Assembly (NCBI GenBank): GCA_044225915.1
Contig: JBGAHZ010000028.1
Coordinates: 24,524-88,523, forward strand
Length of the DNA stretch: 64,000 nt
Source of the DNA: Candidatus Obscuribacteraceae bacterium
GTDB lineage: Bacteria; Cyanobacteriota; Vampirovibrionia; Obscuribacterales; Obscuribacteraceae
Direction of reading: 5' to 3'
Shown here: positions 1 to 64,000 of the stretch, in pieces
Numbering within the stretch: position 1 is the first letter of the stretch
How the letters are laid out: each line of letters starts with the position of its first letter
Notes under the pieces: generated by a model
What the model saw: only the letters and a program-made list of their open reading frames with translations
Databases searched by the model: none
Told to the model about the DNA's origin: nothing
Made by a program: the position numbers and the translations under genes

Positions 1-213
1 AAGGGCCGCGACGCCGAGATGTATCGTGCGCTGCGCCCGATGATGACCATCGACCCGATCTTCGATGCTGTCGCCGCCGACCCCAAGCCGGCGTCCCTGT
101 GGCAGTGGATCAAGAGCGTCTGGAAGTATCTCCAGCTCACTCACCCGCCTGTGCCCGAGCGTGTCGCTATGCTCGAGTACATGAACGGCGGTTCCTGCCC
201 CCGCATCGACTAG
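1..213 (+). CDS. 3' end of an upstream gene (hypothetical protein, C-terminal fragment)
   Basis: Frame 1 is open from base 1 and ends at the stop at 211-213. No recognisable motif in the 70 aa visible. Confidence 0.3.
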   Translation, partial: KGRDAEMYRALRPMMTIDPIFDAVAADPKPASLWQWIKSVWKYLQLTHPPVPERVAMLEYMNGGSCPRID

Positions 214-402
214 TTTCGCAACTGGGGCGGCAAGCGCGTTTCCGACCTGACGGTTGAAACGGCTTGCCGCTTCTGCGAAATTTTTCGCATCGGGCGACGC
301 CCTCGTTTTCTGCTGAGGATATCGGCGCGGTGGTATCACCACCGGTGCCGCGTCAAAGAACATAATGCGGAGGCTTTCAACCTTCGCAATCGGAGAACAA
401 CA

Positions 403-1452
403 ATGAGCCGATTCAATTACAGACCTGGCATGATTGCCGGGTTAGCGCTTATTGCTGTGTTTGCCCTGCCGCTTGCCGGCTGCAAGAAGGAGGAGGAGGC
501 GCCGCAGGTTCCACCTGCTGCGACCACTCCTGCGCAGCCCAAGTACATCGTCAAGGTCGTGCCCAAACCGGACGAGTCCGAAGAGCTCCAGCGTATCTAC
601 ACCTATCTCGAAGATGGGACGCTGGTGAAAGTCGAGATTCAGTTTCGTCAGGGCGGCCGGACGCAGCGGCAACTGTTCCGCCCGGATGGCTCGGTCAAGG
701 AGGTGCAGGAGTTGCACCCTTACACGACCAAGGTCCAATCGTCCACCGAGATGGCTGCCGATGGCACCACCAAGGTCGGACAGAAGACCTACCGCATCAG
801 TGGTGATCTGGACTCCAAAACGGAGTTCAAGGCTGATGGTTCGAGCAAGACGTTGCGTTATCGCAACGGCGGCTCGCGCGTACTGGCCGAAATCACGACT
901 GACACCGACGGCAAGAAGACCGGCGTCTTCTATCATGCTGACGGCAAGACGGTGTGGGCCAAGACCGTGGAGCTGAAAAACGGTGACTCGAAAGTCGAGA
1001 CCTTCCGTCTCGATGGCACGCGCGATCAGGACCGCGAGGTCTTTGTCGACCGCATGCTTGTCACCGTATACGGTGCCGACGGCAAAGCACAGTTCAAGCA
1101 GACGTGGAGTGGTTATCGCTCCGCGTACAGCTCCTATCGCTATTACACGCTCGAGAAAGTCGAGGAATTCAGCGCCGACGGCACCACCGTCAAGTGCATC
1201 CTCGAGTTCGAGCGGTACGGCAGGGGCAACGTCAAGAAAGCGACCGACATCGTCAACGGCAAGCCGAGCAAAGTTCGGACCTATCGTTGGGACGGTACGC
1301 TCGAGAGCGAGGAAATCTTCAACGCGGATGGCACCTCGAGGTTGGAGCGTCATGACTCTTCGGAGAATCTGAAGGACACTCATGATCCCGCCTGGAAGGT
1401 CGAACCGAAGTTCGACGATCCGCTAGTCGACAATCCCTCGCACTTCAACTAA
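403..1452 (+). CDS. Lipoprotein with MORN/YwqK-like 'DG(T/S)' beta-repeats
   Basis: N-terminus has a signal peptide with lipobox LAGC. A short 'x(A/P)DG(S/T)xK' turn motif recurs about 10 times. AGGAG-like RBS upstream (ggagaacaacaATG). Confidence 0.55.
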   Translation: MSRFNYRPGMIAGLALIAVFALPLAGCKKEEEAPQVPPAATTPAQPKYIVKVVPKPDESEELQRIYTYLEDGTLVKVEIQFRQGGRTQRQLFRPDGSVKEVQELHPYTTKVQSSTEMAADGTTKVGQKTYRISGDLDSKTEFKADGSSKTLRYRNGGSRVLAEITTDTDGKKTGVFYHADGKTVWAKTVELKNGDSKVETFRLDGTRDQDREVFVDRMLVTVYGADGKAQFKQTWSGYRSAYSSYRYYTLEKVEEFSADGTTVKCILEFERYGRGNVKKATDIVNGKPSKVRTYRWDGTLESEEIFNADGTSRLERHDSSENLKDTHDPAWKVEPKFDDPLVDNPSHFN

Positions 1453-1719
1453 GACCCTTCCCGGCTGTAACCGGGGAGTCCATCAACAGCAAAAAAGCAA
1501 AGCTGAGGTGAAACCGGCGCCCATGACGATCGCAGGAATGCGGTCCAGGCGCCGGTTTTCATTCACTGGAACAGGGACTTAACGGTCTGAGTTTCAGCGA
1601 AGAGCGTGGTCGGACTGATCCCGTCTCTTCTGGAAAACGGAGGCATGAATCTCTGGGTTCCCCTGAGCTTGCGCTGTTCGCGCGTCCACGCGTGCGGGCA
1701 GAACATCAGGAGCAACGCC

Positions 1720-3588
1720 ATGTCAGGCAAAAACAATAGGAAGTTGCTCGCCGTTTGTTCGGCGATCGCAATCACGTTTCTTTTCCTGCTGACAATGTTT
1801 AACCCCAACAGCAATGTTGGGCACAATCTTTTCGGACGATTCGTCCTCACTGGCGACACACCGTCGGTGGTGCAAAAGTCCAAACTCAACAACCACGCCG
1901 ACCCCAGCCAGACGATGCGTGTCGTCGTCGGGCTCAAGCTGCGTGACGAAGTCGGGCTCAACAAGCTGCTCGCCGATATCTACAATCCGACGTCGCCCAA
2001 TTACCGGAAGTATCTGACTCCGGACGACTTCGCGGCGCGCTTTTCGCCCACTGTGCAGGACGTCGACTTCGTGGTCGCGCACCTGCAGAGTCGGGGTCTG
2101 AAGATCATCAGCGTTTCACCCAACCGTACTCTGATCGAGACGGAAGGAACCGTCACTCAGCTGGAGAGGGTCTTCTCGGTCACCATCAACCAGTACACGA
2201 TCACGCTGCCGAACGGTACGACGAAGCAGTATCTGTCGAACGATCGGGATCCGGCACTGCCGGCTCGGCTGTCGCAGATCGTTGAGTCGATCATGGGGCT
2301 CGACACTTTCGCCGAGTTCGAGAGCCGCATGCGCCGCAAGGATCCGGATCCGGCACCTGCGCCTGCACCCGCGGTGAGCACACCGAGCGGTTTCTCCCCG
2401 CAGGATATCGCTACGGTCTATGAGTATCCCACTGCCAACAACAAGAACATCAAAGGCACCAAACTTAGTGGCGCGGGCAAGACAATCGCCATCGCTACTG
2501 CCGAGGGATACGACCAGAAGGACGTCGATGCCTACTGGAAGCACTACAAGATCGTCCGTACCGGCAAGGTGATCGACGTCCCTATCAACGGGACTACCAC
2601 CAAGACCAACGACGAGACGACGCTTGACCTGCAGACGGCGAGCTCGCAGGCTCCCGGCGCCGACATCATGATGTACATGGGTGCAGACGCCAAGTTTACG
2701 ACTTTCACCAAGGTGTTCAATCAGGTGGTCACCGATAACAAGGCTGACGTCATGACGATTAGCTGGGGGCTCTGCGAAGAGCATACCGGCACTCGCCAGA
2801 TGAAGTCGGAACACAACATCTTCAAGCAAGCTGCCGCTCAGGGTATCGCCGTTTTCGCCGCTGCCGGCGACGATGGTGCCTATGACTGCAAGCATGACGA
2901 GGAAGAGGACGGTGGCAAGGACAAGGACGGCAAACCGACCAAGAAGCCGGTGCTCAAGCTGTCCGTCGACTATCCCTCATCCGACCCGTATGTCACCGCA
3001 GTTGGTGGCACGACCTTGTACACCTCTTCGGGTGGCAAGCGTTCGGGCGAATGGGCCTGGACGGGCGGCGGCGGCGGTGTCTCAGGGCAGTGGTCGCGTG
3101 AAGCCTGGCAGAAAGGACCTGGTGTCCCAGCCGGCGACATGCGCGTCACTTCCGACGTGTCGCTCAACGCGTCACCGATGACAGCCTATTCGTTCTACTT
3201 CAAGGGCAAGTGGGAAGCCTGGGGCGGCACTTCCGTGTCAGCACCGGCGTGGGCTGCCCTCTGGGCGGTAATAGACGAAGCGGCGGGCACTCGCATCGGC
3301 ATGCCGGTCGAGACGCTCTATCGTGTCGGCGATTCCACGGACTATAAGTCCACCTTCCACGACATCACATCCGGTGACAACGGTGACTATCGTGGTCCCG
3401 GATACAAAGCCGGAGACAACTGGGATCATCCCACGGGTTGGGGCGTTCCTAAGGGCGAGGCGCTCAAGGACTGGATCGTCAGCGACCAGCTCAAGAACAA
3501 GCAGTCGAACAACGCTCCGTCTGAGCCGCCTCAGTCGACGGCTCCGCCTGCGAAGTCCGAACCGGAACTCGTGCCGGAGAGGAAGTAG
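1720..3588 (+). CDS. Secreted S53-family serine peptidase (sedolisin/kumamolisin-like) with pro-kumamolisin activation domain
   Basis: AGGAG lies 8 nt before the ATG at 1720. There is an N-terminal hydrophobic signal and a propeptide-like region (…LKLRDEVGLNKLLADIYNPTSPNYRKYLTPDDF…). Catalytic-domain motifs are SWGLCEEH, AAAGDDGAYDC and the GGTSVSAPAWAAL serine motif. Confidence 0.75.
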   Translation: MSGKNNRKLLAVCSAIAITFLFLLTMFNPNSNVGHNLFGRFVLTGDTPSVVQKSKLNNHADPSQTMRVVVGLKLRDEVGLNKLLADIYNPTSPNYRKYLTPDDFAARFSPTVQDVDFVVAHLQSRGLKIISVSPNRTLIETEGTVTQLERVFSVTINQYTITLPNGTTKQYLSNDRDPALPARLSQIVESIMGLDTFAEFESRMRRKDPDPAPAPAPAVSTPSGFSPQDIATVYEYPTANNKNIKGTKLSGAGKTIAIATAEGYDQKDVDAYWKHYKIVRTGKVIDVPINGTTTKTNDETTLDLQTASSQAPGADIMMYMGADAKFTTFTKVFNQVVTDNKADVMTISWGLCEEHTGTRQMKSEHNIFKQAAAQGIAVFAAAGDDGAYDCKHDEEEDGGKDKDGKPTKKPVLKLSVDYPSSDPYVTAVGGTTLYTSSGGKRSGEWAWTGGGGGVSGQWSREAWQKGPGVPAGDMRVTSDVSLNASPMTAYSFYFKGKWEAWGGTSVSAPAWAALWAVIDEAAGTRIGMPVETLYRVGDSTDYKSTFHDITSGDNGDYRGPGYKAGDNWDHPTGWGVPKGEALKDWIVSDQLKNKQSNNAPSEPPQSTAPPAKSEPELVPERK

Positions 3589-3642
3589 TCGAAGTTTCAG
3601 CCGTCCGAAAGGAATTGGCTGGCGCGGAAACTGGCGGGTTTA

Positions 3643-3682
3643 GAAGCAGGCTGGAAGCCTGCGCTCCCAGGATCCGTATCGG
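3643..3682. repeat. Solitary copy of the REP-like palindromic unit that forms the array at 27063-27318
   Basis: gcaggctggaagcctgcgctcccaggatccgtatc matches the array unit with one mismatch. It contains the hairpin gcaggct-gga-agcctgc. It sits just 3' of the S53 gene. Confidence 0.55.
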
Positions 3683-3854
3683 CAGGCTCTGCACAGAAAC
3701 GGGGCCATGGCTTTGCGCGGAAAACAGGGCACCGCGTCGACCGATGTTTGCATCGACTGAAGCGGCGGTGCCCCTGTGGTTCTTTCGTTCCGGCGGCAGC
3801 GCAGCTGACCGCTAACTCCAAGAAAACAAAACCAATAAGATTGGGGAAGATACC

Positions 3855-4577
3855 TTGAAACCACTCATTGCACTCAACTGCGAGATCGACACGACCGGCA
3901 CCGGGAAGGTTCGAGTCAATCGAACCTACGTGGAGGCCATTCGTCTGTCCGGCGGCATTCCGCTGCCTATCGCACCGCAGGCAACCAGGGACGTGAAACA
4001 GCTTCTCGCCCTCGCCAGCGGCTTTGTTTTTATCGGGGGCAACGACTACTCGCCGGCTCGTTTCGGTGAGGAACAGCACCCGTCGGTGACGCTCTGCCAT
4101 CCGATTCGCGAGGAGTTCGACTTCCGGCTCATGCGCCTGGCTCTCGAAGCTCGCGATAGCGATGGTCAACCCAAACCCATCCTGGCCATCTGTGCCGGGC
4201 TGCAGTTGCTCAACATTCACCTGGGCGGTTCTTTGCACCAGGACATTGAGTCGCTCAAGCCAGGTCATGGGCTGTTGCATCGCAACCGCGAAGTGACGGC
4301 GCGGCATCCGGTCAACCTCTCGACCGGGAGCCAGTTGCGGAAGATCTATCGCGCCGCCAAAGTCGAGCGACCGATCAGTTCGCATCATCAGTGCATCAAC
4401 CGGTTGGGCGACAACCTCGCTATCACCGGAATGTCGGACGACGGCATCGTCGAGGCGGTCGAACACCTGCACAGGCAGTTCACCATTGGCGTGCAGTGGC
4501 ATCCGGAAGCCGATTACGACGGCAGCGCCAGGCTGTTCCGCGCGCTGATTCGCCGAGCTCGGCAAATCAATCTGTAG
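3855..4577 (+). CDS. Peptidase C26 / gamma-glutamyl-gamma-aminobutyrate hydrolase-like class I glutamine amidotransferase-like protein
   Basis: TTG start. Nucleophile elbow AICAGLQLLN and an HHQ near the C-terminus (SSHHQCINRL). Length is typical for the PuuD/C26 family. Confidence 0.6.
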   Translation: MKPLIALNCEIDTTGTGKVRVNRTYVEAIRLSGGIPLPIAPQATRDVKQLLALASGFVFIGGNDYSPARFGEEQHPSVTLCHPIREEFDFRLMRLALEARDSDGQPKPILAICAGLQLLNIHLGGSLHQDIESLKPGHGLLHRNREVTARHPVNLSTGSQLRKIYRAAKVERPISSHHQCINRLGDNLAITGMSDDGIVEAVEHLHRQFTIGVQWHPEADYDGSARLFRALIRRARQINL

Positions 4578-4590
4578 ACCTCGACGCTTA

Positions 4591-4622
4591 CCGACTGTTC
4601 GCGACTAGTTCCGAACAGTCGG
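4591..4622 (+). terminator. Hairpin 3' of the C26 gene (11-bp stem ccgactgttcg/cgaacagtcgg)
   Basis: Perfect 11-bp inverted repeat starting 14 nt after the stop. No U-tract follows, so this may be an intrinsic terminator or an RNA-stability element. Confidence 0.3.
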
Positions 4623-5073
4623 TGAGTGACGACAAGTGATGGCTCCCGCGAACCGGAGCTAGCGCGACTGCGCTGGACACGAGTTTTGTAAACGAGTGTC
4701 ACGCGCGCGACCGTTATCGAAACTAGCACCAACGTTTAAACCTCATAGAGCTTAGGTTTTGAGCATCGCCTTCGGGCGTGCGATCAACTTAACAAGCTTT
4801 ACATGTAAACTAAAGCTTGTGTGGGGCTCACATGTGGTGCTAGACCAGGTTATCACTTGACAAGTTTTTCTCAGAAGGTATTCAGGTCCTCAGCACAGGA
4901 AATCCAAACCGATTCCGTCAGCTGTAACTCATCGGCTCTGTGCCGTGACCTGGACCGACTGAGTCTTCTTTCTAGGTTCGCTACCCACCTACCTGTCCTG
5001 TCCGCGTTCGATGACGCGAACAGTGATGACAGGTTTCACTCAATCCGAAACCAAACGGAAGGACGTGCTTCAA

Positions 5074-6525
5074 ATGAAACTTAGCTCGATCGAAAACCAG
5101 CTTTCCAGCCTGTTCGGGGTGACCGCGAGTCAGCTCGACCGGGTTATCAGCGGTGCCGTCAAGGACCGTCTCAACGTCGGCGCGTTCTGCGATGTCTACC
5201 TCCAGGGTGGCACTCAGCAGGACCTCGTCTGGGACCAGGGGCTCCTCAAGCGCACCAGTTGTGCGGTCGTGAAGGGCGCCGGCGTCCGTGTCGTCATCGG
5301 CGACAAGACCGGCTACTCCTACACCGACCACCTCAACTTCACCAACCTGCGCAAGGCCGCCAAGGTCGCTCGCGCCATCGCCGACCACACGTCGGATGTG
5401 CCCGCGCAGGAGATCGTCGGACCGTCCGGCGCTCCGCACAACCTCTACCCGATTGGCGCCACGCCGATCGACGTCGAACTTTCCGACAAGATCGCGCTCA
5501 TGCGTGCGATCGATGCTGCGGCTCGCGCCTATGACCCGCGCATCAAGAACGTCACCGTCTCGCTCGGTGTCGAGGACTACAACATCGTGATCGCCACCTC
5601 GCTCGACCAGGTCATCCTGGACAATCGTCCGCTGGTGCGCATCTCGGTGTCCTGCCTCGCCGAAGAGAACGGTCGCAAGGAACAGGGCAGCTCGGGCGGC
5701 GGTGGTCGTTACGAGTTCGGCTTCTTCACCGATCTCGATCGCTGGAAGAAGCATGCTCTCGATGCCGCCAAGGAAGCGGTCGACATGCTGTCTGCGGTTC
5801 CCGCCCCTGCCGGCGAGATGACCGTCGTTCTCGGGCCGGGTTGGCCGGGCGTCCTCATTCACGAGGCGGTCGGACACGGTCTGGAAGGCGACTTCAACCG
5901 CAAGGGCACGTCGGCGTTCAGCAAGCTCATGGGTCAGCAGGTCGCGTCGCCGCTGGTGACCGTCGTCGACGAGGGCATCCTGCCCGGTCGCCGCGGTTCG
6001 CTCAACGTGGACGACGAAGGCACGCCGACGCAGAGCACCGTGCTGATCGAGAACGGCATCCTCAAGGGCTACATGCAGGACCGCATGAACGCGGGCCTGA
6101 TGGGCGTGGCCTCGACCGGCAACTGCCGTCGCGAGAGCTACAAGCACGCGCCGATGCCCCGCATGACCAACACCTACATGGCCGGCGGCAAGCAGACGCA
6201 CGAGGAGATCATCCGCTCCGTCAAGCGCGGCATCTTCGCCACCACCTTCGGTGGCGGTCAGGTCGACATCACCAACGGCAACTTCACCTTCAGCGCTCGT
6301 GGCGCCTACCTCATCGAGGACGGCAAGCTCACGACGCCCGTCAAGGGTGCCACTCTGATCGGCAACGGTCCGAAGGCGCTCCACAAGGTGTCGATGGTCG
6401 GCAACGATATGGCTCTCGATGAGGGCATCGGAACTTGCGGTAAGGCCGGTCAGGGCGTACCTGTCGGCGTGGGCATGCCCACCGTCCGCATCGAAGATGT
6501 CACCGTCGGCGGCACTGGACGCTAA
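5074..6525 (+). CDS. tldD: Metalloprotease TldD
   Basis: HEAVGHGLEGDF zinc-binding motif, a GGGQVD… C-terminal region and a length near 480 aa. A GGAAGGA-type RBS precedes the ATG at 5074. The ORF track's upstream extension is unlikely to be real. Confidence 0.85.
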   Translation: MKLSSIENQLSSLFGVTASQLDRVISGAVKDRLNVGAFCDVYLQGGTQQDLVWDQGLLKRTSCAVVKGAGVRVVIGDKTGYSYTDHLNFTNLRKAAKVARAIADHTSDVPAQEIVGPSGAPHNLYPIGATPIDVELSDKIALMRAIDAAARAYDPRIKNVTVSLGVEDYNIVIATSLDQVILDNRPLVRISVSCLAEENGRKEQGSSGGGGRYEFGFFTDLDRWKKHALDAAKEAVDMLSAVPAPAGEMTVVLGPGWPGVLIHEAVGHGLEGDFNRKGTSAFSKLMGQQVASPLVTVVDEGILPGRRGSLNVDDEGTPTQSTVLIENGILKGYMQDRMNAGLMGVASTGNCRRESYKHAPMPRMTNTYMAGGKQTHEEIIRSVKRGIFATTFGGGQVDITNGNFTFSARGAYLIEDGKLTTPVKGATLIGNGPKALHKVSMVGNDMALDEGIGTCGKAGQGVPVGVGMPTVRIEDVTVGGTGR

Positions 6526-6538
6526 GGAGAATACGAAC

Positions 6539-7873
6539 ATGTCTAACATGAACACTCAGAAGCTGGAAAGCTTGGCATCGTTTGTCGTCTCCGAAGCCAA
6601 ACGGCTCGGCGCGACGGACTGTGACGTTGCGATCTCGGAATCCGAATCCGTCGCCTGCGGCGTGCGGCTCACCGAGGTCGAAGAACTCCAGGGCGCCCAG
6701 GATCGCAGCCTGCGATTCCGTGCTCTGGTCGGCAAGAATGCAGCGACGACTTCGACGACGGACTTCCGTCGCCGGTCGCTGACCAAGATGGTGCGTGACA
6801 CCATCGCAATGGCGAAGGCTTCGGAACCCGACGAGTTCGTCGGCATGCCGGAAGCGCATCAGTTCGCCAAGGCCACCGCCGCGTCCCTCAACCTCTTCGA
6901 CGAGGGGCTCGCCAAGGTCGACGTCAACACCAAGATCGCGATCGCGGCCAAGGCGGAAGCTGCGGCTCGTGGTGCCGATCCGCGCGTCACCAACTCCGAG
7001 GGCGGCAGCTTCTCGGACAGCCGGGGCATGGTCGTCCTGGCCAACTCGCGTGGCTTCCTCGGAAGCTATGCGGCTACCCGCTGCTCGATCGGCGCCGGCA
7101 TCGTGGCGTCCGAAGACGGCAACGCCATGCAGACCGGAAGCTGGTCGGCCTCCAGCCGCACCTTCGCCGGTCTGGATTCGCCGGAATCGGTCGGTGTGGA
7201 AGCGGCTCGCCGTGCGATCCGCCACCTCGGCGCCCGCAAGGTCAAGTCGCAGGAAGTGCCGGTCGTGTTCGACCAGCTCATGGCTGCGCGTCTGCTCGGT
7301 CAGTTCGTCGGCGCCGCTCACGCGTCCCACGTGTACCGCGGCAGCTCGTTCCTCGCCGGCAAGGTCGGTGAGGTCGTCGCGGTTCCGGAGCTCGTCATCG
7401 TCGATGATGGCATGATTCCGGGCGGGCTCGGTTCGCGTCCGTTCGACGGCGAAGGTCTGCCGACCACGCGTCGCGTGCTGGTCAAGGACGGGAAGCTGCA
7501 GTGCTATCTGGTCGACTCCTACGCTGGGCGCAAGCTCGGTCTGGAACCGAACAGCGGCTCGACCTGCAACCTGTTCATCGAAGCCGGCAAGCACACCGCC
7601 GAGGAGATCATCGCCACCGTCGACAACGGTCTCTACCTGACGTCGGTCTCCGGCCCCGGCTTCAACGCCGTGACGGGTGACTACTCGATGGGTGCCTCCG
7701 GCATCTGGATCGAGAACGGCAAGCTCGCCTACCCGGTCGACGAAATCACCGTCGCCGGCAACGTCCTCGAGATGTTCAAGAACATCGAGATGATCGGCAG
7801 CGACCTGGTCTTCCGCTCGAGCACCTGCTCGCCGACCCTCAAGATCGGCAAGATGATGGTGGCGGGTTCGTAA
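6539..7873 (+). CDS. pmbA: Metalloprotease PmbA/TldE (TldD partner)
   Basis: AAGGAGA RBS before the ATG at 6539, which lies 13 nt after the tldD stop. PmbA-type N-terminus (…LESLASFVVSEAKRLGATDCDVAISESES…), length about 445 aa, and the conserved tldD-pmbA gene order. Confidence 0.8.
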   Translation: MSNMNTQKLESLASFVVSEAKRLGATDCDVAISESESVACGVRLTEVEELQGAQDRSLRFRALVGKNAATTSTTDFRRRSLTKMVRDTIAMAKASEPDEFVGMPEAHQFAKATAASLNLFDEGLAKVDVNTKIAIAAKAEAAARGADPRVTNSEGGSFSDSRGMVVLANSRGFLGSYAATRCSIGAGIVASEDGNAMQTGSWSASSRTFAGLDSPESVGVEAARRAIRHLGARKVKSQEVPVVFDQLMAARLLGQFVGAAHASHVYRGSSFLAGKVGEVVAVPELVIVDDGMIPGGLGSRPFDGEGLPTTRRVLVKDGKLQCYLVDSYAGRKLGLEPNSGSTCNLFIEAGKHTAEEIIATVDNGLYLTSVSGPGFNAVTGDYSMGASGIWIENGKLAYPVDEITVAGNVLEMFKNIEMIGSDLVFRSSTCSPTLKIGKMMVAGS

Positions 7874-8223
7874 GTCGTAGTTCGATCGAGTCAACCTGAG
7901 CTTGCAGGCTCGGTCGATTCGAAAGAACGGCAGGACAGTTTGTCAGTCTGAAACTCACGGTAGTTAACATCTGGTCTAATGGAAGCCTCGTCAGGCTTCT
8001 GTCGAGGCACGGATGCCGGAGCGTTTAGATAAAGCGAACTGAAACTTTGTAGCGGTCAGCCTCAACGGTCGACCGTTACACGAAGTGCGCAAAGCGGGCC
8101 AAAAGCCTGTTTTGCCGCACTTCGGCTTCGGTGTTAAACTATTAGATGGAATAGTATAAAAATGGAATTCGGTAATCGGAAAATTCAGGCAAATGTTCAA
8201 TCTAATAAAACCCGGAACATCCG

Positions 8224-9681
8224 TTAAATGAACGAACGGCAGACTTCATTGAAGTATTTCTGAAACAGTGCCAAATGCATTTTGAAAACACCGTTTTCTT
8301 TCATCTCGAATTTTCTGTGATTAGGATCATCAGCCATTGAAAATGTGTCAGAGTGTGACCCATGCGGGTTTCGAATAGTGACCATATTGCTGGCGGGATC
8401 AAAACCGATGATCGTGTACGCGTGTTGTGGAACCACCAATTCTTCGTATGAGCCAAGATGCGAAGCATTCCAAGTTCCGCATACGATGGGATTTTTCGAC
8501 GAAATCGCGCCGCCAATGAATGCGGATAATTCTTGAATTTCCGTGCTGTATGGACGGAGTGATTGAGCCTTGCAGCCGGTTATGCAACCCAGTCCTATAG
8601 CCAATCTCGACTCCACTCCGCTTTCTCCTTCGGCTCCTCTATTGTTTGGAAACTTCATCACTTGCGCGCACTCTATCAACGATGCCCAGAGGGCTCTGTC
8701 GTTGATGTGCCGCTCTTTCATGACTTGTTCCGTGATTTTGTATTCGGTGCCATCGCCCGGAAAGCGTACAACGTAAGTGCCGGGACCGCCAATCTTAATC
8801 ATACTCGCGAGCAGCCTCTGTCCGCGGGGCAGGTCGGCTAATGAAGCCATCGATGCCTCAAACCAACAGTTCGGATTGAAACCTTGATCGATGCCATTGG
8901 AGCCGTCCTTGGCTATGTCCGCTGTCGAGAATGGATAGGCGCCGATTCTGAGGGAGTTGTCGATTGCGAATTTGTGTCGTTTGCTCGCGACCATACTAAT
9001 TTTCGTTGAGCTCAACTCATCATCGTCGTCGTCCTCGTCTGCTTTATTGGTCGTTAATTTTGCACCGGCGGTACCGCTGGCGGTGGCAACTGCGCCGGCC
9101 TTCCAATGTGCCATGAGTCTATTGTTATAGTCGTCGATAGCGCGTTTTAACGCCAGTTTGCCGGCTGGAGTGTGCATGTTCGACTTTGCGTCAGGCGCCA
9201 AATTTGCCCAGAAATCGGCTGGCAGAGTCTCCTCCGTCAGTAACTTCGGCGGATTAGACCTGGTGGTTCCTGCTGATGCCACCGTTCGAGCTGCATCGTC
9301 TTCGAAGATCTTCTTGCACAGCGCTGCTTCTTGATTGCCGCTGAAGTTGTTAATGACGTAATAACAAAGCTGCTTGGCTCGCTCTCTTCGATTAGCCTTC
9401 ATGTTTGCCAATGCGGCATAGTAGTACAAACGCCCCGATGGTTTGCTTGACTTAATCACCGTTTCAAACGCGTCGGCAGACTCGACAAAACGCCCGGCGC
9501 CATAAAGTGCCCATGCGCTTTGCGCTGTAGGAGTTACTGCTGTTCTAGCGCCTCCGTCAGCCGCTTCCACCGAGTGCGAGGCACACAGAAGCGCTGCAGC
9601 GAGGAGTAGTGACGCAATCGGCTTGCCTGATGATGAACGGTTTTGCGGCGTACGAATGACCGAATGATTTGAATGTTTCAC
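8224..9681 (-). CDS. Secreted calpain-like cysteine protease (peptidase C2-like) with an N-terminal TPR-like region
   Basis: Signal peptide. Catalytic Cys context QGFNPNCWFEASMASLA, His context PQHAYTIIGFD and Asn context TIRNPHG resemble the calpain Cys/His/Asn triad motifs. Confidence 0.55.
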   Translation of the reverse strand: MKHSNHSVIRTPQNRSSSGKPIASLLLAAALLCASHSVEAADGGARTAVTPTAQSAWALYGAGRFVESADAFETVIKSSKPSGRLYYYAALANMKANRRERAKQLCYYVINNFSGNQEAALCKKIFEDDAARTVASAGTTRSNPPKLLTEETLPADFWANLAPDAKSNMHTPAGKLALKRAIDDYNNRLMAHWKAGAVATASGTAGAKLTTNKADEDDDDDELSSTKISMVASKRHKFAIDNSLRIGAYPFSTADIAKDGSNGIDQGFNPNCWFEASMASLADLPRGQRLLASMIKIGGPGTYVVRFPGDGTEYKITEQVMKERHINDRALWASLIECAQVMKFPNNRGAEGESGVESRLAIGLGCITGCKAQSLRPYSTEIQELSAFIGGAISSKNPIVCGTWNASHLGSYEELVVPQHAYTIIGFDPASNMVTIRNPHGSHSDTFSMADDPNHRKFEMKENGVFKMHLALFQKYFNEVCRSFI

Positions 9682-9881
9682 TGTTACTCCAGGAGCGACT
9701 TGGAGATCTATTTGACACGTATTTATTTTAATCAGTTTCTGAAACTAATACATCCGCCGCATCCCCGGAAATTAATTTTGCACAGGTAGCTGCATTCGAG
9801 TTATTTCTGGTATTCCAAACCGACAAAGTTTGCCGAAATGCAACGGTTTCTACTATCACGTTGGTTGACTAAACTAATATC

Positions 9882-11528
9882 TTACGGAAGCAATTTGCTG
9901 CGCTTTTCGAGAAGATCGCGTCGTGCGATTGCGCGCGCGTTTCCTTCGAACTTTTCGGCTTCAGTGGATCTTCCTGAGCTGCGCAGCGAGCGGCTCATGT
10001 CGACCATCGAGCTAGCAGTGAGTATGCTCATATCGCCTGTGGAACTGGCTGTACTGGCGAGTGCCCAGTAATAGACTTGAAGCGAAGTCGCGACTTTGCC
10101 CTGACTGTAGAGCATAAATCCGAGGTCATTCAGCCGCAGCGCGACTTCCAGTTTCTGGGCGGCCAGCGGAATCTTCGGCAGACTTTCGACGTATGAAAGA
10201 TCCACAGTTGAGGTGCCAGGATTTTGTTCTTCCGAAATTAGCGCGAGCAGAAGTTTCGTCTGTCGTGCCGGCCCGGAGTCGCCAATGTAGGCCTTCTCGT
10301 AAATCTCTAAAGCGCGGGCGAGAAGGGGTTTTGCCTCGTTGTAATTCCGTTGCAAGAGATAGATGGAAGCTAAGCCGTTTAAATCACGCGCAACGCTCGG
10401 ATGTTGTGCACCAAGTGAATCGATGTCTGCCGCAATCATGCGTTCGTAAAACGAAATCCGCTGTCGGTTTATATCCTCAAGCGCGGCGAAGTCGGAATAT
10501 TTTTTGTCGGTTTGTGTTCTGACTGTGTCGAAGTTGCTGTTGATGGTATTGTTGGTGGTGCTAGTATCGATATTGCGGGCGGTGGCATCGGCGGCTGCTT
10601 TGTCGGCCATTTGAATGGAAACTTTGGTGCTGAAGTTCGAAACAGCAGTACCTTTCTTTTGTTTGAGGGTGCCGAGCTGGTCTTTCAACAGTTCATTTTG
10701 AAATGCAGAGTGCAAAGTTTTGGCGTTGTAAATCGTTGAGATCAGAAGGTTGGTGTAGTCCGATAGAAGCTCTTCGATAAACGCGCTTGTGGGCTGCATA
10801 TTGGGTTGCATCACTATCGTCAATGCCGATAGATACGAAGCCTCGGCCTCTGCGATGAGTCCTTGTTTAAACTGATTGCGTCCCAGTCGATGAGTATAGT
10901 CAGCGGTCAGAAGTTTCCCTGCACCATCGGTGGTGGTGGTCGTAATTTCGATCGCCTTTGTGTAGTAATCGTTGGCTTTCTTGTAATCACCTTCGTCTTC
11001 GAAGATGTTGCCCAGCGTGACAAGTGTGGAGACTGTGCGAATGCTCTTTTCTCCATGTGCTTTCTTCAGCAGTTTGAGCGATTTTTTGTACAGCGGAATC
11101 GTTTCAACTATCTGATCTTCCATGTACAGAACTTTAGCGAGACTTTTCAGGCATACGACAACATCGTCTGGTGGTGCGGGCTTCAAGCCTTGTACATGTT
11201 TGCACGCTTGTCGAAAACAGTATTCAGCTTTCGCTAATTCTTTAGTGACGAGTAAACGTTCACCCTCTGCAAGTTCGGCTTTCCAGCTGTCAGAGAGGTT
11301 TTGCTTGACCGCGCCGGCAGGATTTGTAGGTGCGGATTGTGCGGCGGTTTGAGAAAGCGTAAGGGCGAAAAGCAGGGAACAGGTTATTGCGGTCGTTGAA
11401 ATCTGGCGTGGGCAGCCATTGCCAGGCGAGAGGAGCGTTCGAATCGCTAACCGGTTGCTCGAGGCAAACGGTCGAAAGTTAGTGAACGACCCGATAACTT
11501 TTTTCGTTAATTGATTACGAAGACGCAC
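9882..11528 (-). CDS. Secreted tetratricopeptide (TPR) repeat protein
   Basis: Multiple TPR-like 34-aa helical repeats (e.g. …LGNIFEDEGDYKKANDYYTKAIEI…) and an N-terminal hydrophobic signal. GTG start overlaps the upstream gene's stop by 1 nt (TAGTG), so the two are translationally coupled. Confidence 0.6.
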   Translation of the reverse strand: MRLRNQLTKKVIGSFTNFRPFASSNRLAIRTLLSPGNGCPRQISTTAITCSLLFALTLSQTAAQSAPTNPAGAVKQNLSDSWKAELAEGERLLVTKELAKAEYCFRQACKHVQGLKPAPPDDVVVCLKSLAKVLYMEDQIVETIPLYKKSLKLLKKAHGEKSIRTVSTLVTLGNIFEDEGDYKKANDYYTKAIEITTTTTDGAGKLLTADYTHRLGRNQFKQGLIAEAEASYLSALTIVMQPNMQPTSAFIEELLSDYTNLLISTIYNAKTLHSAFQNELLKDQLGTLKQKKGTAVSNFSTKVSIQMADKAAADATARNIDTSTTNNTINSNFDTVRTQTDKKYSDFAALEDINRQRISFYERMIAADIDSLGAQHPSVARDLNGLASIYLLQRNYNEAKPLLARALEIYEKAYIGDSGPARQTKLLLALISEEQNPGTSTVDLSYVESLPKIPLAAQKLEVALRLNDLGFMLYSQGKVATSLQVYYWALASTASSTGDMSILTASSMVDMSRSLRSSGRSTEAEKFEGNARAIARRDLLEKRSKLLP

Positions 11529-12184
11529 TATGGCTCTGCCTCCCAGGGAAGTTTGCGCTGAATTTCCACCCAGCCGTTGAGTTTATACGGAACAACGGAT
11601 CCGTTATCCGGAGCCATGGTGAAGGCTCCGTTCTGCCCTCGGTCCGGCTTCGAAGGAACCCAGTCGTGGAACATTCCATCGATTGGAGCGGTGAGGTCGC
11701 GGAATCGTCTGTAATCATCATCTTTCATGCGCTTGCGATAGTCATCACGGTCGGTTTTATCCACGTCGTGATCAACGTCGCTGCGCTTCCTGTCATCGTC
11801 TCTAAGATCTGGTCGCATGGCTGCCAGTGCGTTTAAATCATTGATATCCAGGTCTTGAAACGTGTGCATTCCAAAGTCGGTGTCGACAAAACTTTCCTGC
11901 CAGTTATGTTTCGGATTGGTGGTCGGTCTGTTGTTCGACTCTTTCTCGTCGAGTTTTCGGCGCTGTTCATCTTCGCGCTCTTCTTCTTTCTTTCGCTTCT
12001 TTTCGGCTTCGGTCCGCTTGTCATCGATGGAAAAGAAATCCGCGTTTTTAAAGTTGAAAAAATCAATCGACTCGTCATCATCAGCAAGGGCAGGCACGCA
12101 TGCGTACATGGAAGCGGTGACGAGGCACATTGCCAGGGCGGCACTCCGCTTCAACGGTTGCAAATGTGAGTGAGATTTGAACAC
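11528..12184 (-). CDS. Secreted highly charged (K/R/E/D-rich) hypothetical protein
   Basis: Signal peptide (…AALAMCLVTASMYACVPALA) followed by a low-complexity charged region. It is the first gene of a minus-strand operon running this gene, TPR gene, calpain-like gene. Confidence 0.4.
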   Translation of the reverse strand: MFKSHSHLQPLKRSAALAMCLVTASMYACVPALADDDESIDFFNFKNADFFSIDDKRTEAEKKRKKEEEREDEQRRKLDEKESNNRPTTNPKHNWQESFVDTDFGMHTFQDLDINDLNALAAMRPDLRDDDRKRSDVDHDVDKTDRDDYRKRMKDDDYRRFRDLTAPIDGMFHDWVPSKPDRGQNGAFTMAPDNGSVVPYKLNGWVEIQRKLPWEAEP

Positions 12185-12404
12185 ATGACTCCAAAGTTTG
12201 TCCCTGAATTATAGTCACTCGGGTGAAAATCGTCCTGAGCGCAGGTTTGACATGACATGGTCTTAAGTTTCATTCAATGAGTATAAGAGTCGAGTAAAAT
12301 TAGCAGCTTCAATGCTCTCAAGCACGTATTAATAGCTCCTGATTACTATACTGATCTCGCGAAACCGGCTCATATCGCGCTGGTCGAGTGATTCGACGAA
12401 ACCG

Positions 12405-13895
12405 ATGACACTCTGGACACTTGCACGTAACTTGTTTTTGGTGATGATAATCACCACGGTTTTTGGGGAGTGTTTTGTCTCGGGTGCACATGCTGCAGGG
12501 CGCGAGGCGCCTGTCCCGGATCTTCAGTTTCAGCCGGCTCAACCAACCAAGGCTTACAGCATTCGCGAGAGCGTGGATACAGCGGTCAGAAACTACCCGA
12601 CCATCAGGCAAAAGTTTTTCAAGCTGCGGGCAGCCAAAGCTAACGTTTCTCTGGCAAAGATGCAGTATTTGCCGAACTTGAACATTGATACGCAAATTTC
12701 CGGAGTAACGCCTAACCGCATTGCGAGCGTTGTCATGAATAACGTGTCCGGCTTCGACACCGTGCCGGTAGATTCCGGTCCGTCGGCCAAGCGGGCGACG
12801 TACAGTCCGGTTCTCAACAACCTGCAAGGTCTCAACTTAAACTGGCTGATGGTCGATTTCGGATTACGGAAAGCCAATGACCGGTTTGCCGACGCTGACG
12901 CAAGAACGGCACGTGCCGATATCAGTCTGACTGAACTTGATGTTGCGTTTGCAACCGCCGATTCATACTTCCACGCAGCCGCTGCGAAACAAGTAATAGT
13001 CGCTCGCCAGGCATCACTTGACCATATGGAAGCCGCCAAGCTGCGCGTGAAAACGCTCGTCGCCGAAGGGCTCAGACCCGGTGTTGATGCTGCGGATCTC
13101 GATTATGAGGTAGCGAAAGCAAAAATCAATCTTGTCAAAGCCGAGAAAGATTTCCGGCTTGCACTGGTCGATCTCGCAGAAAAAATGGGGTTGGCAACTC
13201 ACGATTTCGACATCATCTCCGATCCTATTATCCGCAGCCCCATGGAGCCGCGCGAAGATCGCCCGATCGACTTGAGTTCTCATCCGCTTGCGCGTTTTAA
13301 ATTCGCGGAAATCGAACGCTGGCGAGCGAAGCAAACAGTTCTAAACAAGGCATACAGACCGCACCTGTGGCTCAACTCATCATTGTGGGGGCGCGGCTCA
13401 GCAGACAACGCCGACAATCCGATTCGCAACAACACGGCGGGCATCATGCCTCAGGTGTTTAACTACATGGTGGGCGCGTCTTTCAGCTTTCCGATTCTGG
13501 AATACTTCCCGTTGAAAGCACAGAAGGCCATGGCGCGCAGCAACGAATTGGCTGCTCGAGCTGATTTCGATACCGCGATGTTGGTTTTGGAAAAGAAAGA
13601 CGCGAATGCAAGAGTTCTGCTCGAGCAAACTCGCAAAGTCGCAAAGCTAACTCCGGAGCTGGTCGAGGCTGCCAGAGTGAAAGAAACCAATGTTTTGAAA
13701 CGATACAGTGTCGGTTTAAACAACGTCGTTTCTCTGGCTGTCGCTGAGGAAAACTTAGCCACTGCCGATGTCGAAAACGCAGTCGCACAGATAGAAGTGT
13801 GGCGAGCGATTCTCGCGCTCGGATACGCCCAGGGAGATCTTCAAAACTTCTTTACGCTGGTGAAAATCGCGGAGGGTCAAACTAATTCCCCGTAG
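12405..13895 (+). CDS. Outer-membrane efflux factor (TolC-family OMF)
   Basis: Signal peptide plus an OEP-like N-terminal motif (…SIRESVDTAVRNYPTIRQKFFKLRAAKANVSLAKMQYLPNL…). Length about 500 aa. Immediately upstream of the RND permease. Confidence 0.7.
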   Translation: MTLWTLARNLFLVMIITTVFGECFVSGAHAAGREAPVPDLQFQPAQPTKAYSIRESVDTAVRNYPTIRQKFFKLRAAKANVSLAKMQYLPNLNIDTQISGVTPNRIASVVMNNVSGFDTVPVDSGPSAKRATYSPVLNNLQGLNLNWLMVDFGLRKANDRFADADARTARADISLTELDVAFATADSYFHAAAAKQVIVARQASLDHMEAAKLRVKTLVAEGLRPGVDAADLDYEVAKAKINLVKAEKDFRLALVDLAEKMGLATHDFDIISDPIIRSPMEPREDRPIDLSSHPLARFKFAEIERWRAKQTVLNKAYRPHLWLNSSLWGRGSADNADNPIRNNTAGIMPQVFNYMVGASFSFPILEYFPLKAQKAMARSNELAARADFDTAMLVLEKKDANARVLLEQTRKVAKLTPELVEAARVKETNVLKRYSVGLNNVVSLAVAEENLATADVENAVAQIEVWRAILALGYAQGDLQNFFTLVKIAEGQTNSP

Positions 13896-14010
13896 TGAGA
13901 CTCTTTCATAGAGCCATTCCGGCATGCTGTTGGATTAACGAAATCAATTTGGTAGTGTTCCAGAGAGTCGTCGAAAAGACCGTTCTCAAAGTGTTCGAGG
14001 AAAACCGGTA

Positions 14011-17000
14011 ATGTGGATCGTAGCCTGGGCAATGAAACGACCGATCACGATTGTGGCGGTAGTTTTGAGTCTCTTGCTGGTCTCCATTGGCGCGATCACG
14101 AGTATGAAACGGGACATCTTCCCTGATTTGAAGATTCCGGCAATCTACGTCATTCAGGGTTACGGCGGTATGTCACCGCAGCAGATCGAGGGCTACATCA
14201 CATCCAGCTATGAATTGTTCTTCCTCTACGTGCCGGGTATCGAGCACATGGAGTCGCAGTCCATTCAAAACTTGAGTCTGATCAAAGTTTTCTTTCAGTC
14301 GGATACCGACATGGCGAGTGCGATGGCCAGTATCGTTGCGATGGCTAACCGTGCGACAAGTTTGATGCCTCATGGAACATACAACCCGTTCGTTCTGCGA
14401 TTTGACGCGGGAAGTTTGCCTGTCGGGCAGTTGGTTCTCTATTCGGAAACCAAGACAGTAAAAGAGCTAGAGGATTTAGCCTATACAAGAATTCGACCCA
14501 TGCTCGCCACCGTGCCTGGTGCTGAAGCGCCGCCTCCGTTTGGCGGAAACATTCGAACTATTGTTATAAACGCTGATGCTGACAAGCTCCGCAAATACAA
14601 TATTTCCGGCGATGAAATAATTAAAGCGCTGGAAACCGGCAACCAAGTTTTGCCTTCGGGAAACGTTAGAACCGGCGACTACCTCCGAATCGCGCCTGTC
14701 AACACAGATTTGCCGGACATCCATCAACTCGATTATTTGCCGATTAGAACCGGGCACGGCCCGCAAATCTTTATTAAGGACATCGGTTCGATCGAAGACT
14801 CCGCGGATATCCTGGCTGGATATGCGCTTTTTCAGGGACGGAGAACGGTTTATATCCCAGCGGTTAAACGTTCCGACGCGTCAACGGTATCCGTTGTCGA
14901 CGCTCTTCAAGCCGCGCTGCCGCGCATGCAATCAGTACTTCCGGCTGATGTGAAAATCAGTTACGAGTTCGACCAGTCCAAGTATGTTCGCGAGGCAATT
15001 GAGAACGTTTTTCACGAAGGTCTGCTTGGCACGCTGCTTCCAGGCCTGATGATCTTGCTGTTTCTCCGAGATTTTCGAAGCACGTTGATTGTTGTTACTT
15101 CGATTCCACTGTCGCTATTGTCGGCGATTGTGGGATTATCCGTCTGCGGACAGACCTTCAACATCCAGACCCTGAGCGGACTGGCGCTATCGATCGGTAT
15201 CCTCGTGGACGAGGCGACTGTGTGCATCGAGAACATCCACAACCACCTGGGTGCCGGAGAACCTATGGCACGCGCCGTTTACAACGCTTGTGTGGAAACG
15301 ATGGTTCCTCGACTTCTGGCGATGTTGTCGGTAGTCGCTGTGTTCATTCCATCATTTTTCATGGTCGGAATCACAAGAGAATTGTTCATTCCGCTCTCAC
15401 TTGCCGTAGGTTTCGCCATGGTCGCATCCACGACATTGGCATCAACAGTGGTGCCGATTATGGCGGTTTGGATTCTCAAACATAAACATGAAGAGCCCAA
15501 ACGAGATTGGGTAGACAATCTCAAGGATGCCCTCGGCGGAGTAATTAAAGCGCTGTTGCCGATTCGTCTTGTGGTTGTCGGAGTTTATGTCACCCTCGCA
15601 GTTTCGCTTGTCGTCTTCCTCTACGACGACATAGGTAAAGAACTTTTCCCGGACAACGGCAGTAAACAGTTTCGCGTTCGAATCTCCGCACCAACAGGAA
15701 TGCGCGTAGAAGCGCTAGAGAAGCGTGTTTTAAGAACAATTCAGGAAATTAAGGACGAGGTTGGTGCCGACAACGTCGAAAAAACTTTGGGATACGCCGG
15801 TCAGCAGCCGCCGATGTTCCCTATCAGCTCCGCATTCTTATGGACGAGCGGGCCGCACCAGGCGGTGCTGGACGTCCAGCTCAAAGAAACTTGTAATGTC
15901 GAAATCTCGGCTCTGAAAGACCGTTTACGCAGTCGTCTTGCAAAAGTTTTGCCGGACACTAAGATGTCTTTTGAACCGGGGGATATGGTCAGTCAAATCA
16001 TGAACATCGGCTCTCCGACGCCGATCAAGGTTCAAGTCATGGGACCGGACATGGTGGCGAATAAACTGTTTGCCAACAAGGTGCTGGCCGAAATGAAGAA
16101 GATCAAGACGCTTCGAGACCTTAACTGGGGTCAGCCGCTCGACTATCCGTCAGTTGAAGTCGATATCGACAGAGAGTTGGCAGGGCAGTTCGGAGTCACC
16201 GCCAAGGACGTCGGTATGTCGCTGCAGCCGGCATTTTTCTCCAGCCGCTTTGTGCACCTCAGTCTCTGGCGTGATAAAAACAGCGGATTCTCGTATCAGG
16301 TCCAAGTTCAAGTTCCGCAGGATCAAATCACATCCAAGGATGACATCGCGAAGTTTCCTACGATGAACAGCGCCAGACGAGTTCAAATGCCCGAGTTTAA
16401 TGATGAACTGGAAGACCCGGATACGAACAAGTACTACCCGGATGCCAAAGATCGCCGTTCTCAGCATCCGTTGATTGGCGACGTTGCTGCTGTTAACTAT
16501 GGTGTCACGGACGGTGAATTCGATCGATACAATATGATGCGGATGGTCTCTCTGACAGCCAACATCGAGGGGCATGATCTCGGGCGAGTCGGCGACGCAG
16601 TCAGAGCAGCGGTTGCCGCCGCGGGCAAACCACCTGCTGGTGTATTCGTCGATGTGGCAGGACAGGTGCCGGTTCTCGAGGATACATTCTTCCACTTGCT
16701 GACTGGCTTGTTGCTCGCTGTCGTCGTTATCACCCTCATGTTGCTGGCATATTTCCAGGCGGCAAGAGTCGTGCTAATCGTGATGTCGACAACGCCTGCG
16801 ATTCTTTTGGGCGTTCTAACTATGCTCACGATTACGGGAACGACGTTGAACGTTCAATCATTCATGGGCGCAATCATGTCAACCGGTGTGGGAATCGCGA
16901 ACGCGATTCTGCTTATCGTGTTTGCTGAAGAAAGCCGCGCCAAGGGCATGAGCGCGGACGAGGCTGCGGTTCACGGAGCGCAACAGCGCATGCGACCGAT

Positions 17001-17217
17001 TTTGATGACATCCATCGCCATGGTGGCGGGGATGATACCGATGGCATTGTCGGCGGGGCAGAGCGCGCCATTGGGCAGAGCCGTCATTGGCGGTTTAACG
17101 ATGTCGACGTGTTCAGTGCTAACCATACTGCCTCTTGTTTATTCAATCGTGCAAGCCAAAGCTCCTGTCAAAGTCAAATCACTTCACCCCGACGATATAG
17201 AAGAGGAAGAGTCGTAA
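14011..17217 (+). CDS. RND-family efflux transporter permease (AcrB/CzcA-type, about 1070 aa)
   Basis: Twelve-TM topology with two large periplasmic loops, the typical N-terminus MWIVAWAMKRPITIVAV, and appropriate length. Confidence 0.85.
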   Translation: MWIVAWAMKRPITIVAVVLSLLLVSIGAITSMKRDIFPDLKIPAIYVIQGYGGMSPQQIEGYITSSYELFFLYVPGIEHMESQSIQNLSLIKVFFQSDTDMASAMASIVAMANRATSLMPHGTYNPFVLRFDAGSLPVGQLVLYSETKTVKELEDLAYTRIRPMLATVPGAEAPPPFGGNIRTIVINADADKLRKYNISGDEIIKALETGNQVLPSGNVRTGDYLRIAPVNTDLPDIHQLDYLPIRTGHGPQIFIKDIGSIEDSADILAGYALFQGRRTVYIPAVKRSDASTVSVVDALQAALPRMQSVLPADVKISYEFDQSKYVREAIENVFHEGLLGTLLPGLMILLFLRDFRSTLIVVTSIPLSLLSAIVGLSVCGQTFNIQTLSGLALSIGILVDEATVCIENIHNHLGAGEPMARAVYNACVETMVPRLLAMLSVVAVFIPSFFMVGITRELFIPLSLAVGFAMVASTTLASTVVPIMAVWILKHKHEEPKRDWVDNLKDALGGVIKALLPIRLVVVGVYVTLAVSLVVFLYDDIGKELFPDNGSKQFRVRISAPTGMRVEALEKRVLRTIQEIKDEVGADNVEKTLGYAGQQPPMFPISSAFLWTSGPHQAVLDVQLKETCNVEISALKDRLRSRLAKVLPDTKMSFEPGDMVSQIMNIGSPTPIKVQVMGPDMVANKLFANKVLAEMKKIKTLRDLNWGQPLDYPSVEVDIDRELAGQFGVTAKDVGMSLQPAFFSSRFVHLSLWRDKNSGFSYQVQVQVPQDQITSKDDIAKFPTMNSARRVQMPEFNDELEDPDTNKYYPDAKDRRSQHPLIGDVAAVNYGVTDGEFDRYNMMRMVSLTANIEGHDLGRVGDAVRAAVAAAGKPPAGVFVDVAGQVPVLEDTFFHLLTGLLLAVVVITLMLLAYFQAARVVLIVMSTTPAILLGVLTMLTITGTTLNVQSFMGAIMSTGVGIANAILLIVFAEESRAKGMSADEAAVHGAQQRMRPILMTSIAMVAGMIPMALSAGQSAPLGRAVIGGLTMSTCSVLTILPLVYSIVQAKAPVKVKSLHPDDIEEEES

Positions 17218-18542
17218 TGCAGAGCGATTTCGAAGTCGATAATCAACCACCACGTAAAAGCGGTCTGGCTGAAACTTTTAGTATTCGCAACATCATCTTC
17301 ACAGTGGTCATCATTGCCATCGCCGGCGGTGTGTTTTATTTCATGTGGTTGAAGCGGCAGAAACCGGTGGCGCCTGAAGTGAAGACGGATGTGATTTCCG
17401 TTGACGTTGTTCCGGTCACGAAGAAGACGTTGTTTCGCGAGGATCAATTGCCGGGTGAAATCAACGCGTATCAGGATGTTTTGATCTATCCGAAAGTGCC
17501 TGGTTTTGTTAAAGAGTTGAACGTGGACCGCGGTTCCATCGTCAAAAAAGGTCAGCTCATGGTGAAGATGTATGCGCCTGAGTACCTGGCGAAGCGTCAT
17601 GAGTTTGTTGCCAAAGTCGCGGGCGTTAAAGCCGATTTGGCTGCTGAGCAATCGAAAGTCGAAGATTTGAAAGCGGAACTGGAGAAGAAGCGCGCGAATC
17701 TGCTTGCCGATCAATCGACGTATCAGCGCGTATACTCCGCATCGCTCGTTCCCGGCGTTATTGCCGACAACGATGTCGTCCAATGGGCGCAGACGGTAAA
17801 AGCAGATCGGGAAGACATCAATGCCATCATGAAGCGCGTCAACGCTAAAGATCACGAAGTGTCCGCCAAGCGTGAGGAATTGAATGCCATGACTGAAGCG
17901 TTCGAAAGTTTTGCCGACTTCGCTTCGTACCTCGAGATCTACGCACCGTTTGACGGCTATGTAACGGAGCGAAAAATGCACGTCGGCAGTTTCGTCGGTC
18001 CGGATGGAACCGGCGCCTATCCACCGATTTGCCGTTTGAAGCAGCTCGATCTGCTCCGGATCGTCGCACCCGTTCCGGAGGATCTCGTCTCCGGTGTCAT
18101 CATGGGTTCCGAAGTCGAATTTTCTGTTTCGTCCTTTCCGGGCAAGCGGTTTAAAGGCACTGTTGCACGGTTGGCAAACAACCTCGACAAGGACACGAGA
18201 ACAATGCCTGTCGAGTTGAACTATCTAAACCCTGATTTCCAGTTGATGCCCGGCATGTTCACCAAAGTCTATTGGCCGACGCGTCGTCCCAACACAAGCT
18301 TGTTCGTTCCAATCACCGCCGTCGTGACCACACCACTAAGCACCTTCGTCTGCAAAGTCAAAGACGAGCACGTCGAGTGGGTCCAGGTCCGCAAAGGCGA
18401 AATCATGGACAAACAAGTCGAAGTCTTCGGCGACCTGAAAGAAGGCGACGTAGTCGCAGAAGAAGGCAGCGAAGAGTTAACCAACCAATCTCGCGTCACG
18501 CCTGTGCTCAAGCCCGTTAAGGTCAGCCAAAAGCTGGATTAG
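17217..18542 (+). CDS. Efflux RND periplasmic adaptor (membrane-fusion protein, HlyD-like)
   Basis: ATG overlaps the permease stop (TAATG). Single N-terminal TM, then coiled-coil and beta-barrel regions typical of membrane-fusion proteins. Confidence 0.7.
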   Translation: MQSDFEVDNQPPRKSGLAETFSIRNIIFTVVIIAIAGGVFYFMWLKRQKPVAPEVKTDVISVDVVPVTKKTLFREDQLPGEINAYQDVLIYPKVPGFVKELNVDRGSIVKKGQLMVKMYAPEYLAKRHEFVAKVAGVKADLAAEQSKVEDLKAELEKKRANLLADQSTYQRVYSASLVPGVIADNDVVQWAQTVKADREDINAIMKRVNAKDHEVSAKREELNAMTEAFESFADFASYLEIYAPFDGYVTERKMHVGSFVGPDGTGAYPPICRLKQLDLLRIVAPVPEDLVSGVIMGSEVEFSVSSFPGKRFKGTVARLANNLDKDTRTMPVELNYLNPDFQLMPGMFTKVYWPTRRPNTSLFVPITAVVTTPLSTFVCKVKDEHVEWVQVRKGEIMDKQVEVFGDLKEGDVVAEEGSEELTNQSRVTPVLKPVKVSQKLD

Positions 18543-18563
18543 TCGCCTTGATCAGGAATTGAA

Positions 18564-20099
18564 CTATTGTGAGAGGATTCGTCCGGCGCGCTGTTCGACT
18601 TCCGATGCCTGTGTGTTCTTGTCCAGTCCTCGGAGAACTAGAGCGTAGTCTTTCAAGCATGCGGCCAATAGCGGGTCTCTAGTGCCGACTGCTTTTTCGG
18701 TGCTTGCGATTGCCCATTCGTAAAACGTGCTGGCCTTATCGAGCTGACCTTGCTGGTAGTAGAGAAATGCCAGACCGTTGAGAATTTTTGCGGTTTCTAA
18801 ACTATTGGGGCCGAGCGTTTCTTGGGCGTTGCTGAGAGCTTCTCGGTAGAGTTTCGTTGCTGCAGGAATGTTGCCGAGGCCGGACTCGACGGACGCTAGA
18901 GAAGCCATTGTGTTTATGGTCAAAACGTTTTGCGAATGGTAGGTGGCCTCGTAAATGGCAAGCGCACGAGTGAGGCAGGATCTGGCTTCAGAAAAGCGTT
19001 TCTGCGCGATGTAGAGTTGCGCAAGTCCGTTGAAGTCGTTTGCTACTGACGGGTGGTTTGGACCAAGAGAGTCTGTGTCGGCTGCGATCATGCGCTGATA
19101 TTGCGCTTCTCCGAGGTGGTAGCGATTTTGTTGGAAGATGGTGTCGCTGACGACTTTGAATGCAGGTTTGAGCGCAGCGTCAGAGGAGGGCATGTGGATG
19201 CCGCGCAGCGAGACAGCTTCGTTCTCATTCGTGTCGGCGCTTCGTGCTTGTGCCAATTGTTGTTCTGATTGCTGCTGCCACTGTGATTGAACGGCGCCGG
19301 TCAGTGTTGAGCCCTGGTTGCTCGTTCCGCTGGTACTTGAAACCGCTGAATTCTGAATTCGGGTGCCACTACCGCTGGTGGCTGGAGTTTTTGCCGGCTG
19401 GCGGTCGTTGAAAATATCCTTCTGAAAATCGTCGATCAGGTTTTTATCAGAGGTGTCGCTTCCTTTGAGCAAATCACCGTAGTCGTGAGTTACGGCCTTG
19501 AGTTGTTCGGCTGCTTCGAGATTAGGCTCTTTCGATAAAATGGTGATGGCTCGTTTATAACTGTCTGTTGCCGCAGTCTTATTGCCCATCTTGCCGTGCA
19601 CCCGGCCGATTCCACGCAGAGCAAACGCCGCATCCGGACTGTATGTTCCATAATTTTTCTCGGAAATTGCCAACGCGCGATTGTAGTACGACATTGCCAG
19701 AGGATGATCTCCTGCGGCTTCTTCAATTGAGCCGAGTCCCATCAGAACTGCCGTTAGCTTGGAGCTGCCGTTCCCGAATTTCTTCTGATGTTGATTCAAC
19801 ATTTGCTGAAGAATGGTGCGCGCTTCGCCGGTGCGGTCAAGCAATGTCAGTGCTGATGCCAGTTTTAGCAGACATTTGTCCAGGTCTTCAGGATTTTTCG
19901 ATTGCTTCTTAACAAGAGCAACCGCCTGGCGATACCGTTGTTCTGCGATTGATGGCGACTGCGAGTTGAGCGCGCTATCTCCCTCTGCACATAACGCGGA
20001 CCATGAGTCAGTGGTCGCAGCACTGGCTGTGTTAGTCGCGACGCATTGTGTGAGGATGCACAGCGCAATCAGGTTTCTTTTGACAGTGGTGGTTCTCAT
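18564..20099 (-). CDS. Secreted TPR repeat protein, paralog of 9882-11528
   Basis: Signal peptide. Shares a conserved block with the other TPR protein (QRMIAADTDSLGPNHPSVANDFNGLAQLY versus YERMIAADIDSLGAQHPSVARDLNGLASIY). Confidence 0.6.
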   Translation of the reverse strand: MRTTTVKRNLIALCILTQCVATNTASAATTDSWSALCAEGDSALNSQSPSIAEQRYRQAVALVKKQSKNPEDLDKCLLKLASALTLLDRTGEARTILQQMLNQHQKKFGNGSSKLTAVLMGLGSIEEAAGDHPLAMSYYNRALAISEKNYGTYSPDAAFALRGIGRVHGKMGNKTAATDSYKRAITILSKEPNLEAAEQLKAVTHDYGDLLKGSDTSDKNLIDDFQKDIFNDRQPAKTPATSGSGTRIQNSAVSSTSGTSNQGSTLTGAVQSQWQQQSEQQLAQARSADTNENEAVSLRGIHMPSSDAALKPAFKVVSDTIFQQNRYHLGEAQYQRMIAADTDSLGPNHPSVANDFNGLAQLYIAQKRFSEARSCLTRALAIYEATYHSQNVLTINTMASLASVESGLGNIPAATKLYREALSNAQETLGPNSLETAKILNGLAFLYYQQGQLDKASTFYEWAIASTEKAVGTRDPLLAACLKDYALVLRGLDKNTQASEVEQRAGRILSQ

Positions 20100-20403
20100 T
20101 GGTCGGTCCGCATCTTTCGAGACTCTTTGGCAGTGACCATTCTAACATCTCAGCTTTGACAGAACTTTGATATTGATGCATATCGGAGTTGCTTGTTGCG
20201 TCATTGAGGTATTGACATGCGCGCCCGTAAATACGCGTGTTTCTACGAATTTCTCCTGGCTTTCTATCTGAGAAAAAGGCTTAGCTTGAGTATCTCTTGT
20301 TTATCTTTCTTGAACTAAAACTCTAACCAAAACCCACAGCCCTGGATTCTTTTTCACTTAACGACGGAAGCTTTGCTTCTGCCGTGCTTCCCTGAGGTTT
20401 TCC

Positions 20404-21834
20404 ATGCTGAGAGTTTCACGATTTCGGCTGGTGCTGCTCTTCGCTCTAGCTATCGCGATGTTCCTGCTCGTATGTGGAGATTCGCAGAACGGCAAGAACC
20501 GCAAGTCCGCGCAGCCCATCACCATCGGTGCCGGTGACAAGCGCGGCTGTCCGCCGACCAACGCCGCTACTGCAACCGTCAATCTGCCCGGCAGCGAAGC
20601 GCTCGGCGCACTGATTACGGACGTCTACGCCAAGCTCGACCCCAAGGGTGTCGGCTCCTTTACGCTCACCGATGTCGATCGCGCAATGCTGGCGCCCTGT
20701 ATCAAGGGGCGGCATGCTATCGCACTGGTGGTCGTGCGCGACAACTTCACTGCTCTCTCCGGCGGGAAAGAGCGACTCACCCTCAGTGACCTGCAAGGTT
20801 ACAAGCCCGGGGTGGCTCGCTCAAACCTGGCGGACAGCATTGACTGGCGGTTTGCTACTGCGGAAAACTTTTTGAAGAACGTCAATCGTGAGCTGTTTCC
20901 TCGGGGGACCCTGACGGAAAGCTGTGCGAAGATGCGTTCGGTCGAGCAGGTTCAGCGCGGCAACTGCTACCTGTTGTCCGGCATCGGTTCTGTTTCGGCG
21001 CAGACGCCCGACGTCATCCGTAACTGTTTCACCGATAACGGTGTGGACACCGCCCGCGGTATCAGAACCTACTCGGTTCGCTTTCCGCGTGACCGAGCCG
21101 TCGAGTATGTGGTCGAGGATTTCACCGATGCAGCCCTGCTCTACGCCGAAGTCTCCGAAGACTCGGGTACCTGGGTAGCGGTCCTCACGCGCGCCTTCGG
21201 TCAGTACATGAAAGATCATGCCCACGTCCGTATCGGACAGCGTCTGTTCTACAAGCTCGACAAACGAGTGCTGCTCGAAGACGCGACTGACCACGGTGGC
21301 ATCGATAGCGAAGGACTGCGCATGTTGACGGACCCCAAGGTCACCGAGTTGAAGCGAGTGCTCTGGGGCTTTCCGGACGAGCAGGTCAACACGCTGTTCA
21401 AAGAAATCCTTGACGGCATGCTCCCTGAAGCCAACGAGATGATCAAGACGGTTTTGACGGCGGCGCTCCTGCCGCAGGTCAAGTCAATCATCAAGTCGAT
21501 GTGCGTGCCGCGCGACGAGTCGGTCGTTCATGACCTGCTCAAACGTTCGGTCGCTGACAACAAGCTTCCAGCTACCGTGATCAAGCACGGCGGCGCTCAC
21601 GAAGCCAGCATTATCGGTTATGAACCAGGCACCAGAACCGCGGACGGCAAGCACGAATCCAGGTATGGGTTCGTCACCATCCGCGACCAGGCCGGGTTGT
21701 ACGAACCGGAAGAGAAAAATGTGACAGACGGCAAGTGGTGGAGAAACCCCGGCATGGACGGCAAGACTGTCGTCATGACCGTTGAGGAATTCACCGCCAT
21801 TTACTGTGGGTTCAACGTCGTGCTCAAGCGTTGA
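20404..21834 (+). CDS. Secreted calpain-like protein, paralog of the C2 domain of 8224-9681 (catalytic Asn position reads Asp)
   Basis: Signal peptide. QRGNCYLLSGIGSVSA aligns with the Cys motif, YSVRFP with YVVRFP, and HEASIIGYE with HAYTIIGFD. TIRDQAG replaces TIRNPHG. Divergently encoded from the TPR paralog. Confidence 0.45.
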   Translation: MLRVSRFRLVLLFALAIAMFLLVCGDSQNGKNRKSAQPITIGAGDKRGCPPTNAATATVNLPGSEALGALITDVYAKLDPKGVGSFTLTDVDRAMLAPCIKGRHAIALVVVRDNFTALSGGKERLTLSDLQGYKPGVARSNLADSIDWRFATAENFLKNVNRELFPRGTLTESCAKMRSVEQVQRGNCYLLSGIGSVSAQTPDVIRNCFTDNGVDTARGIRTYSVRFPRDRAVEYVVEDFTDAALLYAEVSEDSGTWVAVLTRAFGQYMKDHAHVRIGQRLFYKLDKRVLLEDATDHGGIDSEGLRMLTDPKVTELKRVLWGFPDEQVNTLFKEILDGMLPEANEMIKTVLTAALLPQVKSIIKSMCVPRDESVVHDLLKRSVADNKLPATVIKHGGAHEASIIGYEPGTRTADGKHESRYGFVTIRDQAGLYEPEEKNVTDGKWWRNPGMDGKTVVMTVEEFTAIYCGFNVVLKR

Positions 21835-21942
21835 TACCGTAGATGGTGCTGAGATGGTAAACGGTTCCCGCCAGAGCAGGCTGGAATTACTGGCCGCCGC
21901 AACTTCGCGGCGGCTTATTTTTCATCGAATGAAAGGCAAAAA

Positions 21943-22617
21943 ATGTTTATTGCAGACAGACTGGTGGGTACCAGTGGTCCGGCGCGCAACGCGCGGATCG
22001 TTCAACTGTTCGCGGATGAGATGGCACACGGACTGGCCGAGCTGAACTCGATGGGTCGGGACGGCGTCTCGATCTTCGGAACGGCGCGTCGGCGCAAGGG
22101 GCATCCGGACTACGATCAGGCTTTCCGGCTGGGCTACAAGGTGGCCAAGTCGGGTTTGATCGTGATTCAAGGTGGTGGTCCGGGCGCGATGGAAGCGTCG
22201 GCGGAAGGTGCGGTCGCGGCTGGCGGTAAGGCGGCGAGCATCTGCCTCAAGCTGCCGCACGAGGAAAAGCCGAATCCGTTCGGCTCGATCTCGGTGCAGC
22301 ACCGCTTCTTCCCGACGCGCAAGTCGATGTTCATCGAGAAGTCGGTCGGGTTCATCATCGTCAAGGGTGGGTTCGGCACGATGGACGAGTTCTTCGAAGT
22401 GCTGTGCAGCGTTCAGTGCAAGATGAGCACGCGGGTGCCCATCTACCTGATCGGCAAGAAGTTCTGGACTCCGCTGGACACGTTCGTGCGCGAGTCGCTC
22501 CTCGACGAGGGGATGATCGGCGCCGACGACGTCAACCTGTACACGATCACGGATGACGAAGACGAAGCCGTCGACGGCATCGTCTCGCACTGGAGGGCGA
22601 GTCGCGAGCAGCGTTAG
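21943..22617 (+). CDS. LOG-family protein (TIGR00730 Rossmann fold; cytokinin riboside 5'-monophosphate phosphoribohydrolase-like)
   Basis: GGGPGAMEA and KGGFGTMDEF motifs match the LOG family PGGxGTxxE signature. Length about 224 aa. Confidence 0.75.
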   Translation: MFIADRLVGTSGPARNARIVQLFADEMAHGLAELNSMGRDGVSIFGTARRRKGHPDYDQAFRLGYKVAKSGLIVIQGGGPGAMEASAEGAVAAGGKAASICLKLPHEEKPNPFGSISVQHRFFPTRKSMFIEKSVGFIIVKGGFGTMDEFFEVLCSVQCKMSTRVPIYLIGKKFWTPLDTFVRESLLDEGMIGADDVNLYTITDDEDEAVDGIVSHWRASREQR

Positions 22618-22884
22618 TCTCGCGTCTTCGTGAGTAACGTTAACTCGCGATGACGTGTTTGCCTTGTGCGGAGCGCCATTCGCTGATCAGGCGAGCGCAT
22701 CGCATAATTGCGGACACTCTGTACAGGAGAGTCGTCATGTTTAACGGAAACCGAAGAGCGACGGGCGTTCCCCATCGCTTTTTGGTTTGTGAAATGTTTA
22801 ACTATCGTATTTAGTAAAAACGCTTCGACGACCAAGCGGCGCTGAGGGTGCGCCGCCTGGTGTTTGGAACTGTTCCGTGCGCAA

Positions 22885-23589
22885 CTATGCCAAAAGCAAT
22901 TTGATGCCGATGGCGGCACTCAAGATTGCGGAGATCAGGCTGAGGACGAAAAAGATTGTCTTGCGGCGCCGCGCGTTTTGGAAGCCGAAGATGCTCACGC
23001 ACGCGATTCCCATGTTCGACAGTACCATGCCGATGGAGAAGACACTGATCAGTGTCATACCGACGGCGAGGTTGCCGATGGCAGCGGCTGAGCCCAGCGC
23101 GAGTAACTGCGTGGGTGACTCGACGCCGATGCCGTGCAGAACGCCGATCAGGCAGCAGCCGAAGAAGCCGAGGTCATCCAGCTCGTTCTCCTTCGTAACC
23201 TTATTTCGGCTGAAGCGCGCGCGAATCTTGCGAGCGAAGCCGAAGAGCAGACGCCAGCGGCTGATGATTTTGCCCTCGTCTCGGAGCTTGATAGCCGAGT
23301 AGAGAACAGCGACCGCCAACACCAGAAGCGTTACTCCAACGAGCTTTTCCATCACTGTTGCCAGCGACGTGGGCAGGCTGAAGCCCAGCCATAGCGCCAA
23401 TCCGCCGAGAACGAAAACGATTCCTACGTGTCCTAGCGCGTAGCCGAGGCCGCCGAGAATGGCGCCTCTTCGGGTGGTTTGGGCTGCGCTGATGTCGGTG
23501 ATGGCAGCCAGGTGGTCGACGTCGAGGCTGTGCCTAAGCCCGAGTAGAAACGTGGCCCAGAGAAGGACCGAGTCGAGTTGAACGTCCAT
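22885..23589 (-). CDS. NiCoT/NicO-type nickel/cobalt transporter-like membrane protein
   Basis: Multi-TM protein with the signature GLRHSLDVDHLAAI in TM1, which fits the HxxxDH metal-binding motif of nickel/cobalt permeases. Confidence 0.5.
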   Translation of the reverse strand: MDVQLDSVLLWATFLLGLRHSLDVDHLAAITDISAAQTTRRGAILGGLGYALGHVGIVFVLGGLALWLGFSLPTSLATVMEKLVGVTLLVLAVAVLYSAIKLRDEGKIISRWRLLFGFARKIRARFSRNKVTKENELDDLGFFGCCLIGVLHGIGVESPTQLLALGSAAAIGNLAVGMTLISVFSIGMVLSNMGIACVSIFGFQNARRRKTIFFVLSLISAILSAAIGIKLLLA

Positions 23590-24108
23590 TTAGTGTTCCT
23601 GCGCTTTTAGCGCGGTAAAAGTTCGAAGTTCAAGACTGAGAGGGTTAAACGGTAAAGGATTCCGGAATCGGGCGATTGGTTGAAGCTGACCTATAACCTA
23701 GAAACATAGTCCTGCAAATTCAATGGAGTGTTTAGTGTGGGCTCACAAACGGCGAGCGGCGGGGATGCGGCTATCTATCGAAAGTGCATTTTGATATTGA
23801 ATCCGATGTGCCGAAACTAATTGACTAGACTGACTCGCGAGGTTTTCACAGGCAGAAATCATTTCCATTATTTTGAAACCTTCAGCGCCGACGTTGGTCG
23901 GGAAAAAAAGCGGGTCGCATGAATAGTAAGCTTCGACACGTTCTACACTGATTGTTTAACACGATTTAGTCCTGTCGACGTAATAGTGTAGTAGAACGGT
24001 CGCAGTGATCGAGTTGCGAAAAATGAGGCGAGTCCCGGGAAACCAAAGTTTCACGGGACTCGCATGTGAGGTTTGAGGTGTGAACGGAAGCGTTCACGTG
24101 TGTTGGGT

Positions 24109-25173
24109 TTACGCTGATGGGGCAACGAGCAGTTTCGCCTTCTCGCTCAGGGGTTTGAACAACCAGAGGTTGTTCTGATCAAGGTTGTTTTGAGGCCAGG
24201 TCCCGCTATTGAGATAGAGGGGCTCCGGAACAAACTCGGCAGGGAGGCTCTGGAGAACGAAAAGCCAGGATTCCTGCAAACGTGAGAGCGTGATGCCTTG
24301 CTTGCGAAGCTCGGCGGCGCGGCGCTGGAAGTCGCGGATAGTGGCTTCCTGTGCGGGGTCGGAGCAGGCGTAGCCCTTGGCGCAGTTCCAACCGTAGACG
24401 TGGAGGTGGCTTGGTGCCGTCTCCAGGAAGTCGTAACCACAGGCGGTGGCAAGTTTGTCCCAAGCCGCATGCGCCAGTTTGCCGACGTCGGGGATTGGAA
24501 CCGACACTTGACCTGGGTGACGCTGCGATTTCCAGGCGATCCGGAAGAGGCGCATGAAGTCGTCGGGACGGTCGATGTACTTGAACGGGCTGGCGACAAA
24601 TGCCTCCAGCTCTTCGTCTCCGCAGGCTTTGGCGATACCGGTGCCGGGCAGATACGAGTACAGTGACGTTTCGCACGAGCTGGCTTCGAGCTGGCGACCG
24701 CCGATAACGAGCGGCAGATTGACTGTTTCGTCGTACGGATAATCGAGCAGTCCAGAGTCATTCGCTTTGCGGGTACCGTCGAAACGGCGGTCGCGCAGCG
24801 CCCAACTGAAGATCAGCTCTCCGGGTTTGCCACCAAGAACGTCGCCAAACCAGGCGAAAACTTTGACTTTGACGTGGTCGCGTTTGATTACCAGCGCACC
24901 ATTGGCGGTGCGATAGTAGTTCGCGTACACGGGAAACCGAAGCACTTTGGTGCTTCCATCGACAGACCAACCGTTGAGATTGCTCATCTGGTCGCCGTCG
25001 AAAACACCTTCCGTCGTTTCGTGGATGCGGGAAAAGCTTTCGCCGAGCGGTCCGAGCAAGCCCTTCACCATCGGAGTGACGGCAGTTGTCCACAAAGTGC
25101 TATCGCTGATCGAGGCGAGCGGTGACGCGCCGATCTGTCTTGCGGCAGAGCGCAAGAATCTTTGTCGTTTCAT
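24109..25173 (-). CDS. Conserved hypothetical protein, paralog of 57480-58619
   Basis: Matches to 57480-58619 include ALRDRRFDGT versus AIRDRKLDGT, SSCETSLYSY versus EACEISIYSW, and LQESWLFVLQSLPAEFVPEPL versus LQETWLVSLQNLPESHIPDEL. Confidence 0.45.
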   Translation of the reverse strand: MKRQRFLRSAARQIGASPLASISDSTLWTTAVTPMVKGLLGPLGESFSRIHETTEGVFDGDQMSNLNGWSVDGSTKVLRFPVYANYYRTANGALVIKRDHVKVKVFAWFGDVLGGKPGELIFSWALRDRRFDGTRKANDSGLLDYPYDETVNLPLVIGGRQLEASSCETSLYSYLPGTGIAKACGDEELEAFVASPFKYIDRPDDFMRLFRIAWKSQRHPGQVSVPIPDVGKLAHAAWDKLATACGYDFLETAPSHLHVYGWNCAKGYACSDPAQEATIRDFQRRAAELRKQGITLSRLQESWLFVLQSLPAEFVPEPLYLNSGTWPQNNLDQNNLWLFKPLSEKAKLLVAPSA

Positions 25174-25923
25174 TCGGGTGTACTTTCAGTGCGTGCAAGC
25201 GGGTCGTTCGATCCGCATGCGGTTTTAAAAATGCTTCGAACGAAGCAACCAGAAACATCCGTGAGCCTCCGCACGCAAGCTTTCGAGCGAGTGTGGCGGC
25301 AGGAGGATGTTGGACAAAACTAAAAGAGTTCGTTTGGTCTCAAGATTCTGGTTGGAAGAGTGGGTCAATTTCTTCTATCAAGAAGTGGTAAATAAGCCGA
25401 TGTTGCTTTAAGTTTGTTATGTAACGTGATGTTTGAAACATCGAAGATACAAACGACGATTCAGTCCGAAACGCCGCCAGACGGTCACGGTTGCAACTAG
25501 CTTAAGCGGTTCTCAGGGCGGGTTCAGCATATCGCTAACTGTGCGAAGGGAAGTTAGGTGTGAATGTAAATGTGAAAACTTGATTGTAATGATAAACGAA
25601 TTGCTAACGCCTTTATGAGATAGCCGAAATCGGCATCCTGTAAGCGTCTCGGGCGGGGATATTGATGTGTTGCGCATTGTGATGATCGACCGTTCGCATC
25701 TTCGTAATACATCGAGTGTTTGCTTAGTAAGTCATACCTGGTATCACGAATTACTTCTCGCACAAACCTTTTCGGAATCTCTTTATTACAGCCCAAAGTC
25801 TGCACCACAACTAAACTCATGCACCATCAACGGGACTAAGTCTCCGTAGTGGTGCACCGGCTGTGTATTTTGGTCTGAAAAGGCTAGCGCGAGTTGTCAC
25901 CCAGCAACAGATCGGAAAAGGAA

Positions 25924-26187
25924 ATGCAGGTTCGAAGGACCGCAGTTTGCCTCGCTATCCTTGCGGTAGCGTCTGCATCGCTCATCGGATATTTTTTCGG
26001 CATCGTGGCGGCACTGGCGTGGTTGGCTCTTGTAGTTAGCGCATCGGTGCTTTTCTTCGTGCGGTCGCGTGCCCTGGGCAGCGAACCCAAGCGGATTGTG
26101 ACGCCCAACGAACGCCGTCATGGCGGTTATACCTATCGAGGTTCCCACTATCGCGACCGGTGGCCCGGCGAACCTCCGCACCGCTGA
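25924..26187 (+). CDS. Small two-TM membrane protein (hypothetical)
   Basis: Two hydrophobic helices followed by a basic tail. The start was chosen at MQVRRT; no strong RBS is visible. Confidence 0.25.
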   Translation: MQVRRTAVCLAILAVASASLIGYFFGIVAALAWLALVVSASVLFFVRSRALGSEPKRIVTPNERRHGGYTYRGSHYRDRWPGEPPHR

Positions 26188-26399
26188 TTCACTCAACTAG
26201 AGATGAGGACTCGCGCGCGTCGCGGTTCGAATCAAGTTGAGTACGTTTGCTCGAACACCTGAAACGGCGCGTTCAGCGCTGTTCGAGTTGAACGTGTTTA
26301 GTTCGAAGCCTTGCGGTTTTGAACACATGTTTCAAACACTTTGATTGAGTCGCTTCGCGGCTCTCGATATCAGCACAACGAACTCACCTGGAGAAATGG

Positions 26400-26789
26400 A
26401 TGACCGAAGCCCAACAGCAGAAACCCGCAAAGTCCGAACGCTCGCACCATGCGGGCACCGAGCGGATTACGATCCACATTCATCGCGGGCTCCATGCTGC
26501 CGCCCTTCATCTCACGCAACACCACATCGCGTCTTACGAGGCCTATGCCAACCAGCCGGCTCTCAACGACGGCGAACTGCACGACACGCTCGTCGAAGTC
26601 ACCAGCAGCGGTGTCGAACTCGACGTCGCGCTGAAGGTTGCGCACGAACTCGCCGGACACATCCTGCCTGCCACCATCGGCGGCAAGGACACGGAGATGG
26701 TGATCGTGGTCACTGATTGCAAAAACTCGCTGGGAGAAGTCGAGGGTCTGTTGCAGATCCTGAAGGGACTTAACCGGCCGCAACGCTGA
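26400..26789 (+). CDS. Hypothetical protein (His-rich N-terminus)
   Basis: The ORF is open and has typical codon usage. No motif recognised. Confidence 0.3.
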   Translation: MTEAQQQKPAKSERSHHAGTERITIHIHRGLHAAALHLTQHHIASYEAYANQPALNDGELHDTLVEVTSSGVELDVALKVAHELAGHILPATIGGKDTEMVIVVTDCKNSLGEVEGLLQILKGLNRPQR

Positions 26790-27062
26790 GCATAAGGCGC
26801 TCTCGGCGTTTCTGAACGCTGGAGTGCCCCCATGGTATTTGTAGTGTGACTTAACTCGGTATTGCACGAAAGTGCCGTACCGAGTTCTTTTTTGAAAATG
26901 CATGTACTAATGAATATGGTAGTGGGGATCTTAGGTTCTAGGTATTTTGGTACGCGGACGCTCGAACCCTCTAGTAATGAGGTCTTCCACAGGGGCGCTT
27001 TGTAAGCGCCACTGGAAGCGATTTTACTATCACGGGAGCGTCGCCATCCTGGCGGCTTTTCG

Positions 27063-27318
27063 GAGCAGGCTGGAAGCCTGCGCTCCCAGGATCTGTATCC
27101 TGGAAACCTGTGCTCCCAGGATCTGCAGGCTGGAAGCCTGCGCTCCCAGGATCTGTATCCTGGAAACCTGTGCTCCCAGGATCTGCAGGCTGGAAGCGTG
27201 CGCTCCCAGGATCTGCATCCTGGAAACCTGTGCTCCTAGGATCTGCAGGCTGGAAGCGTGCGCTCCCAGGATCTGCATCCTGGGAACCTGTGCACCCAGG
27301 ATCTGCATCCTGGAAACG
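27063..27318. repeat. Tandem array (about 4.3 copies of a 60-bp unit, equivalent to alternating 30-bp subunits) of a REP-like palindromic element
   Basis: The unit is gcaggctggaagcctgcgctcccaggatctgtatcctggaaacctgtgctcccaggatct. Each subunit carries a 7-bp-stem hairpin, gcaggct/agcctgc in one and ccaggat/atcctgg in the other. Units 1 and 2 are identical, as are units 3 and 4. The array sits between convergent gene ends. Confidence 0.85.
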
Positions 27319-27330
27319 GCTATTCGGAGA

Positions 27331-30300
27331 CTAGTCGTTCGAGTTTATAGTTACGCCGGAGTTTTTACTGCCCAGAGTGAGGCTGGCCAGCTTATTTCCA
27401 TTGTTTATTCTTACGCTGGTTGGAGCTGTTCCGGTCAAGTTGATGGTTTGAGTTTTGGAGGACGCAAAGCCGTTGCCCGTTAACAGTACGTTGCCTGATA
27501 CGTTGACGTTCGATGTCGGCGTGAATGTGTTCACCAAAGTCGGTCCGAGGGAGATGGTTATGTCGCCTGTGGGACCAGATGATATGTCGCGATCGACAAT
27601 CATCTTGCCTTTGGTGCTGGAATTCGTCACGGTCACATGACCACCAGCGACCAGACCCTGAGAAATAGACAGCGTTCCTGCGTTTGTGGTTATGTCTATA
27701 TCATTGGACACCGATAGCGGTGATGAACCCTCGAGTTTAAGCGAACCATTCGCGGTTATAGCAGCTTGAGCCGCCGCTTTTGTGTTTTCCAGAATAGTGC
27801 CTTTGGGTGCAAGGCAGTTCAGGAATAGCGGACCAAATTTCGCTTGTGCTGTGACCTTAGGCACAGCTACGTTGAACGGATTCACCGACGTACCAATAGC
27901 AATATCGGCTAGTAGCGAGAGCTGTTTTGTGGTCACTGTACCGCCAAACAAGGAGTTTAAAAGGCTTCCGGCTGTTGTGAATCGGGCCTCGTCGGTTGCG
28001 GTCACATCCTGAAACGAGACAAGGTTTGCTGCAGTCACGTCGAAGGACTTGCTGAGGATTGAACCCGTTGCTGTAATATCGCGATCGGCGGCTGTAATGG
28101 AAACCTCCGCCTTCTGAGCGGTGATTTGAGCGATGTTTAGCGCTCCTGGCGACCCGGTGTTGACCTGAATGTTCACGCCGGTTCCACCGCATTCAGCCAA
28201 TAGAGATGGCGCGATGATGTTCAAAGGATCCGACGACGACCCGATTTCCTTGCCTGCGAACAACTGTATTTGAGTTGCAGAGGTGATTGGCGGTGGTCCA
28301 CCGCCATCCTTGATTTCGGTTCCAGCCGAGAGGATAACCAGTTGATTGGCGTTGATCGCGCCTTGTACGTACAGCTCCCGTCCAGCGGATGCTTGAAATG
28401 TTGTTGTCGAGTTGATTGGACCGGCAATGACTAGATCGGCATTTCTATTGAGTTTTTCCGCGCCAGTGAGAAAGGAAGTGCTCGTTCTACTTCCATCCGC
28501 TGCGTAAACGATGGGTACTTTTTTGTTGCTGGAGACTACGTCGGATGTTCTAATTGAGATGGAACCTTCGACCCCGGAGCTACCGCCGGTGGTGCTCAAC
28601 GTACCGGTTCTCACTGCTTCAGATTGAGCTTTTGACGCTCCTCCCACTATATTGATAAACCCATTAAAACCTGTGCCGCTTCCACCAGTACTGATAGTGC
28701 CATTGGTAGTATCAATAGTGCCGCCGCCTTGTCCATCAGTCCCTCTTCCGTCGAAAGCAAATAGACTTACGTTGCCCCCGTTGGTATTACCCGAGGTATC
28801 AGTCGCGCGTGCCAGAATACTGGAGCCGGCGTCCATTTGGATGTTGCCCCCGGTTTTAGAACTCTTGCCTGACAACGTCACAATCCCTGCGTCAGCAGGC
28901 AACGCGGGAAGAGTTGATTTGTTGTTGCCACCTTGATTTGTAAAATCAGCTCCCGCGATTAGCGTGATATCGAAGCCTTTCGAGCTTGCATCGCCGGCGC
29001 TGACGGTAACCCCGCTCTGTATCTCGATATTGGAGGTTGAAACTACTACCAGTGCTTCTGCAACGCTAACGTTTCCTGTGATAGTTATGTCCCCATTCCG
29101 ATTGAAAAACGTAGGGTCGCCCGTCAAGCACACGCTTCCTAGTTGGAGATTATCCGTGCTGGCAATTACGTGCGCTGCACTTCCAGTCTCATTGATAATG
29201 CCAGTGACTTGATTGACATCAGCAAATGCTGTCCCCATGCCGGAGTTTAGATTGAATTGTTTGCTAAATAAATCGCCGCCGATGATCTTGCTGTCGAATG
29301 CTCCGTTGTAATCACTCTCTCGTAAATTGACGGCGCCGTTGAGGGCGCTGATAACTCCATGCTGGTTGTTCACAACAAGTGCCGCGTCTGATGCTCCACG
29401 CAAGTTGACGTTGCCTGCAGTTGAAGCAATCGACCCGTGGTTGTTGACATTGGGAGCGGCAAAACTGAGATCTTTAGCCGCAGTGATCGAACCGTAGTTG
29501 TTTACGGTATTTCCCGCTGTCAGCGTCAAACCGGCGGATGAAGCGATTGTACCGGCATTGCTCAATGTTCCCGAAGCATCAAGAGTTAGATCGATGTTGG
29601 AGTTAATCGTTGCGCCACGGAAGTTGTTGATATCGTCAGCGTGAATGGCTCCCTGTCTGGCGTTGCTGCTGCCTGACAGAGCAAGTACCGTTCCGAAGTT
29701 ATTCAAATCACCTAACAATCTGAAGTCGGAGCGCCTGGAGAAGTCACCACTGGTGGTGACGTTATTTGCTACTACCAGGTTGGCAGCTCGCATAACGTCA
29801 TGATCGCCGGTTATGGCGTCAAGGTTGACATTGCCACCTATGGCGCGACCGCTGCGGTCGACGATTAGTTTTTGTCCATCGCCCGAAAGTGCTTGTTTAA
29901 CAGCAATGTATTCCGCTGCTGTCACCTGGCTGCCGGCAGTGACAGTTTTAGTGCCTTCGCCTGATGTGATTTCGACAGAATCATGAGTGGCAAACAGGTT
30001 TTTGCCGAGTGTAATGTTTCTAGAATTCGAGGTCAGATCAAGATCCAGTCCGCTCTTCAGTTTTACGATGTCGCCCGAGACATTAATCTGGTTTGTTCTT
30101 GCGCGCAAATGATCCAGCATGTTCTGATTGCCGATTCGAGCGGCTCGCAGATCGGCATGACGGTTACTGGATGGCTGCACTATGCTGGCCGCGGGAAGTT
30201 TGTTCTGGCGATCGTTACTCTCGCGGAACAGCGCTCGGGCTGCGTGACGTTCTATGCTGGGATTTTGCAGTCTGAACTCTTTGAAGTTCGAGTGATTGTG

Positions 30301-30393
30301 ACCGGCGTAGGCCGATGAAGTAGTCGCAAGCAGGAGTGTTCCTGCTAAGAAAGATGCTGATTTCAGCGTGACCTTAAGAGCTCGATACTGCAT
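27331..30393 (-). CDS. Large secreted beta-helix repeat protein (adhesin/hemagglutinin-like, about 1020 aa)
   Basis: Signal peptide (…LLLATTSSAYA) followed by about 1000 aa of Gly/Asn/Thr/Ser-rich degenerate repeats (…GNVNL…, …GTIASSAGLTLTAGNTVNNYGSITAA…), typical of parallel beta-helix adhesins. Confidence 0.55.
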   Translation of the reverse strand: MQYRALKVTLKSASFLAGTLLLATTSSAYAGHNHSNFKEFRLQNPSIERHAARALFRESNDRQNKLPAASIVQPSSNRHADLRAARIGNQNMLDHLRARTNQINVSGDIVKLKSGLDLDLTSNSRNITLGKNLFATHDSVEITSGEGTKTVTAGSQVTAAEYIAVKQALSGDGQKLIVDRSGRAIGGNVNLDAITGDHDVMRAANLVVANNVTTSGDFSRRSDFRLLGDLNNFGTVLALSGSSNARQGAIHADDINNFRGATINSNIDLTLDASGTLSNAGTIASSAGLTLTAGNTVNNYGSITAAKDLSFAAPNVNNHGSIASTAGNVNLRGASDAALVVNNQHGVISALNGAVNLRESDYNGAFDSKIIGGDLFSKQFNLNSGMGTAFADVNQVTGIINETGSAAHVIASTDNLQLGSVCLTGDPTFFNRNGDITITGNVSVAEALVVVSTSNIEIQSGVTVSAGDASSKGFDITLIAGADFTNQGGNNKSTLPALPADAGIVTLSGKSSKTGGNIQMDAGSSILARATDTSGNTNGGNVSLFAFDGRGTDGQGGGTIDTTNGTISTGGSGTGFNGFINIVGGASKAQSEAVRTGTLSTTGGSSGVEGSISIRTSDVVSSNKKVPIVYAADGSRTSTSFLTGAEKLNRNADLVIAGPINSTTTFQASAGRELYVQGAINANQLVILSAGTEIKDGGGPPPITSATQIQLFAGKEIGSSSDPLNIIAPSLLAECGGTGVNIQVNTGSPGALNIAQITAQKAEVSITAADRDITATGSILSKSFDVTAANLVSFQDVTATDEARFTTAGSLLNSLFGGTVTTKQLSLLADIAIGTSVNPFNVAVPKVTAQAKFGPLFLNCLAPKGTILENTKAAAQAAITANGSLKLEGSSPLSVSNDIDITTNAGTLSISQGLVAGGHVTVTNSSTKGKMIVDRDISSGPTGDITISLGPTLVNTFTPTSNVNVSGNVLLTGNGFASSKTQTINLTGTAPTSVRINNGNKLASLTLGSKNSGVTINSND

Positions 30394-30938
30394 AACACTT
30401 TAACCCCGCATGAGAATGCTGGCCGCTGCTGCTTTTCAAGTGCAACAGTCCAGTCGGACGTCAGGTTAGCATGTCTGGCGCTATGCGGTTGATATCCTTC
30501 CGATTGGTTCGAAAATTTCTACGCTTCAAATTGATTTAGACTCGTCAAAACCGTTAACGCAACGACTGGTAGCGAGAACTTGCGCTAACTTTTCTCTTTT
30601 CGGAGTCATGGCCGGATGGATGTTTTGGGACGCAAGGCGCACCTCGGGCGAACGTTAGTTCGATTCAACGTACGAGGATCTTTACAACCGTAGTTTTGAT
30701 ATTCGGCAGTATCCGAATATCAATTCAGCTTTTCCTCTTTCCTTTCTGTGGTACCCGAAACCCTTATCCGTTCGACCAACCGACTTCTCCACTCAATAGC
30801 GCGGCGCGCTCGGGGAAGTTCGGATGTTGGTTTACAGGGGCGAAGGACTGCAAAGGAGTGAGAACGGCTTGCATCGTAAACGCGAGATTCGCCATTTCGG
30901 CGAAAACGCAAAACCTCTGTACAAAGGTAAAACACTCT

Positions 30939-33062
30939 ATGGTCCAAGATCTGCTGAATTTCGTTTGGTTGGTGCCGGTGGTCGTCATCGCACTTCCGGT
31001 CCTGTTCTGGCTGTTCATGAGCATCAAGAACATCGGTTCGTCCGAAATCGCCATCACCGAGCGCCGCTACTTCGGTAAGGCGCTGGAAGCCGGTCGCGCT
31101 TTCGCTCTCAACGGTCAAGTCGGCATCCAGGCTGCTTACCTGGCGCCCGGGCTCAAGTTCCTGCTGTACCCGGTCGTTCGCATCGCCGAACGCGTCAAGT
31201 TCGTCGTCGTCGGTCCCGACCAGCTCGGCATCGTCACCGCCACGGATGGCGAATCCATGCCCCACGGCCGCATCTTGGCCGAGGACAAGGCCGGCGAACA
31301 TCACGACAACTTCCAGAATCCGGAGGGCTTCCTCCGCAATGGTGGTGTCCGTGGTGAGCAGCTCCGCTTCCTGACCAACGGTCAGTTCAAGCTGCACCCC
31401 CGCCTGTTCAACATCCGTCTGATCGAGAAGACCCGCATTCCGGACGGCAAGGTCGGCGTCGTGTACGCTGCCGACGGCGCCTCGCTGGCCGCCGGTCAGC
31501 TCGTCGGTCGCGCGGTCGAAGGTCACGACAACTTCCAGAAGGCCGAGGTCTTCCTGAAGAACGGCGGCCAGAAGGGTCCCCAGGTCGACATCCTGCGTCC
31601 GGGTACCTACAACATCCACACCGGCATGTTCCGCGTCGACATCCGCGATGCGGTCACTGTCGCTGACGGCCAGATCGGCGTCGTCGAAGCGCTCGGCGGC
31701 TCTCCGATGCCCAAGGGCGACGTCATCGTCGACAGCCCCGAAGGTCACCAGAACTTCCAGGACGGCGAAGCCTTCCTGAAGGCCAACGGTATGCGTGGTC
31801 CGCAGACGGCGATTCTCGCCCCGGGTCGCTATTACATCAACCCCTACCTGTTCACGGTGTCCGCCAAGCCGCAGACCATCGTCAAGCAGGGTGAAGTCGC
31901 CGTCCTGATCGCCAACCACGGCAAGGACCCGTCCGAAGACCTCTCGCCGTTCGACAACAACGGACCGGTCGAGGGCAACGCCACCGACGCCGAGGAATCG
32001 CGCCTCAACGCCGGCAATCGCACCCGTCACGTCGTGTCGGCCGGCTACCGCGGTATCCAGAAGGACACCCTCGGGCCGGGTCGCTACAACGTCAACCCGC
32101 TGATGTACCAGGTCGTCATCGTGCCGACCACCACGCGCTCGCTGCACTGGGCGGCCGAGACCGGCGAGAAGGCGTCGACGGCGTTCGATCCGTTCGAGGT
32201 CGTCTCCAATGACGGCTTCCCGATGAAGGTCGAAGTGCGCTGCCAGTACCGCGTCCTCCCCGAGAACGCGCCCTACGTCATCGCCAAGCTGGGCTCCATC
32301 CAGGAGCTGGAGATCAACGTCATCCACCCGCAGATCGACGGCATCTTCCGTGCCGAGGTCTCCAAGTCGCCGGCGATCGCGTACCAGCAGACGCGCGCCG
32401 ACGAGCAGAAGAAGGCCGAGCAGGAAGTCCGTGCCGACCTCGCCAAGTACAGGGTCGAGGTGGTCTCGGTCATGATCACCAACATCCACCTGCCCGAGCA
32501 GCTCATGCAGACGACGCAGGAGAAGAACCTGGCCGAACAGCGCAAGTCGATGTACGACGCGCAGGAAGCCGCGGAAAAGCGTCGTATCGAGTTCGAGCAG
32601 ACCAAGGCTCGTGCCGACCAGCAGTCCGAGATCATCAAGGCGCAGACCGGCATCGAAGTGGCCGAGCACAAGGCGAACCAGAAGATCAAGGAAGCGCAGG
32701 GTGAAGCCCAGCGCATCGAGCTGACCGCCGCCGCCAACGCCAAGCGCACGCGCCTGGAAGGTGAAGCGGAAGCCGCCGCCACGCTCGCCAAGGGTGAAGC
32801 GACCGGCGCCGCCTACCGCAAGCAGGTCGAAGCCATGGGTCAGACGGGCGTCACGCTCGTCGAGGTCATCGAGCGCATCTCCGCCAAGGGCCTGCGCATC
32901 ACTCCGGACATCATTGCCGGCGGTGGCGCCAACGGCGAAGGTGGCAACATCGGCTCGGTGATCACGGCGCTGCTCACCCAGCAGCTCCTGGCCAAGCCGG
33001 AAGCCGCCGCTCCGACCACGACCGCTCCGGCGCCGACCCCGGCCGCCGGCGAGAAGAAGTAA
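30939..33062 (+). CDS. Flotillin-like (SPFH/band-7) membrane protein with a triplicated N-terminal module and an EA-rich coiled-coil
   Basis: N-terminal TM. Three roughly 85-aa repeats carry HDNFQ…FL(K/R)NGG…PG(T/R)Y…LF motifs. The C-terminal Glu/Ala/Gln/Lys-rich coiled-coil (…AEQEVRADLAKY…EAQRIELTAAANAKRTRLEGEAEAA…) resembles YqiK/flotillin. Confidence 0.5.
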   Translation: MVQDLLNFVWLVPVVVIALPVLFWLFMSIKNIGSSEIAITERRYFGKALEAGRAFALNGQVGIQAAYLAPGLKFLLYPVVRIAERVKFVVVGPDQLGIVTATDGESMPHGRILAEDKAGEHHDNFQNPEGFLRNGGVRGEQLRFLTNGQFKLHPRLFNIRLIEKTRIPDGKVGVVYAADGASLAAGQLVGRAVEGHDNFQKAEVFLKNGGQKGPQVDILRPGTYNIHTGMFRVDIRDAVTVADGQIGVVEALGGSPMPKGDVIVDSPEGHQNFQDGEAFLKANGMRGPQTAILAPGRYYINPYLFTVSAKPQTIVKQGEVAVLIANHGKDPSEDLSPFDNNGPVEGNATDAEESRLNAGNRTRHVVSAGYRGIQKDTLGPGRYNVNPLMYQVVIVPTTTRSLHWAAETGEKASTAFDPFEVVSNDGFPMKVEVRCQYRVLPENAPYVIAKLGSIQELEINVIHPQIDGIFRAEVSKSPAIAYQQTRADEQKKAEQEVRADLAKYRVEVVSVMITNIHLPEQLMQTTQEKNLAEQRKSMYDAQEAAEKRRIEFEQTKARADQQSEIIKAQTGIEVAEHKANQKIKEAQGEAQRIELTAAANAKRTRLEGEAEAAATLAKGEATGAAYRKQVEAMGQTGVTLVEVIERISAKGLRITPDIIAGGGANGEGGNIGSVITALLTQQLLAKPEAAAPTTTAPAPTPAAGEKK

Positions 33063-33083
33063 GTCCAAGCCCGGTGCCTCTTC

Positions 33084-33122
33084 GGAGGGCGGTGGTTTCA
33101 CTTCGGTGAAGCGCCGCCCTCC
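33084..33122 (+). terminator. GC-rich hairpin 3' of the flotillin-like gene; copy 1 of a second repeat family
   Basis: ggagggcggtg…cgccgccctcc forms an 11-bp stem enclosing the sequence ttcacttcggtgaag. It starts 22 nt after the stop. Confidence 0.45.
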
Positions 33123-33189
33123 ACCCGGGCTCAGTGCGTCCATAATGCCTGGTTCTTATCCTGAACCACCAACAAGAGGAAGCAGAATC

Positions 33190-33366
33190 ATGAATGGAGA
33201 GTTGCTGATGCTCTGTCTTGGAGCTTTGCTCCTGGCATGTCTTCGTTGCCAACCGGCGACTCGGCACTACCAGCCTCTTCGTCCTCGTCCCAGCCGCGAG
33301 GTAGTCTCACCACTGGAACGACCGGAGAATTTCGGCGGTCCCGTCGGTCGTAAGCCGGTGGACTGA
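33190..33366 (+). CDS. Small (58 aa) putative secreted or lipoprotein-like peptide bracketed by the two hairpin repeats
   Basis: Strong RBS (AGAGGAAG, 7 nt before the ATG). Signal-like N-terminus MNGELLMLCLGALLLAC. The remainder is Pro/Arg-rich. Confidence 0.25.
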   Translation: MNGELLMLCLGALLLACLRCQPATRHYQPLRPRPSREVVSPLERPENFGGPVGRKPVD

Positions 33367-33405
33367 CTTCGCTGCGTCGTTAGTCTTAGGGAGACGCGAT
33401 GTGTT

Positions 33406-33442
33406 GGAGGGCGGTCTTCACTTCGGTGAAGCGCCGCCTTCC
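33406..33442. repeat. Second copy of the ggagggcgg…ttcacttcggtgaagcgccgcc… hairpin repeat
   Basis: ggagggcggtcttcacttcggtgaagcgccgccttcc is near-identical to 33084-33122. Confidence 0.5.
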
Positions 33443-34170
33443 ATCTGGGTTTTGGCAATGCCGCCGGCGCAAGCCAGTTGGCTTGCTAGTTCTTCTAACA
33501 ATGATCCACAGCAGGTGCTGTAGACCGGAAAGAGCAAGAACCGCCCACAAAGCGCGTTCTTGCCTCTTTCTTTTGGAAAAGTAAATACTAAATCAAGTAG
33601 TAAGTTTGGTGATGGCTAGTTTGAGCCGATGTTCCAAATAATGTCACTAGCGGTGCATGAAATGACACTATACGGATCATTTCAAGTTTGCTAGGACACC
33701 TCGATGGAGATGCTCCAATAGTGTCGAAGGACGGCGGATGTCACCACATGGAACATTCCAGATTTGAGAGCATATTGGTGATTGATTCAATATCACTGCA
33801 CCGCCTGCGGTGGCATATGATTGTGTTCATGCAATTCATAATTGTTGAGATAGCAGGCTTTGTGTCGGTAAATTCGATGTGTCACATATCTTTCTCCTCA
33901 TCGGAACGGCCTACCGCTAATTGCTTTACCACTCAGTTCAATTCGGGCAGCTCGCTGAACGCAATCTCCCAGGCTTCCAAGCCCTGGACACGGTGCTGAA
34001 ACGCCCGCTCGCACCCAATACCGTGGGCACCGGAAGCACCCCGAGCGCCCCTCCCCCGACGGTTTAAGAAAACATCCGCGTGTCCTTTGAGATTTAAACG
34101 GGTCTAAATCACAGGTCGAAGTGTCAGTCGGACTGCCACTTTGACCTGTGTTCAACAAGAGGGAAACGTT

Positions 34171-34683
34171 ATGCTTTTTCCTGCCCAACTGCTTGAAGAG
34201 GGGCGCGAGCTCTGCGACCTGGGGCTATACGAGCAGGCACAGGCTTGTTTTATTCAGGTCTGGCAGTGTCCTTATCCTTACGCAACGCCGCAGCAGAAGC
34301 TGCTCGCACTCAAGGGTTACTGCGCCGTGCTCGACTGTCTCGGCAGGTGGATTGAGAGCGAGACCGAGTTTAAAAACGGCTTCCGGCACCTAACGACGCC
34401 TTTCCAGGCTGCGCTGCCAGGCGGCATGTTCTTGCCCCCTGGTTTTTCGCCAGGTGCGTTCATCGCGGTACCAGGCGTCGGTTTCAAACCACCGCTGGCA
34501 CAGACTTTCGGACTGGTGGTGTCGCCGAGCCCCGGCGCGTTCGTTGCTGTTCCAGGCGCGCCCGTCTTTCCGACGGTGTCGATGCCTCCGGCGAACACGG
34601 CAAACTTAGGCTTCACGCCTTTTCCTGTGAGCTCATCGACTCCGATTTTAAACGCGCCGGATGACCGATTCCGGTGGAACTAA
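34171..34683 (+). CDS. Hypothetical protein with internal PGAF(I/V)AVPG repeats
   Basis: Good RBS (AGAGGGAAA). Start chosen at MLFPAQ. The motif GAF(I/V)AVPG occurs twice. Confidence 0.35.
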   Translation: MLFPAQLLEEGRELCDLGLYEQAQACFIQVWQCPYPYATPQQKLLALKGYCAVLDCLGRWIESETEFKNGFRHLTTPFQAALPGGMFLPPGFSPGAFIAVPGVGFKPPLAQTFGLVVSPSPGAFVAVPGAPVFPTVSMPPANTANLGFTPFPVSSSTPILNAPDDRFRWN

Positions 34684-35394
34684 AAGTCGTGTATCTAGGG
34701 CGTGGTTGGGATTGACTACGCGAGGTATCAAATACGGTCGGCACATGCCACCATATTTGATACCTCGTGTTCTAATTGCTAATACTAGCCGATATCGTAA
34801 AATTGGATTCGAAATGGGCTTAAATGTGGCGGGAGAATTTTAACCGTTTCGATTTTATGGAGTGCGTTCTCGCGCGAGTAAGGGTTAGCGCGAGGTTGCA
34901 CGGTATGTTACGGTACTCTCAGCTTGCGGAAACCACCACGAATAACGTCCGTGCTCCAATTTCAAATCGCCTAAATTATGGGTTTAAGCCTCCCTCTGGT
35001 TTTTATCATGAACTTTGGATATTGCTTAGCTTTGTTCTCTTCTGTCATGGTCAAAGTATCTTTTATTTTCTTATAGCAGGACCGCAGAAGCCGACCAAGA
35101 CACCCACCACGATTACATTTGCGTTTGCAGTGAACATCGCTGAGTGTCGTGTGCCGAAGTCTGCGGATTTGCTTGAGAGAATGAAAGTGGCGCAAGCGAA
35201 GAGTATTCGCGTGTGTCGGGTGAGGGCAATTAGAACTAGCCTTCTATCGGGTTGGGGGAAAGCGTAAAAACTTTCTCGGCCCGTGGTCCCACCTGCAGAG
35301 ACTGGGAAGTAGACCTCACGGTCTTCTTCGGTCTTTCTGCTCCCAATTAACCACGTCGGCGCAAGCCGATAAACCATAAAACCGGAGCTGAAAG

Positions 35395-35853
35395 ATGACA
35401 AACAACATTCCTGCAAATCCCACACCACAGGCGTTAAACGCCAACTCGAAAATCGGCGAAATCTTGATCGCACTTGGTTTCGCAACACAGCAAGGAGTCG
35501 ATGACACCTTCGCATACCAGCAAGCCGAACGCGGCAAGGGCAACAATCCTGGTCTGATCGGTGAGCTGTTCGTGCAACGCGGAGTTTGCACTGCCGAACA
35601 ACGCGACATCGGCATGAAGGTTCAGAGCCTGCTCAAGAGGCTTTCCAGAAGTCTCAAGAGCTCATCAACCTGGATTCCGAAGCGAGGATCGGCAAGATTC
35701 TCATCGCCTTCGGGCATGCTACCGCCGACGCGGTGGAAGCGACGTTCGCCTGGCAATCTGCTGAGCGTGCCGCTGGACGTGACCCTGGTCTCATCGGGGA
35801 ACTCTTCGTCCAGCGTGGCGTTTGCTCTGCTGAGCAGCGGGACTTCGGCATGA
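35395..35853 (+). CDS. MshEN/T2SSE_N-like small protein, copy 1. The conserved part ends near 35640 and the rest is an out-of-frame read-through of copy 2
   Basis: GGAG RBS. KIGEILIALGFATQQGVDDTFAYQQ and LIGELFVQRGVCTAEQRDIGMKVQ each fit the 24-residue MshEN c-di-GMP-binding motif RLGxxLLxxGLLxxxxLxxxLxxQ. Confidence 0.4.
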   Translation: MTNNIPANPTPQALNANSKIGEILIALGFATQQGVDDTFAYQQAERGKGNNPGLIGELFVQRGVCTAEQRDIGMKVQSLLKRLSRSLKSSSTWIPKRGSARFSSPSGMLPPTRWKRRSPGNLLSVPLDVTLVSSGNSSSSVAFALLSSGTSA

Positions 35854-35879
35854 AGATTCAGGGCTTGCTGCGTCGCTAG
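35586..35879 (+). CDS. MshEN/T2SSE_N-like small protein, copy 2, in frame -1 relative to copy 1
   Basis: RIGKILIAFGHATADAVEATFAWQ and LIGELFVQRGVCSAEQRDFGMKIQ repeat the two motifs of copy 1. Its first 14 codons overlap the end of copy 1 in another frame. Confidence 0.35.
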   Translation: MHCRTTRHRHEGSEPAQEAFQKSQELINLDSEARIGKILIAFGHATADAVEATFAWQSAERAAGRDPGLIGELFVQRGVCSAEQRDFGMKIQGLLRR

Positions 35880-36078
35880 TCACGACGCGATGTTCGAGTA
35901 ACTGCAGTCAACAGGCGGGGAAGGGCATCCTTCCCCGCTTGTTGTTTTGAATCTTTTGATACTAGGGTGAGTAGTAGCATGGCGGTCAAAACAAAAGGCA
36001 CTAAATATGGTGGCAGCAATTGGATCGCCACAAGCACGAGGCTCGTGACGATCCAAGCTGATGAATTGCCGAAACAAC

Positions 36079-36516
36079 TTACTCCGGCTGCAGATCGATG
36101 ATGGCGCCCGGTTCCTTCTCGATGACGAGCGAAAGGTCGGACGTGATGATGCGAGAGCCGGCTTTGGCTCGGATCTTGCAGCCGTCATAGGCCTCGACCG
36201 TTGAGCCGTTTTCGGCGATTACCAGCGAGCCGCTTTCGGCCATGACCGACGAGCCTTTCTTGGCGTTGACGATCGAACCTGCGTAGGCGTTCACTTTCGA
36301 TCCGTCGAGAGCGTCGACGATGGACTGAGCGTAGGCATCGACGGTGGAACCGCGTTCGGCCTTCACGCTGGAGCCGTAGACCGCGACGAGGTGGTCGCCG
36401 CTTTTGGCGGTGACTTGCGGACCAGGATCGGCGATCTTCATCGGACCGGCGAATGCTGCCCCGGCTACGCAGAGGCTGAGAGCGCCTGCGAGGGCGAAAT
36501 GTCGAAAAGATTTCAT
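36079..36516 (-). CDS. Secreted beta-solenoid-like repeat protein (about 146 aa)
   Basis: Start at MKSFRHFALAG with an AGGAAAT RBS. Signal peptide. Repeats of about 9-10 aa of the form (V/I)xAxxGSxV. Confidence 0.45.
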   Translation of the reverse strand: MKSFRHFALAGALSLCVAGAAFAGPMKIADPGPQVTAKSGDHLVAVYGSSVKAERGSTVDAYAQSIVDALDGSKVNAYAGSIVNAKKGSSVMAESGSLVIAENGSTVEAYDGCKIRAKAGSRIITSDLSLVIEKEPGAIIDLQPE

Positions 36517-36895
36517 GGCTTGAAATTTCCTGTTCTGAAGGACAAAACCCGATGTTTTGCCCATGCTTCTATCGTTGCAGGACGTGCACGTCGAAACACA
36601 CCAGTGGCCTGGCATGATGACGTGCACGTCGCAAACAACAGGCTGGCTCCGCAAGAACAGCGCTTCAATCCTGAGAACCACCGGTGGTGCCGGTAGCAAT
36701 CGAGACGGAATCGCAGCACTCCTTGTCGGAGCCAGCCTTACTCACTGTGACGCTAAAAGCCGCGCGCCAAGGTAAATCTGAACGTTATTTGCGTTCCGAG
36801 GTAAAGTCACGCATCCAGGGCGGTCGGTCAGGCGGATGAATTTCATCCGGCAAGAACCGCACCTGATTCGTGGCAAGGCTCGGAGTCAAGAACGA

Positions 36896-37474
36896 CTAGT
36901 GCTCGTCGTGGCCGTTCTGGCTGGAACCGCAGTTCCTGCAGATGCCGCCCTGTTTCACCGGCGTTTCGCAGTTCCAGCAGTCGCGAGCGGTGTCGAGGCT
37001 GCGGGCGTCGGTGGTGAATCGGGCGGGCTTGACGGTGGCGTCGACGAGGCTCAGGTGCGAGCTGTACCGGGAGCCGAAGTCCTGCGCTTCCAGGAGGTGG
37101 AATTCGTAGGTGGCAACGACTCGGTCGTTCGGTCCGCCGTCGCGGAACATGACGGTGAAGTTGCGGGCAGGACCCTCTTCCACGTCAGGTTCGCTGGTGC
37201 TCAGGCGGAATGACGGGAAGAGACTGCGCTTGGGAGCAGCCTTCTTCTTCCTCGTCAGGAGGGGAGCGAGCTCGAACTTCGTCGTCTCCGGCTTGACCTC
37301 GACGGCCAGGACGACTTCTTCATCGATCTTGACTTGCATGAACGCATTACGGCTGACCGAGACCGCCAGGTGGGAATCACTGACATCGGGCAAACACACG
37401 TTACGAGTGGTCGCCTGAATGAACGTCTCGGCCGGCAATTGTTCTGAACCGGTCAGAACGGTACAGTAGATCAT
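36896..37474 (-). CDS. Hypothetical protein with a C-terminal CxxC…CxxC zinc-ribbon
   Basis: The C-terminus reads CWNCETPVKQGGICRNCGSSQNGHDEH. Confidence 0.35.
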   Translation of the reverse strand: MIYCTVLTGSEQLPAETFIQATTRNVCLPDVSDSHLAVSVSRNAFMQVKIDEEVVLAVEVKPETTKFELAPLLTRKKKAAPKRSLFPSFRLSTSEPDVEEGPARNFTVMFRDGGPNDRVVATYEFHLLEAQDFGSRYSSHLSLVDATVKPARFTTDARSLDTARDCWNCETPVKQGGICRNCGSSQNGHDEH

Positions 37475-37953
37475 TGGGACTCCTTCTTATAGGTGTTTGG
37501 AACCGTGCGTAATGAGGCACAGCTCCGGTTGTCGATTGCCCTTCAGGTAGTTCGCAAGAAGTCCGTCTCTCCAGACACCGCACATAAACGCAGGCGATTG
37601 CTGAAGTTGTTGTTTTTGTTGGTTGAAAGACTCAGGGACAGGGATGTGAGAGAGGTCACCAGTGAAGGGCAGCAAGAAGCGTATTTAGACTAAAGAGCTA
37701 GAACTAGTTTTAAAAGAAGTGTTGCTTCTTGTAAGGCCAAACCACTTAGCGAGCATGCGCGAAGTAATTGAAATAGGGTGTAAAAACCCGCTCAGTGTGC
37801 AGATCTTGAACGAGTATATGGGCAAGCTTAAGTTGGTGATATGTACTTAGTTGTCATGGGTAAAGTTTCTTTGACAACCTCGTGAACGACTGCTCTGTGC
37901 CGCGCGAACCAACGTTTTTCTTTAGTTTTCGACCCCTTCGAGTGAAGGATGGT

Positions 37954-38772
37954 TTAAACGGACTCGGTCGCGAGGCGCGCCAGAAGTGTGTTTAGCCGGG
38001 TGGAAGCTTCGCGGGAGGCTTCGAGGACTTCTTCGTGACCGCCCATCGGTTTGTCGTCCCAGACGTTTGTAATTACTGAAACGGCAGCAGCGATGGTGGA
38101 AGTTGGTTGAGCCGTCAAAAGCTCCGGAACGGTCGACATGCCCACGGCATCAGCTTTGAGGCGACGCAGCATCTCAATCTCTGCCAGTGTTTCATAGCTT
38201 GGTCCGAGAAGTGCCGCATATACACCCGTTCTCAAAGGTCGTTTTGTTTCGCCTTCCAGGGCTTTGCCTACTGCGAGAATCTGTTTAGTCAATTCGTTTT
38301 CGCACGATTGTGGTGCCCTGGTGATCTCGCTCAGCAGACCGTCTTCCTTTTTGCTCAGGTGGTCGCGATAGCCGGTGACGACCATCAAGTCGCCTATGCT
38401 GAAGCCCGTGTTCAAGCCGCCTGCGGCGTTTGTCAGCACCAGTTTAGGAACGCCCCAAGTGGTTACCACTTGGGTAGGCAAAGTCACGACAGACCAGTCG
38501 TGTCCTTCGTAGAGGTGAAATCGTCCGCGGAATATTGCCACCACGGGCGATTCCTTGCGAGCGTCGAGCTGACCGATTGTCAGTGAGCCTGTGTGTCCTT
38601 CCACACTTGGTCCGATGCCGAATACTTCCTTGTACATGTATGTGCGGGAACTATGGAGCTGTTCCATTACAGCGACACCAGAACCGAGCACTACGGCTAA
38701 ATCAGGTCGTGGAGACGATTTAGAAAGAAACTCAACGATCGATTCGACTGGTTTGACCAGAGTATCCGGCAT
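37954..38772 (-). CDS. punA: Purine nucleoside phosphorylase (PNP/MTAP family, PunA-type)
   Basis: Motifs VVLGSGV, AIFRGRFHLYEGH, LVLTNAAGGLN and GPSYETLAEIEMLRRLKADAVGMSTVPE match the trimeric PNP family. Confidence 0.75.
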   Translation of the reverse strand: MPDTLVKPVESIVEFLSKSSPRPDLAVVLGSGVAVMEQLHSSRTYMYKEVFGIGPSVEGHTGSLTIGQLDARKESPVVAIFRGRFHLYEGHDWSVVTLPTQVVTTWGVPKLVLTNAAGGLNTGFSIGDLMVVTGYRDHLSKKEDGLLSEITRAPQSCENELTKQILAVGKALEGETKRPLRTGVYAALLGPSYETLAEIEMLRRLKADAVGMSTVPELLTAQPTSTIAAAVSVITNVWDDKPMGGHEEVLEASREASTRLNTLLARLATESV

Positions 38773-38773
38773 G

Positions 38774-39319
38774 CTAATCTCCTTTTAGGTATCTGCAGGT
38801 GTCTTTGTCGAGCTGCTCGCCATGCGGAACGACGAGAGCGAAAACTTTCAATCCGATGTGCGCTGCCACGAGCATTGCCGGGACGAGGTTGTAACAGTAG
38901 AAGTCGCCACCCAGAGCACGAATGGCTGCCATCTGTTCTTCCGACGGTACGACACCGGGCTTCAATCCTACAGCCACTCCCAGAGGGAGATTGCCCAGAG
39001 GATTGTTCATCGGCAGTGTTTTTTTAGGATCGAGCGTGTCGATAATTTTTACATAAATATCGTTGATTACCGGAAAACGCGGTCCCGCCGCGTAATTCGG
39101 TCCAACCAGCGGATTGTCGCCGGTCAGGTTTAAATGATCCGTCACCACATGCGGTACCGCCTTCGGTAGGGCATAACCGCTGTCAACGATGACAATCATC
39201 TTGCTGTCAGCGCTATTTCGAATCAGGTCGATTGTTCGCTGGTCGAACTTCTCTAGATGGCTAAAACCGGGAACGCTCGACGTAAAATCGATTCGGGTTG
39301 CGGTTTTCAATGAAGGCAT
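38774..39319 (-). CDS. Truncated or divergent PNP-family-like protein (about 182 aa)
   Basis: VVTDHLNLTGDNPLVGPNYAAGPRFPVINDIY resembles the PNP motif DHINLPG…NPLRGPN…RFP…Y. VAAHIGLKVFALVV resembles VARHCGLRVF. The GADAVGMSTVPE block and most of the N-terminal core are missing. Confidence 0.4.
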   Translation of the reverse strand: MPSLKTATRIDFTSSVPGFSHLEKFDQRTIDLIRNSADSKMIVIVDSGYALPKAVPHVVTDHLNLTGDNPLVGPNYAAGPRFPVINDIYVKIIDTLDPKKTLPMNNPLGNLPLGVAVGLKPGVVPSEEQMAAIRALGGDFYCYNLVPAMLVAAHIGLKVFALVVPHGEQLDKDTCRYLKGD

Positions 39320-39345
39320 AACAGTTCCTTTCTGCGGTTTAAAAA

Positions 39346-40596
39346 CTAAGCGACTCTTTCTTTTTGATGAACGAATGATTTCCCTGGTCCGGTCCAACCG
39401 GCTTCGAGCCAGTCCGAGAGGCTGGCCGCGATGTCGCAGAATCCGTTTCGAATTCCGATATCGATGCCCTGGTTGTCGAAGCTTGGACTATAAGCGATGA
39501 TCGGCACGAACTCGCGAGTGTGATCTGTGCCTGGGGCGGTTGGGTCATTGCCGTGATCGGAGGAGATCAACAGCAGATCGTCTCCACTCATTGCTTCCAC
39601 TATTTTGCCAAGCCAGTGGTCGATTTCGAGCAGCGCACCAGCGTAGCCTTTGACGTCCCGTCGGTGACCATACAACGAATCAGTATCAACTAGATTCGTG
39701 AAGATGAAGCTGACATCGTCGTCTGCTCGTTCCTTGCCGATTCTATGTTCTTTGAGCGGATACTGGTTAGCGATCGCGGCCAGCGTGATTTCCAACCCTT
39801 CTTTGTTGCTGCCGGTGTGCTTGGCGTGGCTGATGCCATGTCCCACGAAGATGTCTTCAATTTTGCCGACGCCGAAAACGCCACGACTTTCGTCGGCAAG
39901 TATGTCGAGAAAGGTTTTCCGAGGCGGTGGAACAGCATAGTCGCGGCGGTCGCCCGAGAGGCGCTTGTAGGCTCCTGGAGTGCCGTTGAAAGGTCGACAT
40001 ATGACTCGTCCGACCCGGTGCGGTCCATCCAGGATTTTGCGGGCAATTTCACACCACTCGTACTGTTTCTTCAGTGGCACAGTGTCAACGTGGCATGCGA
40101 TTTGAAACACACTGTCGCCAGAGGTGTAAACAATCGGCATTCCAGTTTTCTGGTGTTCTTCTCCGAGCTCCTCGAGAACGGTCGTACCGGAAGCGGGTTT
40201 GTTACTCAGTACTCCTGTGACACCCGTCTGTTTGCAGTATTCATCAATAACTTCTTTTGGGAAACCATTCGGATACATAGGAAAAGCTTCTTCGCTTACG
40301 ACTCCCATCATTTCCCAATGTCCGGTTTGCGTGTCTTTGCCGTTCGAGGCTTCTTCCAGTTTGCCGAACAATCCGAGCTTTGCAGCGCTTTCTTTGACAC
40401 CGTCGATCGGGCTTATCCGACCCAGTCCCAGCTTGCTCAAGTTCGGCAGGTCCAGACCACCAACTTCTCGCGCGATGTTTGCCAGTGTGTTGCAATTCGC
40501 TGAGTCACCAAACGCTTGTGCGTCCGGCGCGGCGCCGATTCCGCAACCGTCAATTACTAGAACGATGGCACGTTTTTTGTTCTTGCCGTCTGACAC
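39346..40596 (-). CDS. deoB: Phosphopentomutase
   Basis: The N-terminus (…RAIVLVIDGCGIGAAPDAQAFGDSANCNTLANI…) matches the DeoB signature. Length about 416 aa. Adjacent to the PNP gene. Confidence 0.8.
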   Translation of the reverse strand: MSDGKNKKRAIVLVIDGCGIGAAPDAQAFGDSANCNTLANIAREVGGLDLPNLSKLGLGRISPIDGVKESAAKLGLFGKLEEASNGKDTQTGHWEMMGVVSEEAFPMYPNGFPKEVIDEYCKQTGVTGVLSNKPASGTTVLEELGEEHQKTGMPIVYTSGDSVFQIACHVDTVPLKKQYEWCEIARKILDGPHRVGRVICRPFNGTPGAYKRLSGDRRDYAVPPPRKTFLDILADESRGVFGVGKIEDIFVGHGISHAKHTGSNKEGLEITLAAIANQYPLKEHRIGKERADDDVSFIFTNLVDTDSLYGHRRDVKGYAGALLEIDHWLGKIVEAMSGDDLLLISSDHGNDPTAPGTDHTREFVPIIAYSPSFDNQGIDIGIRNGFCDIAASLSDWLEAGWTGPGKSFVHQKERVA

Positions 40597-41213
40597 GATT
40601 CCCCCTCCCCTAAGCGATGCGCTCAGGAAGTTGTAGTTCCGCCAAGTGCGATAGCCCAGAGTTTACCACCAAACCCCGGCCTGCTGTACTGGACAGGTCC
40701 GGTGGTCGCTCAGCGAGGTTTAAACAGTCATTCGTTGTCATGTTGGGAAAATCGAGGTCCAAGAGTGATAAACCGATCCAGGCCAGCGGTGAGCATCGCG
40801 AAAGATGTTTCGCTATATGCTAATTGTAAAGAGCTAATATCACGCGAATTTTTTTCGTAGTTTTATCACTGAATTGCTTATCAATCGTACGTCTAGCTTG
40901 TGTCCGTCAATTTCCTTCTGATAGCGTCATATCACTATTTCTCGCTGCACTCTAAACAGGCTTTTCAACAACTCAAACCAACCCAGTTCGCGCACTTTCA
41001 CGTCTTCAAGACTGAAACTTGAGCAGTTGGGGGAAGCACGGGTTGATGATTAGCAGGCTTTTCTGTTTCAAAGGCGGTTTCGGAAACACAGGCTCCGAAG
41101 CTGTTAGAGGCGATTTAGCCTGTATAAACCGGCGTCAGTATGTAGAGTCTCCTGCTCGGACGTGTTGTTCGGGTGGCCACTCTATTGACGGACGCCAAGA
41201 AAAGGACACCAAT

Positions 41214-41690
41214 ATGAGAAAGTTCGCAATCGTTCTGACGGCCCTTGCGGCGTCATTGCTCGTCGGCACCACTGCCAACGCGCAGAGTTTCTCTTCCAAC
41301 GTTCAACTGGCCAACCATCATCGCGGTGGCGGCAGCGTGGACATCCACATCGGCGGCGGTGGTTTCGGCATCGGCGTGCACTCCGGTCACGGCGGCTGGG
41401 ATCGCGGTGGCTGGCGTGGCAACGGCGGCTGGGACCGCGGTGGCTGGGACCGTCGTGGTCCGGTCTATCGTTACCCGGCGCCGGTCTACCGTGGTCCCGT
41501 CTACCGTGACCCGTGCGACTACGGCTGCGCGCCCTCGACCATCACGGTCCGCGTGCAGGAAGTGGCGTACGACCGCTACGGTCAGGCTTACTACACGGGC
41601 CGCACCATCCTGTACACCGCGTGGTACGACGGCGCCTATGGCGGCTACGTCTACCGCGACCAGTACGGCCGCATCATCCGCGTTCGCTGA
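41214..41690 (+). CDS. Secreted Gly/Trp/Arg-rich hypothetical protein
   Basis: AAGGA RBS and a signal peptide (…AASLLVGTTANA). Low-complexity GGW(D/R)RGGW repeats and three PVYR repeats. Confidence 0.45.
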   Translation: MRKFAIVLTALAASLLVGTTANAQSFSSNVQLANHHRGGGSVDIHIGGGGFGIGVHSGHGGWDRGGWRGNGGWDRGGWDRRGPVYRYPAPVYRGPVYRDPCDYGCAPSTITVRVQEVAYDRYGQAYYTGRTILYTAWYDGAYGGYVYRDQYGRIIRVR

Positions 41691-42035
41691 GCGGTGATTA
41701 GTGGGCTGCTTCCGGTCCACTGAAGAGAAAACATCTGGGCGCGACCTGTGTCGGTCTTCCGGTTGGTCGGTTTACCGGCTAACTGATTGATTGAGCAGCG
41801 TCGCGACCCAGGTGAGGAGATGGGCGGAAGACAGTTGCCAGCGATGGCTTCTGTCTTCTTCCTATTTCGACTCTCAATACGAGTGAATATAGTAGTAATG
41901 TTATTGTGGGGCCGATAAAAAAAGGGGTGTGAAATTCGGATTTACCGGGTACGAAGTGACGTAGCTAGTTTAGCTACGCTAGTTCGTGTAAGCTTGCGGA
42001 TAGTGGGTCTCGGTTCCTTGGATCAGGAGTGAATA

Positions 42036-43085
42036 ATGGCATCTCAAGACAACATGATGTCAATCAACACGGTGGCAGCCCGGCTCGGTCTGTCCGTGCA
42101 CCAATTGCGACGCTGGGAGCTGATGTTCGGGCTCGAAATCAAGCGTGGTCGTGGTCAGCAGCGGCAGTATCGTCCTGAGGATATGACCATCCTGGAGCGC
42201 ATCAAAGAGCTGGTCGAGCAGGGCTGGCCTACATCGCAAATTCGCCCGCAAATCGAAGCAGAAGGTCTAATCACTCCAAAACTGATAGGTATGCCGACAC
42301 CGCCTGGTAATCCGGAGGTGGTGCTCGAATCATTGATCGGAATGAGAACATTCTGCGAACGCCGTTTTATTGAAATATCCAGACAAATCGATGAACTCAG
42401 GCAGTTAGTGATTTCCTTGTCACTGAAACAAGAGTTGTCCGGCGAAAGCGATTCGCCATGGCAGCCAATGGAACCGCCAGAGATGACCAAAGAAGAAGCA
42501 AGACCGATGTTGCCTCCTCAGGAAATCAATCTGGGACCGGAGATGAAAGCCTCGGTGATTCCTCCGCCCAATTACAACATGGGCATTCCTGCCAGTGGTT
42601 CGCCCGCTGCCGCAGCGGAAACCCCCGCGCCTGCACCAGTGTCGGAGGCTGTCAGTCTCGGCGAGGTCACCGACCAGAACTATCTGACGGTTCTTGGCCG
42701 AGCTCTCGATTTGATCGGCTGGACAGATGAAGAAGCCGATGAATATTCGGAAAAAACATTTGGCATACCGCACTGGGATGAGCTGGGACGGAGTCAGGCT
42801 GAGCGTCTGGTTGCGCACTTAACCGTTTTGCTCAATGAAGAACGCGGCGGTGGCGCCGATGTCACACCACCTCCAGCTGCATCAGAAGAGATGAATTTTG
42901 CTGTCGGTGGTGGAGCTGCTGATATTAATGCAGCCAATCAAGCCGCTCAGGGCGACGATTACGACGACGAATTCTACGAGGACGACTTCAACAACGCTGG
43001 TGGCGCCGGCGGTGGTAGTCCGTCCGAAGAAAAAAGCCAGCCTGACGCTCAATACCCGCCACCACCTTATGAGCCACCTGCGTAA
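42036..43085 (+). CDS. MerR-like HTH protein with a long acidic, Pro-rich, disordered C-terminal tail
   Basis: The N-terminus (…INTVAARLGLSVHQLRRWELMFGL…) is a MerR-type HTH. The C-terminal roughly 200 aa are acidic and low-complexity. Confidence 0.45.
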   Translation: MASQDNMMSINTVAARLGLSVHQLRRWELMFGLEIKRGRGQQRQYRPEDMTILERIKELVEQGWPTSQIRPQIEAEGLITPKLIGMPTPPGNPEVVLESLIGMRTFCERRFIEISRQIDELRQLVISLSLKQELSGESDSPWQPMEPPEMTKEEARPMLPPQEINLGPEMKASVIPPPNYNMGIPASGSPAAAAETPAPAPVSEAVSLGEVTDQNYLTVLGRALDLIGWTDEEADEYSEKTFGIPHWDELGRSQAERLVAHLTVLLNEERGGGADVTPPPAASEEMNFAVGGGAADINAANQAAQGDDYDDEFYEDDFNNAGGAGGGSPSEEKSQPDAQYPPPPYEPPA

Positions 43086-43697
43086 AAATTTGAAGAATTG
43101 CGTAAATACACATATGGAGGGCAGAGTTTTCAGAGTAATGTTTAAATGAAATGCACTAGATAAGCGAACAGAGAGTCCGAACCAGATAACGCAGATACTC
43201 CAGAAGAGAGGAATCAGGGATGATACCTACCGAGGGCAGCACCGGTTCTGCGATCAATTGAGGGGTGATACCGAATCAGGTATCACCCTGTTTTTTTTCT
43301 GTGCAATAACACACTTGTCAGTCGGAGAAGGCTTTCAAGTCGACGCTTATGACCCATAGTTCGCACAGCTAACACCAGGTTTGGTGGCTTAGTTGTCGAG
43401 GTTTGCTTGCTCCGCTAATTATCATAAGCAAATATCAAAGCTTTTAATGGCTCATAGAACTAACAATATTGCCATTTCTTATAGCTCGTTGTTAGGGTGA
43501 GTTGTTCACTACTCGCTCAATTTCCGGAAACCACTGACACCGCTGCATCTACAGCAAATCCGAATAGCAAAGATCTAAAGCATTTTGCCTTCGGTGTGTC
43601 ACGTCCTGTCGGAAGCGAATCAGAACAAGATTCAAGTTTTTCTAACAACGTAAGCGCCCATCAAGGGTGCCGAATAACTATAGGAGAAAATCAGACT

Positions 43698-44555
43698 ATG
43701 GATATCTTGGAGCTCGCCAAAATTCGGGATCGCATGTATCGCGACCCTGAGCTCCTCGCTGTGTACGAGAAGGGCGACAAAAACTCAAAGGGACAGACGC
43801 GACACGACTTTGTCCACGGCGACGAGGTTCGTGACCTTGCGATGCAACTCACTTCGAAGTTCGACCAGGCATTCCCTGGCAAGATCGACGAGGTGACTCG
43901 CGAGTTCGTCATTCCCTGCGCCGCCTGGCTGCACGACATCGGTCGTGCCATCGACCTGGACACCCACGACATCGAAGGGGCCCGGTTGGCGAAGCAGTAT
44001 CTTGAAAGCCGCGGCGTTCCTGCTGACCTGCGTCAGCGGATTTGCCGCATCATCGCGCTTCACCGCGCCGGCAAAGTCATCAAGCACGGGATCAAGTCTC
44101 CCGAGCATGCCATCGTGGTGATCGCCGACAAGTGCATCGGAGATGAAGGTCGCGTCCGTCCGGACAAGGCTTTTGCTCTGAAGGCGGCTAGCCTGATTCG
44201 CTTCGGAAAGTGGAGTGCTGCCCGCATCAACTGGTGGGGCAACGCACCGCACGACCGAGTGAATTTCGCTATCAAGAAGGCTGAACTGGACTTGGACTTC
44301 CACGACGAGACCAAGCAGACGGGCGACATCGTCCTGAAGCTGAAGGTCGACGAGCGGATCGCCGAGATCGAAGAAATCGTGACCCTCGACTGGTTCGCGG
44401 ATTCGTTCTTCGCTTGCGGTAAGGCTGCCCGTTCGTTCGGGTATTACTTCCGCATCGAGTTCAATGGAGTTCGTTTCCTGTGGGACAAGACCGCCAAGAA
44501 TGGTAAGGGTGGTTGGATGCCGATGAAGAGCATCAATGTTCCGCGCGGAAACTAA
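43698..44555 (+). CDS. HD-domain phosphohydrolase-like protein
   Basis: AGGAGAA RBS. Residues RHDFVHGDEV…AAWLHDIGR…IALHRAG match the H…HD…D metal-binding signature. Confidence 0.55.
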   Translation: MDILELAKIRDRMYRDPELLAVYEKGDKNSKGQTRHDFVHGDEVRDLAMQLTSKFDQAFPGKIDEVTREFVIPCAAWLHDIGRAIDLDTHDIEGARLAKQYLESRGVPADLRQRICRIIALHRAGKVIKHGIKSPEHAIVVIADKCIGDEGRVRPDKAFALKAASLIRFGKWSAARINWWGNAPHDRVNFAIKKAELDLDFHDETKQTGDIVLKLKVDERIAEIEEIVTLDWFADSFFACGKAARSFGYYFRIEFNGVRFLWDKTAKNGKGGWMPMKSINVPRGN

Positions 44556-45175
44556 GCTGTCATCGTACACCTCAAGCCGAGGAGCAGTCGTTAGCGACGA
44601 CTGACAAAAGGATTCATGGCTATCTGCATGGCTACGCAACCGGGAATTCCCGGTTAGCGTATGCCCGGCAGTGGCTGTGTTTCTCTTTTGTTTGGTTGGT
44701 ATTCTACTAAATAGAGGCGTAGAACGTGAATGTCAGTAAATGGTCGATTTAGTGCAGGGGCGCCTGCAAGCCGCCCCTGCAAGTACAGGACAGTGAGCAG
44801 CGAAACTACGGAATATTCTTTCGACTTAATTCTTGCTGAAACATGCAAATATCAGAAGTGTGGCGGTTTGGGATCGGCAAATCGTCGTATAAAACCTATC
44901 GCTACAATCGTCACTCCAAGAAGAACTTGACGATCTGGAGCAAAAACCAACAGCGACCGGAGAAGGCAATGACTGGTCGAAGTCCGGAGTTCGACATCTA
45001 CCGGACGGCCGGCTCCTGGGCTGTCCGCTTCCTGTGATACGCCGAATCCGAAAACAGTGGCTGGTTCGCCCGAACTCGCCGAAAGCGACGAGGAGTCCTG
45101 CGTCGAGAGAAAGTTCATCACATTGGGCTTGAGTCTAGAGTTTCGGTGGCATGATGTGACTTAAGAAACAACGGG

Positions 45176-47272
45176 ATGAGGAAACCTTCGAGGCAGCACA
45201 TGACTTTCGGCTTGATCAGCTGGCTAAAATCCCACTATCCGGATCTCAAATACGAGGTTCCTGTCGTCTATCCTTCTAGGGATAAGCCGGATGGCCGAGA
45301 GTGGCTTGTCACCAATGGCTTGGGCGGGTTTTCGATGGGGACTATCACTGGCGCGAACCGCCGGCGGTATCACGCCGTGCTAGTATCGGCTATTCCTCCA
45401 CCGACTGACCGGCATGTGATTCTATCGCGCGTCGAAGAGGTCCTCACAATTAACGGGCGCGATTACGAGCTGTCGACCAATCACTGGGAGTCAGGAGTTG
45501 TATCCCCGACGGGTTACAAGTTCATCGAGAGCTTTACCGCATTGCCCTGCCCTACCTGGGTTTTCGAAATCGACGGCAACTATCTGGTGAAACAGTTGGT
45601 CCATGGCTGGGGTACTGAAGAAGTTCATATCGGATACTACTGGCTGCCGGACGACGAATCGAGCACCGATGTTGTGCATCTCACCTGTAAAATTCTGGTC
45701 GGTTTTCGCGACATGCACGGCGAGCTGCAGGGCTCTTCGGATAAAACGTACGCTCAGTTCGTCTCGCCCAACCAATCCGTGATTATTTTGGATGAACACA
45801 GCCGTTTGTGCTTGACGTGGAGCGATGGGCAGTATGAGTCGCAGAAGCAGTGGTGGTGGGATTTTGATTGGCCCGTCGAGTCGATGCGCGGCTTACCGAG
45901 TACTGAAGATTTGTATTTCGTCGGTTCCGTCAAATCGAAACTTACGTCGGAGAAAGGCTTATGTCTTGGCGCGAGCTATGACAAACCCATTCTATCGCCC
46001 AATTGCGAACCGGTATTGAAGGAAATTATTGCGCGCCAGCGATCTCTAATCGATCGCGCCAATTTAGACAATTCCCAGCGTTCCGACATGATGCTTCTGG
46101 CTTGCGACCAGTTTCTCACAACCAGCAACAAAGATTCGGGATTGCAAACGGTGGTCGAAGGATTCCCCTGGTATAACGTCGGCGGACGAGCCGCGATGTT
46201 GTCACTACCGGGGCTGACTGTCTCGACCCGGCGGTTCGACGCAGCCAAAGAAATTCTGACTCATCAGGCAAACGGTATCGTCAATGGTATCATGCCGAAC
46301 TGGATGTTTGACCGCAACGAGATGGTTGACAATTCCCAGTTTGATTATGAAGCCGTAGATGTTTCTCTGTGGTGGGGATGGGCGCTATACAAATACTTTC
46401 GCGTTACGCGAGACTTGGAGCTGATTAAACAGCAATTACCGATTATGATTTCTGTCGTCGACCACCTTATTGGTGGTACTAATGACGGTATCGCGGTCGA
46501 CCCGTCTGATGGGCTGTTGAGGTGTGCGGCGAACAACAAGGCGTTTACCTGGATGCACACAAAGGTAGAAGGCATGCCGATTACGCAGCGTCCCGGCAAA
46601 CCTGTCGAAGTCTGCGCGCTCTGGTACAACTTCCTGGAAACGATCGTGTTTTTCGCTGAGTCGGTGACGCACGAGGATACCGAACGCATCAAAACCCTGG
46701 CGGCCCAGGCAAAGGAATCGATGCAGAAGTTTTGGAACGAGGAGCGCCGATGCCTTTACGATGTGATCGAAGAAGGCGTAAATCCGTCAAAACGACATGA
46801 TGACAGTAAGCGCTGCAATCAGCTTATGGCAGTCTCCTTGCCGTATCGAGCCTTGACGGACGAGCAGAGCAAAGCGATACTGAGGGTAGTGGAAGAGGAG
46901 CTGATTACTCCTATGGGAGTGAGAACACTCGCACCTTCCGAATCGAGCTACCAGGGCGTATTCGGCTGTGGTCTTGCCCACCCGGATCAGTACCACCGCG
47001 ATCTTTCACGCCATCAAGGCATGGCGTATCCGTGGCTTCTCGGACAATATTGCGATGCGTTGTTGAACATCAATGGGCAAACGCCGGACACCGTCAACCG
47101 TATTCGATTGATCTGGCAGCCGCTGTTCGACCACACTTTCAGCGAAGATTGTTTGGGTTCGATTACGGAGATGTTCGACGGCAATCGTCCGCAACTTCCA
47201 CGCGGGTGTCCGGCGTCTGCGTCGGCTGTCGCCGAGGCCATGCGCTGGCTGCGTTGGGTTTTGAAGCAATGA
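45176..47272 (+). CDS. Amylo-alpha-1,6-glucosidase / glycogen-debranching-enzyme family protein (GDE_N plus GDE_C, GH133-like)
   Basis: Length about 690 aa. Shows the N-terminal beta-sandwich and C-terminal (alpha/alpha)6 region typical of bacterial glycogen debranching proteins. The start could instead be the ATG at 45200. Confidence 0.65.
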   Translation: MRKPSRQHMTFGLISWLKSHYPDLKYEVPVVYPSRDKPDGREWLVTNGLGGFSMGTITGANRRRYHAVLVSAIPPPTDRHVILSRVEEVLTINGRDYELSTNHWESGVVSPTGYKFIESFTALPCPTWVFEIDGNYLVKQLVHGWGTEEVHIGYYWLPDDESSTDVVHLTCKILVGFRDMHGELQGSSDKTYAQFVSPNQSVIILDEHSRLCLTWSDGQYESQKQWWWDFDWPVESMRGLPSTEDLYFVGSVKSKLTSEKGLCLGASYDKPILSPNCEPVLKEIIARQRSLIDRANLDNSQRSDMMLLACDQFLTTSNKDSGLQTVVEGFPWYNVGGRAAMLSLPGLTVSTRRFDAAKEILTHQANGIVNGIMPNWMFDRNEMVDNSQFDYEAVDVSLWWGWALYKYFRVTRDLELIKQQLPIMISVVDHLIGGTNDGIAVDPSDGLLRCAANNKAFTWMHTKVEGMPITQRPGKPVEVCALWYNFLETIVFFAESVTHEDTERIKTLAAQAKESMQKFWNEERRCLYDVIEEGVNPSKRHDDSKRCNQLMAVSLPYRALTDEQSKAILRVVEEELITPMGVRTLAPSESSYQGVFGCGLAHPDQYHRDLSRHQGMAYPWLLGQYCDALLNINGQTPDTVNRIRLIWQPLFDHTFSEDCLGSITEMFDGNRPQLPRGCPASASAVAEAMRWLRWVLKQ

Positions 47273-47693
47273 TCGGCGCAGTTCACAAACGTTCAGAAAG
47301 AGCCTGGGTTCGCGTTTTTTGATATTTCGGCAATCATAACCTTTTTTCTGAACGTTCATTGTTGGACTTGGGATTGCAGCTCTTTGATCCGGCTTATCCA
47401 GCTTTTGATTTGGGAACTTAGCGCTATCCGGACAAGTTAATCCGCGCAGGGTCTTGATAACCGTCTTTGATGTGAATAGGTTTGGTTTACACATCATCCA
47501 TCTTTTTTTGAAAGGCCTGAATCTCCCAACCAAGTACCGGATTTCTCTTCCCCTCGCAACTTTGACTCACGTGGTGAGCGAAGTCGCGATTGGTTGTTGA
47601 ATCGGCGAGTGTTCATGCCGGTTCATGCTCGTGTCGATTTCGAAAATTAGCGCAACCTGCCGGAATGGTCTGCGCGCAATCGGAGAAACTCTC

Positions 47694-48752
47694 ATGTTGA
47701 AGCAGTTTTATCAGAAAGCGTCTGCTGCTCGTATCGTCACCGCCTCTGTGTGGTGCGCCGTCGTGGTCGTTCTCGGGATCTGCACGGTCGGACAGATCTG
47801 CAGCCAGGTCGAGAAGATTCGGACGAAGAGGGCATTCGACCAGGCGGACATCGAGCGCCACCAGAACGAACACGCTCGTCAGGGTATCACTTCTCAGGTC
47901 TTCGCCGAGGACCTGGACCAGTTGAAGACCAAGCTGGCAGCGAATCCCGACGCCAATTGGGTGGGCTTCTACCTGCATGGCAAGGACGACGGCAGCATCG
48001 CGTACGCGGCGAAGCACGTGCGTGAGCTGCGCGTTCTGACGGCCATGCGCGCCACGATGGACGATGACACGCTGAAGCTTCTCAGTACGCAGACAGAGCT
48101 TCGCCGGCTCGACGTGTGGGACACGGAAGTGACCGACGAAGGCGTCAAGGCGATGAGCACACTCACCAAGCTCGAGGACCTGTGGTTCGGCAGCTCGAAG
48201 CTGACCGACGATGGACTCGTCGGGCTGAAGTCGCTGATTTCGCTGCGCAAACTTTCGTTGGGCGACAGCATCAGTGGCGCTGGACTTGCTCACCTGGCGG
48301 ACCTTCCCGAGCTCCGTGAGGTGGGTTTGCACGGCATCGAAGTCACCGATGACGGGATTGCCAGTCTTAAGAAGCTCAAACACCTGGAGGTCGTTAACCT
48401 TTACCACACCGGCATCACCGACAAGGGGCTGGCCAGCCTCGGAGAGTGTAAGGAGCTGAAGCAGGCCTACCTGGTGAAGACGGCAATCACGGACGACGGT
48501 ATCCAGTCGCTGGCGAAGCTCGACAAGCTCGAGCTGCTTGATGTCTGCGATACCGCGGTCACCGCCGACGGTGTCGCCCGGCTCAAGCGGTCGCTGCCGA
48601 ACCTGAGGGTGAAGTACGGACCGTGGTCGGCAGCCAACGAAGGCATCGGCGTGCTCGTCGACATGGGGTGGTTTCTCGGTTTGGCGATTAGCACGAGCGT
48701 TCTGGGCCTCTTCCTGGAGTCGTACGTTAGCCGGACGGCACAGGGCGTTTAG
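47694..48752 (+). CDS. Leucine-rich-repeat (LRR) protein with an N-terminal TM anchor
   Basis: GGAGAAAC RBS. About 24-aa repeats of the form L..L.L..T.VTD.G(L/V). C-terminal hydrophobic segment. Confidence 0.6.
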   Translation: MLKQFYQKASAARIVTASVWCAVVVVLGICTVGQICSQVEKIRTKRAFDQADIERHQNEHARQGITSQVFAEDLDQLKTKLAANPDANWVGFYLHGKDDGSIAYAAKHVRELRVLTAMRATMDDDTLKLLSTQTELRRLDVWDTEVTDEGVKAMSTLTKLEDLWFGSSKLTDDGLVGLKSLISLRKLSLGDSISGAGLAHLADLPELREVGLHGIEVTDDGIASLKKLKHLEVVNLYHTGITDKGLASLGECKELKQAYLVKTAITDDGIQSLAKLDKLELLDVCDTAVTADGVARLKRSLPNLRVKYGPWSAANEGIGVLVDMGWFLGLAISTSVLGLFLESYVSRTAQGV

Positions 48753-48980
48753 TTGCGCTGGCGCTGTTTAACGGCGTGAGCCGACAGACTTTGTAGTAGC
48801 GGAGAGGCACCACATTTGGTGCCTCTCTGCTCTTGGAATTGGAATACTAAAACGGTTAGTAGAAATCGAAAGCAATAAGAACATGCAAGGCGGCACCGTA
48901 GGTGGTGCCGTCTGCATGTCTTATTGCTTTGTTAGTACGCTAGGTCAAGCCGCATCAGCGGCGCGGCCTTGCGTTTAAAC

Positions 48981-50072
48981 TCAGCGGCGGAAATTGAGCT
49001 TCCAATCCTCGTGGTCGGCGCGGACGGAGTTGGTCATGACGCGGACGGCGTCGAACAACCAGTTGTCACCGCGCTTCTTGAGGTCGGCTGCGATCCGTCT
49101 GGCGGCGCCTTCGGTGCCCATATGGACGTTGGCTGCTTCGATGCCCATGGCCCGCAGCAGCACTTCGGCGTTGGTGTTGGACGGCAAGTCCGAAAACTCA
49201 ACTCGTGAGCAGTCCGGAGCCAGCCGTCTGACAGTCCAGCCGTTATCGGCGACAACCGACGGGTCGCCGGAGTGAACCAGCAGACTTTCGCGGATGCGTC
49301 GGCCGACTGACGCCGGCTCGCCAAGACCAGCCCAGACACAGGCGGACGGCACGATCATTTTGGCTTCGCGTGCGATGCGGGCACCGTTCCAGTGACCGAG
49401 GGCAACGAAGCGCGGACGGCCGAGACTGCCTTTGCCTGCGGTTCTCGAACCGAAAGTGCAGTCGATGCCGGGTTCCGGCATATGACTGCGCAGCACTTGC
49501 TTCACGTCGTCACCGACCCGAGCGCGGCGGTTTACCTGAAGGTCGAGCTTCGCCCAGAACACCTTGGGGTGCCGGAGTTCGCTCGACACGATACGACCGA
49601 GTCGAACGTTTTCTTCAGCCAGAACGATAGGTTTGATGCCGCGAGCTAGACCTTCGCGATATCCGTCGAGGATGACCGAGCAAGCGTCGCTTACGCGAAT
49701 CGAGAGCTTGGATGCGCGAATGGCGAGCTTCGTCGAAGTTCCCAACCGCACGAGATCGAGCGTGTACGGCTGATGGTAAGCTTCATCGAAGTCGTTGATA
49801 CCCCAGATGAGCCGCCCTTCGCCGTCGCGCCAGGTGCTGTAGTTTTCGACGTGCAAGTCGCAGACTGCGCGGACAACAGCCGCGTCCATCAAATCACCGC
49901 AGAGGGTGGGAAAGACTTGAGCCCAGCGGTAGAAGGTGGCGCGGAGAAAAATAAACGGGTCGGAAGCCATGGCCTCGTGCTTTTTCACAAGGTCAGTCTT
50001 CACAACCGGGATGTGGGTGACCAGCCATTTCTCGAAAGATCTGGTGGCTGCCACGATTGTGGTGGATTTCAT
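48981..50072 (-). CDS. DUF2252-family protein
   Basis: The N-terminal SDPFIFLRATFYRW… block and a length of about 360 aa fit DUF2252. GGAG RBS precedes the ATG at 50072. Confidence 0.5.
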   Translation of the reverse strand: MKSTTIVAATRSFEKWLVTHIPVVKTDLVKKHEAMASDPFIFLRATFYRWAQVFPTLCGDLMDAAVVRAVCDLHVENYSTWRDGEGRLIWGINDFDEAYHQPYTLDLVRLGTSTKLAIRASKLSIRVSDACSVILDGYREGLARGIKPIVLAEENVRLGRIVSSELRHPKVFWAKLDLQVNRRARVGDDVKQVLRSHMPEPGIDCTFGSRTAGKGSLGRPRFVALGHWNGARIAREAKMIVPSACVWAGLGEPASVGRRIRESLLVHSGDPSVVADNGWTVRRLAPDCSRVEFSDLPSNTNAEVLLRAMGIEAANVHMGTEGAARRIAADLKKRGDNWLFDAVRVMTNSVRADHEDWKLNFRR

Positions 50073-50189
50073 TGTTAACTCCAATCTACCGCTATGGATA
50101 GACTACAAGTAATTTCGGATATTGTGCCAATCATCACCCTCGCGACTATAAGCGGTAGAGGAGCGGGCACCAACGAAAAGGCAGGGCGA

Positions 50190-50217
50190 AATCGATCGCC
50201 CTGCCTTCGCGATGCGC
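50190..50217 (-). terminator. Intrinsic-terminator-like hairpin 3' of tandem copy 1
   Basis: On the minus strand aggcagggcgatcgatttcgccctgcct is followed by TTTCGTT, giving a 10-bp GC-rich stem. Confidence 0.45.
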
Positions 50218-50305
50218 TTTCAGGCGCGCAGATAAGGGTGCTCCGAGACGACCATGCCGTGCGAGTCTCGCAGCAGCATGGTCGCTCAGAGCGGCTGGGA
50301 GGCGC

Positions 50306-51069
50306 TTAGCCTTGCGGCTTGTCGCCGGCCGGCGGGGTGGAGGGTGTGCTGGTCAGGGCGTCGAGCTTGGAGCGGCCGGACTTGGCGGCAGCCTTGGTCT
50401 TGATGTCCTTGAGCTCGCGCTCGCCGGCGGTGCCATCGGCCAGCTTCGCCTTGTTGCGGGCGACGTTGAGGTCGTGGTCGACGGCGTCGAAGTCCTCGGA
50501 GGCTTCGGAGAGCTGGTCGTTGATGTCCTTGGCCTGCTGCTTGGCGGCGGCCGAGGTGTTGATGGCGTCGGTCAGGTGAGCGTTGAGCTCGCTGTCGGCG
50601 ACCTTGTCGGCGAAGGCCTGGAGGGACTCGACGGTGGAGTCGAGGGCGGCCTGGGGGCCTGGGCTTCCTTGGAGGCGTTGGTGGCTTCGGCGAGGCGGCC
50701 CTTGATGCGCTCGACCTTGGCTTCGGCGGCTTCGAACTGCTTGCCGAGGGTGTCGAGGGCGGTTTCGGAGGCCTGCAGTTCCTTGGCGGTCTTGTACTCG
50801 CCCTGGATGGTGACGACGGCGGCCTGGGCTTCACCGAGGTCCTTGGTGATGTCGTCGACGGTGGCCATGCACTCGGCGACCGAGGTGCGCTGCGCGGGCA
50901 GGAGGGCCTTGAGCTGCTTGTAGCGGTCCTTGTTGCGCTCGACGGGCGTGGTGCCCTTGGAGACGACGGCGCCGCCGCGGATGCGGAGGAGCTGACGGAA
51001 GGCCGGCCAGGCGAAGAACAGGACGACGCCGAGGATGGCCAGAACGATAACGATGGTGGTACCAGTCAT
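50306..51069 (-). pseudogene. Tandem copy 1 of the membrane-anchored coiled-coil protein gene, frame-shifted by a 7-nt insertion near 50645
   Basis: The N-terminal 120 aa (MTGTTIVIVLAILGVVLFFAWPAFRQLLRIRGG…) are read by ORF 50572-51084, after which the frame is lost. Aligning against copy 2 shows an extra ggggcct. Confidence 0.55.
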
Positions 51070-51315
51070 GTGCGAATTCTCCAATTTGGATGTTTCGAGA
51101 TTTGGGAGTCAGGCGTGTTTGCCTGGATTTCCCGGTTTGGAGGAGCGACACATTGCCGCTCGCTCCGACACCTTCCACGTGGTGGCAGGTTGAAAAACGA
51201 TGTGGATGCCTCGAGAGACATCTACCTAATAACGAGCTGACGACCGAAATCGCCGACGAAGCGAGAGCTCCGCCGGCGATGCCTTGTGGTACTATCTGCG
51301 GTGCTCGGTTTGGGC

Positions 51316-51618
51316 TCAGAAGAAGAGCTTGTAACCGAGGCCGCCGATTGCAATCACCGCCAGAAGCAGGATGAACTGCAACTGTCTGATGCGAACGCGG
51401 TTTTCGGCTTCCGGCGCGGGTACCGGTTGTGGACGCTTCTCCGAGGGACCGGGAAGCCACCAGAACGGACCCGTGGGATCCAGTGAACTCCGTCGATAGT
51501 TCTGCTCGAAATTTCGCGCTCTTCGTGGAGCGAAGAGGAAGTAGTCGAACGTCAGGGCGACGATTCCCAGTGCGATCCCTGCTACGACGATGCCACCAAT
51601 CACGGTGAGGACGCTCAT
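51316..51618 (-). CDS. Small two-TM membrane protein between copies 1 and 2
   Basis: Hydrophobic N- and C-terminal helices (MSVLTVIGGIVVAGIALGIVALTF…ILLLAVIAIGGLGYKLFF). Confidence 0.3.
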   Translation of the reverse strand: MSVLTVIGGIVVAGIALGIVALTFDYFLFAPRRARNFEQNYRRSSLDPTGPFWWLPGPSEKRPQPVPAPEAENRVRIRQLQFILLLAVIAIGGLGYKLFF

Positions 51619-51802
51619 GCGTTTGCTCCGAACGGGCTTGCAACGGCATTGGCGCCGTGCTGTTAAGGGTGTTGTGCGATGTGAGCGATACCACTGAGCT
51701 TATGCTCGAGATGTTACCACCCGGGTGACGCGCGCCTCTGAACGACCATGACGTGCGGGCCTCGCACGAACATGGCCGCCCAGAGGCAATGGCTGAAGGC
51801 GA

Positions 51803-52573
51803 TCAGGCCTTCGGGGTGTCGCCGGCCGGCGGGGTGGTCGGGGCGGCCGGGGTGCTGGTCAGGGCGTCGAGCTTGGAGCGGCCGGACTTGGCGGCGGCCT
51901 TGGTCTTGATGTCCTTCAGCTCGCGCTCGCCGGCGGTGCCGTCGGCCAGCTTCGCCTTGTTGCGGGCGACGTTGAGGTCGTGGTCGACGGCGTCGAAGTC
52001 CTCGGCGGCCTCGGAGAGCTTGTCGTTGATGTCCTTGGCCTGCTGCTTGGCGGCGGCCGAGGTGTTGATGGCGTCGGTCAGGTGAGCGTTGAGCTCGCTG
52101 TCGGCGACCTTGTCGGCGAAGGCCTGGAGGGACTCGACGGTGGAGTCGAGGGCGGCCTGGGCTTCCTTGGAGGCGTTGGTGGCTTCGGCGCGAGGCGGCC
52201 CTTGATGCGCTCGACTTGGCTTCGGCGGCTTCGAACTGCTTGCCGAGGGTGTCGAGGGCGGTTTCGAGCCTGTGCAGTTCCTTGGCGGTCTTGTACTTTC
52301 GCCCTGGATGGTGACGACGGCGGCCTGGGCTTCCGCGAGGTCCTTGGTGATGTCGTCGACGGTGGCCATGCACTCGGCGACCGAGGTGGCGCTGCGCGGC
52401 AGGAGGGCTTCCTTGAGCTGCTTGTAGCGGTCCTTGTTGCGCTCGACGGGCGTGGTGCCCTTGGAGACGACTTCGCCGCCGCGGATGCGGAGGAGCTGGC
52501 GGAAGGCCGGCCAGGCGAAGAACAGGACGACGCCCAGGATGGCGAGCACGATAACGATGGTGGTTCCGGTCAT
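51803..52573 (-). CDS. Tandem copy 2: membrane-anchored coiled-coil protein (256 aa, DUF948-like TM plus helical architecture). Full-length ORF, but an internal segment is scrambled by compensating indels
   Basis: N-terminal TM helix followed by an Ala/Glu/Lys/Asp-rich helical domain and a Pro/Thr C-terminus. Residues about 95-145 (STRPPRNCTGSKPPSTPSASSSKPPKP…) are an alternate-frame reading of the segment that reads EYKTAKELQASETALDTLGKQFEAAEAKVERIKGRL in copy 1. Confidence 0.5.
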   Translation of the reverse strand: MTGTTIVIVLAILGVVLFFAWPAFRQLLRIRGGEVVSKGTTPVERNKDRYKQLKEALLPRSATSVAECMATVDDITKDLAEAQAAVVTIQGESTRPPRNCTGSKPPSTPSASSSKPPKPSRAHQGPPRAEATNASKEAQAALDSTVESLQAFADKVADSELNAHLTDAINTSAAAKQQAKDINDKLSEAAEDFDAVDHDLNVARNKAKLADGTAGERELKDIKTKAAAKSGRSKLDALTSTPAAPTTPPAGDTPKA

Positions 52574-53016
52574 GTGTGATTACTCCAGTTAGGATTTGTC
52601 GATTTGAGCAGAGCGTGATTGCCCTGCTCGGTGAGGTCGAAGGGCACATCGCCGTTCGACCAGTACGCTTGACCGTGACTCGGTCAGCAAGAGAAAACCA
52701 GGCGGTGATTGCCTTGTGGCACACGCCGCCCATACGCTCTTCCTGTTCCTCAGTCCGAGACGCACTCTGGCGTCGTCTGGCTGAAGACCGATGGGAAGAG
52801 GCAGAAGGTCGTCTGTGAGAGCACGACCGTCTGCCTCTCTCCACCTCTGTCTGTCGAGCAGGCAGAGGAAGAGAGGGCGAGCCGGAGGCAGTTGTCTGCG
52901 CATCCGGCTCGCGCCAGGGAGGCTTCAGCACCTGGGCTGTACCAGTCAGTCATTGCTGAACGGGTACAGCCCTCCGGTACTACCGGCGGTGCATGAAGTG
53001 AGCCGAACCGAACGGG

Positions 53017-53780
53017 GCGTTCGACTTAGCTCTGCGGCTTGTCGCCGGCCGGCGGGGTGGTCGGGGTGCTGGTCAGGGCGTCGAGCTTGGAGCGGCCGGA
53101 CTTGGCGGCGCCTTGGTCTTGATGTCCTTCAGCTCGCGCTCGCCGGCGGTGCCGTCGGCCAGCTTCGCCTTGTTGCGGGCGACGTTGAGGTCGTGGTCGA
53201 CGGCGTCGAAGTCCTCGGAGGCTCGGAGAGCTTGTCGTTGATGTCCTTGCCTGGTTGCTGGCGGCGGCCGAGGTGTTGATGGCGTCGGTCAGGTGAGCGT
53301 TGAGCTCGCTGTCGGCGACCTTGTCGGCGAAGAGCTGGAGGGACTCGACGGTGGAGTCGAGGGCGGGCCTGGGCTTCTTTGGAGGCGTTGGTGGCTTCGG
53401 CGAGGCGGCCTTTGATGCGCTCGACCTTGGCTTCGGCGGCTTCGAACTGCTTGCCGAGGGTGTCGAGGGCGGTTTCGGAGGCCTGCAGGTTCCTTGGCGG
53501 TCTTGTACTCGCCCTGGATGGTGACGACGGCGGCCTGGGCTTCACCGAGGTCCTTGGTGATGTCGTCGACGGTGGCCATGCACTCGGCGACCGAGGTGCG
53601 CTGAGCGGGCAGGAGGGCCTTGAGCTGCTTGTAGCGGTCCTTGTTGCGCTCGACGGGCGTGGTGCCCTTGGAGACGACTTCGCCGCCGCGGATGCGGAGG
53701 AGCTGGCGGAAGGCCGGCCAGGCGAAGAACAGGACGACGCCCAGGATGGCGAGAACGATAACGATGGTGGTGCCAGTCAT
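53017..53780 (-). pseudogene. Tandem copy 3 of the same gene, frame-shifted by a 1-nt insertion near 53374 and other indels
   Basis: ORF 53289-53885 reads MTGTT… through EYKTAKE, then loses frame. The C-terminal segment is found in other frames. Confidence 0.55.
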
Positions 53781-53997
53781 GTGATTGTACCTTTCGGATT
53801 TTGCCTTGTAAGGCGTTGGTGCGAGGCTTGCTTCGTGCAAGTGTCTCGCGGGTGTGAGCGCACTCGATGGAGGCGCCCGTAGCAAGACTGCACGCCGCCA
53901 TCAGGCGACGTGCTTTAGCGAAAAACCAAACAGTCTGTCGCTTGCGGTGGTTGACGACTACCTTCTCATGCTCCGGTCGAAACCGAAGACAATCGAT

Positions 53998-56900
53998 TTA
54001 GTAGTTGCCGCCGCCGCTGCGACCCTGATAAGACGCGCCGCCGGAGCCTCGATCGATGTTGCCACCGCCCGAGTTGCTCGGTCCGCTTGAGCGCGGGGTG
54101 TCGCCACCGCCGCCGTTGAACCCGCCACCGTTGAAGCCACCGCCGTTGCCGCCGGTGTTCTTCGGACGCATGGCTTCGCGCAGCGCTGCGGCCGCCGCTT
54201 CGGCTGCCGCTACTGCATCGTCGTGCTTCTTCTTGGCGCGGCCTGCGGCTGCCTCGTCGGCTTCTTCGGCTTCCGTGAACGCGGACTTCGCCTTGCTCTT
54301 GGCAGTGGCGTAATCCTTGTTGCGGAAGGCGTTGGCCGATTCGCGCAGCCGAGCATTGGCGGTCGAGACGTCGGCCTGGACGTCGTAGCCGTAGTCGTGA
54401 CGCGACACCGCCGCGATCTTCTCGCTGGCGGAGTCGTAGGCTGCATCGGCTTCGCCGCAGAGCTTGATCTCGGTCTGCGCCGATTCCTTGGCTTCGTCTG
54501 CCCTGGTCTTGGCGGCCCCGGCGTCGGAGCTGATGTCAGCCCAGTCGGACTTGGCGATGGTCAGCCGGCGGTTGGCTTCGTTGTAGGCGGAATTTGCCGC
54601 GGTCAGTTCGTCGCGAGTGCCCTGCGTGGTAGCGTTGTTGCTGACGTAGGGCTGCGCTTGCTGGATTGCGGTGTAAGCCGCGGCCACATCCGTGCGAGCC
54701 TGATCGTAGGCACGCTTCTGCGCGGCGATTGCCGTGTCGAAGCCTTCGAAACTGGCGACCACTTCGTGAGCGGCCTTGTTGACGGCCGGCCAGTCAGCGA
54801 TCTTCTTGTCGGACTCGACCTTCTGCCGATCGAGCTTGATCTTCGCGTCGGCGAATGCCTTGTCGGTCGCGGCAGAGGTGGTGAAGCTGTTGTCGCGGAA
54901 CACGCGAGCCAGACGTTCTGCGGTCTTGAGGCAAGTCGCGACGGTATCGCGGCTGTCCTGACGCAGACGGCGCAGCTCTTTCAGATGCGCGTGCACCTGA
55001 GTCAGCTCGCTGCGGGCGTTGTCCAGTGCCGACTGCGTGCTGCGGACCAGCGCGCGAGCGGCGATGAAGCGCTGCTGGTCGTAGAGCGCCTTGATGTTGG
55101 CCAGGCGCGTAATGGTGGCGTCGGCGGTGCCGTGCCCATTCGTCACCTTGGTGGGCTGGGTGCCGACGTTGGCAGCCAGGAAGTCGCGGTTGAGCTCCAC
55201 GACAGCCTCGTCGGCGGCCGGCAGTTCGTTGTTGAGGCTGACCAGCGTGGTGCGTGCGGGCGTCACGCTTCCTTCGACCGTAGCCTTGGCGGAGACGATG
55301 TCGTCCACCAGCTTGCTCGCCTTGTCGGCAAACGCGCTGGCTTCGCCCTTGGCCTTGTCCGCCTCGTCGAGCTTGCCCGCATAGACGAGGGCCGTGGCGC
55401 TGTCCCAGCTCTTCTGTGCGTCGGCGAGATGGGCATCCGGATTGGCGCCTTCCTCATCGAGCAAGAAACTGGGCGAACGCAGCTCCATCGGCTTGGACTC
55501 ATCCTTGCCGAGCGGGTACTGGTAGGCAGCCGCGGCCTTGCGTTGATCGGCGACCTTGGTGGTCGACGTGCCGATCTGGGTGCGCACGGTGGCCAGCAGC
55601 TTCTTGATGGAGATTGCCCGCTTGAGCCGCTCCCCGAGTGCCTTGAACCCGGCTTCGACCGTTTCGGAGCCGGCGAAGGCTTCCAGCGGATCGGAGCTGA
55701 GAATGGCGATGAAGGCGGTTTGACCTGCCTTCAGCTCGCGAATCGTTCCTTCATAGGGTTCCATCGTCAGCTCGGCAGCCTTGATGTCCGCCCGCTGAGC
55801 GTTGACCTGGCCGTCCAGGGCTTCGACGTCAAGCTTGTTCTGCTTGGCGCCGTTGAAGGCGGAGACGATGCCGGCCAGTGCCTTGTTGGTGCGCTCGAAC
55901 AGAGCCGACATGGCGTCGAGCAGTTCGCCCGGCTTGTAGTCGGCTTTCTCGACCAGACCCCCGAACAGCGTCGCCTCTTCCAGCGGCAGATTGTCGCCGG
56001 TCACCTCGATGGTGCGAAGGCTGAGCAGTTGCTCGACTTCGTCGAAGCCTTTGACCGACGGGAACGAATTGGAGGCGAACGCTTTGCGCGCAGCTTCCAG
56101 GGTGTCCGTCGCCACCTTGCGACGAGCGGAGAATGCGGCGAAGTCCTTACACGCTGCCGTGTAGGTCGTGAGCGTGCGGTTCTTGAACTTGGTCTTCCAG
56201 TCCGACTGCTCGGTGAGGAAGCCCATGTAGCCCGTGCGCAGCTTGAGGTAGAGCGCGTTTGCCGAGTCGAGCTTGGTGGCCCAATCGGCAATCAGCGCTT
56301 CCATCTTCTTGCGGCGCGACGAGTTGCGCACAAGAAGGAAGATCAGTGTGCCAAGGAGGATGGCGGCCAGGGCGCCTCCGCCGATGTAGTACGGCATCGC
56401 CTTCTGGAGCGCCGCTGCCTTTTCGGCTTCGGCCTGACGAGCCTTGATGCCGTCGATGTTGCCGTTGACCACGACGACGATGGCTTCGAACGCGCCGGCC
56501 GGGTCCTGAGGCATGAAGCGCCTCAAGTTGGGAATCACCGGTCCGGAAGTCGTGTCGGAGAAGTAGGCGGCGGTCATCCCCCAATCGGAGAACAAGTTGC
56601 CGCCTTGAGCAGCAACCGATCCCTTATTGGGATTGTCGGCTCGCCGCACCCACATGATGATCATGTAGTTGTCGGACGGGAAGCCGGGTCGCGACTGCCA
56701 CTTCAAGACGAGCTTGTCGAGCGCGTCTCGGCCGGGGATGGAAGCGTTGGCCAGGTCGGAAGCGCCTTCGGTCGCCACCACATAGATCTGCAGTCCGTTG
56801 CGCTGCCCTTCTTGAATCAGTTTGGGCTCGAGTGCGGACAAATCGACCGGTGCCTGACGGTTGCGCGCCAGTTGCGGGTCGACATATACATGCCTGTCCG

Positions 56901-57021
56901 GGCTGAATTCCGGAAGCCAGGTCTGAGATGACTGCGCGAGTGCCGGCTGTGCTAGCACCATGAAGGTGAGCAGCAGAGCCGCTGTGATTACACTGCGCCA
57001 ATGCGAAAGTTGTCTGAGCAT
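53998..57021 (-). CDS. TPM-domain (TLP18.3/Psb32/MOLO-1) membrane protein with a long cytoplasmic coiled-coil and a Gly-rich C-terminus (1007 aa)
   Basis: Signal peptide. The periplasmic region (…HVYVDPQLARNRQAPVDLSALEPKLIQEGQRNGLQIYVVAT…AIVVVVNGNIDGIKA) is TPM-like. A single TM follows (YYIGGGALAAILLGTLIFLLV). The tail is GGNGGGFNGGGFNGGGG. Confidence 0.55.
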   Translation of the reverse strand: MLRQLSHWRSVITAALLLTFMVLAQPALAQSSQTWLPEFSPDRHVYVDPQLARNRQAPVDLSALEPKLIQEGQRNGLQIYVVATEGASDLANASIPGRDALDKLVLKWQSRPGFPSDNYMIIMWVRRADNPNKGSVAAQGGNLFSDWGMTAAYFSDTTSGPVIPNLRRFMPQDPAGAFEAIVVVVNGNIDGIKARQAEAEKAAALQKAMPYYIGGGALAAILLGTLIFLLVRNSSRRKKMEALIADWATKLDSANALYLKLRTGYMGFLTEQSDWKTKFKNRTLTTYTAACKDFAAFSARRKVATDTLEAARKAFASNSFPSVKGFDEVEQLLSLRTIEVTGDNLPLEEATLFGGLVEKADYKPGELLDAMSALFERTNKALAGIVSAFNGAKQNKLDVEALDGQVNAQRADIKAAELTMEPYEGTIRELKAGQTAFIAILSSDPLEAFAGSETVEAGFKALGERLKRAISIKKLLATVRTQIGTSTTKVADQRKAAAAYQYPLGKDESKPMELRSPSFLLDEEGANPDAHLADAQKSWDSATALVYAGKLDEADKAKGEASAFADKASKLVDDIVSAKATVEGSVTPARTTLVSLNNELPAADEAVVELNRDFLAANVGTQPTKVTNGHGTADATITRLANIKALYDQQRFIAARALVRSTQSALDNARSELTQVHAHLKELRRLRQDSRDTVATCLKTAERLARVFRDNSFTTSAATDKAFADAKIKLDRQKVESDKKIADWPAVNKAAHEVVASFEGFDTAIAAQKRAYDQARTDVAAAYTAIQQAQPYVSNNATTQGTRDELTAANSAYNEANRRLTIAKSDWADISSDAGAAKTRADEAKESAQTEIKLCGEADAAYDSASEKIAAVSRHDYGYDVQADVSTANARLRESANAFRNKDYATAKSKAKSAFTEAEEADEAAAGRAKKKHDDAVAAAEAAAAALREAMRPKNTGGNGGGFNGGGFNGGGGDTPRSSGPSNSGGGNIDRGSGGASYQGRSGGGNY

Positions 57022-57479
57022 GAGAACTCCCAGCTGTTGGTTCGTTTGCGCTTAGCGTGATTACTGGAGCGCATGGCAAAACCGCCTCGTGAGAGACAGT
57101 GTGAAATTCGGTGTGCGATGGTTAGAACGGTTGGGGTGAGGGGTGAGACTTCCAGAGCTGCGGTTGAAACAAGATACGCACAGAACCTACGAAACGGCTG
57201 GACGTGTGCCCAACGATTATTGACGGTTTGTGAAGTTATCTCGTATTAACCCCGCCGAAAATTTGCCGAATTCGGGGTTGCCAAGAGCCACTCGATCAAT
57301 ATCGAATGGCTCTCGACAAGCTTCTCGTGACATCACGGCAAAATTATGATGTGACGGAATTTAAGCACCTCTTGACTAGCCAAGTTAGCGTAGCGCGAAC
57401 CATGGTTTCTAAGAGCCGCTTAATTAGCCGGTTTCGAAGGCCGTTCTCGGTGTTCGAGTGCACTGCATATGGTGGCGCG

Positions 57480-58619
57480 CTATTCGGTTTTCTCTGTGTC
57501 CGCCGTTTGAGCTGGCGTTTCCGTCCCCACCTTCGTGGTCGCTGACGGGCTCGCCGCGCCGGGACTCGAGGCGCCCAGGCTGTCGGGGCAAGACTGGCAG
57601 TGACGACGCGAGCTCACTTTGATCTGCACTTCGTTACTGCACGCCTGTACGCGCAGGGCGCGGATGCCCTTCAAAAGCCGGCTCTCATCAGGATTCACGT
57701 CGACCGGCGCTTTGATGGCTGCCGTATACGGATTCAGATCGAGATGCATGCGCACCCAGTATGTGTTGGTGTGCGTCACGGGCCAGCGCGCCGGAAGCTT
57801 GAGTTCATCAGGGATGTGACTCTCCGGCAGATTTTGCAGACTGACCAGCCAGGTCTCTTGCAATACCGTCAGGCGCGAACCGCCATCGCGGGCGGAGAAC
57901 TCGGACAACCCCTGGGCAAGCGCATTGTAAGCCAGTTCGTGTTCACCATACGTGAAACGAAAGTTGTTGCGCTCGAAGAAGCGCGCGACGTTAAACCAGC
58001 TCGGTACCGCGTCGACGCGGTGATAACCCAGCTCTTTGAGCAGCTTGATGGTTTCCTTGATGAAAAACTGCGGTACGCCCTTCATCGGACGAGCCGTCTG
58101 CCAGGGACCACGACCGATGTGAAACGCCTGCTCCCACAAGGGAAAGAATGTGGAGGGCTGGAAGTTTTTCCAGACATAATAGTCCGGGTCGGCAATGAAG
58201 TGGCCGAGAGTGCCTTCCGTAGCCAATCCATCGAGCAGGGTCTGTGGATCCCAGGAGTAGATGGAAATTTCGCACGCTTCGAAACCGACACCAGGCAAGC
58301 GATTGCAAGCCGGGTCGACGTTGGGGTAGAACGTCAAAGGCGAGCTGCCGTCCGTGCCGTCCAGTTTGCGGTCACGGATGGCGCACATGAGGATCTTCTC
58401 GCCTTTGTTCCAGGCTTCGATCAACACGCGCACGCCGTCGTTGCGAACCAGGATGCGTCCGGATTTGCCGGTGTAAGTATAAAACGTGACGCCACCAGCT
58501 TCTTTGACTTCAGGGTCGGTAAGCGGAATAGCGATTTCTGCAAGAGCAAAGACCGATGAATGCACCAGTCGAGTAAGAATCTGTCCCGTAGGGACCATAG
58601 AAATTTTTGTCTTTTCCAT
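57480..58619 (-). CDS. Conserved hypothetical protein, paralog of 24109-25173; possible GNAT-fold C-terminal half
   Basis: Paralogous blocks are listed under 24109-25173. LKELGYHRVDAVPSWFNVARFFERNNFRF resembles the GNAT 'N..A..fY.k.GF' motif. Confidence 0.4.
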   Translation of the reverse strand: MEKTKISMVPTGQILTRLVHSSVFALAEIAIPLTDPEVKEAGGVTFYTYTGKSGRILVRNDGVRVLIEAWNKGEKILMCAIRDRKLDGTDGSSPLTFYPNVDPACNRLPGVGFEACEISIYSWDPQTLLDGLATEGTLGHFIADPDYYVWKNFQPSTFFPLWEQAFHIGRGPWQTARPMKGVPQFFIKETIKLLKELGYHRVDAVPSWFNVARFFERNNFRFTYGEHELAYNALAQGLSEFSARDGGSRLTVLQETWLVSLQNLPESHIPDELKLPARWPVTHTNTYWVRMHLDLNPYTAAIKAPVDVNPDESRLLKGIRALRVQACSNEVQIKVSSRRHCQSCPDSLGASSPGAASPSATTKVGTETPAQTADTEKTE

Positions 58620-59510
58620 GGTTTGACTCCATGTTTAGTTGTTATCACCGGCTCTAGTCAGCAGGTGCTCGTTCAAGAAAGCTGATGGTGCGCGCGTTTC
58701 CATCTGCATATCAGGCAGAAGTGAAAGAGCTTTCGAATGAGTGAGTGCGCGCTAGTTCAGTTGCAGGTACTGTCAGATTGAAAATAAGAAGTACAGATGA
58801 ACTAACAAATCATGAGATGTTATTACTAGTTCGAGAATCTGAATTGTTTTTCTATGGGCAATTGCAAACCACTTAAATTTCGACTGCGAACACGCGAAAA
58901 CGCTAACTTTTGAAATGCTTAAGCGCCGCTCAGGAAGCGGGTTGTTGAGATTGTTTACAACCGGTGACAAGTTGCGCTAGCGATCAATCTTTCGTTAATA
59001 ATTGCCCGCTAGGTTTTGGAAAAACGTTGATGGAAAGCGGCTTTGCGCCGTTTAAACCGCTACTCATCTGCGGTTTGGGCTCTATATATCACGACGATTG
59101 ATCTGGCCTTAGTAGTGTTTAACTCTTGTGTTATTGCTCCAAAAGCCGAGTTTCACATAGCTTGTGTAGTCAACTTCAATTCTTTTCCAAACAGGACCTT
59201 TTCGCCGCACAGTATGCACTCGAACTCACTCACCGCCAAAACAATCGTCTGAAAAACGATGTGAGTACGCGTCCTGTCCAAACCTGGAAGAGAAGTTGAA
59301 GAAAAAAGTTCGGTTGAAGAATAAGTTCGGCACTGTCTTGAGCGCTTTCCGGTGAGAAGCGATCAGGTGGTGCTTGCACGATTGTCTTCAGACCGAAGTA
59401 GTGTTCGTTCCTTGCTCGTGATGTCATCCGCGGTGGCATTAATCGAGCAGGTCTTAACCCGGGATGAAACGATGTTGCGATCGTTTTGTCTCAACCAAGG
59501 AGAGTTCTCC

Positions 59511-60173
59511 ATGAAAGCAAAATTCCTAGTTTCTGCCGCCCTCGGGGCAGGCAAGAAGAAATCGGGTGTCGAGCAGGTGGAAACACCGATGCTGATGCTC
59601 GCGAAGTTTTCAGGGATGAACCTGAGCGCCGATCTGGAAGGGTTGGTCGCAAGCTCCGATGGTCTCATCCAGGACCGGCTGACGGAGAGCGGCTTCAAAG
59701 GTGTAGCTGGTGAACAGCTCACCATCGAGCTCGCTCCCGGCAGCAAGCAAAAGCAGGTGATGTTCGTCGGGCTCGGTAAAGCCGGCGGCTTCAACTGCGG
59801 CACTGTCCGTGATACCATCAAGCTGGCCGTCGAAAACGCTGTCGCGACCGGCAGCGAGCGGCTGTCCATCCCAATCATGCCCAACCGGCTGACGTCAGCC
59901 AGCATGGGTCTCATGTTCACCGCCCACATCATCAAGTGCGTCGCCGACGACGTGCTGGCTGAGAAGAAGGGCGATGGCACACTCGAGATCGAGCTGATCA
60001 CGTCTCCGCATGGCAAGCGCCATGTGGAAGCCGGCATCAAGAAGGCACGCAAGCAGTCCGGTCCCAAGCCTTGCGGCGTTTGCGATGAGGTCAAGCCGAA
60101 GGCTGCCAGCAAATCGGCCGCCAAGCCGGATGCCAAAGCCGCAGGCACCAAGAAAGCCGCTTGCAGGAAGTAG
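59511..60173 (+). CDS. Stand-alone protein resembling the N-terminal domain of M17 leucyl aminopeptidase, with a Lys/Ala-rich tail
   Basis: AAGGAGA RBS. FKGVAGEQLTIELAPGSKQKQVMFVGLGKAGGF…SERLSIPIM resembles the Peptidase_M17_N fold. No catalytic domain is present. Confidence 0.3.
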   Translation: MKAKFLVSAALGAGKKKSGVEQVETPMLMLAKFSGMNLSADLEGLVASSDGLIQDRLTESGFKGVAGEQLTIELAPGSKQKQVMFVGLGKAGGFNCGTVRDTIKLAVENAVATGSERLSIPIMPNRLTSASMGLMFTAHIIKCVADDVLAEKKGDGTLEIELITSPHGKRHVEAGIKKARKQSGPKPCGVCDEVKPKAASKSAAKPDAKAAGTKKAACRK

Positions 60174-60525
60174 ATCGCTCAAGTTCAGGATCCTGAAGGG
60201 TATTGCCTGCTCAGACCGCTTCTAGCAAAGGCGGCTTGAGTCGGGTGTTGACGTGGCCACGTCAGGGAAGCGGAGTTTCATCGACGCAAGTCGGTGATTC
60301 TTCCGCTTCCCAATTTCAACCATTTCTACTAGTCTAAGTCGTTAATTCTGGTTCGCAGATACTATGGTTTGTAGCAGAGTTGCCGGGAAGGTCAAATGCG
60401 AAAGGGGACGATTCAAAATCCAGGGCTGGTGCCCAGGAGCTGAGTCGTCCGCAATTCGCATCTGCCTGTCGATAGCGGAGGACCGTTATGGAATGGTCTT
60501 CGTGAACCGAACGACGGTCGGTTGT

Positions 60526-60852
60526 CTACTGATGGTCGGCGGGCGGCTCGGCGTTGACGCCGAGTTTGTATGAGCCGACGCGAATCACCAGATTGCTCTG
60601 GTTGCGACAGAACTTCTTGAGACCGTTGCTATCGCTGGTAAACGCACAGATGATCGAGCCCACGACGGCGGCGCCGACCATAATGCCTGCCACTGTCCAT
60701 TGACGTTCGCGAATGGCGGGGATGGCAGCCAGCACGCCGGCGCATATGCCGGGAATGATGGCGCCGAGGAAGCCCTGGTAGTTGCCGGCGCCGAGACCGA
60801 AACCTGCTGCCAGAGCGAACAAACCCATGAGAATGATTAGAATCGTGTTCAT
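60526..60852 (-). CDS. GlsB/YeaQ/YmgE-like small stress-associated membrane protein
   Basis: Three short Gly-rich TM helices (…IILMGLFALAAGFGLGAGNYQGFLGAIIPGICAGVLAAI…MVGAAVVGSIICAF). Confidence 0.35.
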   Translation of the reverse strand: MNTILIILMGLFALAAGFGLGAGNYQGFLGAIIPGICAGVLAAIPAIRERQWTVAGIMVGAAVVGSIICAFTSDSNGLKKFCRNQSNLVIRVGSYKLGVNAEPPADHQ

Positions 60853-60936
60853 TTTGAGAGTATCCGGGGTTGTGACGCGGTCCGGGAAAGTGGTGGCACA
60901 TCGCCACCACTTCCCGAACGCGCAGAAATCGGGATG

Positions 60937-62304
60937 CTACGCGCTCTTGAGCGCGGTCTGAATCGCGCGGGCGCGGGCGACGAGCGCCAGCATGGCGTCC
61001 TTGCCTGCGAGCGGGTCGCTGGTGTAGGACTTGCGCACTTCCACTTCGTCGCGGTTGATGGCGTCGAACTCGCCCTTGTGAGGCGCGAAAGCTGCGTCAC
61101 CGATACGACCCCACTTCATCTCGATGTCGGCTTGCACCGCATCGAGGTCGGAGCCGGCGGCGAGCGCTTCCTTGATCGAGCGCATGATGCCCGACAGCGC
61201 CTTGTTGGTCTGGTCGAACAACGTCGCCATCGAGTTGAGCAGCTCGTTGGGCTTGTAGTCGTTCTTCTTGACCAGACCGCCGAACAGCGTTGCATCTTCC
61301 AGCGCGATGTCGGAGCCTTCGACCGTCACCGTCTCGTTCGCCAGTTTGTTGATGCAACCCTGGTAGTTGCCCGCGTCGAACAGCTTGCGCGCATCGACGA
61401 GATGAGCGTTGGCTTTGGTACGCCGCGCCGAGAAGTCGGCGAAGTTGGTGAGCGCCGCCTCGTACTGGGACTTGGTGGCGCCGGTGAACTTGCCCTTCCA
61501 GTCCGATTGATCCTGGACGAATCCGAGGTAACCGGCCCGGAGCTTGAGGTAGAGGGCGTTTGCCGAATCCATCTTCTCGGTCCAGTCGGCCAGAGCCGCC
61601 TGCGCGGTAGCCTTCAACGCGCCGGTCGAACGCGAGCGCATGAAGAAGAAGGCGCCGGCGCCGCCAAGCGCAAGCAGGATGACGAACACGATCGGCAGCT
61701 TGCTCATGAAGTTGGAGTGCTCGGTCGCCTGCTGCTGCGCGGCGTTGTAGTCGTCGATCACCTTGTTGACGTTCGCGGCGATGCCGTTGAAGAGCCCCTT
61801 CGGGTCTTGTGGCATGTACTTTTTGACAGCCGGAACCACAGGACCGGTCGCCGAGTTGAGTGTGGCGCCATTCAGTCCGTAGACCTTCAGGTTGGAGCCG
61901 GCGTTGACCGCGACCCAGCCTTCCGACGGATTGGTGGCACTGCGCATCCAGAGCATGAGCACGTAGTTGTCGCTCGGGAAGCCATTGGCTCCGCCCCAAC
62001 GCAAGAGCAGCTCATCGAGGCGATTGGCGCCCAGGTTGCCGGAACCGGTTTCGGTCGTTTGCTGAACGACCACGACCAGAAACTTGACGTTGTTTTTCTC
62101 GCCGGCTTCCTTGAGCTTCTGCTCGAGACCGGGCAGCGCCACAGGGAAATCCGGGTTGTTGGCGACAGCCGGATCGATGTAAACCTGCGTGCCCGACTTG
62201 AAGTCCGGACGCCAGGGCTGAGCCGCTGCCGCCTGAGCCGGTGCCAGGACAAGCAAGGCAATAAGCATCACGAGCGCGCTCGTGAGTTTCGTTACGAAGT
62301 TCAT
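60937..62304 (-). CDS. TPM-domain membrane protein (455 aa), paralog of the N-terminal half of 53998-57021
   Basis: Signal peptide, TPM-like periplasmic domain, one TM. DWTEKMDSANALYLKLRAGYLGFVQDQSDWKGKF aligns with DWATKLDSANALYLKLRTGYMGFLTEQSDWKTKF in the larger protein. Confidence 0.55.
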   Translation of the reverse strand: MNFVTKLTSALVMLIALLVLAPAQAAAAQPWRPDFKSGTQVYIDPAVANNPDFPVALPGLEQKLKEAGEKNNVKFLVVVVQQTTETGSGNLGANRLDELLLRWGGANGFPSDNYVLMLWMRSATNPSEGWVAVNAGSNLKVYGLNGATLNSATGPVVPAVKKYMPQDPKGLFNGIAANVNKVIDDYNAAQQQATEHSNFMSKLPIVFVILLALGGAGAFFFMRSRSTGALKATAQAALADWTEKMDSANALYLKLRAGYLGFVQDQSDWKGKFTGATKSQYEAALTNFADFSARRTKANAHLVDARKLFDAGNYQGCINKLANETVTVEGSDIALEDATLFGGLVKKNDYKPNELLNSMATLFDQTNKALSGIMRSIKEALAAGSDLDAVQADIEMKWGRIGDAAFAPHKGEFDAINRDEVEVRKSYTSDPLAGKDAMLALVARARAIQTALKSA

Positions 62305-62329
62305 GTTTGCTGTACTCCTAGGTTTAGCG

Positions 62330-63265
62330 TTAGCTGTTGGCGTCCGCCTTGAAGCGGTCGTGGCAATCAGCGTTGACGTATGCGAGAAGCGGTGACTCGT
62401 GCACCGTGACGGTGAGCTTCGATCCGCGAGGGAATTCGCGAGTGATGTGCTGACCGTCGATGTAGAGCCGACCTTCGAACATGCCGGAGGTGACGACCAA
62501 CTTGTGGTCGATCACTTCACCGCCACGCAATTCGAAGCGCTCCCCGGGTGTGCGGAAAGGCTTGTCCACCCAGAATGCGAATGTCTGGTCGACGATGTCC
62601 GCAATCGGACCACCGGCGGAGCGCATGAAACCAGTCGAGCCACTCGGAGTCGAGATGATCAACCCCGATGATTTGTGCTCGGCCGTTACACCAGCTACTT
62701 CGAGTTTGTAGCGGCTGGTTCCTGCCGGGCAGGAGTGCGTGACCAGGACCTCGTTGAGAACGGGCATGTCGAATGCCGGTTGGCAGTCGATTGAGAGCTG
62801 CAGCCGAAGCAGTGCAAGCGGCTTGCGTGCGCCACGGAGAATGGCATCGATGGTGGCTTCGAAGCCGGCGCGGTCTGTGAGGCAGAAGTGACCGAAGCTG
62901 GTGAGCGGCGCCGAGTTGACGCCCAGCATCGGAACCGTGCCGCGCACCGAGTGCGAAGCATCGAGGAAGGTGCCGTCACCGCCGACGGTGACAATCAACT
63001 CCTCATTCCCGACGTCGAAGTGCTCGCCAGGAGCGCGTGCGACGCACCGAGCATCGATGTCGCGGTCATGTAGTACATCGACCACATGCTGGAGGGTGAG
63101 GCGATGCTCCTGGTCCGTGCGCTCGATGCGGGCGTTTTCACTGCAGTCGGGCTCGAGCAGACGTTTGAAACGCGCCTCATCGGAAGCCAGAGCTTTCGAC
63201 TTGAGCGTTTCTTTCACCACGACCAAAACGCGCTTGGGTTGTGCTGTTAGACCTGTCATTACCAT
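62330..63265 (-). CDS. nadK: NAD+ kinase
   Basis: VTVGGDGTFL matches the GGDG motif. LIISTPSGSTGFMRSAGGPI matches the NAD-kinase motif DGxxxSTxxGSTAYSxSAGGP. Confidence 0.75.
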   Translation of the reverse strand: MVMTGLTAQPKRVLVVVKETLKSKALASDEARFKRLLEPDCSENARIERTDQEHRLTLQHVVDVLHDRDIDARCVARAPGEHFDVGNEELIVTVGGDGTFLDASHSVRGTVPMLGVNSAPLTSFGHFCLTDRAGFEATIDAILRGARKPLALLRLQLSIDCQPAFDMPVLNEVLVTHSCPAGTSRYKLEVAGVTAEHKSSGLIISTPSGSTGFMRSAGGPIADIVDQTFAFWVDKPFRTPGERFELRGGEVIDHKLVVTSGMFEGRLYIDGQHITREFPRGSKLTVTVHESPLLAYVNADCHDRFKADANS

Positions 63266-63741
63266 AAGTTTCCTGTTTTGCTAAATCCCACTTGTGGCGG
63301 GACAAAATACACAGTCGACGTCAGTGTCGGCTGCAGGCGAAGAAACCTTCATGGGTTCATCTCCAAAAAAAAGTCGAGCATGTTCTAAGCGCTTATTTCG
63401 AAGAGCTGAGAAGATGCAGAACTGAGTTAGTTAGAGATAGACCGTCGCGTTGAAGTTCAAAGCAGAGAGTTTAGATATGCTGTGACGATAGAAATTAGCT
63501 AAGTTGCCAAGCAAGCTTTAAAGCCATGTGTGTATGTTTTAAAACCTAAATCTCCTTTCAGTTATATGCGGTTTCTTGACAGCATCGGAATTCGCAAGCC
63601 TGGGACCGCCTAGCGATGGTCGCGCTAGAAATGCTCTTTACAACATGGGAACTTTTCCGGTCTCACCTAATTCTGATTAAGACCCGGTAGAGAAAATCGA
63701 TGCAGTTGTTCGAGGAGGAAATCCAGTCGGAATCACATTCG

Positions 63742-63978
63742 TCAGCGATCGATCTCAAAGACGCCATGTGGAGGCAACTGATTTTTAGTCAAGTAATCGA
63801 GAATTTCTTGCTTCTGCTCATGCGCCAAAACTTCAAGTGACATGCCGCAAACCGAATCGGTTAAATCTGGTGGTGTCGGCGTAGGACGGAATCGAAACGA
63901 TTTTTCGCTGGCAGCTTTCAAAGCTTTTTCGGCGGCAAGCACGGCGTGTGTGGTTTCGAAAGTTACGATAATGCGCAT
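63742..63978 (-). CDS. DUF3343-like small protein (putative Se/S-carrier-like fold)
   Basis: Length about 78 aa. MRIIVTFETTHAVLAAEKALKAA…PTPTP…CGMSL fits the DUF3343 pattern (βαβ, then PtP, then CG). Confidence 0.45.
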   Translation of the reverse strand: MRIIVTFETTHAVLAAEKALKAASEKSFRFRPTPTPPDLTDSVCGMSLEVLAHEQKQEILDYLTKNQLPPHGVFEIDR

Positions 63979-64000
63979 GGTTGGCGGACCTTGGCTGGTT

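Follow-up and report, generated by a model that had tools for sequence, protein, structure and literature searches.

The Tpr thiol protease of Porphyromonas gingivalis is, according to Rawlings 2015 (PMC4631099), the sole bacterial calpain homologue to have been characterised biochemically. Nearer in lineage to the proteins considered here are the cyanobacterial PPC-CysPc calpains, which bear PPC domains and a C/H/N triad, are predicted to be cytosolic, and were described both there and in 'Calpains in cyanobacteria and the origin of calpains' (2022, PMC9380684). The 2022 paper uses none of the terms Melainabacteria, Obscuribacter and Vampirovibrio, and Melainabacteria is likewise absent from the 2015 one. 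The 64,000-nucleotide stretch that we analysed (hereafter the window) derives from a genome of the Obscuribacterales (Melainabacteria/Vampirovibrionia), a non-photosynthetic relative of the cyanobacteria, and encodes two proteins of this kind: C2a (485 aa; 8224..9681, minus strand; delimited from the ORF and its translation), a calpain-type cysteine peptidase predicted to be exported, and C2b (476 aa; 20404..21834, plus strand), a second one predicted to be exported or membrane-anchored. Like Tpr, they are bacterial, non-classical C2 homologues lacking a PEF domain and predicted to act outside the cytoplasm, but (as far as a comparison by description goes) Tpr belongs to another phylum and has no reported TPR-like or EF-hand-like N-domain. 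With the PPC-CysPc calpains they share the cyanobacterial lineage and an accessory domain N-terminal to CysPc; in the Obscuribacterales proteins, however, this region comprises a signal peptide and a TPR-like or EF-hand-like domain in place of PPC domains. TPR repeats N-terminal to the calpain core, as in C2a, also occur in the TPR-CysPc calpains of Naegleria (PMC4631099), although these are eukaryotic, give canonical TPR_1/8/11 matches and, in one of the two listed examples, carry a Calpain III domain.

The closest structural counterparts are eukaryotic calpain cores (CAPN1, CAPN3, CAPN9; 1TL9, 6BKJ, 2P0R), the best and only strong matches of both proteins, filling the top 34 Foldseek matches against the PDB for C2a (E 2.9e-8 to 8e-5) and the top 25 for C2b (E 9.4e-6 to 5e-3). 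They belong to the same Pfam family and share the Gln/Cys/His/Asn(Asp) arrangement, including the NCW/HAY/RNP motifs in C2a, yet sequence identity is only 10-19%, the C2a core spans ~240 aa instead of ~320 aa, and neither protein has the CIII/C2L or penta-EF-hand domains of its eukaryotic counterparts. The latter are cytosolic, whereas C2a and C2b possess a signal-peptide-like N-terminus and are predicted to be exported; C2b diverges further through an insertion of ~100 aa and an Asp in place of Asn.

The first-pass annotation had called both ORFs calpain-like, and this held: each scores above the Pfam gathering score for Peptidase_C2 (PF00648; 23.8 bits), with 31.2 bits for C2a (aa 262-480, profile positions 48-293 of 297) and 25.7 bits for C2b (aa 170-278 only, profile positions 40-151), and the predicted models of both adopt the two-subdomain (PC1/PC2), papain-like CysPc fold. 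The motifs of the Cys (nucleophile) and His (general base) are present as it quoted them, together with an oxyanion-hole Gln six residues before the Cys and a conserved triad. BLASTP between the two proteins returned no significant match, but a profile alignment (hhalign) of the two families places Gln/Cys/His/Asn of C2a on Gln/Cys/His/Asp of C2b (probability 88.9%, E 2.4e-6). The third triad residue is Asn in C2a (N438) and Asp in C2b (D428), and since Asp is accepted as a working substitute (PMC4631099), Asp428 does not bar C2b from family C2. On these profiles, models and conserved triads we regard both as genuine homologues of family C2 (clan CA). They are not classical calpains, as Calpain_III and EF-hand Pfam matches were absent from both at E<=1.

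C2a starts at a GTG preceded by GGAG 7 nt upstream and is organised as a signal peptide (aa 1-40), a TPR-like helical domain (aa 53-131; 9289..9525, minus strand), a helical, acidic and disordered linker (DEDDDDDE at aa 215) and a compact CysPc core (aa 247-485; 8227..8943, minus strand). Its motifs read NCWFEAS, HAYTII and IRNPHG, and the catalytic residues Gln266 (codon 8884-8886), Cys272 (8866-8868), His420 (8422-8424) and Asn438 (8368-8370) are invariant among 20 family sequences. The AF2 model has a pLDDT of 79 overall, exceeding 90 in the core as well as in the TPR-like domain. This domain, whose five helices are kept across the family, may represent 2.5 repeats: its TPR_16 match is weak (E 0.012, under Pfam thresholds), Foldseek retrieves the TPR domains of YbgF, RPAP3 and Tah1 (E 0.05-0.1), and Y60, F72, E73, Y87, A89 and A90 are invariant. 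C2a belongs to a large family that spans the order and is often tandemly duplicated; it has at least 225 members, every taxon name shown among the 120 listed bears a Melainabacteria, Obscuribacterales or other cyanobacterial label, and tandem paralogues stand at 14 of the 58 loci inspected.

C2b begins with a hydrophobic N-terminus, followed by an EF-hand-like domain (aa ~60-165) and a CysPc core interrupted by a helical insertion of ~100 aa. Its motifs (NCYLLSG, HEASII and IRDQAG) contain Gln182 (codon 20947-20949), Cys188 (20965-20967), His399 (21598-21600) and Asp428 (21685-21687). The first-pass annotation had suggested that, with Asp for the expected Asn, this copy might be either a pseudo-protease or a variant triad, and several features could be read in favour of a dead enzyme, or of a non-proteolytic, papain-fold one (transglutaminase- or amidase-like, with Cys-His-Asp). 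Besides the Asp itself, the Cys motif is a degenerate form of the QGxIGDCYF found in relatives, the Pfam match covers the N-terminal half only (the C-terminal half being tied to family C2 solely through its fold and the hhalign match to the C2a family), and the model, of medium quality (pLDDT 71), falls below 50 around the nucleophile Cys188 (aa 181-199). Cys-His-Asp is, moreover, the triad of transglutaminases. Against this, all four catalytic residues are invariant in 14 of 14 family sequences that otherwise share only ~42-47% identity, a constancy that points to selection on a working active site; calpain cores take the top 25 places among the fold matches, and the 50 listed include no transglutaminase; and Asp variants of C2 peptidases can be active (PMC4631099). 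We thus consider a dead or non-proteolytic C2b improbable. Of the two options first put forward we prefer the variant triad: the invariance of Asp428 alongside the other catalytic residues favours a fixed Cys-His-Asp triad over a decaying pseudo-protease. Family C2 tolerates this replacement elsewhere (Rawlings 2015, PMC4631099), as in the PalB/Rim13-type calpains, in which activity is presumed to be retained, although these are eukaryotic, cytosolic, MIT-domain proteins, and the likeness is a convergence at one position and not close kinship.

The N-terminal domain of C2b holds a degenerate EF-hand-like loop, DPKGVGSFTLTD (aa 79-90; 20638..20673, plus strand). Judged against the canonical 12-residue loop (D-x-[DNS]-x-[DNS]-G-x-[ILV]-x-x-x-[ED]), its ligand positions 3 and 5 are occupied by Lys and Val, and no Pfam EF-hand match was obtained for it. 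Sub-threshold EF-hand matches were found in three of six N-domains of the C2b family, and the C2b domain itself matches EF-hand structures weakly (Foldseek). At the corresponding position, distant relatives carry canonical loops (DANGDGFLTRDE, DSNGNGYITSQE and others), and three of them (P0263, P0268 and P0261) additionally match Pfam EF-hand_6/EF-hand_1 above cut-off. As an observation in its own right, C2b appears to descend from a large, undescribed family, counting hundreds of relatives, in which an EF-hand adjoins the calpain core. Within this wider family the third triad residue is Asn in 69 sequences and Asp in three, the latter sporadically. We see C2b as a small, divergent offshoot of the much larger EF-hand-CysPc family, with a degenerated loop, a core split by the helical insertion and a triad fixed as Cys-His-Asp.

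Both genes lie next to a TPR gene, but the two pairings are not independent events: they occupy opposite ends of one 12-kb cluster built around an RND efflux operon. The operon is tripartite by profile matches, with adjacent genes (12405-18542, plus strand) for a TolC-like outer-membrane efflux protein (OMP; 12405..13895; PF02321, E 1.2e-30; TIGR01844, TIGR01845), which opens it, an RND permease of the AcrB/CzcA superfamily (14011..17217; PF00873, 559.8 bits) and a periplasmic adaptor (MFP; 17217..18542; PF16576; TIGR01730, 172.8 bits), whose start is likely the ATG at 17217 that overlaps the RND stop (TAATG). On its C2a side lie, on the minus strand, TPRa (9882..11528; 548 aa, predicted secreted; TPR_12/TPR_10, with TPR_12 at E 4.7e-31) and P218 (11528..12184; 218 aa, highly charged, predicted secreted, no family match among Pfam and TIGR profiles). 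On the other side TPRb (18564..20099, minus strand; 511 aa, predicted secreted; TPR_12, E 4.8e-48) is convergent with the MFP gene, and C2b is followed co-directionally by a LOG/TIGR00730-family gene (21943..22617, plus strand). As first annotated, TPRa and TPRb are paralogous, aligning over 490 aa at 31% identity (E 2e-45), and have signal-peptide-like N-termini, and the TPRb/C2b pair is divergent (304-nt spacer). The 1-nt overlap that had been assigned to the first TPR/C2 pair proved to be misplaced: it joins the P218 stop to the TPRa start (TAG/GTG at 11528), while the TPRa stop (9882) and the C2a start (9681) are separated by an AT-rich gap of 200 nt. A search of this gap for terminator-like sites on the minus strand gave none, so that C2a could nevertheless share a transcript with P218-TPRa.

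From the recurrence of the pairing, the first-pass annotation had proposed that each TPR protein serves as a dedicated chaperone, inhibitor or scaffold of the adjacent protease. What speaks for two such cognate pairs, apart from the possible co-transcription, is that in the window both paralogues neighbour C2 genes. This arrangement is unlike random scatter, given how few TPRa/b-family genes turned up in a scan of ~0.9 Mb of DNA from other Obscuribacterales, and it is retained in a sister species (L068, L006) at 66-77% identity. Comparison with other genomes largely refutes the model. A TPRa/b-like gene within 8 kb was found at none of the 58 C2a-family loci from other genomes, around which no neighbour of any kind is conserved, and such a gene is likewise absent next to the C2b relatives at 42-43% identity (L003-L005). 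The nearest C2a homologue outside the clade, at 63% identity, is flanked by genes for a response regulator and a histidine kinase. Conversely, C2 genes accompany TPRb only in the window's own clade (among eight genome contexts), and TPRa/TPRb remain in place without C2 genes in L071+L074, L072, L073, L076 and the P0212 locus. Translational coupling links TPRa to P218 and not to C2a, and the TPRb/C2b pair is divergent. Because the TPR genes keep their place in relatives devoid of C2 genes, the notion of a TPR partner is not supported by gene order, and we hold cognate pairing to be highly improbable.

The TPR genes are instead, by their neighbourhoods, the two conserved flanks of the OMP-RND-MFP operon. 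TPRb has more than 120 near-full-length homologues, those with names being labelled Melainabacteria or Obscuribacterales with one exception (an Oculatellaceae cyanobacterium). Its orthologues (46-93% identity, eight genome contexts) always stand beside MFP-RND(-OMP), as in L006, L007/8, L071, L072, L073, L076 and the P0212 locus, while P218(-TPRa) occupies the far side of the operon in L074, L076, L072 and the P0212 locus (P218-like genes adjoining the OMP in L072 and the P0212 locus). TPRa orthologues adjoin P218 and the OMP in L068 (74%), L074 (77%) and L076 (47%), with the 1-nt P218-TPRa overlap recurring in all three; C2a follows TPRa only in L068. Across seven related loci the RND permease is 83-98% identical at the amino-acid level. 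Gene order thus indicates a seven-gene TPR-efflux-TPR cluster that is conserved across the Obscuribacterales.

One relative, the genome that contributes L071 and L074 (one genome, as the two are 100% identical over 7,248 bp), is collinear with the window from ~1,700 to 25,000. The pump and both TPR genes are retained there and both C2 ORFs are missing, each absence being a clean, ORF-sized gap at a cluster border, with conserved flanking intergenic DNA and no C2 gene remnants; here the LOG gene lies directly beside TPRb. The window, L007/8 and L006+L068 have both C2a and C2b, and L071+L074, at the same distance by RND nucleotide identity (81% each), has neither. This co-variation is compatible with a lineage-specific functional link, in which the C2 proteases would have been recruited to the TPR-RND-TPR cluster as co-regulated accessories (e.g., for processing, or as cargo handled jointly with the pump and the periplasmic TPR proteins); such a recruitment would explain their joint gain and loss. 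Only one or two evolutionary events are involved, however, and with two or three lineages sampled a single ancestral branch could produce the pattern by chance. Furthermore, no shared regulatory repeats or mobile-element signatures occur around C2a or C2b, and C2b is linked more persistently to the LOG gene, which follows it wherever downstream DNA is seen (down to 59% C2b identity; L001, L002, L007-L009), than to TPRb. Nor are RND pumps known to export folded proteins. We therefore deem recruitment as a functional module unlikely.

Taken as a whole, the data are in our judgement probably best explained by two exported C2 proteases that are accessory at the borders of the TPR-efflux-TPR cluster. 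The window would then carry two Sec-exported cysteine endopeptidases with the papain fold, both of family C2 but only distantly related, inserted at the two outer borders of the cluster in the window's immediate clade only. C2a, C2b, P218 and both TPR proteins have signal-peptide-like N-termini, and basic n-regions with strongly hydrophobic h-regions are seen in all five, as against a cytosolic control; judged by a crude hydropathy script rather than a trained predictor, these proteins are likely exported. We reason that C2a and C2b would be active thiol proteases in the periplasm or outside the cell, and that their in-cis N-domains (TPR-like and EF-hand-like), instead of the neighbouring genes, may act as targeting or regulatory modules.

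A bolder combination, to which we attach little credence, would unite TPRb, MFP-RND-OMP, P218-TPRa and the two jointly gained or lost C2 proteases in one envelope module, with the wider C2b family being Ca2+-regulated. If it were true, the C2 proteases would be optional processing enzymes or clients of a new kind of protease-linked RND/TPR system, and the wider C2b family (canonical EF-hands directly upstream of CysPc) would constitute Ca2+-regulated bacterial calpains, which do not exist according to the reference survey.

As the recurrent TPR-calpain partnership is not real, it offers no starting point for studies of TPR proteins that chaperone secreted calpains. Separately, the conserved TPR-efflux-TPR cluster is a candidate pump to which periplasmic TPR proteins would be dedicated as accessories. 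For the Obscuribacterales, the finding points to an expanded radiation of predicted exported calpain-type peptidases, here with two distantly related copies in 14 kb, and, should the EF-hand-CysPc proteins prove to be bacterial and to bind Ca2+, they would bear on the origin of calpain Ca2+ regulation.

Ten genes were counted between 8.2 and 22.6 kb of the window. On the minus strand lie C2a, a calpain-like (Peptidase_C2) gene (8224-9681, 485 aa), the secreted TPR gene TPRa (9882-11528, 548 aa, TPR_12/TPR_10) and P218 (11528-12184), which encodes a charged protein of 218 aa and was absent from the first-pass annotation. They are followed on the plus strand by an efflux operon composed of an outer-membrane factor (OMP, 12405-13895), an RND permease (14011-17217) and an adaptor (MFP, 17217-18542), and then by a second TPR gene, TPRb (minus strand, 18564-20099, 511 aa, TPR_12/TPR_10), a second calpain-like gene, C2b (plus strand, 20404-21834, 476 aa), and a LOG/TIGR00730-family gene (plus strand, 21943-22617). 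The OMP-RND-MFP gene order (12405-18542) is unusual; the stop codon of RND runs into the ATG of MFP within TAATG (17215-17219), and the longest-ORF start of MFP, at 17109, is probably too far upstream. The G+C content falls sharply near position 8000 (from 0.635 in 6001-8000 to about 0.50 in 8001-20000), and this lower-GC block spans the entire TPR-efflux-TPR cluster plus the C2 genes.

The two TPR proteins are clear paralogues (31% identity over 490 aa, E 2e-45), as originally proposed, but the 1-nt overlap that the first-pass annotation had placed between a TPR gene and its calpain-like neighbour was wrong: TPRa and C2a are separated by an AT-rich spacer of 200 nt (with GGAG preceding the GTG start of C2a), and the overlap (TAG/GTG) couples P218 to TPRa. 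A promoter and terminator scan of 7900-12500, bearing on the co-transcription of C2a and TPRa, gave a signal no better than that of shuffles. In all five non-pump proteins the n-region is basic and the h-region hydrophobic (mean Kyte-Doolittle 2.0-3.1, as compared to 0.7 for the LOG protein, taken as cytosolic control), and small-x-small sites follow the h-region in all except C2b, whose longer h-region could be a membrane anchor.

The assignment of C2a and C2b to the calpain-type proteases held, and the Cys/His/Asn(Asp) motifs quoted for them are real. Both proteins exceed the Pfam Peptidase_C2 gathering cut-off of 23.8 bits (31.2 bits for C2a; 25.7 bits for C2b, confined to its N-terminal half). 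No similarity between the two was detectable by BLASTP; their family profiles are alignable (hhalign 88.9%, E 2.4e-6), with Gln266/Cys272/His420/Asn438 of C2a paired with Gln182/Cys188/His399/Asp428 of C2b. C2a has at least 225 homologues, and the taxon names among the 120 listed are all Melainabacteria, Obscuribacterales or another cyanobacterial label, on which basis the window is assigned to Obscuribacterales. Across an alignment of 20 C2a sequences (44-65% identity to the query) the N-terminal helical domain and Gln266, Cys272, Trp273, His420 and Asn438 are invariant or nearly so. The AlphaFold model of C2a (pLDDT 79, core mostly >90) retrieved calpain protease cores as its best 34 matches in the PDB (top E 2.9e-8), and its N-domain (aa 53-131) weakly resembles TPR domains (e.g., YbgF, RPAP3). 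The C2b model is weaker (pLDDT 71, <50 around Cys188), and its best 25 PDB matches are also calpain cores (top E 9.4e-6). Direct sequence searches of both proteins against PDB chains gave no relevant match, and no NCBIfam model matched C2a, C2b or P218. Taken together, the data support C2a and C2b as genuine members of the C2 family, and proteolytic activity is predicted for both. They are new variants of the bacterial non-classical calpains, with relatives already filed under a generic name (several C2a homologues are called 'C2 family cysteine protease' by NCBI); in the library searched, no paper joined Obscuribacter with calpain. Signal peptides may occur in bacterial calpain homologues (Rawlings 2015, PMC4631099). 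A defence-system reading was dropped, since PADLOC gave no match for C2a, C2b or P218 (TPRa and TPRb received a generic TPR match only).

The Asp found in C2b at the position of the catalytic Asn had been read as a sign of either a pseudo-protease or a variant triad. C2b has 13 close homologues only, and none of the 14 sequences departs from Gln182, Cys188, His399 and Asp428, at overall identities reaching down to ~42%. We conclude that the Cys-His-Asp triad of C2b is a fixed variant rather than the mark of a decaying pseudo-enzyme, so that the second of the two readings is retained; an Asn to Asp exchange may occur with function preserved, as in PalB (Rawlings 2015, PMC4631099).

Searching exhaustively with the profile of the C2b family yielded 908 representatives at E<=1e-3 (373 at E<=1e-10). 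Beyond some ten close ones, the matches are proteins of 400-1200 aa that cover the N-domain and the Cys half of C2b. Ten of these were scanned with Pfam: Peptidase_C2 was found in nine (31-67 bits), and several carry EF-hand_6 or EF-hand_1 above the cut-off, about 100 residues upstream of Peptidase_C2 (LysM was also found in some). The EF-hand loops of the relatives are canonical (e.g., DANGDGFLTRDE, DSNGNGYITSQE, DRDHDGYIAADE), the motif around the Cys follows the consensus of calpains (QGxIGDCYF), and the third triad residue, within H[AE]YS...RNPWG, is Asn in 69 cases and Asp in three. Their protease domains are 24-30% identical to the C2a family (E 1e-15 to 1e-21); the C-terminal halves of the distant relatives did not align to the C2b profile in hmmalign. 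In the corresponding loop of C2b, DPKGVGSFTLTD, the ligands at positions 3 and 5 are lost, and Pfam gives no match. Sub-threshold EF-hand matches are present in three of six C2b-family N-domains, and the N-domain of the C2b model shows a weak structural match to EF-hand proteins. To judge from sequence, C2b (N-domain aa 60-165, window 20581-20898) is a degenerate offshoot of this EF-hand-CysPc family (P0261-P0401, with hundreds of representatives). Obscuribacterales is the taxon name on a single cluster of the family, and a bacterial origin of the other clusters is likely. Rawlings 2015 (PMC4631099) states that EF-hand domains are absent from bacterial calpains, and the 2022 survey of cyanobacterial calpains (PMC9380684) did not cover the Obscuribacterales lineage.

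The recurring neighbourhood of TPR and C2 genes had suggested that each TPR protein acts as chaperone, inhibitor or scaffold of the adjacent protease. Seen from the C2 side, the pairing was not recovered: in 58 C2a-family loci (one genome per GTDB species, flanks up to 8 kb) no TPRa/b-like gene was present (no match >=60 bits), the best weak matches (35-47 bits) being unrelated short TPR genes. When the flanking ORFs were clustered, no neighbour proved conserved apart from tandem paralogues and kinase-like proteins of a generic kind. Co-directional tandem pairs of C2a paralogues occupy 14 of the 58 loci (L027, L029, L032, L033, L035, L036, L038, L042, L043, L049, L050, L054, L056, L063), and some genomes hold several C2a-family loci (e.g., L047 and L062 on JADJQZ010000001). 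Such tandem and multiple loci run contrary to the published generalization of one calpain homologue per bacterium (Rawlings 2015, PMC4631099). Typical Obscuribacterales C2a-family genes were also encountered on contigs (L025, L042, L026, L058) that public records assign to MAGs of Planktothrix sp., Proteobacteria bacterium and Flavobacterium psychrophilum, probably through mis-binning or mislabelling. Outside the window's clade, the nearest C2a homologue (P0004, 63% identity; L069/L070, 7163-10716) has a divergent gene for an OmpR-type response regulator on one side and a convergent gene for a PAS histidine kinase on the other, which hints at two-component control of this copy. No TPR gene adjoins C2b in its homologues of 42-43% identity (L003, L005). 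In the 59% homologue (L001) LOG is still found downstream, and the 1 kb upstream, up to the contig end, contains no TPR gene. The window's C2b arrangement is repeated only in the 95% and 77% relatives (L007/8 and L006), and that of OMP / P218-TPRa-C2a only in L068 (C2a 66% identical; same sample as L006).

A natural presence/absence control was provided by contigs L071 and L074, whose overlap is 100% identical over 7,248 bp and which therefore represent one genome. They are collinear with window positions ~1,700-25,000 (flanking proteins 85-95% identical). The pump, P218, TPRa and TPRb are all kept, and C2a and C2b are missing, each as a clean gap of ORF size. In place of C2a and its upstream spacer (window 8157-9881) there are about 450 bp (L074, 11564-12014), and in place of C2b (window ~20340-21828) about 100 bp (L071, 6610-6713). 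The intergenic DNA flanking both sites is alignable (72-83% identity), the empty sites hold no C2 pseudogene remnants, and a search for mobile-element marks and direct or inverted repeats around both window C2 genes found only short repeats at chance level. The nucleotide identity of RND to the window is 81% both in this genome and in the C2-containing L006 genome. As the TPR genes are kept here without C2 genes, the TPR proteins can do without the C2 proteins. C2a and C2b behave like accessories sited at both borders of the cluster. Some link between them and the cluster is still favoured by a sole observation, namely that C2a and C2b are both present or both absent in each of the three lineages seen. 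From a sample of two or three lineages, this amounts to at most one or two events. Of the original observation, the protease assignment is supported and the functional pairing is not.

The TPR genes belong to a different unit. More than 120 homologues match TPRb over nearly its full length; those with a taxon name are Melainabacteria or Obscuribacterales (except for one Oculatellaceae cyanobacterium label). In every context retrieved (L006, L007/8, L071 at 74%, L072 at 57%, L073 at 55%, L076 at 51% and the P0212 locus at 46%) its orthologue either converges on the same MFP-RND(-OMP) operon or lies within a few genes of it, the RND proteins being 83-98% identical while the TPR proteins fall to 46-51%. 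At the opposite end of the operon, a P218-like gene is divergent from OMP in L068, L074, L072, L076 and the P0212 locus, followed in L068, L074 and L076 by a TPRa orthologue with the same 1-nt TAG/GTG overlap. What is conserved is therefore the unit TPRb / MFP-RND-OMP / P218-TPRa, a seven-gene cluster shared across Obscuribacterales (window 9882-20099; also L068, L071+L074, L072, L073 and L076). In L076 there is no C2 gene at the cluster; a DUF6882 gene follows TPRa (47% identity) and an unrelated 303-aa gene precedes TPRb. The spacer between MFP and TPRb is variable: it holds no gene in the window, two unannotated genes in L006 (4116-5703), and a 326-aa gene plus an Old-Yellow-Enzyme-type oxidoreductase in L071 (8548-10778) and L074 (275-2505). 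P218, kept beside OMP in at least five genomes, is a predicted secreted protein of extreme charge, which combines low-complexity stretches rich in Lys, Glu, Arg and Asp with a conserved W..SF.DTDF motif and for which Pfam likewise gave no match.

The two C2-family CysPc domains have intact, conserved catalytic residues and N-terminal export-type sequences; their accessory domains are in cis (TPR-like in C2a, degenerate EF-hand-like in C2b), with no conserved partner in trans. We reason that C2a and C2b are probably Sec-exported thiol endopeptidases, periplasmic or extracellular, in which the N-domains, together with the acidic linker of C2a, would serve substrate targeting or latency. Because its EF-loop is degenerate, C2b would probably be Ca2+-independent. 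Two leads are the most useful, and both lie beyond the original claim: the family of EF-hand-CysPc proteins and the TPR-efflux-TPR cluster, whose conservation suggests that the TPR proteins are dedicated periplasmic accessories of an RND pump; TPRa, TPRb and P218 would act with this pump or with the cell envelope rather than with the proteases.

What the first reader, a model, noticed from the sequence alone, without database searches (positions are those of the whole stretch)
35395..35879. Tandem duplicated stand-alone MshEN-like (putative c-di-GMP-binding) mini-genes with a frame break between the copies
Two roughly 70-aa modules in tandem each contain two consecutive matches to the 24-residue MshEN motif RLGxxLLxxGLLxxxxLxxxLxxQ. 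These are KIGEILIALGFATQQGVDDTFAYQQ plus LIGELFVQRGVCTAEQRDIGMKVQ in module 1, and RIGKILIAFGHATADAVEATFAWQ plus LIGELFVQRGVCSAEQRDFGMKIQ in module 2. Module 2 is in frame -1 relative to module 1. The first ORF therefore runs on as a nonsense Ser-rich tail, and the second ORF begins with 14 out-of-frame codons. MshEN/T2SSE_N domains normally occur as N-terminal domains of GspE/MshE ATPases, so free-standing double-motif proteins would be unusual small c-di-GMP receptors. The frame break could be a real pseudogenising mutation, a -1 slippage site, or a sequencing indel in what is really one four-motif protein.
Basis: partly seen in the sequence, partly recalled or inferred. Interest (0 to 1): 0.65.

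Follow-up and report, generated by a model that had tools for sequence, protein, structure and literature searches.

The report
One frameshifted tandem MshEN-like gene
This is a single small gene, broken in this assembly by one missing G, that encodes two copies of the helical domain other bacteria use to sense the signalling nucleotide cyclic di-GMP; it is an unannotated but not unprecedented kind of putative receptor.

Summary
There are four MshEN-type half-motifs in two ~70-aa modules, and module 2 lies in the -1 frame.

It is one gene, not two mini-genes. Every homologue encodes a single 147-163-aa ORF. These come from near-identical metagenome contigs, Ca. Obscuribacterales MAGs and one Drouetiella MAG. 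Four contigs that are ~99.7-99.8% identical differ from the window by one extra G (CTCAAGGAGGCT vs CTCAAGAGGCT, window 35637/35638). There is no slippery site. The break is therefore a recent strain-level mutation or a consensus error, and only reads can decide.

The repaired 161-aa protein models confidently (pLDDT 91) as two four-helix bundles.
- A module profile hits PilF (E 1e-7) and MshE (E 1e-3).
- NCBIfam's MshE-related c-di-GMP motif model scores at its threshold. Pfam finds nothing.
- The Gly and Gln ligand-contact positions are conserved.
- Two features deviate: an 11-residue spacer, and Arg where Leu is expected in the second half-motifs.

The stand-alone (MshEN_N)2 architecture was already catalogued in 2016 and never tested. 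c-di-GMP binding is probable (~0.55) but unproven.

Side finding: a conserved ~175-nt structured leader sequesters the ribosome-binding site.

The parts
35218..35394 (+). Conserved, structured 5' leader of the gene
   Evidence: It is 76-85% identical in six distinct variants (window, L018, L005, L012, L009, L010) that sit in different gene neighbourhoods, and it contains long invariant blocks. RNAalifold gives a consensus of 52 pairs, 7 of them with compensatory changes. The MFE is -68.5 kcal/mol, z = -2.9. There is no Rfam match.
35331..35343 (+). Anti-Shine-Dalgarno strand GUCUUUCUGCUCC
   Evidence: It pairs with 35384-35396 in the MFE and in the consensus structure, and is invariant in all 6 variants. 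When the SD is forced free, it pairs instead with the invariant block GCAGAGAC at 35295-35302, at a cost of 7.4 kcal/mol.
35384..35396 (+). Shine-Dalgarno GGAG (35384-35387), spacer, and the first two bases of the start codon, sequestered in the leader helix
   Evidence: Pairing probability is above 0.99 for GGAG in the ensemble. The only variable base (U to C in L018) is the unpaired bulge position.
35395..35637 (+). 5' part of the gene in frame 1: Met1-Lys81, containing MshEN_N-like module 1 (residues ~14-82)
   Evidence: It is identical to intact P0001 over residues 1-81.
35449..35520 (+). Module 1, half-motif I (K19-Q42)
   Evidence: It fits the relaxed MshEN motif of Wang et al.. The HMM alignment places it on MshE Arg38-Gln61 and PilF 167-190.
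35554..35625 (+). Module 1, half-motif II (L54-Q77). Leu at position 1, Cys at 12, Arg at 17
   Evidence: It aligns to MshE Arg9-Gln32. Gly3, Gly10 and Gln24 are kept.
35637..35638 (+). Site of the 1-nt deletion: one G of CTCAAGGAGGCT is missing
   Evidence: It is the only indel against L001-L004: 2392 bp with 3 mismatches and 1 gap. Every homologue reads ...SLLKEA... in one frame.
35637..35879 (+). 3' part of the gene in frame -1: Glu82-Arg161 plus stop TAG (35877-35879), containing module 2 (residues ~93-161)
   Evidence: The translation is identical to P0001 residues 82-161. There is one synonymous difference, GCT vs GCG (third base at 35831).
35685..35756 (+). Module 2, half-motif I (R98-Q121)
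   Evidence: His at position 11 in this lineage, Phe/Asn in relatives.
35790..35861 (+). Module 2, half-motif II (L133-Q156)
35638..35853 (+). Out-of-frame Ser-rich tail of the listed ORF1. A consequence of the deletion, not a domain
   Evidence: It has no counterpart in any homologue.
35909..35948 (+). Intrinsic terminator: 16-bp stem, GCAU loop, U-run
   Evidence: It lies 30 nt after the frame -1 stop and is conserved in L001/L002.

Best explanation
Window 35395-35879 is one monocistronic gene, not two.

**Gene product.** In its intact form it encodes a 161-aa soluble protein made only of two tandem MshEN_N-type four-helix bundles. Each bundle is built from two 24-residue helix-turn-helix half-motifs. 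The gene belongs to a small, unannotated family found mainly in Candidatus Obscuribacterales (non-photosynthetic relatives of cyanobacteria).

**Frame break.** In this assembly one G is missing at 35637/35638. Translation from the start codon therefore gives module 1 plus a nonsense tail. I slightly favour a genuine strain-level mutation (~0.55) over a consensus error (~0.45).

**Likely function (inferred).** Each bundle binds one extended c-di-GMP across its two half-motifs, as in MshE and PilF GSPII-B.
- Backbone amides at the conserved Gly3 and the conserved Gln24 side chains would contact the ribose-phosphate.
- Lys/Arg or Leu at position 1 and the hydrophobic positions 2, 17 and 21 would sandwich the guanines.

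The protein has no output domain, so it would act as a small adaptor whose partner binding depends on ligand occupancy. I put the probability that at least one module binds c-di-GMP at about 0.55.

**Likely regulation (inferred).** Expression is probably controlled at translation by a conserved leader that base-pairs the Shine-Dalgarno sequence.

**Shown:** gene structure, the deletion, the homology, the fold, the residue conservation, and the leader's conservation and pairing potential.
**Inferred:** ligand, stoichiometry, adaptor role, and the leader acting as a switch.
For: **Single gene and the deletion**
- Seven homologues at E<=1e-3. Six are single ORFs of 155-161 aa. The seventh is the window's own truncated ORF.
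- Further intact members include one seen on 15 contigs.
- Intact four-motif ORFs occur in L006, L007 and L013.
- The DNA alignment with four independent contigs differs by one G and one synonymous base inside the gene. Over the 2392 bp shared with L001 there are 3 mismatches and this one gap.
- A terminator sits directly after the second frame's stop.
- Large neighbouring genes are intact: AcrB of 1068 aa, TldD and PmbA.

**MshEN_N identity**
- NCBIfam NF053729 'c-di-GMP_motif, MshE-related' scores 32.6-43.3 bits in family members against a cutoff of 38. It matches 61 of 63 distant relatives found with the family profile.
- The single-module profile against PDB sequences gives PilF E=9.9e-8 and V. 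cholerae MshE E=1.4e-3. All 9 hits are MshEN/GSPII/PilB proteins.
- AlphaFold2: pLDDT 91, pTM 0.82, eight helices as 2 x (short-long-short-long).
- Foldseek: 8pdk at rmsd 1.3 A over 63 columns.

**Ligand-site residues**
- Across 18 modules, Gly3 of both half-motifs and Gln24 of motif II are invariant.
- Position 2 (Ile) and Gly10 of motif I and Gln24 of motif I are nearly invariant.
- Gly3 and Gln24 are the polar c-di-GMP contacts in MshE (PMC5013675).
- The Lys (motif I) and Leu (motif II) at position 1 are the same combination as in PilF GSPII-B. That domain binds c-di-GMP about 83-fold tighter than MshEN, and it led its authors to extend the consensus to (R/K/L)LG... (PMC11731258).
Against: - No binding data exist for this family, nor for any stand-alone cyanobacterial MshEN_N protein (PMC12448109; PMC5013675 Suppl. 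Table 6).
- The spacer between half-motifs is 11 residues, not 5.
- Position 17 of both second half-motifs is a conserved Arg (EQRD). MshE has Leu54 and PilF has Leu211 there, part of the hydrophobic platform under the second guanine. Mutating these conserved hydrophobic residues lowered affinity more than 10-fold in MshE.
- Pfam's MshEN model does not match.
- GSPII-A shows that a near-consensus domain can still fail to bind (PMC12002112).
- No GGDEF, HD-GYP or PilZ signature was found in the 64-kb window.
- The gene neighbourhood is not conserved, so no partner can be inferred.
- Whether the deletion is real cannot be settled without reads.
Confidence: 0.75

Rival explanations
1. The fold is MshEN_N-like but the site is degenerate. 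The protein binds no nucleotide and acts only as a protein-protein interaction scaffold, like the XpsE N-domain or PilF GSPII-A.
For: - Arg replaces the platform Leu at position 17 of both second half-motifs, Cys sits at position 12, and the spacer is 11 residues.
- XpsE lost binding through changes at key positions (PMC5013675).
- GSPII-A does not bind even after its consensus is restored (PMC12002112).
Against: - The residues that make the polar ligand contacts (Gly3 and Gln24 in both half-motifs) are invariant or nearly so across 18 modules from proteins as low as ~35% identical. That is hard to explain without a ligand.
- The best structural matches are the ligand-bound binders.
- K/L at position 1 is the high-affinity GSPII-B pattern.
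- The 'QRD' variant recurs in 82 of 678 half-motifs of relatives, so it is a maintained variant rather than decay.
Confidence: 0.3
2. The protein is a receptor, but for another nucleotide (3'3'-cGAMP, c-di-AMP or a linear dinucleotide). The conserved Arg at position 17 and the longer spacer would re-shape the second base pocket.
For: - MshEN itself also binds cGAMP (PMC5013675, section heading seen).
- The deviations cluster in the half-site that holds the second base.
Against: - There is no direct evidence.
- The first half-site is canonical in both modules.
- All characterised MshEN_N domains are c-di-GMP receptors.
Confidence: 0.1
3. Two separate free-standing ~70-aa mini-genes, each encoding one MshEN_N module.
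For: - Free-standing single-module relatives of 83-94 aa do exist. One 85-86-aa family occurs in Ca. Obscuribacterales (P0011/P0161).
- ORF1 as it stands would still produce an intact module 1.
Against: - Module 2 has no start codon or SD of its own. The listed TTG at 35586 lies inside module 1 and is out of frame.
- All orthologues are one ORF.
- The only difference from near-identical contigs is one missing G.
Confidence: 0.03
4. Programmed -1 ribosomal frameshifting joins the two frames in this organism.
For: A -1 shift exactly at G35637 would restore the full-length protein.
Against: - There is no X XXY YYZ slippery heptamer at CUC AAG AGG.
- Contigs ~99.7-99.8% identical, and all other relatives, encode the protein in a single frame. 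The shift is therefore not conserved.
Confidence: 0.02

Closest known systems
MshEN_N subdomain of V. cholerae MshE (PDB 5HTL; Wang et al. 2016, PMC5013675)
   Same: - Four-helix bundle made of two 24-residue half-motifs.
- Gly3, Gly10 and Gln24 and the hydrophobic positions 2, 6, 7 and 21 are conserved.
- The isolated MshEN_N subdomain (residues 1-62/65) binds c-di-GMP on its own (KD 0.35 uM), so a protein made only of this subdomain can in principle be a receptor.
   Different: - No MshEN_C subdomain and no ATPase.
- Two bundles in tandem.
- An 11-residue rather than 5-residue spacer.
- Position 1 is Lys/Arg (motif I) and Leu (motif II) instead of Arg/Arg.
- Position 17 of motif II is Arg instead of Leu54.
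- Not recognised by Pfam PF05157.
GSPII-B domain of Thermus thermophilus PilF (PDB 8PDK; PMC11731258)
   Same: - Best sequence match: full-length PilF (PDB 6F8L), E 9.9e-8.
- Lys at position 1 of motif I and Leu at position 1 of motif II, as in module 1 here.
   Different: - GSPII-B is an internal domain of a 900-aa ATPase and has a C-terminal subdomain.
- It has the short canonical-type spacer (EKTGD).
- It keeps Leu211 at position 17.
Stand-alone (MshEN_N)2 proteins of Cyanobacteria, e.g. Cyanothece cce_1044 (ACB50395), listed in Wang et al. 2016 Suppl. Table 4
   Same: - Same architecture: about 145-160 aa, two MshEN_N modules and nothing else.
- Cyanobacterial lineage in the broad sense.
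- Ligand binding untested.
   Different: - No detectable sequence relationship beyond the motif (hhalign probability 0.7%).
- cce_1044 second half-motifs end in GW..Q.T.DFF and lack Gln24, whereas this family keeps Gln24 and has the WQ.AER...PG linker and EQRD signature.
Stand-alone PilZ-domain c-di-GMP adaptors (known to me from the literature; not examined here)
   Same: The concept is the same: a small receptor without an output domain that would act through ligand-dependent partner binding.
   Different: Unrelated fold (beta-barrel) and unrelated binding motifs. The analogy is functional only and rests on inference.

Membership tests
MshEN_N c-di-GMP-binding domain (MshE/GSPII N-terminal subdomain) | Four-helix bundle fold (alpha1-alpha4) | tested here: met
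   [not shown]
MshEN_N c-di-GMP-binding domain (MshE/GSPII N-terminal subdomain) | Significant sequence similarity to characterised MshEN domains | tested here: met
   The module profile gives PilF E 9.9e-8 and MshE E 1.4e-3, with all 9 PDB hits in the family. NCBIfam NF053729 scores 38.3 bits for P0001 against a cutoff of 38, i.e. borderline. Pfam PF05157 gives no hit.
MshEN_N c-di-GMP-binding domain (MshE/GSPII N-terminal subdomain) | First 24-residue half-motif (R/K/L)LGxxhhxxGhhxxxxLxxxLxxQ | tested here: met
   K19-Q42 fits fully. R98-Q121 fits except for His at position 11.
MshEN_N c-di-GMP-binding domain (MshE/GSPII N-terminal subdomain) | Second 24-residue half-motif with the same key residues | tested here: inconclusive
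   Leu1 (allowed by the extended consensus), Gly3, Gly10, Met21 and Gln24 are present. Position 17 is a conserved Arg instead of Leu, and position 12 is Cys.
MshEN_N c-di-GMP-binding domain (MshE/GSPII N-terminal subdomain) | Five-residue spacer between the two half-motifs, giving a 53-residue unit | tested here: not met
   The spacer is 11 residues (Q43-G53 and S122-G132). Alpha2 is extended by one turn and followed by a conserved ..G..PG loop.
MshEN_N c-di-GMP-binding domain (MshE/GSPII N-terminal subdomain) | Binds c-di-GMP | not testable with these tools
   This needs ITC, DRaCALA or MST on purified protein.
Stand-alone (MshEN_N)2 proteins (cce_1044 type) | Architecture: two MshEN_N modules and no other domain | tested here: met
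   The protein is 161 aa, has two modules, and is followed by a terminator.
Stand-alone (MshEN_N)2 proteins (cce_1044 type) | Sequence relatedness to cce_1044 | tested here: not met
   hhalign probability 0.7%, E 0.08. The cce_1044 sequence was taken from an OCR'd supplement with 5 unknown residues.
MshE/GspE/PilB secretion ATPases | T2SSE ATPase domain C-terminal to MshEN | tested here: not met
   The ORF ends at 35879 and the terminator is at 35909-35948. There is no ATPase in Pfam or NCBIfam scans.
Programmed -1 frameshift genes | Slippery heptamer at the shift site, and a shift that is conserved in relatives | tested here: not met
   The site is CUC AAG AGG. All relatives are in one frame.

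The most novel reading that the evidence does not exclude
Two readings are not excluded.

1. The conserved ~175-nt leader (35218-35394) may be an undescribed riboswitch-type translational switch that controls a cyclic-dinucleotide receptor. Its SD-sequestering helix and an alternative helix are both formed by invariant blocks.
2. The 'EQRD / 11-residue spacer' MshEN_N variant may define a receptor subclass with altered ligand specificity or binding geometry in non-photosynthetic cyanobacteria.
Probability: 0.15. Interest if true: 0.65.

Novelty: new member of a known kind. Interest (0 to 1): 0.33.

Why it matters
- PilZ and MshEN are two of the few c-di-GMP receptor domains that are widespread. 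Cyanobacterial MshEN-type proteins have not been tested for binding (PMC12448109).
- This family is annotated only as 'hypothetical protein' and is missed by Pfam. It gives a minimal, soluble, two-site MshEN_N protein from the Obscuribacterales.
- It could serve two purposes. It is a candidate receptor in a lineage with no characterised second-messenger effectors. It is also a natural test of how far the motif tolerates a longer spacer and a Leu-to-Arg change in the guanine platform.
- For annotation, the practical message is that the two ORFs should be merged, or flagged as one frameshifted gene.

Tried and rejected
- **Pfam scan** of each module and of the fused protein at E<=10: no hit.
- **Synteny**: neighbours differ between relatives. 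The window has Band_7 upstream and PNP downstream. L005, L010 and L011 have tyrS upstream, and L010/L011 have adk downstream. L009 is different again. No operon partner can be named.
- **Signature search** for GGDEF, HD-GYP and PilZ in the window's six frames: none. This says nothing about the rest of the genome.
- **Assembly quality**: I checked whether the assembly is generally indel-ridden. Overlapping same-strand ORF pairs turned out to be complete separate genes: TldD/PmbA and AcrB/HlyD.
- **Arg-relocation hypothesis**: the idea was that the Arg missing from position 1 had moved to position 17 (an Arg/Leu swap around the second guanine). In 678 half-motifs of retrieved relatives, Arg/Lys at position 17 occurs both with and without Arg/Lys at positions 0/1 (33/381 vs 49/297). 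That set is biased by the query. I dropped this as a claim.
- **Relation to cce_1044**: none detectable.
- **Rfam** on the window (gathering thresholds) and on the leader (E<=10): nothing.
- **Metagenome and genome scans** for more relatives gave only 2 and 4 loci, so the covariation statistics for the leader stay weak.
- **AFDB fold library** was unavailable.
- **The look-up of encoding contigs** for the window's own 152-aa ORF: not on record.

Full report
**1. What is in the sequence**

The region holds a 152-aa ORF (35395..35853) and, one frame back, an open frame that ends at TAG 35877-35879.

The two ~70-aa modules are 78% identical as DNA and 64% as protein. A core half-motif pattern hits three times in the six-frame translation of the whole 64-kb window, all three here. 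Shuffled windows give a mean of 0.18. Under the stricter published 'relaxed' motif of Wang et al., only the first half-motif passes.

**2. The frame break is a single missing G in one gene**

A search with the two frames joined returned seven proteins. Six are single ORFs of 155-161 aa: one at 99% identity, three at 81-82%, and two at 50-52%. The seventh is the window's own truncated ORF, from an NCBI record with a 103-kb contig. The 90% cluster of the closest one holds three more intact variants, one of them seen on 15 contigs.

Four independent metagenome contigs align to the window at 99.7-99.8%.
- Inside the gene they differ by one synonymous base and one extra G (CTCAAGGAGGCT against CTCAAGAGGCT).
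- Over the 2392 bp shared with the longest contig there are three mismatches, and this is the only gap.
- G35637 is therefore both the third base of Lys81 in frame 1 and the first base of Glu82 in frame -1.

Other points bear on how to read the break.
- Nothing resembling a slippery heptamer is present, and no relative carries the shift, so programmed frameshifting is not needed and not supported.
- Module 2 has no start codon or ribosome-binding site of its own.
- A 16-bp-stem terminator with a U-run follows the second frame's stop by 30 nt.
- Large neighbouring genes are intact (AcrB 1068 aa, TldD, PmbA), so the assembly is not generally indel-ridden.
- Module 2 shows no decay.

The deletion is thus either very recent or an error. 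I cannot decide without reads, and I lean slightly towards a real allele.

**3. What the protein is**

Pfam gives nothing, even at E<=10. NCBIfam's 53-position model NF053729 ('cyclic di-GMP-binding domain-containing protein, MshE-related') scores 38.3 bits on the intact protein against a cutoff of 38. It scores 32.6-43.3 bits across the family members tested.

A full HMMER scan of 1.84 billion representatives with the family profile found 304 proteins at E<=1e-3 but only 3 at E<=1e-30, so the family proper is small. Of 63 more distant hits, 61 match NF053729, 39 match the MshEN region of NfrB, 39 match EpsG and 16 match PilB. Pfam labels those hits mostly DUF4388/PATAN, 'FumaraseC_C' and FapA, and labels only one as MshEN.

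A profile of 18 single modules hits PDB sequences of T. thermophilus PilF (E 9.9e-8) and V. cholerae MshE (E 1.4e-3). All nine hits are MshEN/GSPII/PilB proteins.

AlphaFold2 on the six-sequence alignment gives pLDDT 91 and pTM 0.82, with eight helices arranged as twice short-long-short-long.
- Foldseek superposes one module on 8pdk at 1.3 A over 63 columns.

The MshEN_N assignment is therefore supported by both sequence and fold.

**4. Forms and distribution**

Relatives occur in Ca. Obscuribacterales and Obscuribacteraceae MAGs, a Melainabacteria MAG (partial) and one Drouetiella MAG. All those read through are intact four-motif ORFs.

Free-standing single-module proteins of 83-94 aa also exist. 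One 85-86-aa family is named from Ca. Obscuribacterales and seen on 45 contigs. More distant relatives carry the module inside multidomain proteins. All source names are 'hypothetical protein'.

**5. Does it keep the ligand site?**

In MshE the polar contacts to c-di-GMP come from the backbone at the motif's third-position Gly and from the terminal Gln. The guanines are sandwiched between the first-position Arg and Leu clusters formed by positions 2, 17 and 21 (PMC5013675).

What is kept, across the 18 modules:
- Gly3 of both half-motifs and Gln24 of motif II are invariant.
- Position 2 (Ile), Gly10 and Gln24 of motif I are nearly invariant.

Position 1 is Lys or Arg in motif I and Leu in motif II. 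That is the combination found in PilF GSPII-B (K167, L196). GSPII-B binds c-di-GMP about 83-fold more tightly than MshEN, and its authors extended the consensus to (R/K/L)LG... (PMC11731258).

What deviates:
- The spacer is 11 residues instead of 5. Helix 2 is a turn longer and is followed by a conserved Gly..Pro-Gly loop.
- Position 12 is Cys.
- Position 17 of both second half-motifs is a conserved Arg in the signature EQRD. MshE has Leu54 and PilF has Leu211 there.

The QRD variant is not peculiar to this family. It occurs in 82 of 678 half-motifs among the retrieved relatives. I tested whether this Arg compensates for a missing position-1 Arg; the association is weak, so I dropped the idea.

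GSPII-A shows that near-consensus domains can be non-binders (PMC12002112). Isolated MshEN_N (residues 1-62/65) binds on its own with KD 0.35 uM. Weighing these, I put c-di-GMP binding by at least one module at about 0.55.

**6. Context and regulation**

Neighbours are uninformative and not conserved. No c-di-GMP turnover signatures occur in the window.

The ~175 nt upstream of the start codon is conserved in six variants that sit in different neighbourhoods, and it contains long invariant blocks. The consensus fold has 52 pairs, 7 of them with compensatory changes. It includes a variable hairpin with UUCG or GCAA loops and a GNRA hairpin.

The block GUCUUUCUGCUCC (35331-35343) pairs with GGAGCUGAAAGAU (35384-35396), that is, with the Shine-Dalgarno sequence and the start of the AUG. 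The single variable base in that helix is the bulged one.

The window's leader folds at -68.5 kcal/mol (z = -2.9), with the SD paired at p > 0.99. If the SD is forced open, the anti-SD pairs with another invariant block, GCAGAGAC (35295-35302), at a cost of 7.4 kcal/mol.

No Rfam family matches. This looks like a translational switch. Its trigger is unknown, the covariation evidence is thin, and one variant (L012) breaks a pair in the variable hairpin.

**7. Comparison with what is known, and verdict**

Wang et al. 2016 already list '(MshEN_N)2' as an architecture, with the example Cyanothece cce_1044. They did not test it, and a 2025 paper states that cyanobacterial MshEN domains remain untested. 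The present family has the same architecture but no detectable relationship to cce_1044 beyond the motif.

My verdict on each part of the finding:
- The finding is a new, unannotated member of a known kind of receptor domain.
- The 'mini-genes' reading is wrong.
- The frame break is a trivial 1-nt deletion.
- The c-di-GMP receptor reading is reasonable but unproven.
- The leader RNA is the most unexpected thing at the locus.

Noticed in passing
window 35218-35394 (+); also L018:4915-5100, L005:7876-8060, L012:291-475, L009:7843-8003, L010:7822-8003: A conserved, structured ~175-nt 5' leader lies upstream of the gene. A 12-bp helix between two invariant blocks sequesters the SD and the start codon. 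An alternative helix (GCAGAGAC with the anti-SD) forms when the SD is freed. There is no Rfam match. The leader is absent upstream of the 43-50%-identity homologues.
   Followed up: partly
proteins P0011/P0161 (MBX9942170.1, OPZ85385.1); not in the window: Ca. Obscuribacterales also carry a free-standing single-module paralogue of 85-86 aa, seen on 45 contigs. It has the same EQRD signature but a shorter linker (GRSLLIG).
   Followed up: partly
window 36079-36699 (-): The downstream neighbour is conserved in L001 and L018-L021 (145-157 aa called there). It has an N-terminal hydrophobic, signal-like segment followed by ~11-residue repeats of the type GS.V.A..GS.V.A, which suggests a beta-helix or beta-roll. 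It has no Pfam hit.
   Followed up: no
window 36896-37474 (-): A conserved 192-aa ORF, also found in L001 and L018-L020, has a C-terminal CxxC...CxxC zinc-ribbon-like motif (CWNCETPVKQGGICRNCG). It has no Pfam hit.
   Followed up: no
window 34824-35267 (+): This 147-aa ORF is called as a 168-176-aa gene in L018, L020 and L021. Its last ~50 nt overlap the conserved leader. It has no Pfam hit and an unconvincing composition. The leader also occurs without this ORF (downstream of tyrS in L005 and L010), so the overlap may be incidental or the ORF may be spurious.
   Followed up: partly
window 30696-33062 (+) and 27331-30393 (-): A 788-aa Band_7/SPFH protein has a ~450-aa N-terminal extension. Next to it is a 1020-aa ORF with no Pfam hit. 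In relative L009 the corresponding neighbour of the Band_7 gene is a 1026-aa Pkinase-Sel1 protein.
   Followed up: no
[not shown]
   Followed up: partly

Follow-up and report, generated by a model that had tools for sequence, protein, structure and literature searches.

Probable consensus errors in a triplicated gene for a small membrane-anchored protein in Obscuribacterales

The window, i.e. the whole stretch of 64,000 nt analysed here, contains three near-identical copies of a small gene arranged head-to-tail on the minus strand (50306-51072, 51803-52573 and 53026-53783, in the following copies 1, 2 and 3). According to our analysis, the frame-changing indels in these copies are very probably residual consensus errors of the deposited assembly in a genuine, ancestral three-copy array. 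In the sequencing and polishing history that we infer for this assembly, unique sequence would have been corrected and the 760-nt near-identical repeat bodies left uncorrected, because short reads or mis-assigned long reads could not be placed uniquely there. The deposited products of 165 aa and 256 aa should not be taken as real proteins, and the private frameshifts, which had suggested a variable or decaying array, are a caution about consensus errors in repeats.

Bacterial assemblies from long-read or hybrid data are known to retain indel errors in repeats (Polypolish paper, PMC8812927). As in that case, the indels described here are small and mostly located in short runs, near-identical repeats are hit, unique sequence is clean, and frameshifted or scrambled ORFs are found in the deposited annotation. 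In contrast to that case, the array holds an 8-nt duplication, which is not a homopolymer-length error, and the sequencing technology of the assembly is presumed.

Layout of the array

Alignment confirmed what the initial annotation had described, namely three tandem minus-strand copies which are near-identical and carry private frame-changing indels. Their mean column identity is about 97% in the coding part and falls to 91% when the flanks are included, and the repeats far exceed chance expectation. The spacer between copy 2 and copy 1 comprises 730 nt and holds an ORF of 100 aa with two transmembrane (TM) helices (51618..51316), and the spacer between copy 3 and copy 2 comprises 451 nt. The difference between the spacers and the small two-TM ORF in the longer one had been noticed before, but the lengths given at that time (733 and 443 nt) had to be corrected.

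For comparison, short-read metagenome contigs with 97-99% DNA identity to the window were used (L001-L007 and L024-L026), several of which are anchored in the unique flanks. They belong to four accession series (ERR18793xx, ERZ92617x, ERZ272963xx and SRR285202xx) and represent related populations with about 1% SNP divergence, which may come from other samples than the window. A literature search for PRJEB19935 retrieved no paper. One of the contigs, L003, independently reproduces the tandem order, since it runs from the end of copy 3 through copy 2 and the 100-aa ORF to the start of copy 1. The tail of copy 2 carries a 9-nt insertion as a distinguishing mark, and the distinguishing flanks, tails and SNPs of each copy are reproduced by the independent contigs L001, L003, L004 and L026.

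These observations bear on the idea that the triplication itself is an assembly artefact, in which either a single gene was expanded or a larger array was collapsed to three copies. In line with such an artefact, contig L002 passes from the 5' part of copy 3 into the 3' tail of copy 2, and many homologous loci in short-read metagenome-assembled genomes (MAGs) stop at contig ends; the copy number is therefore hard for assemblers and may vary between strains. However, an artefact of this kind would have to account for the copy-specific marks in four contigs, for the span of L003 and for the three-copy arrangement in L008 (a contig of 2.59 Mb), L009, L010, L011 (a complete chromosome) and L013, and we consider it very improbable. 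The earlier suspicion of a collapsed repeat was thus not borne out, and the three-copy arrangement is regarded as real and ancestral.

Indels in the three copies

Copy 1, which encodes a small TM-anchored helical protein, is frameshifted by an 8-nt tandem duplication at 50648..50663, where GGCCTGGG is present twice on the plus strand, resulting in the 165-aa product. The tandem duplication had been recognized near 50645, but with a length of 7 nt instead of 8 nt. Base-calling would more typically produce 1-nt homopolymer errors than a tandem duplication of this length. Removal of the 8 nt yields an ORF of 251 aa, and an intact gene for its exact product, P0025, is present on four independent contigs (L004-L007). 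The duplication is missing from all five short-read contigs aligned across the site (L001 and L004-L007), and two of them, L001 and L004, align to the unique sequence on either side of copy 1.

In copy 2, the ORF of 256 aa remains open and about 40 residues are scrambled, in agreement with the previous description of compensating indels that keep a full-length ORF. Its product, P0006, is deposited at NCBI as part of a contig of 103,027 nt. Alignment with the other copies and with the short-read contigs located the indels in the segment 52191..52411 on the minus strand: +3 at 52409-52411, a -1/+1 pair at 52400/52389, +2 at 52298-52299, a complex change at 52267-52272, -1 at 52216 and +2 at 52191-52192. 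These are 8-9 compensating indels whose lengths add up to a multiple of 3. Since, in addition, the alternative frames across this segment are devoid of stop codons, the open ORF of copy 2 is expected by chance. The intact allele of this copy, P0026 (254 aa), is present on L002 and L003. The full-length ORF could also be seen as a sign that the indels are read through by programmed ribosomal frameshifting or another kind of recoding. We regard this as hardly conceivable, because the open frame is already explained by the stop-free alternative frames and the net shift, homologues elsewhere need no recoding, and a search of the region with Rfam gave no hits.

Copy 3 is broken by five 1-nt indels (+1 at 53489, +1 at 53367, and -1 at about 53260, 53223 and 53111) and by two small substitution clusters. 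Private indels had correctly been assigned to this copy, although as one inserted G plus one inserted CT. Its intact allele, P0031 (251 aa), was found on L024, and L002 and L026 tie copy 3 to the upstream unique flank; further, P0027 is intact on L025/L026. Altogether, the three copies are intact in the population contigs with ORFs of 251, 254 and 251 aa, and an intact allele is encoded by 10 out of 10 short-read contigs (L001-L007, L024-L026). Among the contigs with close relatives that were examined, only two NCBI contigs (103 kb and 816 kb) carry frameshifted alleles. JGI metagenome contigs were also scanned with exact patterns for the intact, +1 and +8 variants; none of the variants was matched, and the scan was hence uninformative.

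The distribution of the indels is an argument for consensus errors, and so are their contexts, most of which are dinucleotide repeats or runs in which a base occurs 2-3 times. In about 4.8 kb of unique sequence, comprising the neighbouring gene of a 1007-aa protein, both spacers and a DUF2252 gene, the window differs from the short-read contigs by about 36 SNPs and 0 indels, whereas 14-15 indel events are located in the 2.3 kb of the repeat bodies (Fisher p = 1.3e-7). The independent assemblies of a close population are thus free of the lesions, and the initial suggestion of a mis-polished tandem repeat is supported by the confinement of the indels to the repeat bodies and by the recurrence of the pattern in a second MAG (see below). 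In accordance with the previous remark that the rest of the window has clean ORFs, large genes tested elsewhere are uninterrupted: AcrB matches HMM positions 2-1020 of 1021, and two TldD/PmbA-type genes, an HlyD-family gene, the gene of a 698-aa debranching enzyme and the 1007-aa gene are not interrupted either. Overlapping same-strand ORF pairs elsewhere in the window were considered as possible frameshifts, but turned out to be complete, separate genes.

The array in related genomes and other explanations of the indels

The second MAG, ACE_CYA3 (L010, JAHBVO010000004.1), can be compared with the 95%-identical L008. The 2.8-kb large gene shows 0 indels between them, and all three small copies of L010 are riddled with indels and noisy stretches. 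The indel site CTCTCCGA[A/G]GCC is common to the window and L010. The change CGAAGCC to CGAGCC accounts for three 1-nt deletions, two of them in copy B of L010 and one in copy 3 of the window, and a fourth, 2-nt event in copy C of L010 also falls on this common site. These events are consistent with context-specific miscalls. Dcm-type methylation (CCWGG) was considered as the cause of errors, but the relation is weak, since only 3 out of 12 indel events are located within 3 nt of the motif.

Alternatively, the indels could be real and originate from a localised, context-specific process that recurrently hits motifs such as CGARGCC in two Obscuribacterales lineages and spares the flanks. This would mean that a targeted diversification or inactivation mechanism acts on a dosage-amplified membrane scaffold gene, and we rate it as improbable.

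The comparison with related genomes, as proposed in the initial annotation, revealed three intact tandem copies in L008, L009, L011 and L013. The three copies are located downstream of a homologue of the 1007-aa gene in several genera. The small genes share 97-100% DNA identity when they belong to one genome, but 55-80% when genera are compared, and their GC3 is 0.92 compared to 0.59-0.80 in the neighbouring genes. Since the identity within genomes is far above that between genera, the copies appear to be kept near-identical in each genome by concerted evolution, probably through gene conversion. The contrast in identity, the conserved copy number and the conserved synteny are all consistent with such a process.

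Concerted evolution of duplicated bacterial paralogs by gene conversion is exemplified by the tufA/tufB pair. The array resembles such cases in the likeness of the copies within a genome, the conserved copy number and synteny, and the elevated GC3. It differs in that it comprises three head-to-tail copies of an uncharacterised, lineage-restricted membrane protein gene, and in that gene conversion is here presumed from sequence comparison. In non-photosynthetic relatives of cyanobacteria, gene conversion and dosage amplification could be studied on this array as a small example.

We also considered the possibility that the indels are real and that all three copies were recently pseudogenised in the strain of the window, so that the array is decaying. 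Indeed, the deposited sequence carries the indels, the products P0006 and P0029 are included in an NCBI-derived protein collection, and the short-read contigs, which differ by about 1% SNPs, may originate from sister strains. However, decay would need about 15 indels with hardly any substitutions and none in the surrounding 4.8 kb including the non-coding spacers, and thus indels greatly in excess of what the SNP level predicts. Moreover, the partner gene of the 1007-aa protein is intact, relatives carry three intact copies, and an unrelated MAG would have to undergo parallel decay with one common site. Active gene conversion would tend to repair or spread lesions and not keep them private. 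Finally, between copies 1 and 2 of the population in their intact form, synonymous differences (13 codons) outnumber non-synonymous ones (6 codons), which points to purifying selection on the intact alleles. We therefore consider decay unlikely.

Even less probable, in our opinion, is a phase-variable contingency locus, in which slippage at short repeats such as GGCCTGG would switch the copies on and off. The 8-nt duplication and several changes of 1-2 nt beside short runs resemble slippage, and the proximity of a quarter of the indel events to CCWGG was also taken into account. On the other hand, the alignments are free of long homopolymers and of simple-sequence tracts with many units in the small gene, the runs at the indel sites being 2-3 nt long. 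The indels are spread over about 14 sites in the array instead of one switch tract, the 'on' allele is present in every close-relative contig examined (L001-L007, L024-L026), and five independent indels in copy 3 cannot form a reversible switch. The initial idea of a decaying or phase-variable array is therefore not supported, and residual consensus errors are the preferred explanation.

The small protein, its neighbours and predicted RNA structures

The small protein of roughly 251 aa is composed of an N-terminal TM anchor, a three-helix bundle with one more helix, and a Pro/Thr-rich tail; its helical domains would be cytoplasmic. No curated family was matched in Pfam or NCBIfam. The comparison with DUF948, LemA and apolipoprotein-like families, which had been proposed earlier, gave no match: the LemA HMM (PF04011) had no hit at E <= 1 in 22 family members, LemA chains were not among the results of a PDB profile search at E <= 10, and DUF948 and apolipoprotein-like families were absent from the Pfam scan hits. 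HMM and PDB sequence searches also gave no hits for PspA-like membership.

EzrA (PF06160) scored 21 bits (E = 1.2e-4) against the small protein, and sub-threshold hits were obtained in 14 of the 22 family members (best E = 6.6e-7) and in the 1007-aa neighbour. Membership was rejected, since scores of about 20 bits are well under the gathering threshold of 39.6 bits. The likeness consists in one N-terminal TM helix, a basic stretch and antiparallel three-helix-bundle repeats, the bundles of EzrA being cytoplasmic and spectrin-like. In contrast to EzrA with about 560 aa, the small protein has only one bundle in 251 aa, and the array is not located in the context of cell-division genes.

The 1007-aa gene is located directly upstream of the array (53998..57021, minus strand). 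Based on its sequence and a structure model, we read its product as a signal peptide, a TPM-like outer domain, a TM helix, a helical region of about 700 aa and a Gly-rich tail. Homology of the small protein to the helical region of the 1007-aa protein was considered and rejected (hhalign probability 1.5%).

LemA-type small membrane proteins may be encoded beside TPM-domain proteins. The array is reminiscent of this arrangement, since the gene of a small helical-bundle protein, anchored by an N-terminal TM helix, neighbours that of a membrane protein with a Gly-rich C-terminal tail and an outer domain modelled as a TPM fold. It differs by the extra helical region of about 700 aa in the large protein and by the triplication of the small gene, and the HMMs of LemA (PF04011) and TPM (PF04536) gave no hit at any threshold tried. 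A literature search linking LemA and TPM domains led to a study that gives no operon evidence.

Together, the 1007-aa gene and the three copies of the small gene are a conserved, Obscuribacterales-restricted and previously unannotated module. This module may define a candidate membrane scaffold, in which the three small proteins would be a dosage-amplified partner of the 1007-aa protein. A paralog of 455 aa (60937..62304, minus strand) shares 38% identity with the N-terminal 446 residues of the 1007-aa protein, and such a second paralog is also present in L008 and L010.

The 100-aa ORF in the spacer between copy 2 and copy 1 (51316..51618, minus strand) is also called as a gene on L001-L005, and among its variants in the population, synonymous differences number up to 3 and non-synonymous ones 0. 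It had no Pfam or NCBIfam hit and was absent from the other genera examined.

At the RNA level, each copy is followed by a predicted structure on the minus strand. A long stem-loop is located directly after the stop codon of copy 1 (50240..50292; z = -8.9 for a stretch of 146 nt), a homologous hairpin directly after that of copy 2 (51734..51787; z = -5.1), and an extended stem-loop structure after that of copy 3 (52902..53008; z = -5.9). A promoter/terminator consensus scan of the array was essentially empty and did not flag a predicted GC-rich hairpin followed by a U-run at 50172..50208 on the minus strand. In its predicted structure, this hairpin looks like an intrinsic terminator that would close the array.

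Lesions of the three copies and the distribution of indels

One gene is present three times, head-to-tail, on the minus strand, as shown by listing the ORFs, searching for repeats and aligning the copies: copy 1 at 51072..50306, copy 2 at 52573..51803 and copy 3 at 53783..53026. This agrees with the initial annotation, from which the lesions differ in detail. According to the all-frame translation, copy 1 keeps the frame through ...ATNASKEAQA and is shifted beyond it, due to a tandem duplication of 8 nt rather than the annotated 7 nt (plus-strand GGCCTGGG twice at 50648-50663). For copy 3 frame changes had been noted correctly, but we found 1-nt indels at five sites (53489, 53367, approximately 53260, 53223 and 53111), and also two small substitution clusters. 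Copy 2 contains compensating indels, as described before; we find these to be +3, -1/+1, +2, a complex change, -1 and +2 at 52411-52191. Since the indels add up to a multiple of three, its 256-aa ORF stays open, with approximately 40 instead of 50 residues scrambled. The indel-bearing stretch of copy 2 has no stop codons in the alternative frames, and thus in a gene with a GC3 of 0.92 the open ORF is unremarkable.

The window was aligned base by base with short-read metagenome contigs from the same or a related population. In approximately 4.8 kb of unique sequence (2.2 kb of the gene for a 1007-aa protein, both spacers and 1.4 kb of the DUF2252 gene flanking copy 1), approximately 36 SNPs and no indels were detected, while 14-15 indel events were found in the 2.3 kb of the repeat bodies (Fisher p = 1.3e-7). 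All large genes that were tested in other parts of the window are uninterrupted, in line with the clean ORFs seen there initially: the match of AcrB covers positions 2-1020 of the 1021 in the HMM, and two TldD/PmbA-type genes, an HlyD-family gene and a gene for glycogen debranching enzyme are complete. Restriction of the indels to mutually near-identical segments, with the non-coding spacers spared, indicates assembly and not mutation as their origin. Thus, the frame-changing indels are very probably errors of an assembly whose sequencing technology we infer. Genuine, strain-specific pseudogenisation is unlikely in view of this distribution, and recoding is extremely unlikely as an explanation.

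Intact alleles and related genomes

Copy 1 without the 8-nt duplication encodes a 251-aa protein, which was used as a query against a collection of 5.8 billion proteins; the closest relatives were sorted by cluster listing. Among the 24 relatives returned, P0006 is the copy 2 product of the window and P0029 the truncated copy 1 product, both on an NCBI contig of 103,027 nt. Repaired copy 1 is identical to P0025, P0026 (254 aa) is unscrambled copy 2, and P0031 (251 aa) is copy 3 free of frameshifts. The contigs with intact alleles are short-read assemblies of four accession series (ERR18793xx, ERZ92617x, ERZ272963xx and SRR285202xx), which match the window at 97-99% and reach into copy-specific unique flanks. 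Contigs L001 and L004-L006 cover copy 1 and a 100-aa ORF in the spacer between copies 2 and 1; L004 runs on through the entire DUF2252 gene, of which L001 and L006 include approximately the first 100 nt at most. L003 extends from the end of copy 3 through copy 2 and the 100-aa ORF into the start of copy 1, and on L002 and L026 the upstream gene region is linked to copy 3. Therefore, the tandem order is real and all three genes are found intact in nature. The private indels had suggested a decaying or phase-variable array; with intact alleles of all three copies in the population contigs, phase variation is very improbable.

At 2218-3723 of L002 (ERZ27296368 k141_150187), copy 3 is represented by its 5' part, preceded by the upstream flank, and passes directly into the 3' tail of copy 2, followed by the 100-aa ORF. 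Either the short-read assembly was collapsed here, or L002 represents a naturally occurring variant with two copies, generated by unequal crossover.

In a scan of species-representative genomes, the family was found only in Candidatus Obscuribacterales / Melainabacteria MAGs. Using tblastn, three intact tandem copies were detected in four genomes: L008 (a 2.59-Mb contig), L009, L011 (the complete chromosome OZ245871.1) and L013. A collapsed repeat or artefactual triplication, also proposed initially, is contradicted by these copies and by the order reproduced on L003; we give very little credence to an artefactual copy number and conclude that the triplication is real and conserved. Nor are the indels conserved in related genomes, as would be expected of stable pseudogenes; one site is common to the second MAG, ACE_CYA3 (L010, JAHBVO010000004.1). 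The L011 chromosome harbours two further copies in a second array (L012, 2,010,105-2,030,812), located approximately 378 kb from the three-copy array. Next to this second array, the 1007-aa gene had no detected homologue.

The 816-kb contig L010 carries three copies, each frame-broken, and P0016, the product annotated there, is a scrambled form of the intact P0009. L010 and L008 are 95% identical, with no indels in the 2.8-kb large gene and many, together with noisy stretches, in the three small L010 copies. The indel site CTCTCCGA[A/G]GCC is common to the window and L010; the 1-nt deletion CGAAGCC -> CGAGCC was found three times (twice in L010 copy B, once in window copy 3), and L010 copy C has a 2-nt event on the common site. 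Such a pattern would be expected of context-specific miscalls that persisted in repeats. The mis-polished repeat considered in the initial annotation is thus supported by the confinement of indels to repeat bodies and by its recurrence in L010. Many homologous loci of short-read MAGs (L014-L019, L021-L023) stop exactly at contig ends, in or beside the gene, consistent with an array that routinely breaks short-read assemblies.

Evolution and genomic setting of the array

The array copies share 97-100% DNA identity within a genome and 55-80% between genera, and the three-copy arrangement is common to different genera. Judged from these sequences, the array is under concerted evolution, for which gene conversion is the simplest explanation. 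What remains of the biology is an unannotated triplet of genes that is restricted to its lineage, evolves in concert and adjoins the gene for a large protein with a putative TPM-like outer domain. Between intact copies 1 and 2, there are 13 synonymous and 6 non-synonymous codon differences. The GC3 of the neighbouring genes is 0.59-0.80, below that of the small gene, and positions 48000-57000 form a GC-rich island (0.60-0.65 vs 0.50-0.55 across much of the window). This would fit high expression, GC-biased gene conversion or both.

The 1007-aa gene (57021..53998, minus strand) is located directly upstream of the array, as are its homologues in L008, L010, L011, L013, L014, L016 and L019, even at 30% identity. 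A 455-aa ORF (62304..60937, minus strand) is a paralog of its N-terminal half (38% identity over the first 446 residues), covering the putative TPM-like domain, the TM helix and the first helical bundles; such an extra paralog also exists in L008 and L010. The 100-aa ORF with two TM helices (51316-51618, minus strand), within the longer spacer, shows no non-synonymous and up to three synonymous differences on the population contigs. It had no match in a family search, and arrays in other genera lack it.

Structure prediction revealed an unusually stable minus-strand stem-loop directly 3' of each stop codon, at 50240-50292 (copy 1), 51734-51787 (copy 2) and 52902-53008 (copy 3), with z in the range of -5 to -9. 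The first two of these are homologous, and copy 1 is also followed by a hairpin with a U-run. The predicted structures may serve in mRNA stabilisation or processing, or in partial termination.

Encoded proteins and a repeat elsewhere in the window

The small protein belongs to no Pfam or NCBIfam family; its coiled-coil matches were all sub-threshold, with EzrA the most recurrent, and LemA, DUF948 and apolipoprotein-like families, suggested initially, did not match. Its AlphaFold2 model (pLDDT 68) shows a TM helix and four more helices, the first three of them approximately 50 residues long (42-97, 102-151 and 157-205). Because the basic stretch RQLLRIRGG follows the TM helix, the positive-inside rule suggests a cytoplasmic helical domain. 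The 1007-aa protein was modelled over its N-terminal 449 residues (pLDDT 72). Beyond the modelled outer domain it would, by our reading, comprise a TM helix, helical bundles and then a Gly-rich tail at the end. The Pfam TPM model did not match it, and no homology between the small and the large protein was detected. Tentatively, the small proteins could form an abundant membrane-anchored cytoplasmic scaffold, whose partner might be the cytoplasmic helical region in the 1007-aa protein, and the triplication could supply the dosage.

Elsewhere, a tandem repeat is present at 27065-27317, with a 30-nt unit (8.3 copies) or a 60-nt unit (4.2 copies, 95% match) which by eye is partly palindromic. It lies just past the 3' end of a 1020-aa ORF (30393..27331, minus strand), in which many short repeats rich in Gly, Asn, Thr and Ser are visible by eye.

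Follow-up and report, generated by a model that had tools for sequence, protein, structure and literature searches.

A very divergent TPM-fold membrane protein and its tandemly repeated genomic partner in Obscuribacterales and some Cyanobacteria

TPM/YgcG proteins are widespread, and the contexts in which they are known are photosystem II assembly and respiratory supercomplexes. YgcG-type members (COG1512; Pfam PF04536, TPM_phosphatase, with TLP18.3, Psb32, and BA41) combine a signal peptide, an exported TPM domain, a transmembrane (TM) segment, and a Gly-rich tail. Their genes are classically neighbors of genes for LemA, a helical-bundle protein with the fold of PDB 2ETD, for which no function is known to be established. 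The loci compared here bear out this classical adjacency: one carries a canonical LemA–YgcG–TPM operon (L017), and a LemA gene adjoins YgcG/TPM genes at another (L019). In YdjH, the conserved partner of PspA, a long coiled coil comes after the TPM domain (PMC11237479). In EzrA, an N-terminal TM anchor is combined with cytoplasmic antiparallel helical bundles.

Here, we compare these systems with a locus in a 64,000-nucleotide stretch of DNA from a Candidatus Obscuribacteraceae bacterium (the window). The focal genes in the window (long and short TPM-fold paralogs, nadK, and three copies of an array gene) are all encoded on the minus strand. The locus reveals a TPM-fold family that is missed by standard models and has a conserved, giant helical arm, predicted to be cytoplasmic; the family of the long paralog appears to have a dedicated partner with amplified gene dosage.

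The long and short paralogs

The ORF list and a comparison of the array copies agree with an earlier, sequence-only reading in placing the long paralog, a protein of 1007 aa (53998..57021, minus strand), upstream of a three-copy array. The protein begins with a signal peptide (residues 1–29), followed by an exported TPM-fold domain of ~170 aa (residues ~35–205; 56407–56919) and a single TM segment (residues 212–232; 56326–56388). The region past the TM segment (residues 233–1007, ~775 aa) is predicted to be cytoplasmic and consists of a conserved helical domain (residues 233–450), a further conserved helical/coiled-coil region (residues 451–940), and the Gly-rich tail (residues 941–1007; GGNGGGFNGGGF...SGGGNY, the last residues being GRSGGGNY) that had already been recognized. 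The coiled coil had been put at ~550 aa, which understates the cytoplasmic part; in the homolog comparison, conservation extends over all ~1000 residues of the protein. At least 191 representative clusters match this family, which is without annotation and many members of which are ~1000 aa long. Sequence searches of the PDB with the long protein, both single-sequence and profile-based, returned nothing relevant.

As read from its sequence, the long paralog has the YgcG-type architecture: it has a signal peptide, one TM segment following the domain, and a Gly-rich tail with an aromatic last residue, comparable to that of a Ralstonia YgcG, which ends GGFGGG...GGGGASGKW. Two members of the family are labeled YgcG in IMG. 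Unlike YgcG, however, the long paralog falls outside the Pfam model, carries a ~700-aa conserved helical region between the TM segment and the Gly-rich tail, and has a partner gene that is not LemA.

The short paralog (455 aa; 60937..62304, minus strand) has a signal peptide, a TPM-fold domain, a TM segment, and a conserved cytoplasmic helical domain, and it lacks both the long coiled coil and the Gly-rich tail of the YgcG-type architecture. The two proteins are 38 per cent identical over 418 aa (E = 7e-89) and are indeed paralogs, as had been proposed. The placement of the short paralog beside nadK (NAD kinase; 62330..63265, minus strand) was likewise correct: nadK lies 25 bp upstream, the synteny is kept, and in the loci compared the short paralog always adjoins nadK and never array genes. 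The paralogs do not flank the array as claimed, both being located on its upstream side. Because the short paralog is never accompanied by array genes, the suggested grouping of two TPM proteins and the array does not constitute a single module.

The TPM assignment of both paralogs is valid at the fold level only, as their sequences are very divergent and lie outside the Pfam model. Neither the 1007-aa nor the 455-aa protein matches PF04536 even at E ≤ 1, and sub-significant matches were found in three of 57 homologs (E of 0.027–0.11; two of 12 at a best E of 0.11 and one of 45 at 0.027). An hhalign comparison of the N-terminal domain with three real TPM/YgcG proteins aligned 113 columns in equivalent order with a probability of 0.9 per cent, both alignments being very shallow. 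The domain has the TPM alpha/beta sandwich (beta-alpha-beta-alpha-beta-beta-alpha-alpha), and the top Foldseek match in the PDB is BA41. The earlier description of two TPM-domain proteins thus holds for the fold but not for a match to the Pfam family.

Array copies and conservation of the pairing

The array comprises three tandem copies of a ~760-nt gene, none of which is intact in the window; the differences are 1-, 2-, and 8-bp indels. Copy C (53026..53780, minus strand), which encodes a TM anchor and three long helices, is disrupted by five 1-bp indels. Copy B (51803..52573, minus strand) is open for 256 aa (P0004) with an internal stretch out of frame; its frame is shifted by indels of +2, −1, and +2 bp, and it also carries a −1/+1 pair that cancels out as well as insertions (3 and 9 bp) that preserve the frame. 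In copy A (50306..51069, minus strand), the break is due to a tandem duplication of 8 bp (CCCAGGCC) around position 50600. An independent contig (L025), which is 98.7 per cent identical to the window and has one mismatch in ~560 nt upstream of copy A, does not have this duplication, and its intact copy A encodes 251 aa (P0001). Intact 251-aa versions are present both in relatives and on this almost identical contig, which makes errors of assembly or polishing the most likely source of the frameshifts in all three window copies.

Alternatively, the frameshifts could be genuine and the array decayed to pseudogenes, and thus non-functional, in this strain. The presence of indels in all three copies, the same type of damage in the array of a second metagenome-assembled genome (MAG; L005/L008), and the location of most indels at short homopolymers, which are also prone to replication slippage, would all fit such decay. 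However, indel events are nearly as many as substitutions, which is unusual for natural decay, and there are no gaps between the copies of the intact relatives (L001, L003, and L009). Long ORFs in the rest of the window show no breaks, and the intact copy A of the independent contig has a nearly identical upstream flank. The damaged array of the second MAG is on an 815-kb contig, and if this is a long-read assembly, as seems probable, multi-copy regions in it would be poorly polished. We therefore regard real decay as unlikely. Programmed frameshifting and phase variation were set aside, as indel positions differ per copy and intact, near-identical genes are found elsewhere. On a practical note, near-identical tandem genes may look like pseudogenes in MAG assemblies, as they do in these two genomes.

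Array-family genes, one to three in number and in the same orientation, follow the long protein in nine of the ten informative lineages. There are three copies downstream of it in the window and at L001/L011, L003, L005/L008, and L009, at least two at L010, and one at L023 (hhalign probability of 98.8 per cent); on a distant branch (L021 and L027), the array family also follows the long protein (97.3 per cent). The one lineage without the pairing is a cyanobacterial contig that has the long protein and no array gene (L024); in addition, L002 carries an array gene on its own, the long protein being absent up to 10 kb away. The association with a TPM-fold protein in other genomes, on which the sequence-only reading depended, is therefore found, for the long paralog only. 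The array protein is the conserved genomic partner of the long paralog, which alone of the two paralogs is linked to it, and the module is lineage-specific and unannotated, occurring in Obscuribacterales and some Cyanobacteria.

The adjacency is kept across lineages whose array proteins have diverged to ~25 per cent identity, and synteny that outlasts such divergence usually marks a functional link. Array copies within a genome share 95–99.7 per cent DNA identity in L001, L003, and L009 and 89.8 per cent in L010; between genomes, the values are 57–75 per cent. Judging from these identities, the array copies evidently undergo concerted evolution.

Affinities and proposed role of the array protein

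In the array protein, an N-terminal TM segment is followed by a helical domain, for which a weak model (pLDDT of 62) gives a generic three-helix bundle with helices of 56, 52, 51, and 25 residues. In all 12 array-family sequences, there are no K/R residues before the TM segment and 2–5 after it, so the helical domain should be cytoplasmic and is predicted to lie across the membrane from the TPM domain. A Foldseek search of the PDB with the model gave no match at E < 1e-3, and the 50 matches listed of 939 are generic helical bundles. The notion that the array is a fragment of the long gene was rejected, as BLASTP of the array protein against the long protein detected no homology.

The sequence-only reading proposed that the array protein is a functional LemA analogue working with TPM domains in an envelope maintenance or repair module. 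The gross layout is alike, in that the gene of a small helical protein with an N-terminal TM segment adjoins a TPM-fold gene, and adjacency to a TPM-type gene is shared by the array family and canonical LemA. The proposal itself noted that the LemA signature is missing, and our comparisons agree: five real LemA proteins contain RRxDLIPNL and the blocks YP..L / YN..I..FP, which the array-family alignment lacks, and an hhalign comparison of the family with five such proteins yields a probability of 2 per cent over 22 columns. The Pfam listings (E ≤ 1) for the reconstructed array protein and the 22 homologs contain neither LemA nor DUF948 nor PspA; LemA (PF04011) is likewise missing from the matches listed for P0001 and from the 25 families matched most widely across the homologs. 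Of the 50 Foldseek hits listed of 939 for the low-confidence model, none is a LemA structure. Unlike in LemA–YgcG–TPM operons, the gene order is reversed (the array is downstream of the TPM gene), the array gene is multi-copy, and the array helices are predicted to be on the cytoplasmic side, whereas a lipoprotein signal in at least one canonical LemA would put that protein in the periplasm. Neither does the short TPM paralog have an array partner. The proposal thus keeps its genomic association with a TPM-fold protein, but the searches show no sequence similarity to LemA or DUF948 and no LemA fold among the matches listed for the low-confidence model, and we consider a LemA analogue very unlikely.

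The documented TPM(YdjH)–PspA partnership of Bacillus subtilis offers another parallel, as it also pairs a TPM domain, TM segment, and long coiled coil with a ~220–250-aa helical protein at the cytoplasmic membrane face (PMC11237479). YdjH, with its coiled-coil or low-complexity tail, recruits PspA in Bacillus, and the array protein could likewise be a membrane-anchored, highly divergent PspA/ESCRT-III-like protein recruited by the TPM/coiled-coil protein. Its helix lengths are compatible with that fold, Vipp1/PspA structures are among the Foldseek hits of the array model (E of 0.02–0.06; probability of 0.92–0.99), and the L023 homolog weakly matches PspA_IM30 (E = 0.003; 17.6 bits against a cut-off of 33.9) and Snf7 (E = 0.012). 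However, the Vipp1 matches to this low-confidence model are mixed with matches to Smac, MIC60, and designed bundles and do not surpass them, the Pfam matches are sub-threshold and occur amid dozens of coiled-coil families, and hhalign gives probabilities of 0.3 per cent for the array family against E. coli PspA and 0.6 per cent for the distant branch (L021/L027) against PspA. The array protein differs in being anchored by a TM segment of its own and in lacking significant PspA similarity, and the window locus has no band-7/flotillin or YdjG-like gene. Such an identity is, in our view, decidedly unlikely.

Also unlikely is an independent role for the array protein, as an abundant structural element anchored in the membrane (mini-EzrA-like or cytoskeletal) that shares only a conserved locus or regulation with the long protein. 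EzrA (PF06160) is the commonest weak Pfam match of the array family (14 of 22 homologs; best E of 6.6e-7) and also matches the long protein, but the scores of 20.6 bits for the reconstructed array protein, 20.5 for P0001, and 19.7 for the long protein (other array homologs being given by E only) are below the gathering threshold of 39.6. The N-terminal TM anchor and the antiparallel three-helix bundle, predicted to be cytoplasmic, follow the EzrA-type layout. The resemblance is confined to architecture, and even there a single bundle (250 aa) in the array protein compares with five repeats (~560 aa) in EzrA. Independence would also be in keeping with the ~200–700 bp spacer that precedes each array copy, with the promoter-like site before copy C (the one site found in a promoter scan, a number close to chance expectation), and with the unpaired genes of L002 and L024. 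The same-orientation adjacency in nine of ten lineages, surviving the divergence of the array proteins, argues for a functional link instead.

The reading that we put forward, as a tentative one, is that of a conserved two-family membrane module in which the array protein is the cytoplasmic-face partner of the coiled coil of the long protein, with a role in membrane/envelope organisation or maintenance, and in which the copy breaks are assembly errors. The N-terminal fold, the paralogy, the kept adjacency, the concerted evolution of the copies, and the negative LemA and PspA comparisons are results, whereas topology, physical interaction, and function are what we infer. The long protein would place a YgcG-type, very divergent TPM-fold domain on the periplasmic side, joined by one TM helix to a ~775-aa cytoplasmic helical/coiled-coil arm with a Gly-rich end. 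The array protein would contribute an N-terminal TM anchor and, on the cytoplasmic side, a ~170-aa three-helix bundle with a disordered Pro/Thr tail, and its one to three tandem gene copies may be kept nearly identical by gene conversion. The multiple near-identical copies suggest that the array protein is required in excess over the long protein. It would most likely assemble with the helical region of the long protein at the cytoplasmic face, in which case the resulting scaffold would span the membrane, connect the TPM domain in the periplasm with a protein layer beneath the membrane, and serve the organisation or maintenance of the membrane or envelope.

By analogy, the logic of this two-family module appears to have more in common with the TPM(YdjH)–PspA pairing, or with EzrA-like anchored helical scaffolds, than with LemA–TPM. 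The apparent location of the partner on the cytoplasmic side points to TPM proteins as transmembrane organisers rather than periplasmic enzymes. A more specific and quite improbable version is a new membrane-spanning scaffold in Melainabacteria and Cyanobacteria, in which a lattice of array proteins under the membrane would be organised by the ~775-aa arm and coupled outward by the periplasmic TPM domain; if true, the cytoplasmic tails of YgcG-type TPM proteins would for the first time be given a role in the cell.

Neighboring genes

Scans for Rfam families (47–64 kb) and tandem repeats (49.9–62.4 kb) found nothing notable, predicted terminators were fewer than in shuffled controls, and an NCBIfam search gave coiled-coil noise only (SMC and Rad50). 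A defence system was rejected, as PADLOC likewise returned only coiled-coil noise (JetC and LmuB). The spacer that separates copies B and A contains a 100-aa ORF with two hydrophobic segments (51316..51618, minus strand), which is of uncertain status: it is identical in L025, where it is called as a gene, and had no tblastn match in loci other than the window and L025.

Immediately upstream of the long paralog lies the gene of a 379-aa protein of unknown family (57480..58619, minus strand), which is kept in some lineages (73 per cent identity in L001, 63 per cent in L014, and 54 per cent in the distant L023); its only matches among PDB sequences, to designed TIM barrels, were dismissed as spurious. 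A 108-aa multi-TM ORF (60526..60852, minus strand), conserved in L007 and L013, is situated between the short paralog and a divergently transcribed gene (59352..60173, plus strand) whose product carries a Peptidase_M17 N-terminal-like domain only. This M17_N-like gene adjoins the module in all Obscuribacterales loci with sufficient upstream sequence, as well as in L023.

Association of the long paralog with the array genes

The sequence-only reading had proposed a LemA-TPM-like module, in which the array proteins (small helical proteins with a transmembrane [TM] anchor) would act as LemA analogs and be flanked by two TPM paralogs. Nearly all genes between 50.3 and 63.3 kb are carried on the minus strand, and the long paralog (1007 aa; 53998–57021) and the short paralog (455 aa; 60937–62304), both on that strand, lie upstream of the minus-strand array copies C (53026–53780), B (51803–52573), and A (50306–51069), which are genes of ~760 nt each. 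The array is therefore not flanked by the two paralogs; instead, its three genes directly follow the long paralog.

In a genome scan with one genome per species, relatives were found only in Candidatus Obscuribacterales. The same-strand order of the long paralog and then array genes recurs in the loci L001/L011, L003, L005/L008, and L009 (three copies each) and in L010 (at least two copies, the array being cut off by the contig end). In the distant locus L023, the long paralog precedes one array gene (hhalign probability 98.8 per cent, E = 4e-17), and in L021 and L027, which are more distant still, the downstream proteins of TM-plus-helical architecture are homologous to the array family (hhalign probability 97.3 per cent). 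Contigs L021 and L026 stop just past the long gene, and a run of Ns interrupts L027 inside a duplicated segment, as one would predict if assemblies were broken by repeated genes at these places. Two exceptions are L024, a cyanobacterial contig with Psb34 that encodes the long protein and no array gene, and L002, which has a solitary array gene. The association of a TPM protein with array genes in other genomes, which the earlier proposal had named as a check, is thus real across these lineages. The short paralog always adjoins nadK and never array genes in the loci examined, which argues against a single module with both paralogs. The module itself is real, conserved, lineage-specific, and previously unannotated; what is new here is a partner family joined to a TPM/YgcG variant.

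State of the array copies

Copies A, B, and C align at the DNA level with a mean column identity of 93 per cent and many small indels, most of which fall at short homopolymers. In copy A there is a tandem duplication of 8 bp, and in copy C there are five indels of 1 bp. Copy B combines a compensating −1/+1 pair with insertions of 3 and 9 bp that keep the frame and with further changes (+2, −1, and +2 bp) through which its ORF stays open (256 aa, P0004) but is shifted out of frame over ~36 codons. A majority-base consensus of the three copies yields a reconstructed protein of 254 aa, and intact homologs of 247–256 aa exist.

We consider it likely that these frameshifts arose through errors of assembly or polishing limited to the multi-copy region, because array genes are intact in an independent short-read contig (L025) and in relatives, and long ORFs outside the array are uninterrupted in the window. 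The same kind of damage is found in a second Obscuribacterales MAG (L005 10001–12993/L008). L025 is 98.7 per cent identical to window positions 49977–51629, with a single mismatch over the upstream flank of copy A (~560 nt); the 8-bp duplication is absent from it, and its protein of 251 aa (P0001) is hence intact. In L001, L003, and L009, the array copies are intact and gap-free among themselves. Just downstream of the array in L005 (13187–13551) are ~5 tandem copies of a 73-bp unit, of which Tandem Repeats Finder detected no counterpart in window positions 49900–62400.

Within genomes, array copies are 95–99.7 per cent identical in L001, L003, and L009 and 89.8 per cent identical in L010, whereas identity between genomes is 57–75 per cent. 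Judging from these sequences, the higher identity within genomes indicates gene conversion among the copies, and their similarity is consistent with selection for dosage.

Fold and topology of the two components

The two paralogs are 38 per cent identical over 418 aa (E = 7e-89). Sequence evidence for their TPM identity is weak: Pfam PF04536 does not match either one even at E ≤ 1 and matches only 3 of 57 sequences among homologs (E = 0.027–0.11), a profile search of PDB sequences found nothing, and an hhalign comparison with three real TPM/YgcG proteins, although it paired 113 columns in equivalent order, did not reach significance. The structural evidence is better. In an AF2 model of residues 1–451 (pLDDT 71.5), the N-terminal domain has the order beta-alpha-beta-alpha-beta-beta-alpha-alpha, and the best Foldseek match is the TPM protein BA41. 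Two family members are labeled 'YgcG' by IMG, and the Gly-rich C-terminal tail of the long paralog (GGNGGGFNGGGF...GRSGGGNY) resembles that of the canonical Ralstonia YgcG. Because the modeled fold with its BA41 match, the labels, and the tail agree, we assign both paralogs to the TPM/YgcG fold class, as very divergent members outside the Pfam model; the TPM identity read from the sequence thus holds only at the level of fold.

The N-terminal-domain profile matches at least 191 representative clusters, with many proteins of ~1000 aa and many of ~450 aa. The long paralog is conserved over its entire length among ten orthologs, and its cytoplasmic region is therefore a real set of domains and not mere low complexity. 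Six short repeated stretches (profile positions ~119–150) account for the whole match of the 1851-aa protein P0157 (L028 6001–11556), which is probably a repeat protein rather than a genuine member of the family.

For the array family, Pfam and NCBIfam gave only sub-threshold coiled-coil matches. The commonest was EzrA (14 of 22 homologs); LemA, DUF948, and PspA were absent from the Pfam matches listed for the reconstructed protein and the 22 homologs. The hhalign probabilities were 2 per cent against five LemA proteins and 0.3 per cent against E. coli PspA. Membership of the EzrA, LemA, or PspA family is not supported. The LemA genes were fetched from plasmids with a bait sequence, and their loci show the canonical LemA-YgcG-TPM operon; the PspA query is 100 per cent identical to a real record. 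The AF2 model of the array protein is weak (pLDDT 62), with a TM helix, three long helices (42–97, 102–153, and 157–207), and a disordered tail. Its Foldseek matches were generic bundles (MIC60, Smac, Vipp1, and designed proteins), with no E < 1e-3 and no LemA among the best 50 of 939.

In all 12 array-family sequences, K/R residues are absent before the TM segment and number 2–5 after it. The positive-inside rule predicts a cytoplasmic location for the helical domain, on the same side as the helical region of the long paralog and opposite the TPM domain. Together with the LemA comparisons, this predicted topology speaks against the array proteins as LemA analogs. The sequence-only reading is upheld in part, both in what it observed and in its interpretation.

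Our best reading, which we hold tentatively, is a conserved module in which a YgcG-type TPM protein, extended into the cytoplasm by a giant helical arm, is paired with a small, abundant partner that is anchored at the cytoplasmic face; together they would form a membrane-spanning scaffold. This putative function is drawn only from anatomy and context. Among documented systems, the closest in logic is the partnership of PspA with YdjH, which has a TPM domain and then a coiled coil (PMC11237479), and the closest in architecture is EzrA.

Neighboring genes

Only 25 bp separate nadK (62330–63265, minus strand; Pfam NAD_kinase domains) from the short paralog downstream of it. This gap and the same adjacency in seven other loci (L005, L007, L009, L012, L013, L014, and L015) suggest co-transcription. 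Between the two paralogs are a minus-strand multi-TM ORF of 108 aa (60526–60852), a plus-strand gene (59352–60173) for a protein with a Peptidase_M17 N-terminal-like domain and no catalytic domain, and a minus-strand gene (57480–58619) for a 379-aa protein without a Pfam or NCBIfam family match. The M17-like gene is conserved at this site, divergent from the module, across the examined Obscuribacterales loci as well as L023. The 379-aa protein, which may be an enzyme, has counterparts in L023 (6229–7326), L001 (4970–6127), and L014 (15087–16127, where both the long gene and the array are missing); at 54 per cent identity, it is far better conserved to L023 than are the TPM-like or array proteins (array ~25 per cent).

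A minus-strand ORF of 100 aa (51316–51618) with two hydrophobic segments lies in the spacer that separates copy B from copy A. It is identical in L025 and called as a gene there; no homolog in other loci and no family were found. GC content is 63–65 per cent at 50–56 kb (the array and the long gene) versus 51–55 per cent in surrounding genes, which probably reflects Ala/Gly-rich coding, a foreign origin being less likely. Two distant lineages share a gene for a TerC-family membrane protein close to the module, which is absent from the window's locus: it immediately follows the array in L003 (10924–11751)/L004 (1439–2266) and lies ~7 kb upstream in L021 (200–1270).
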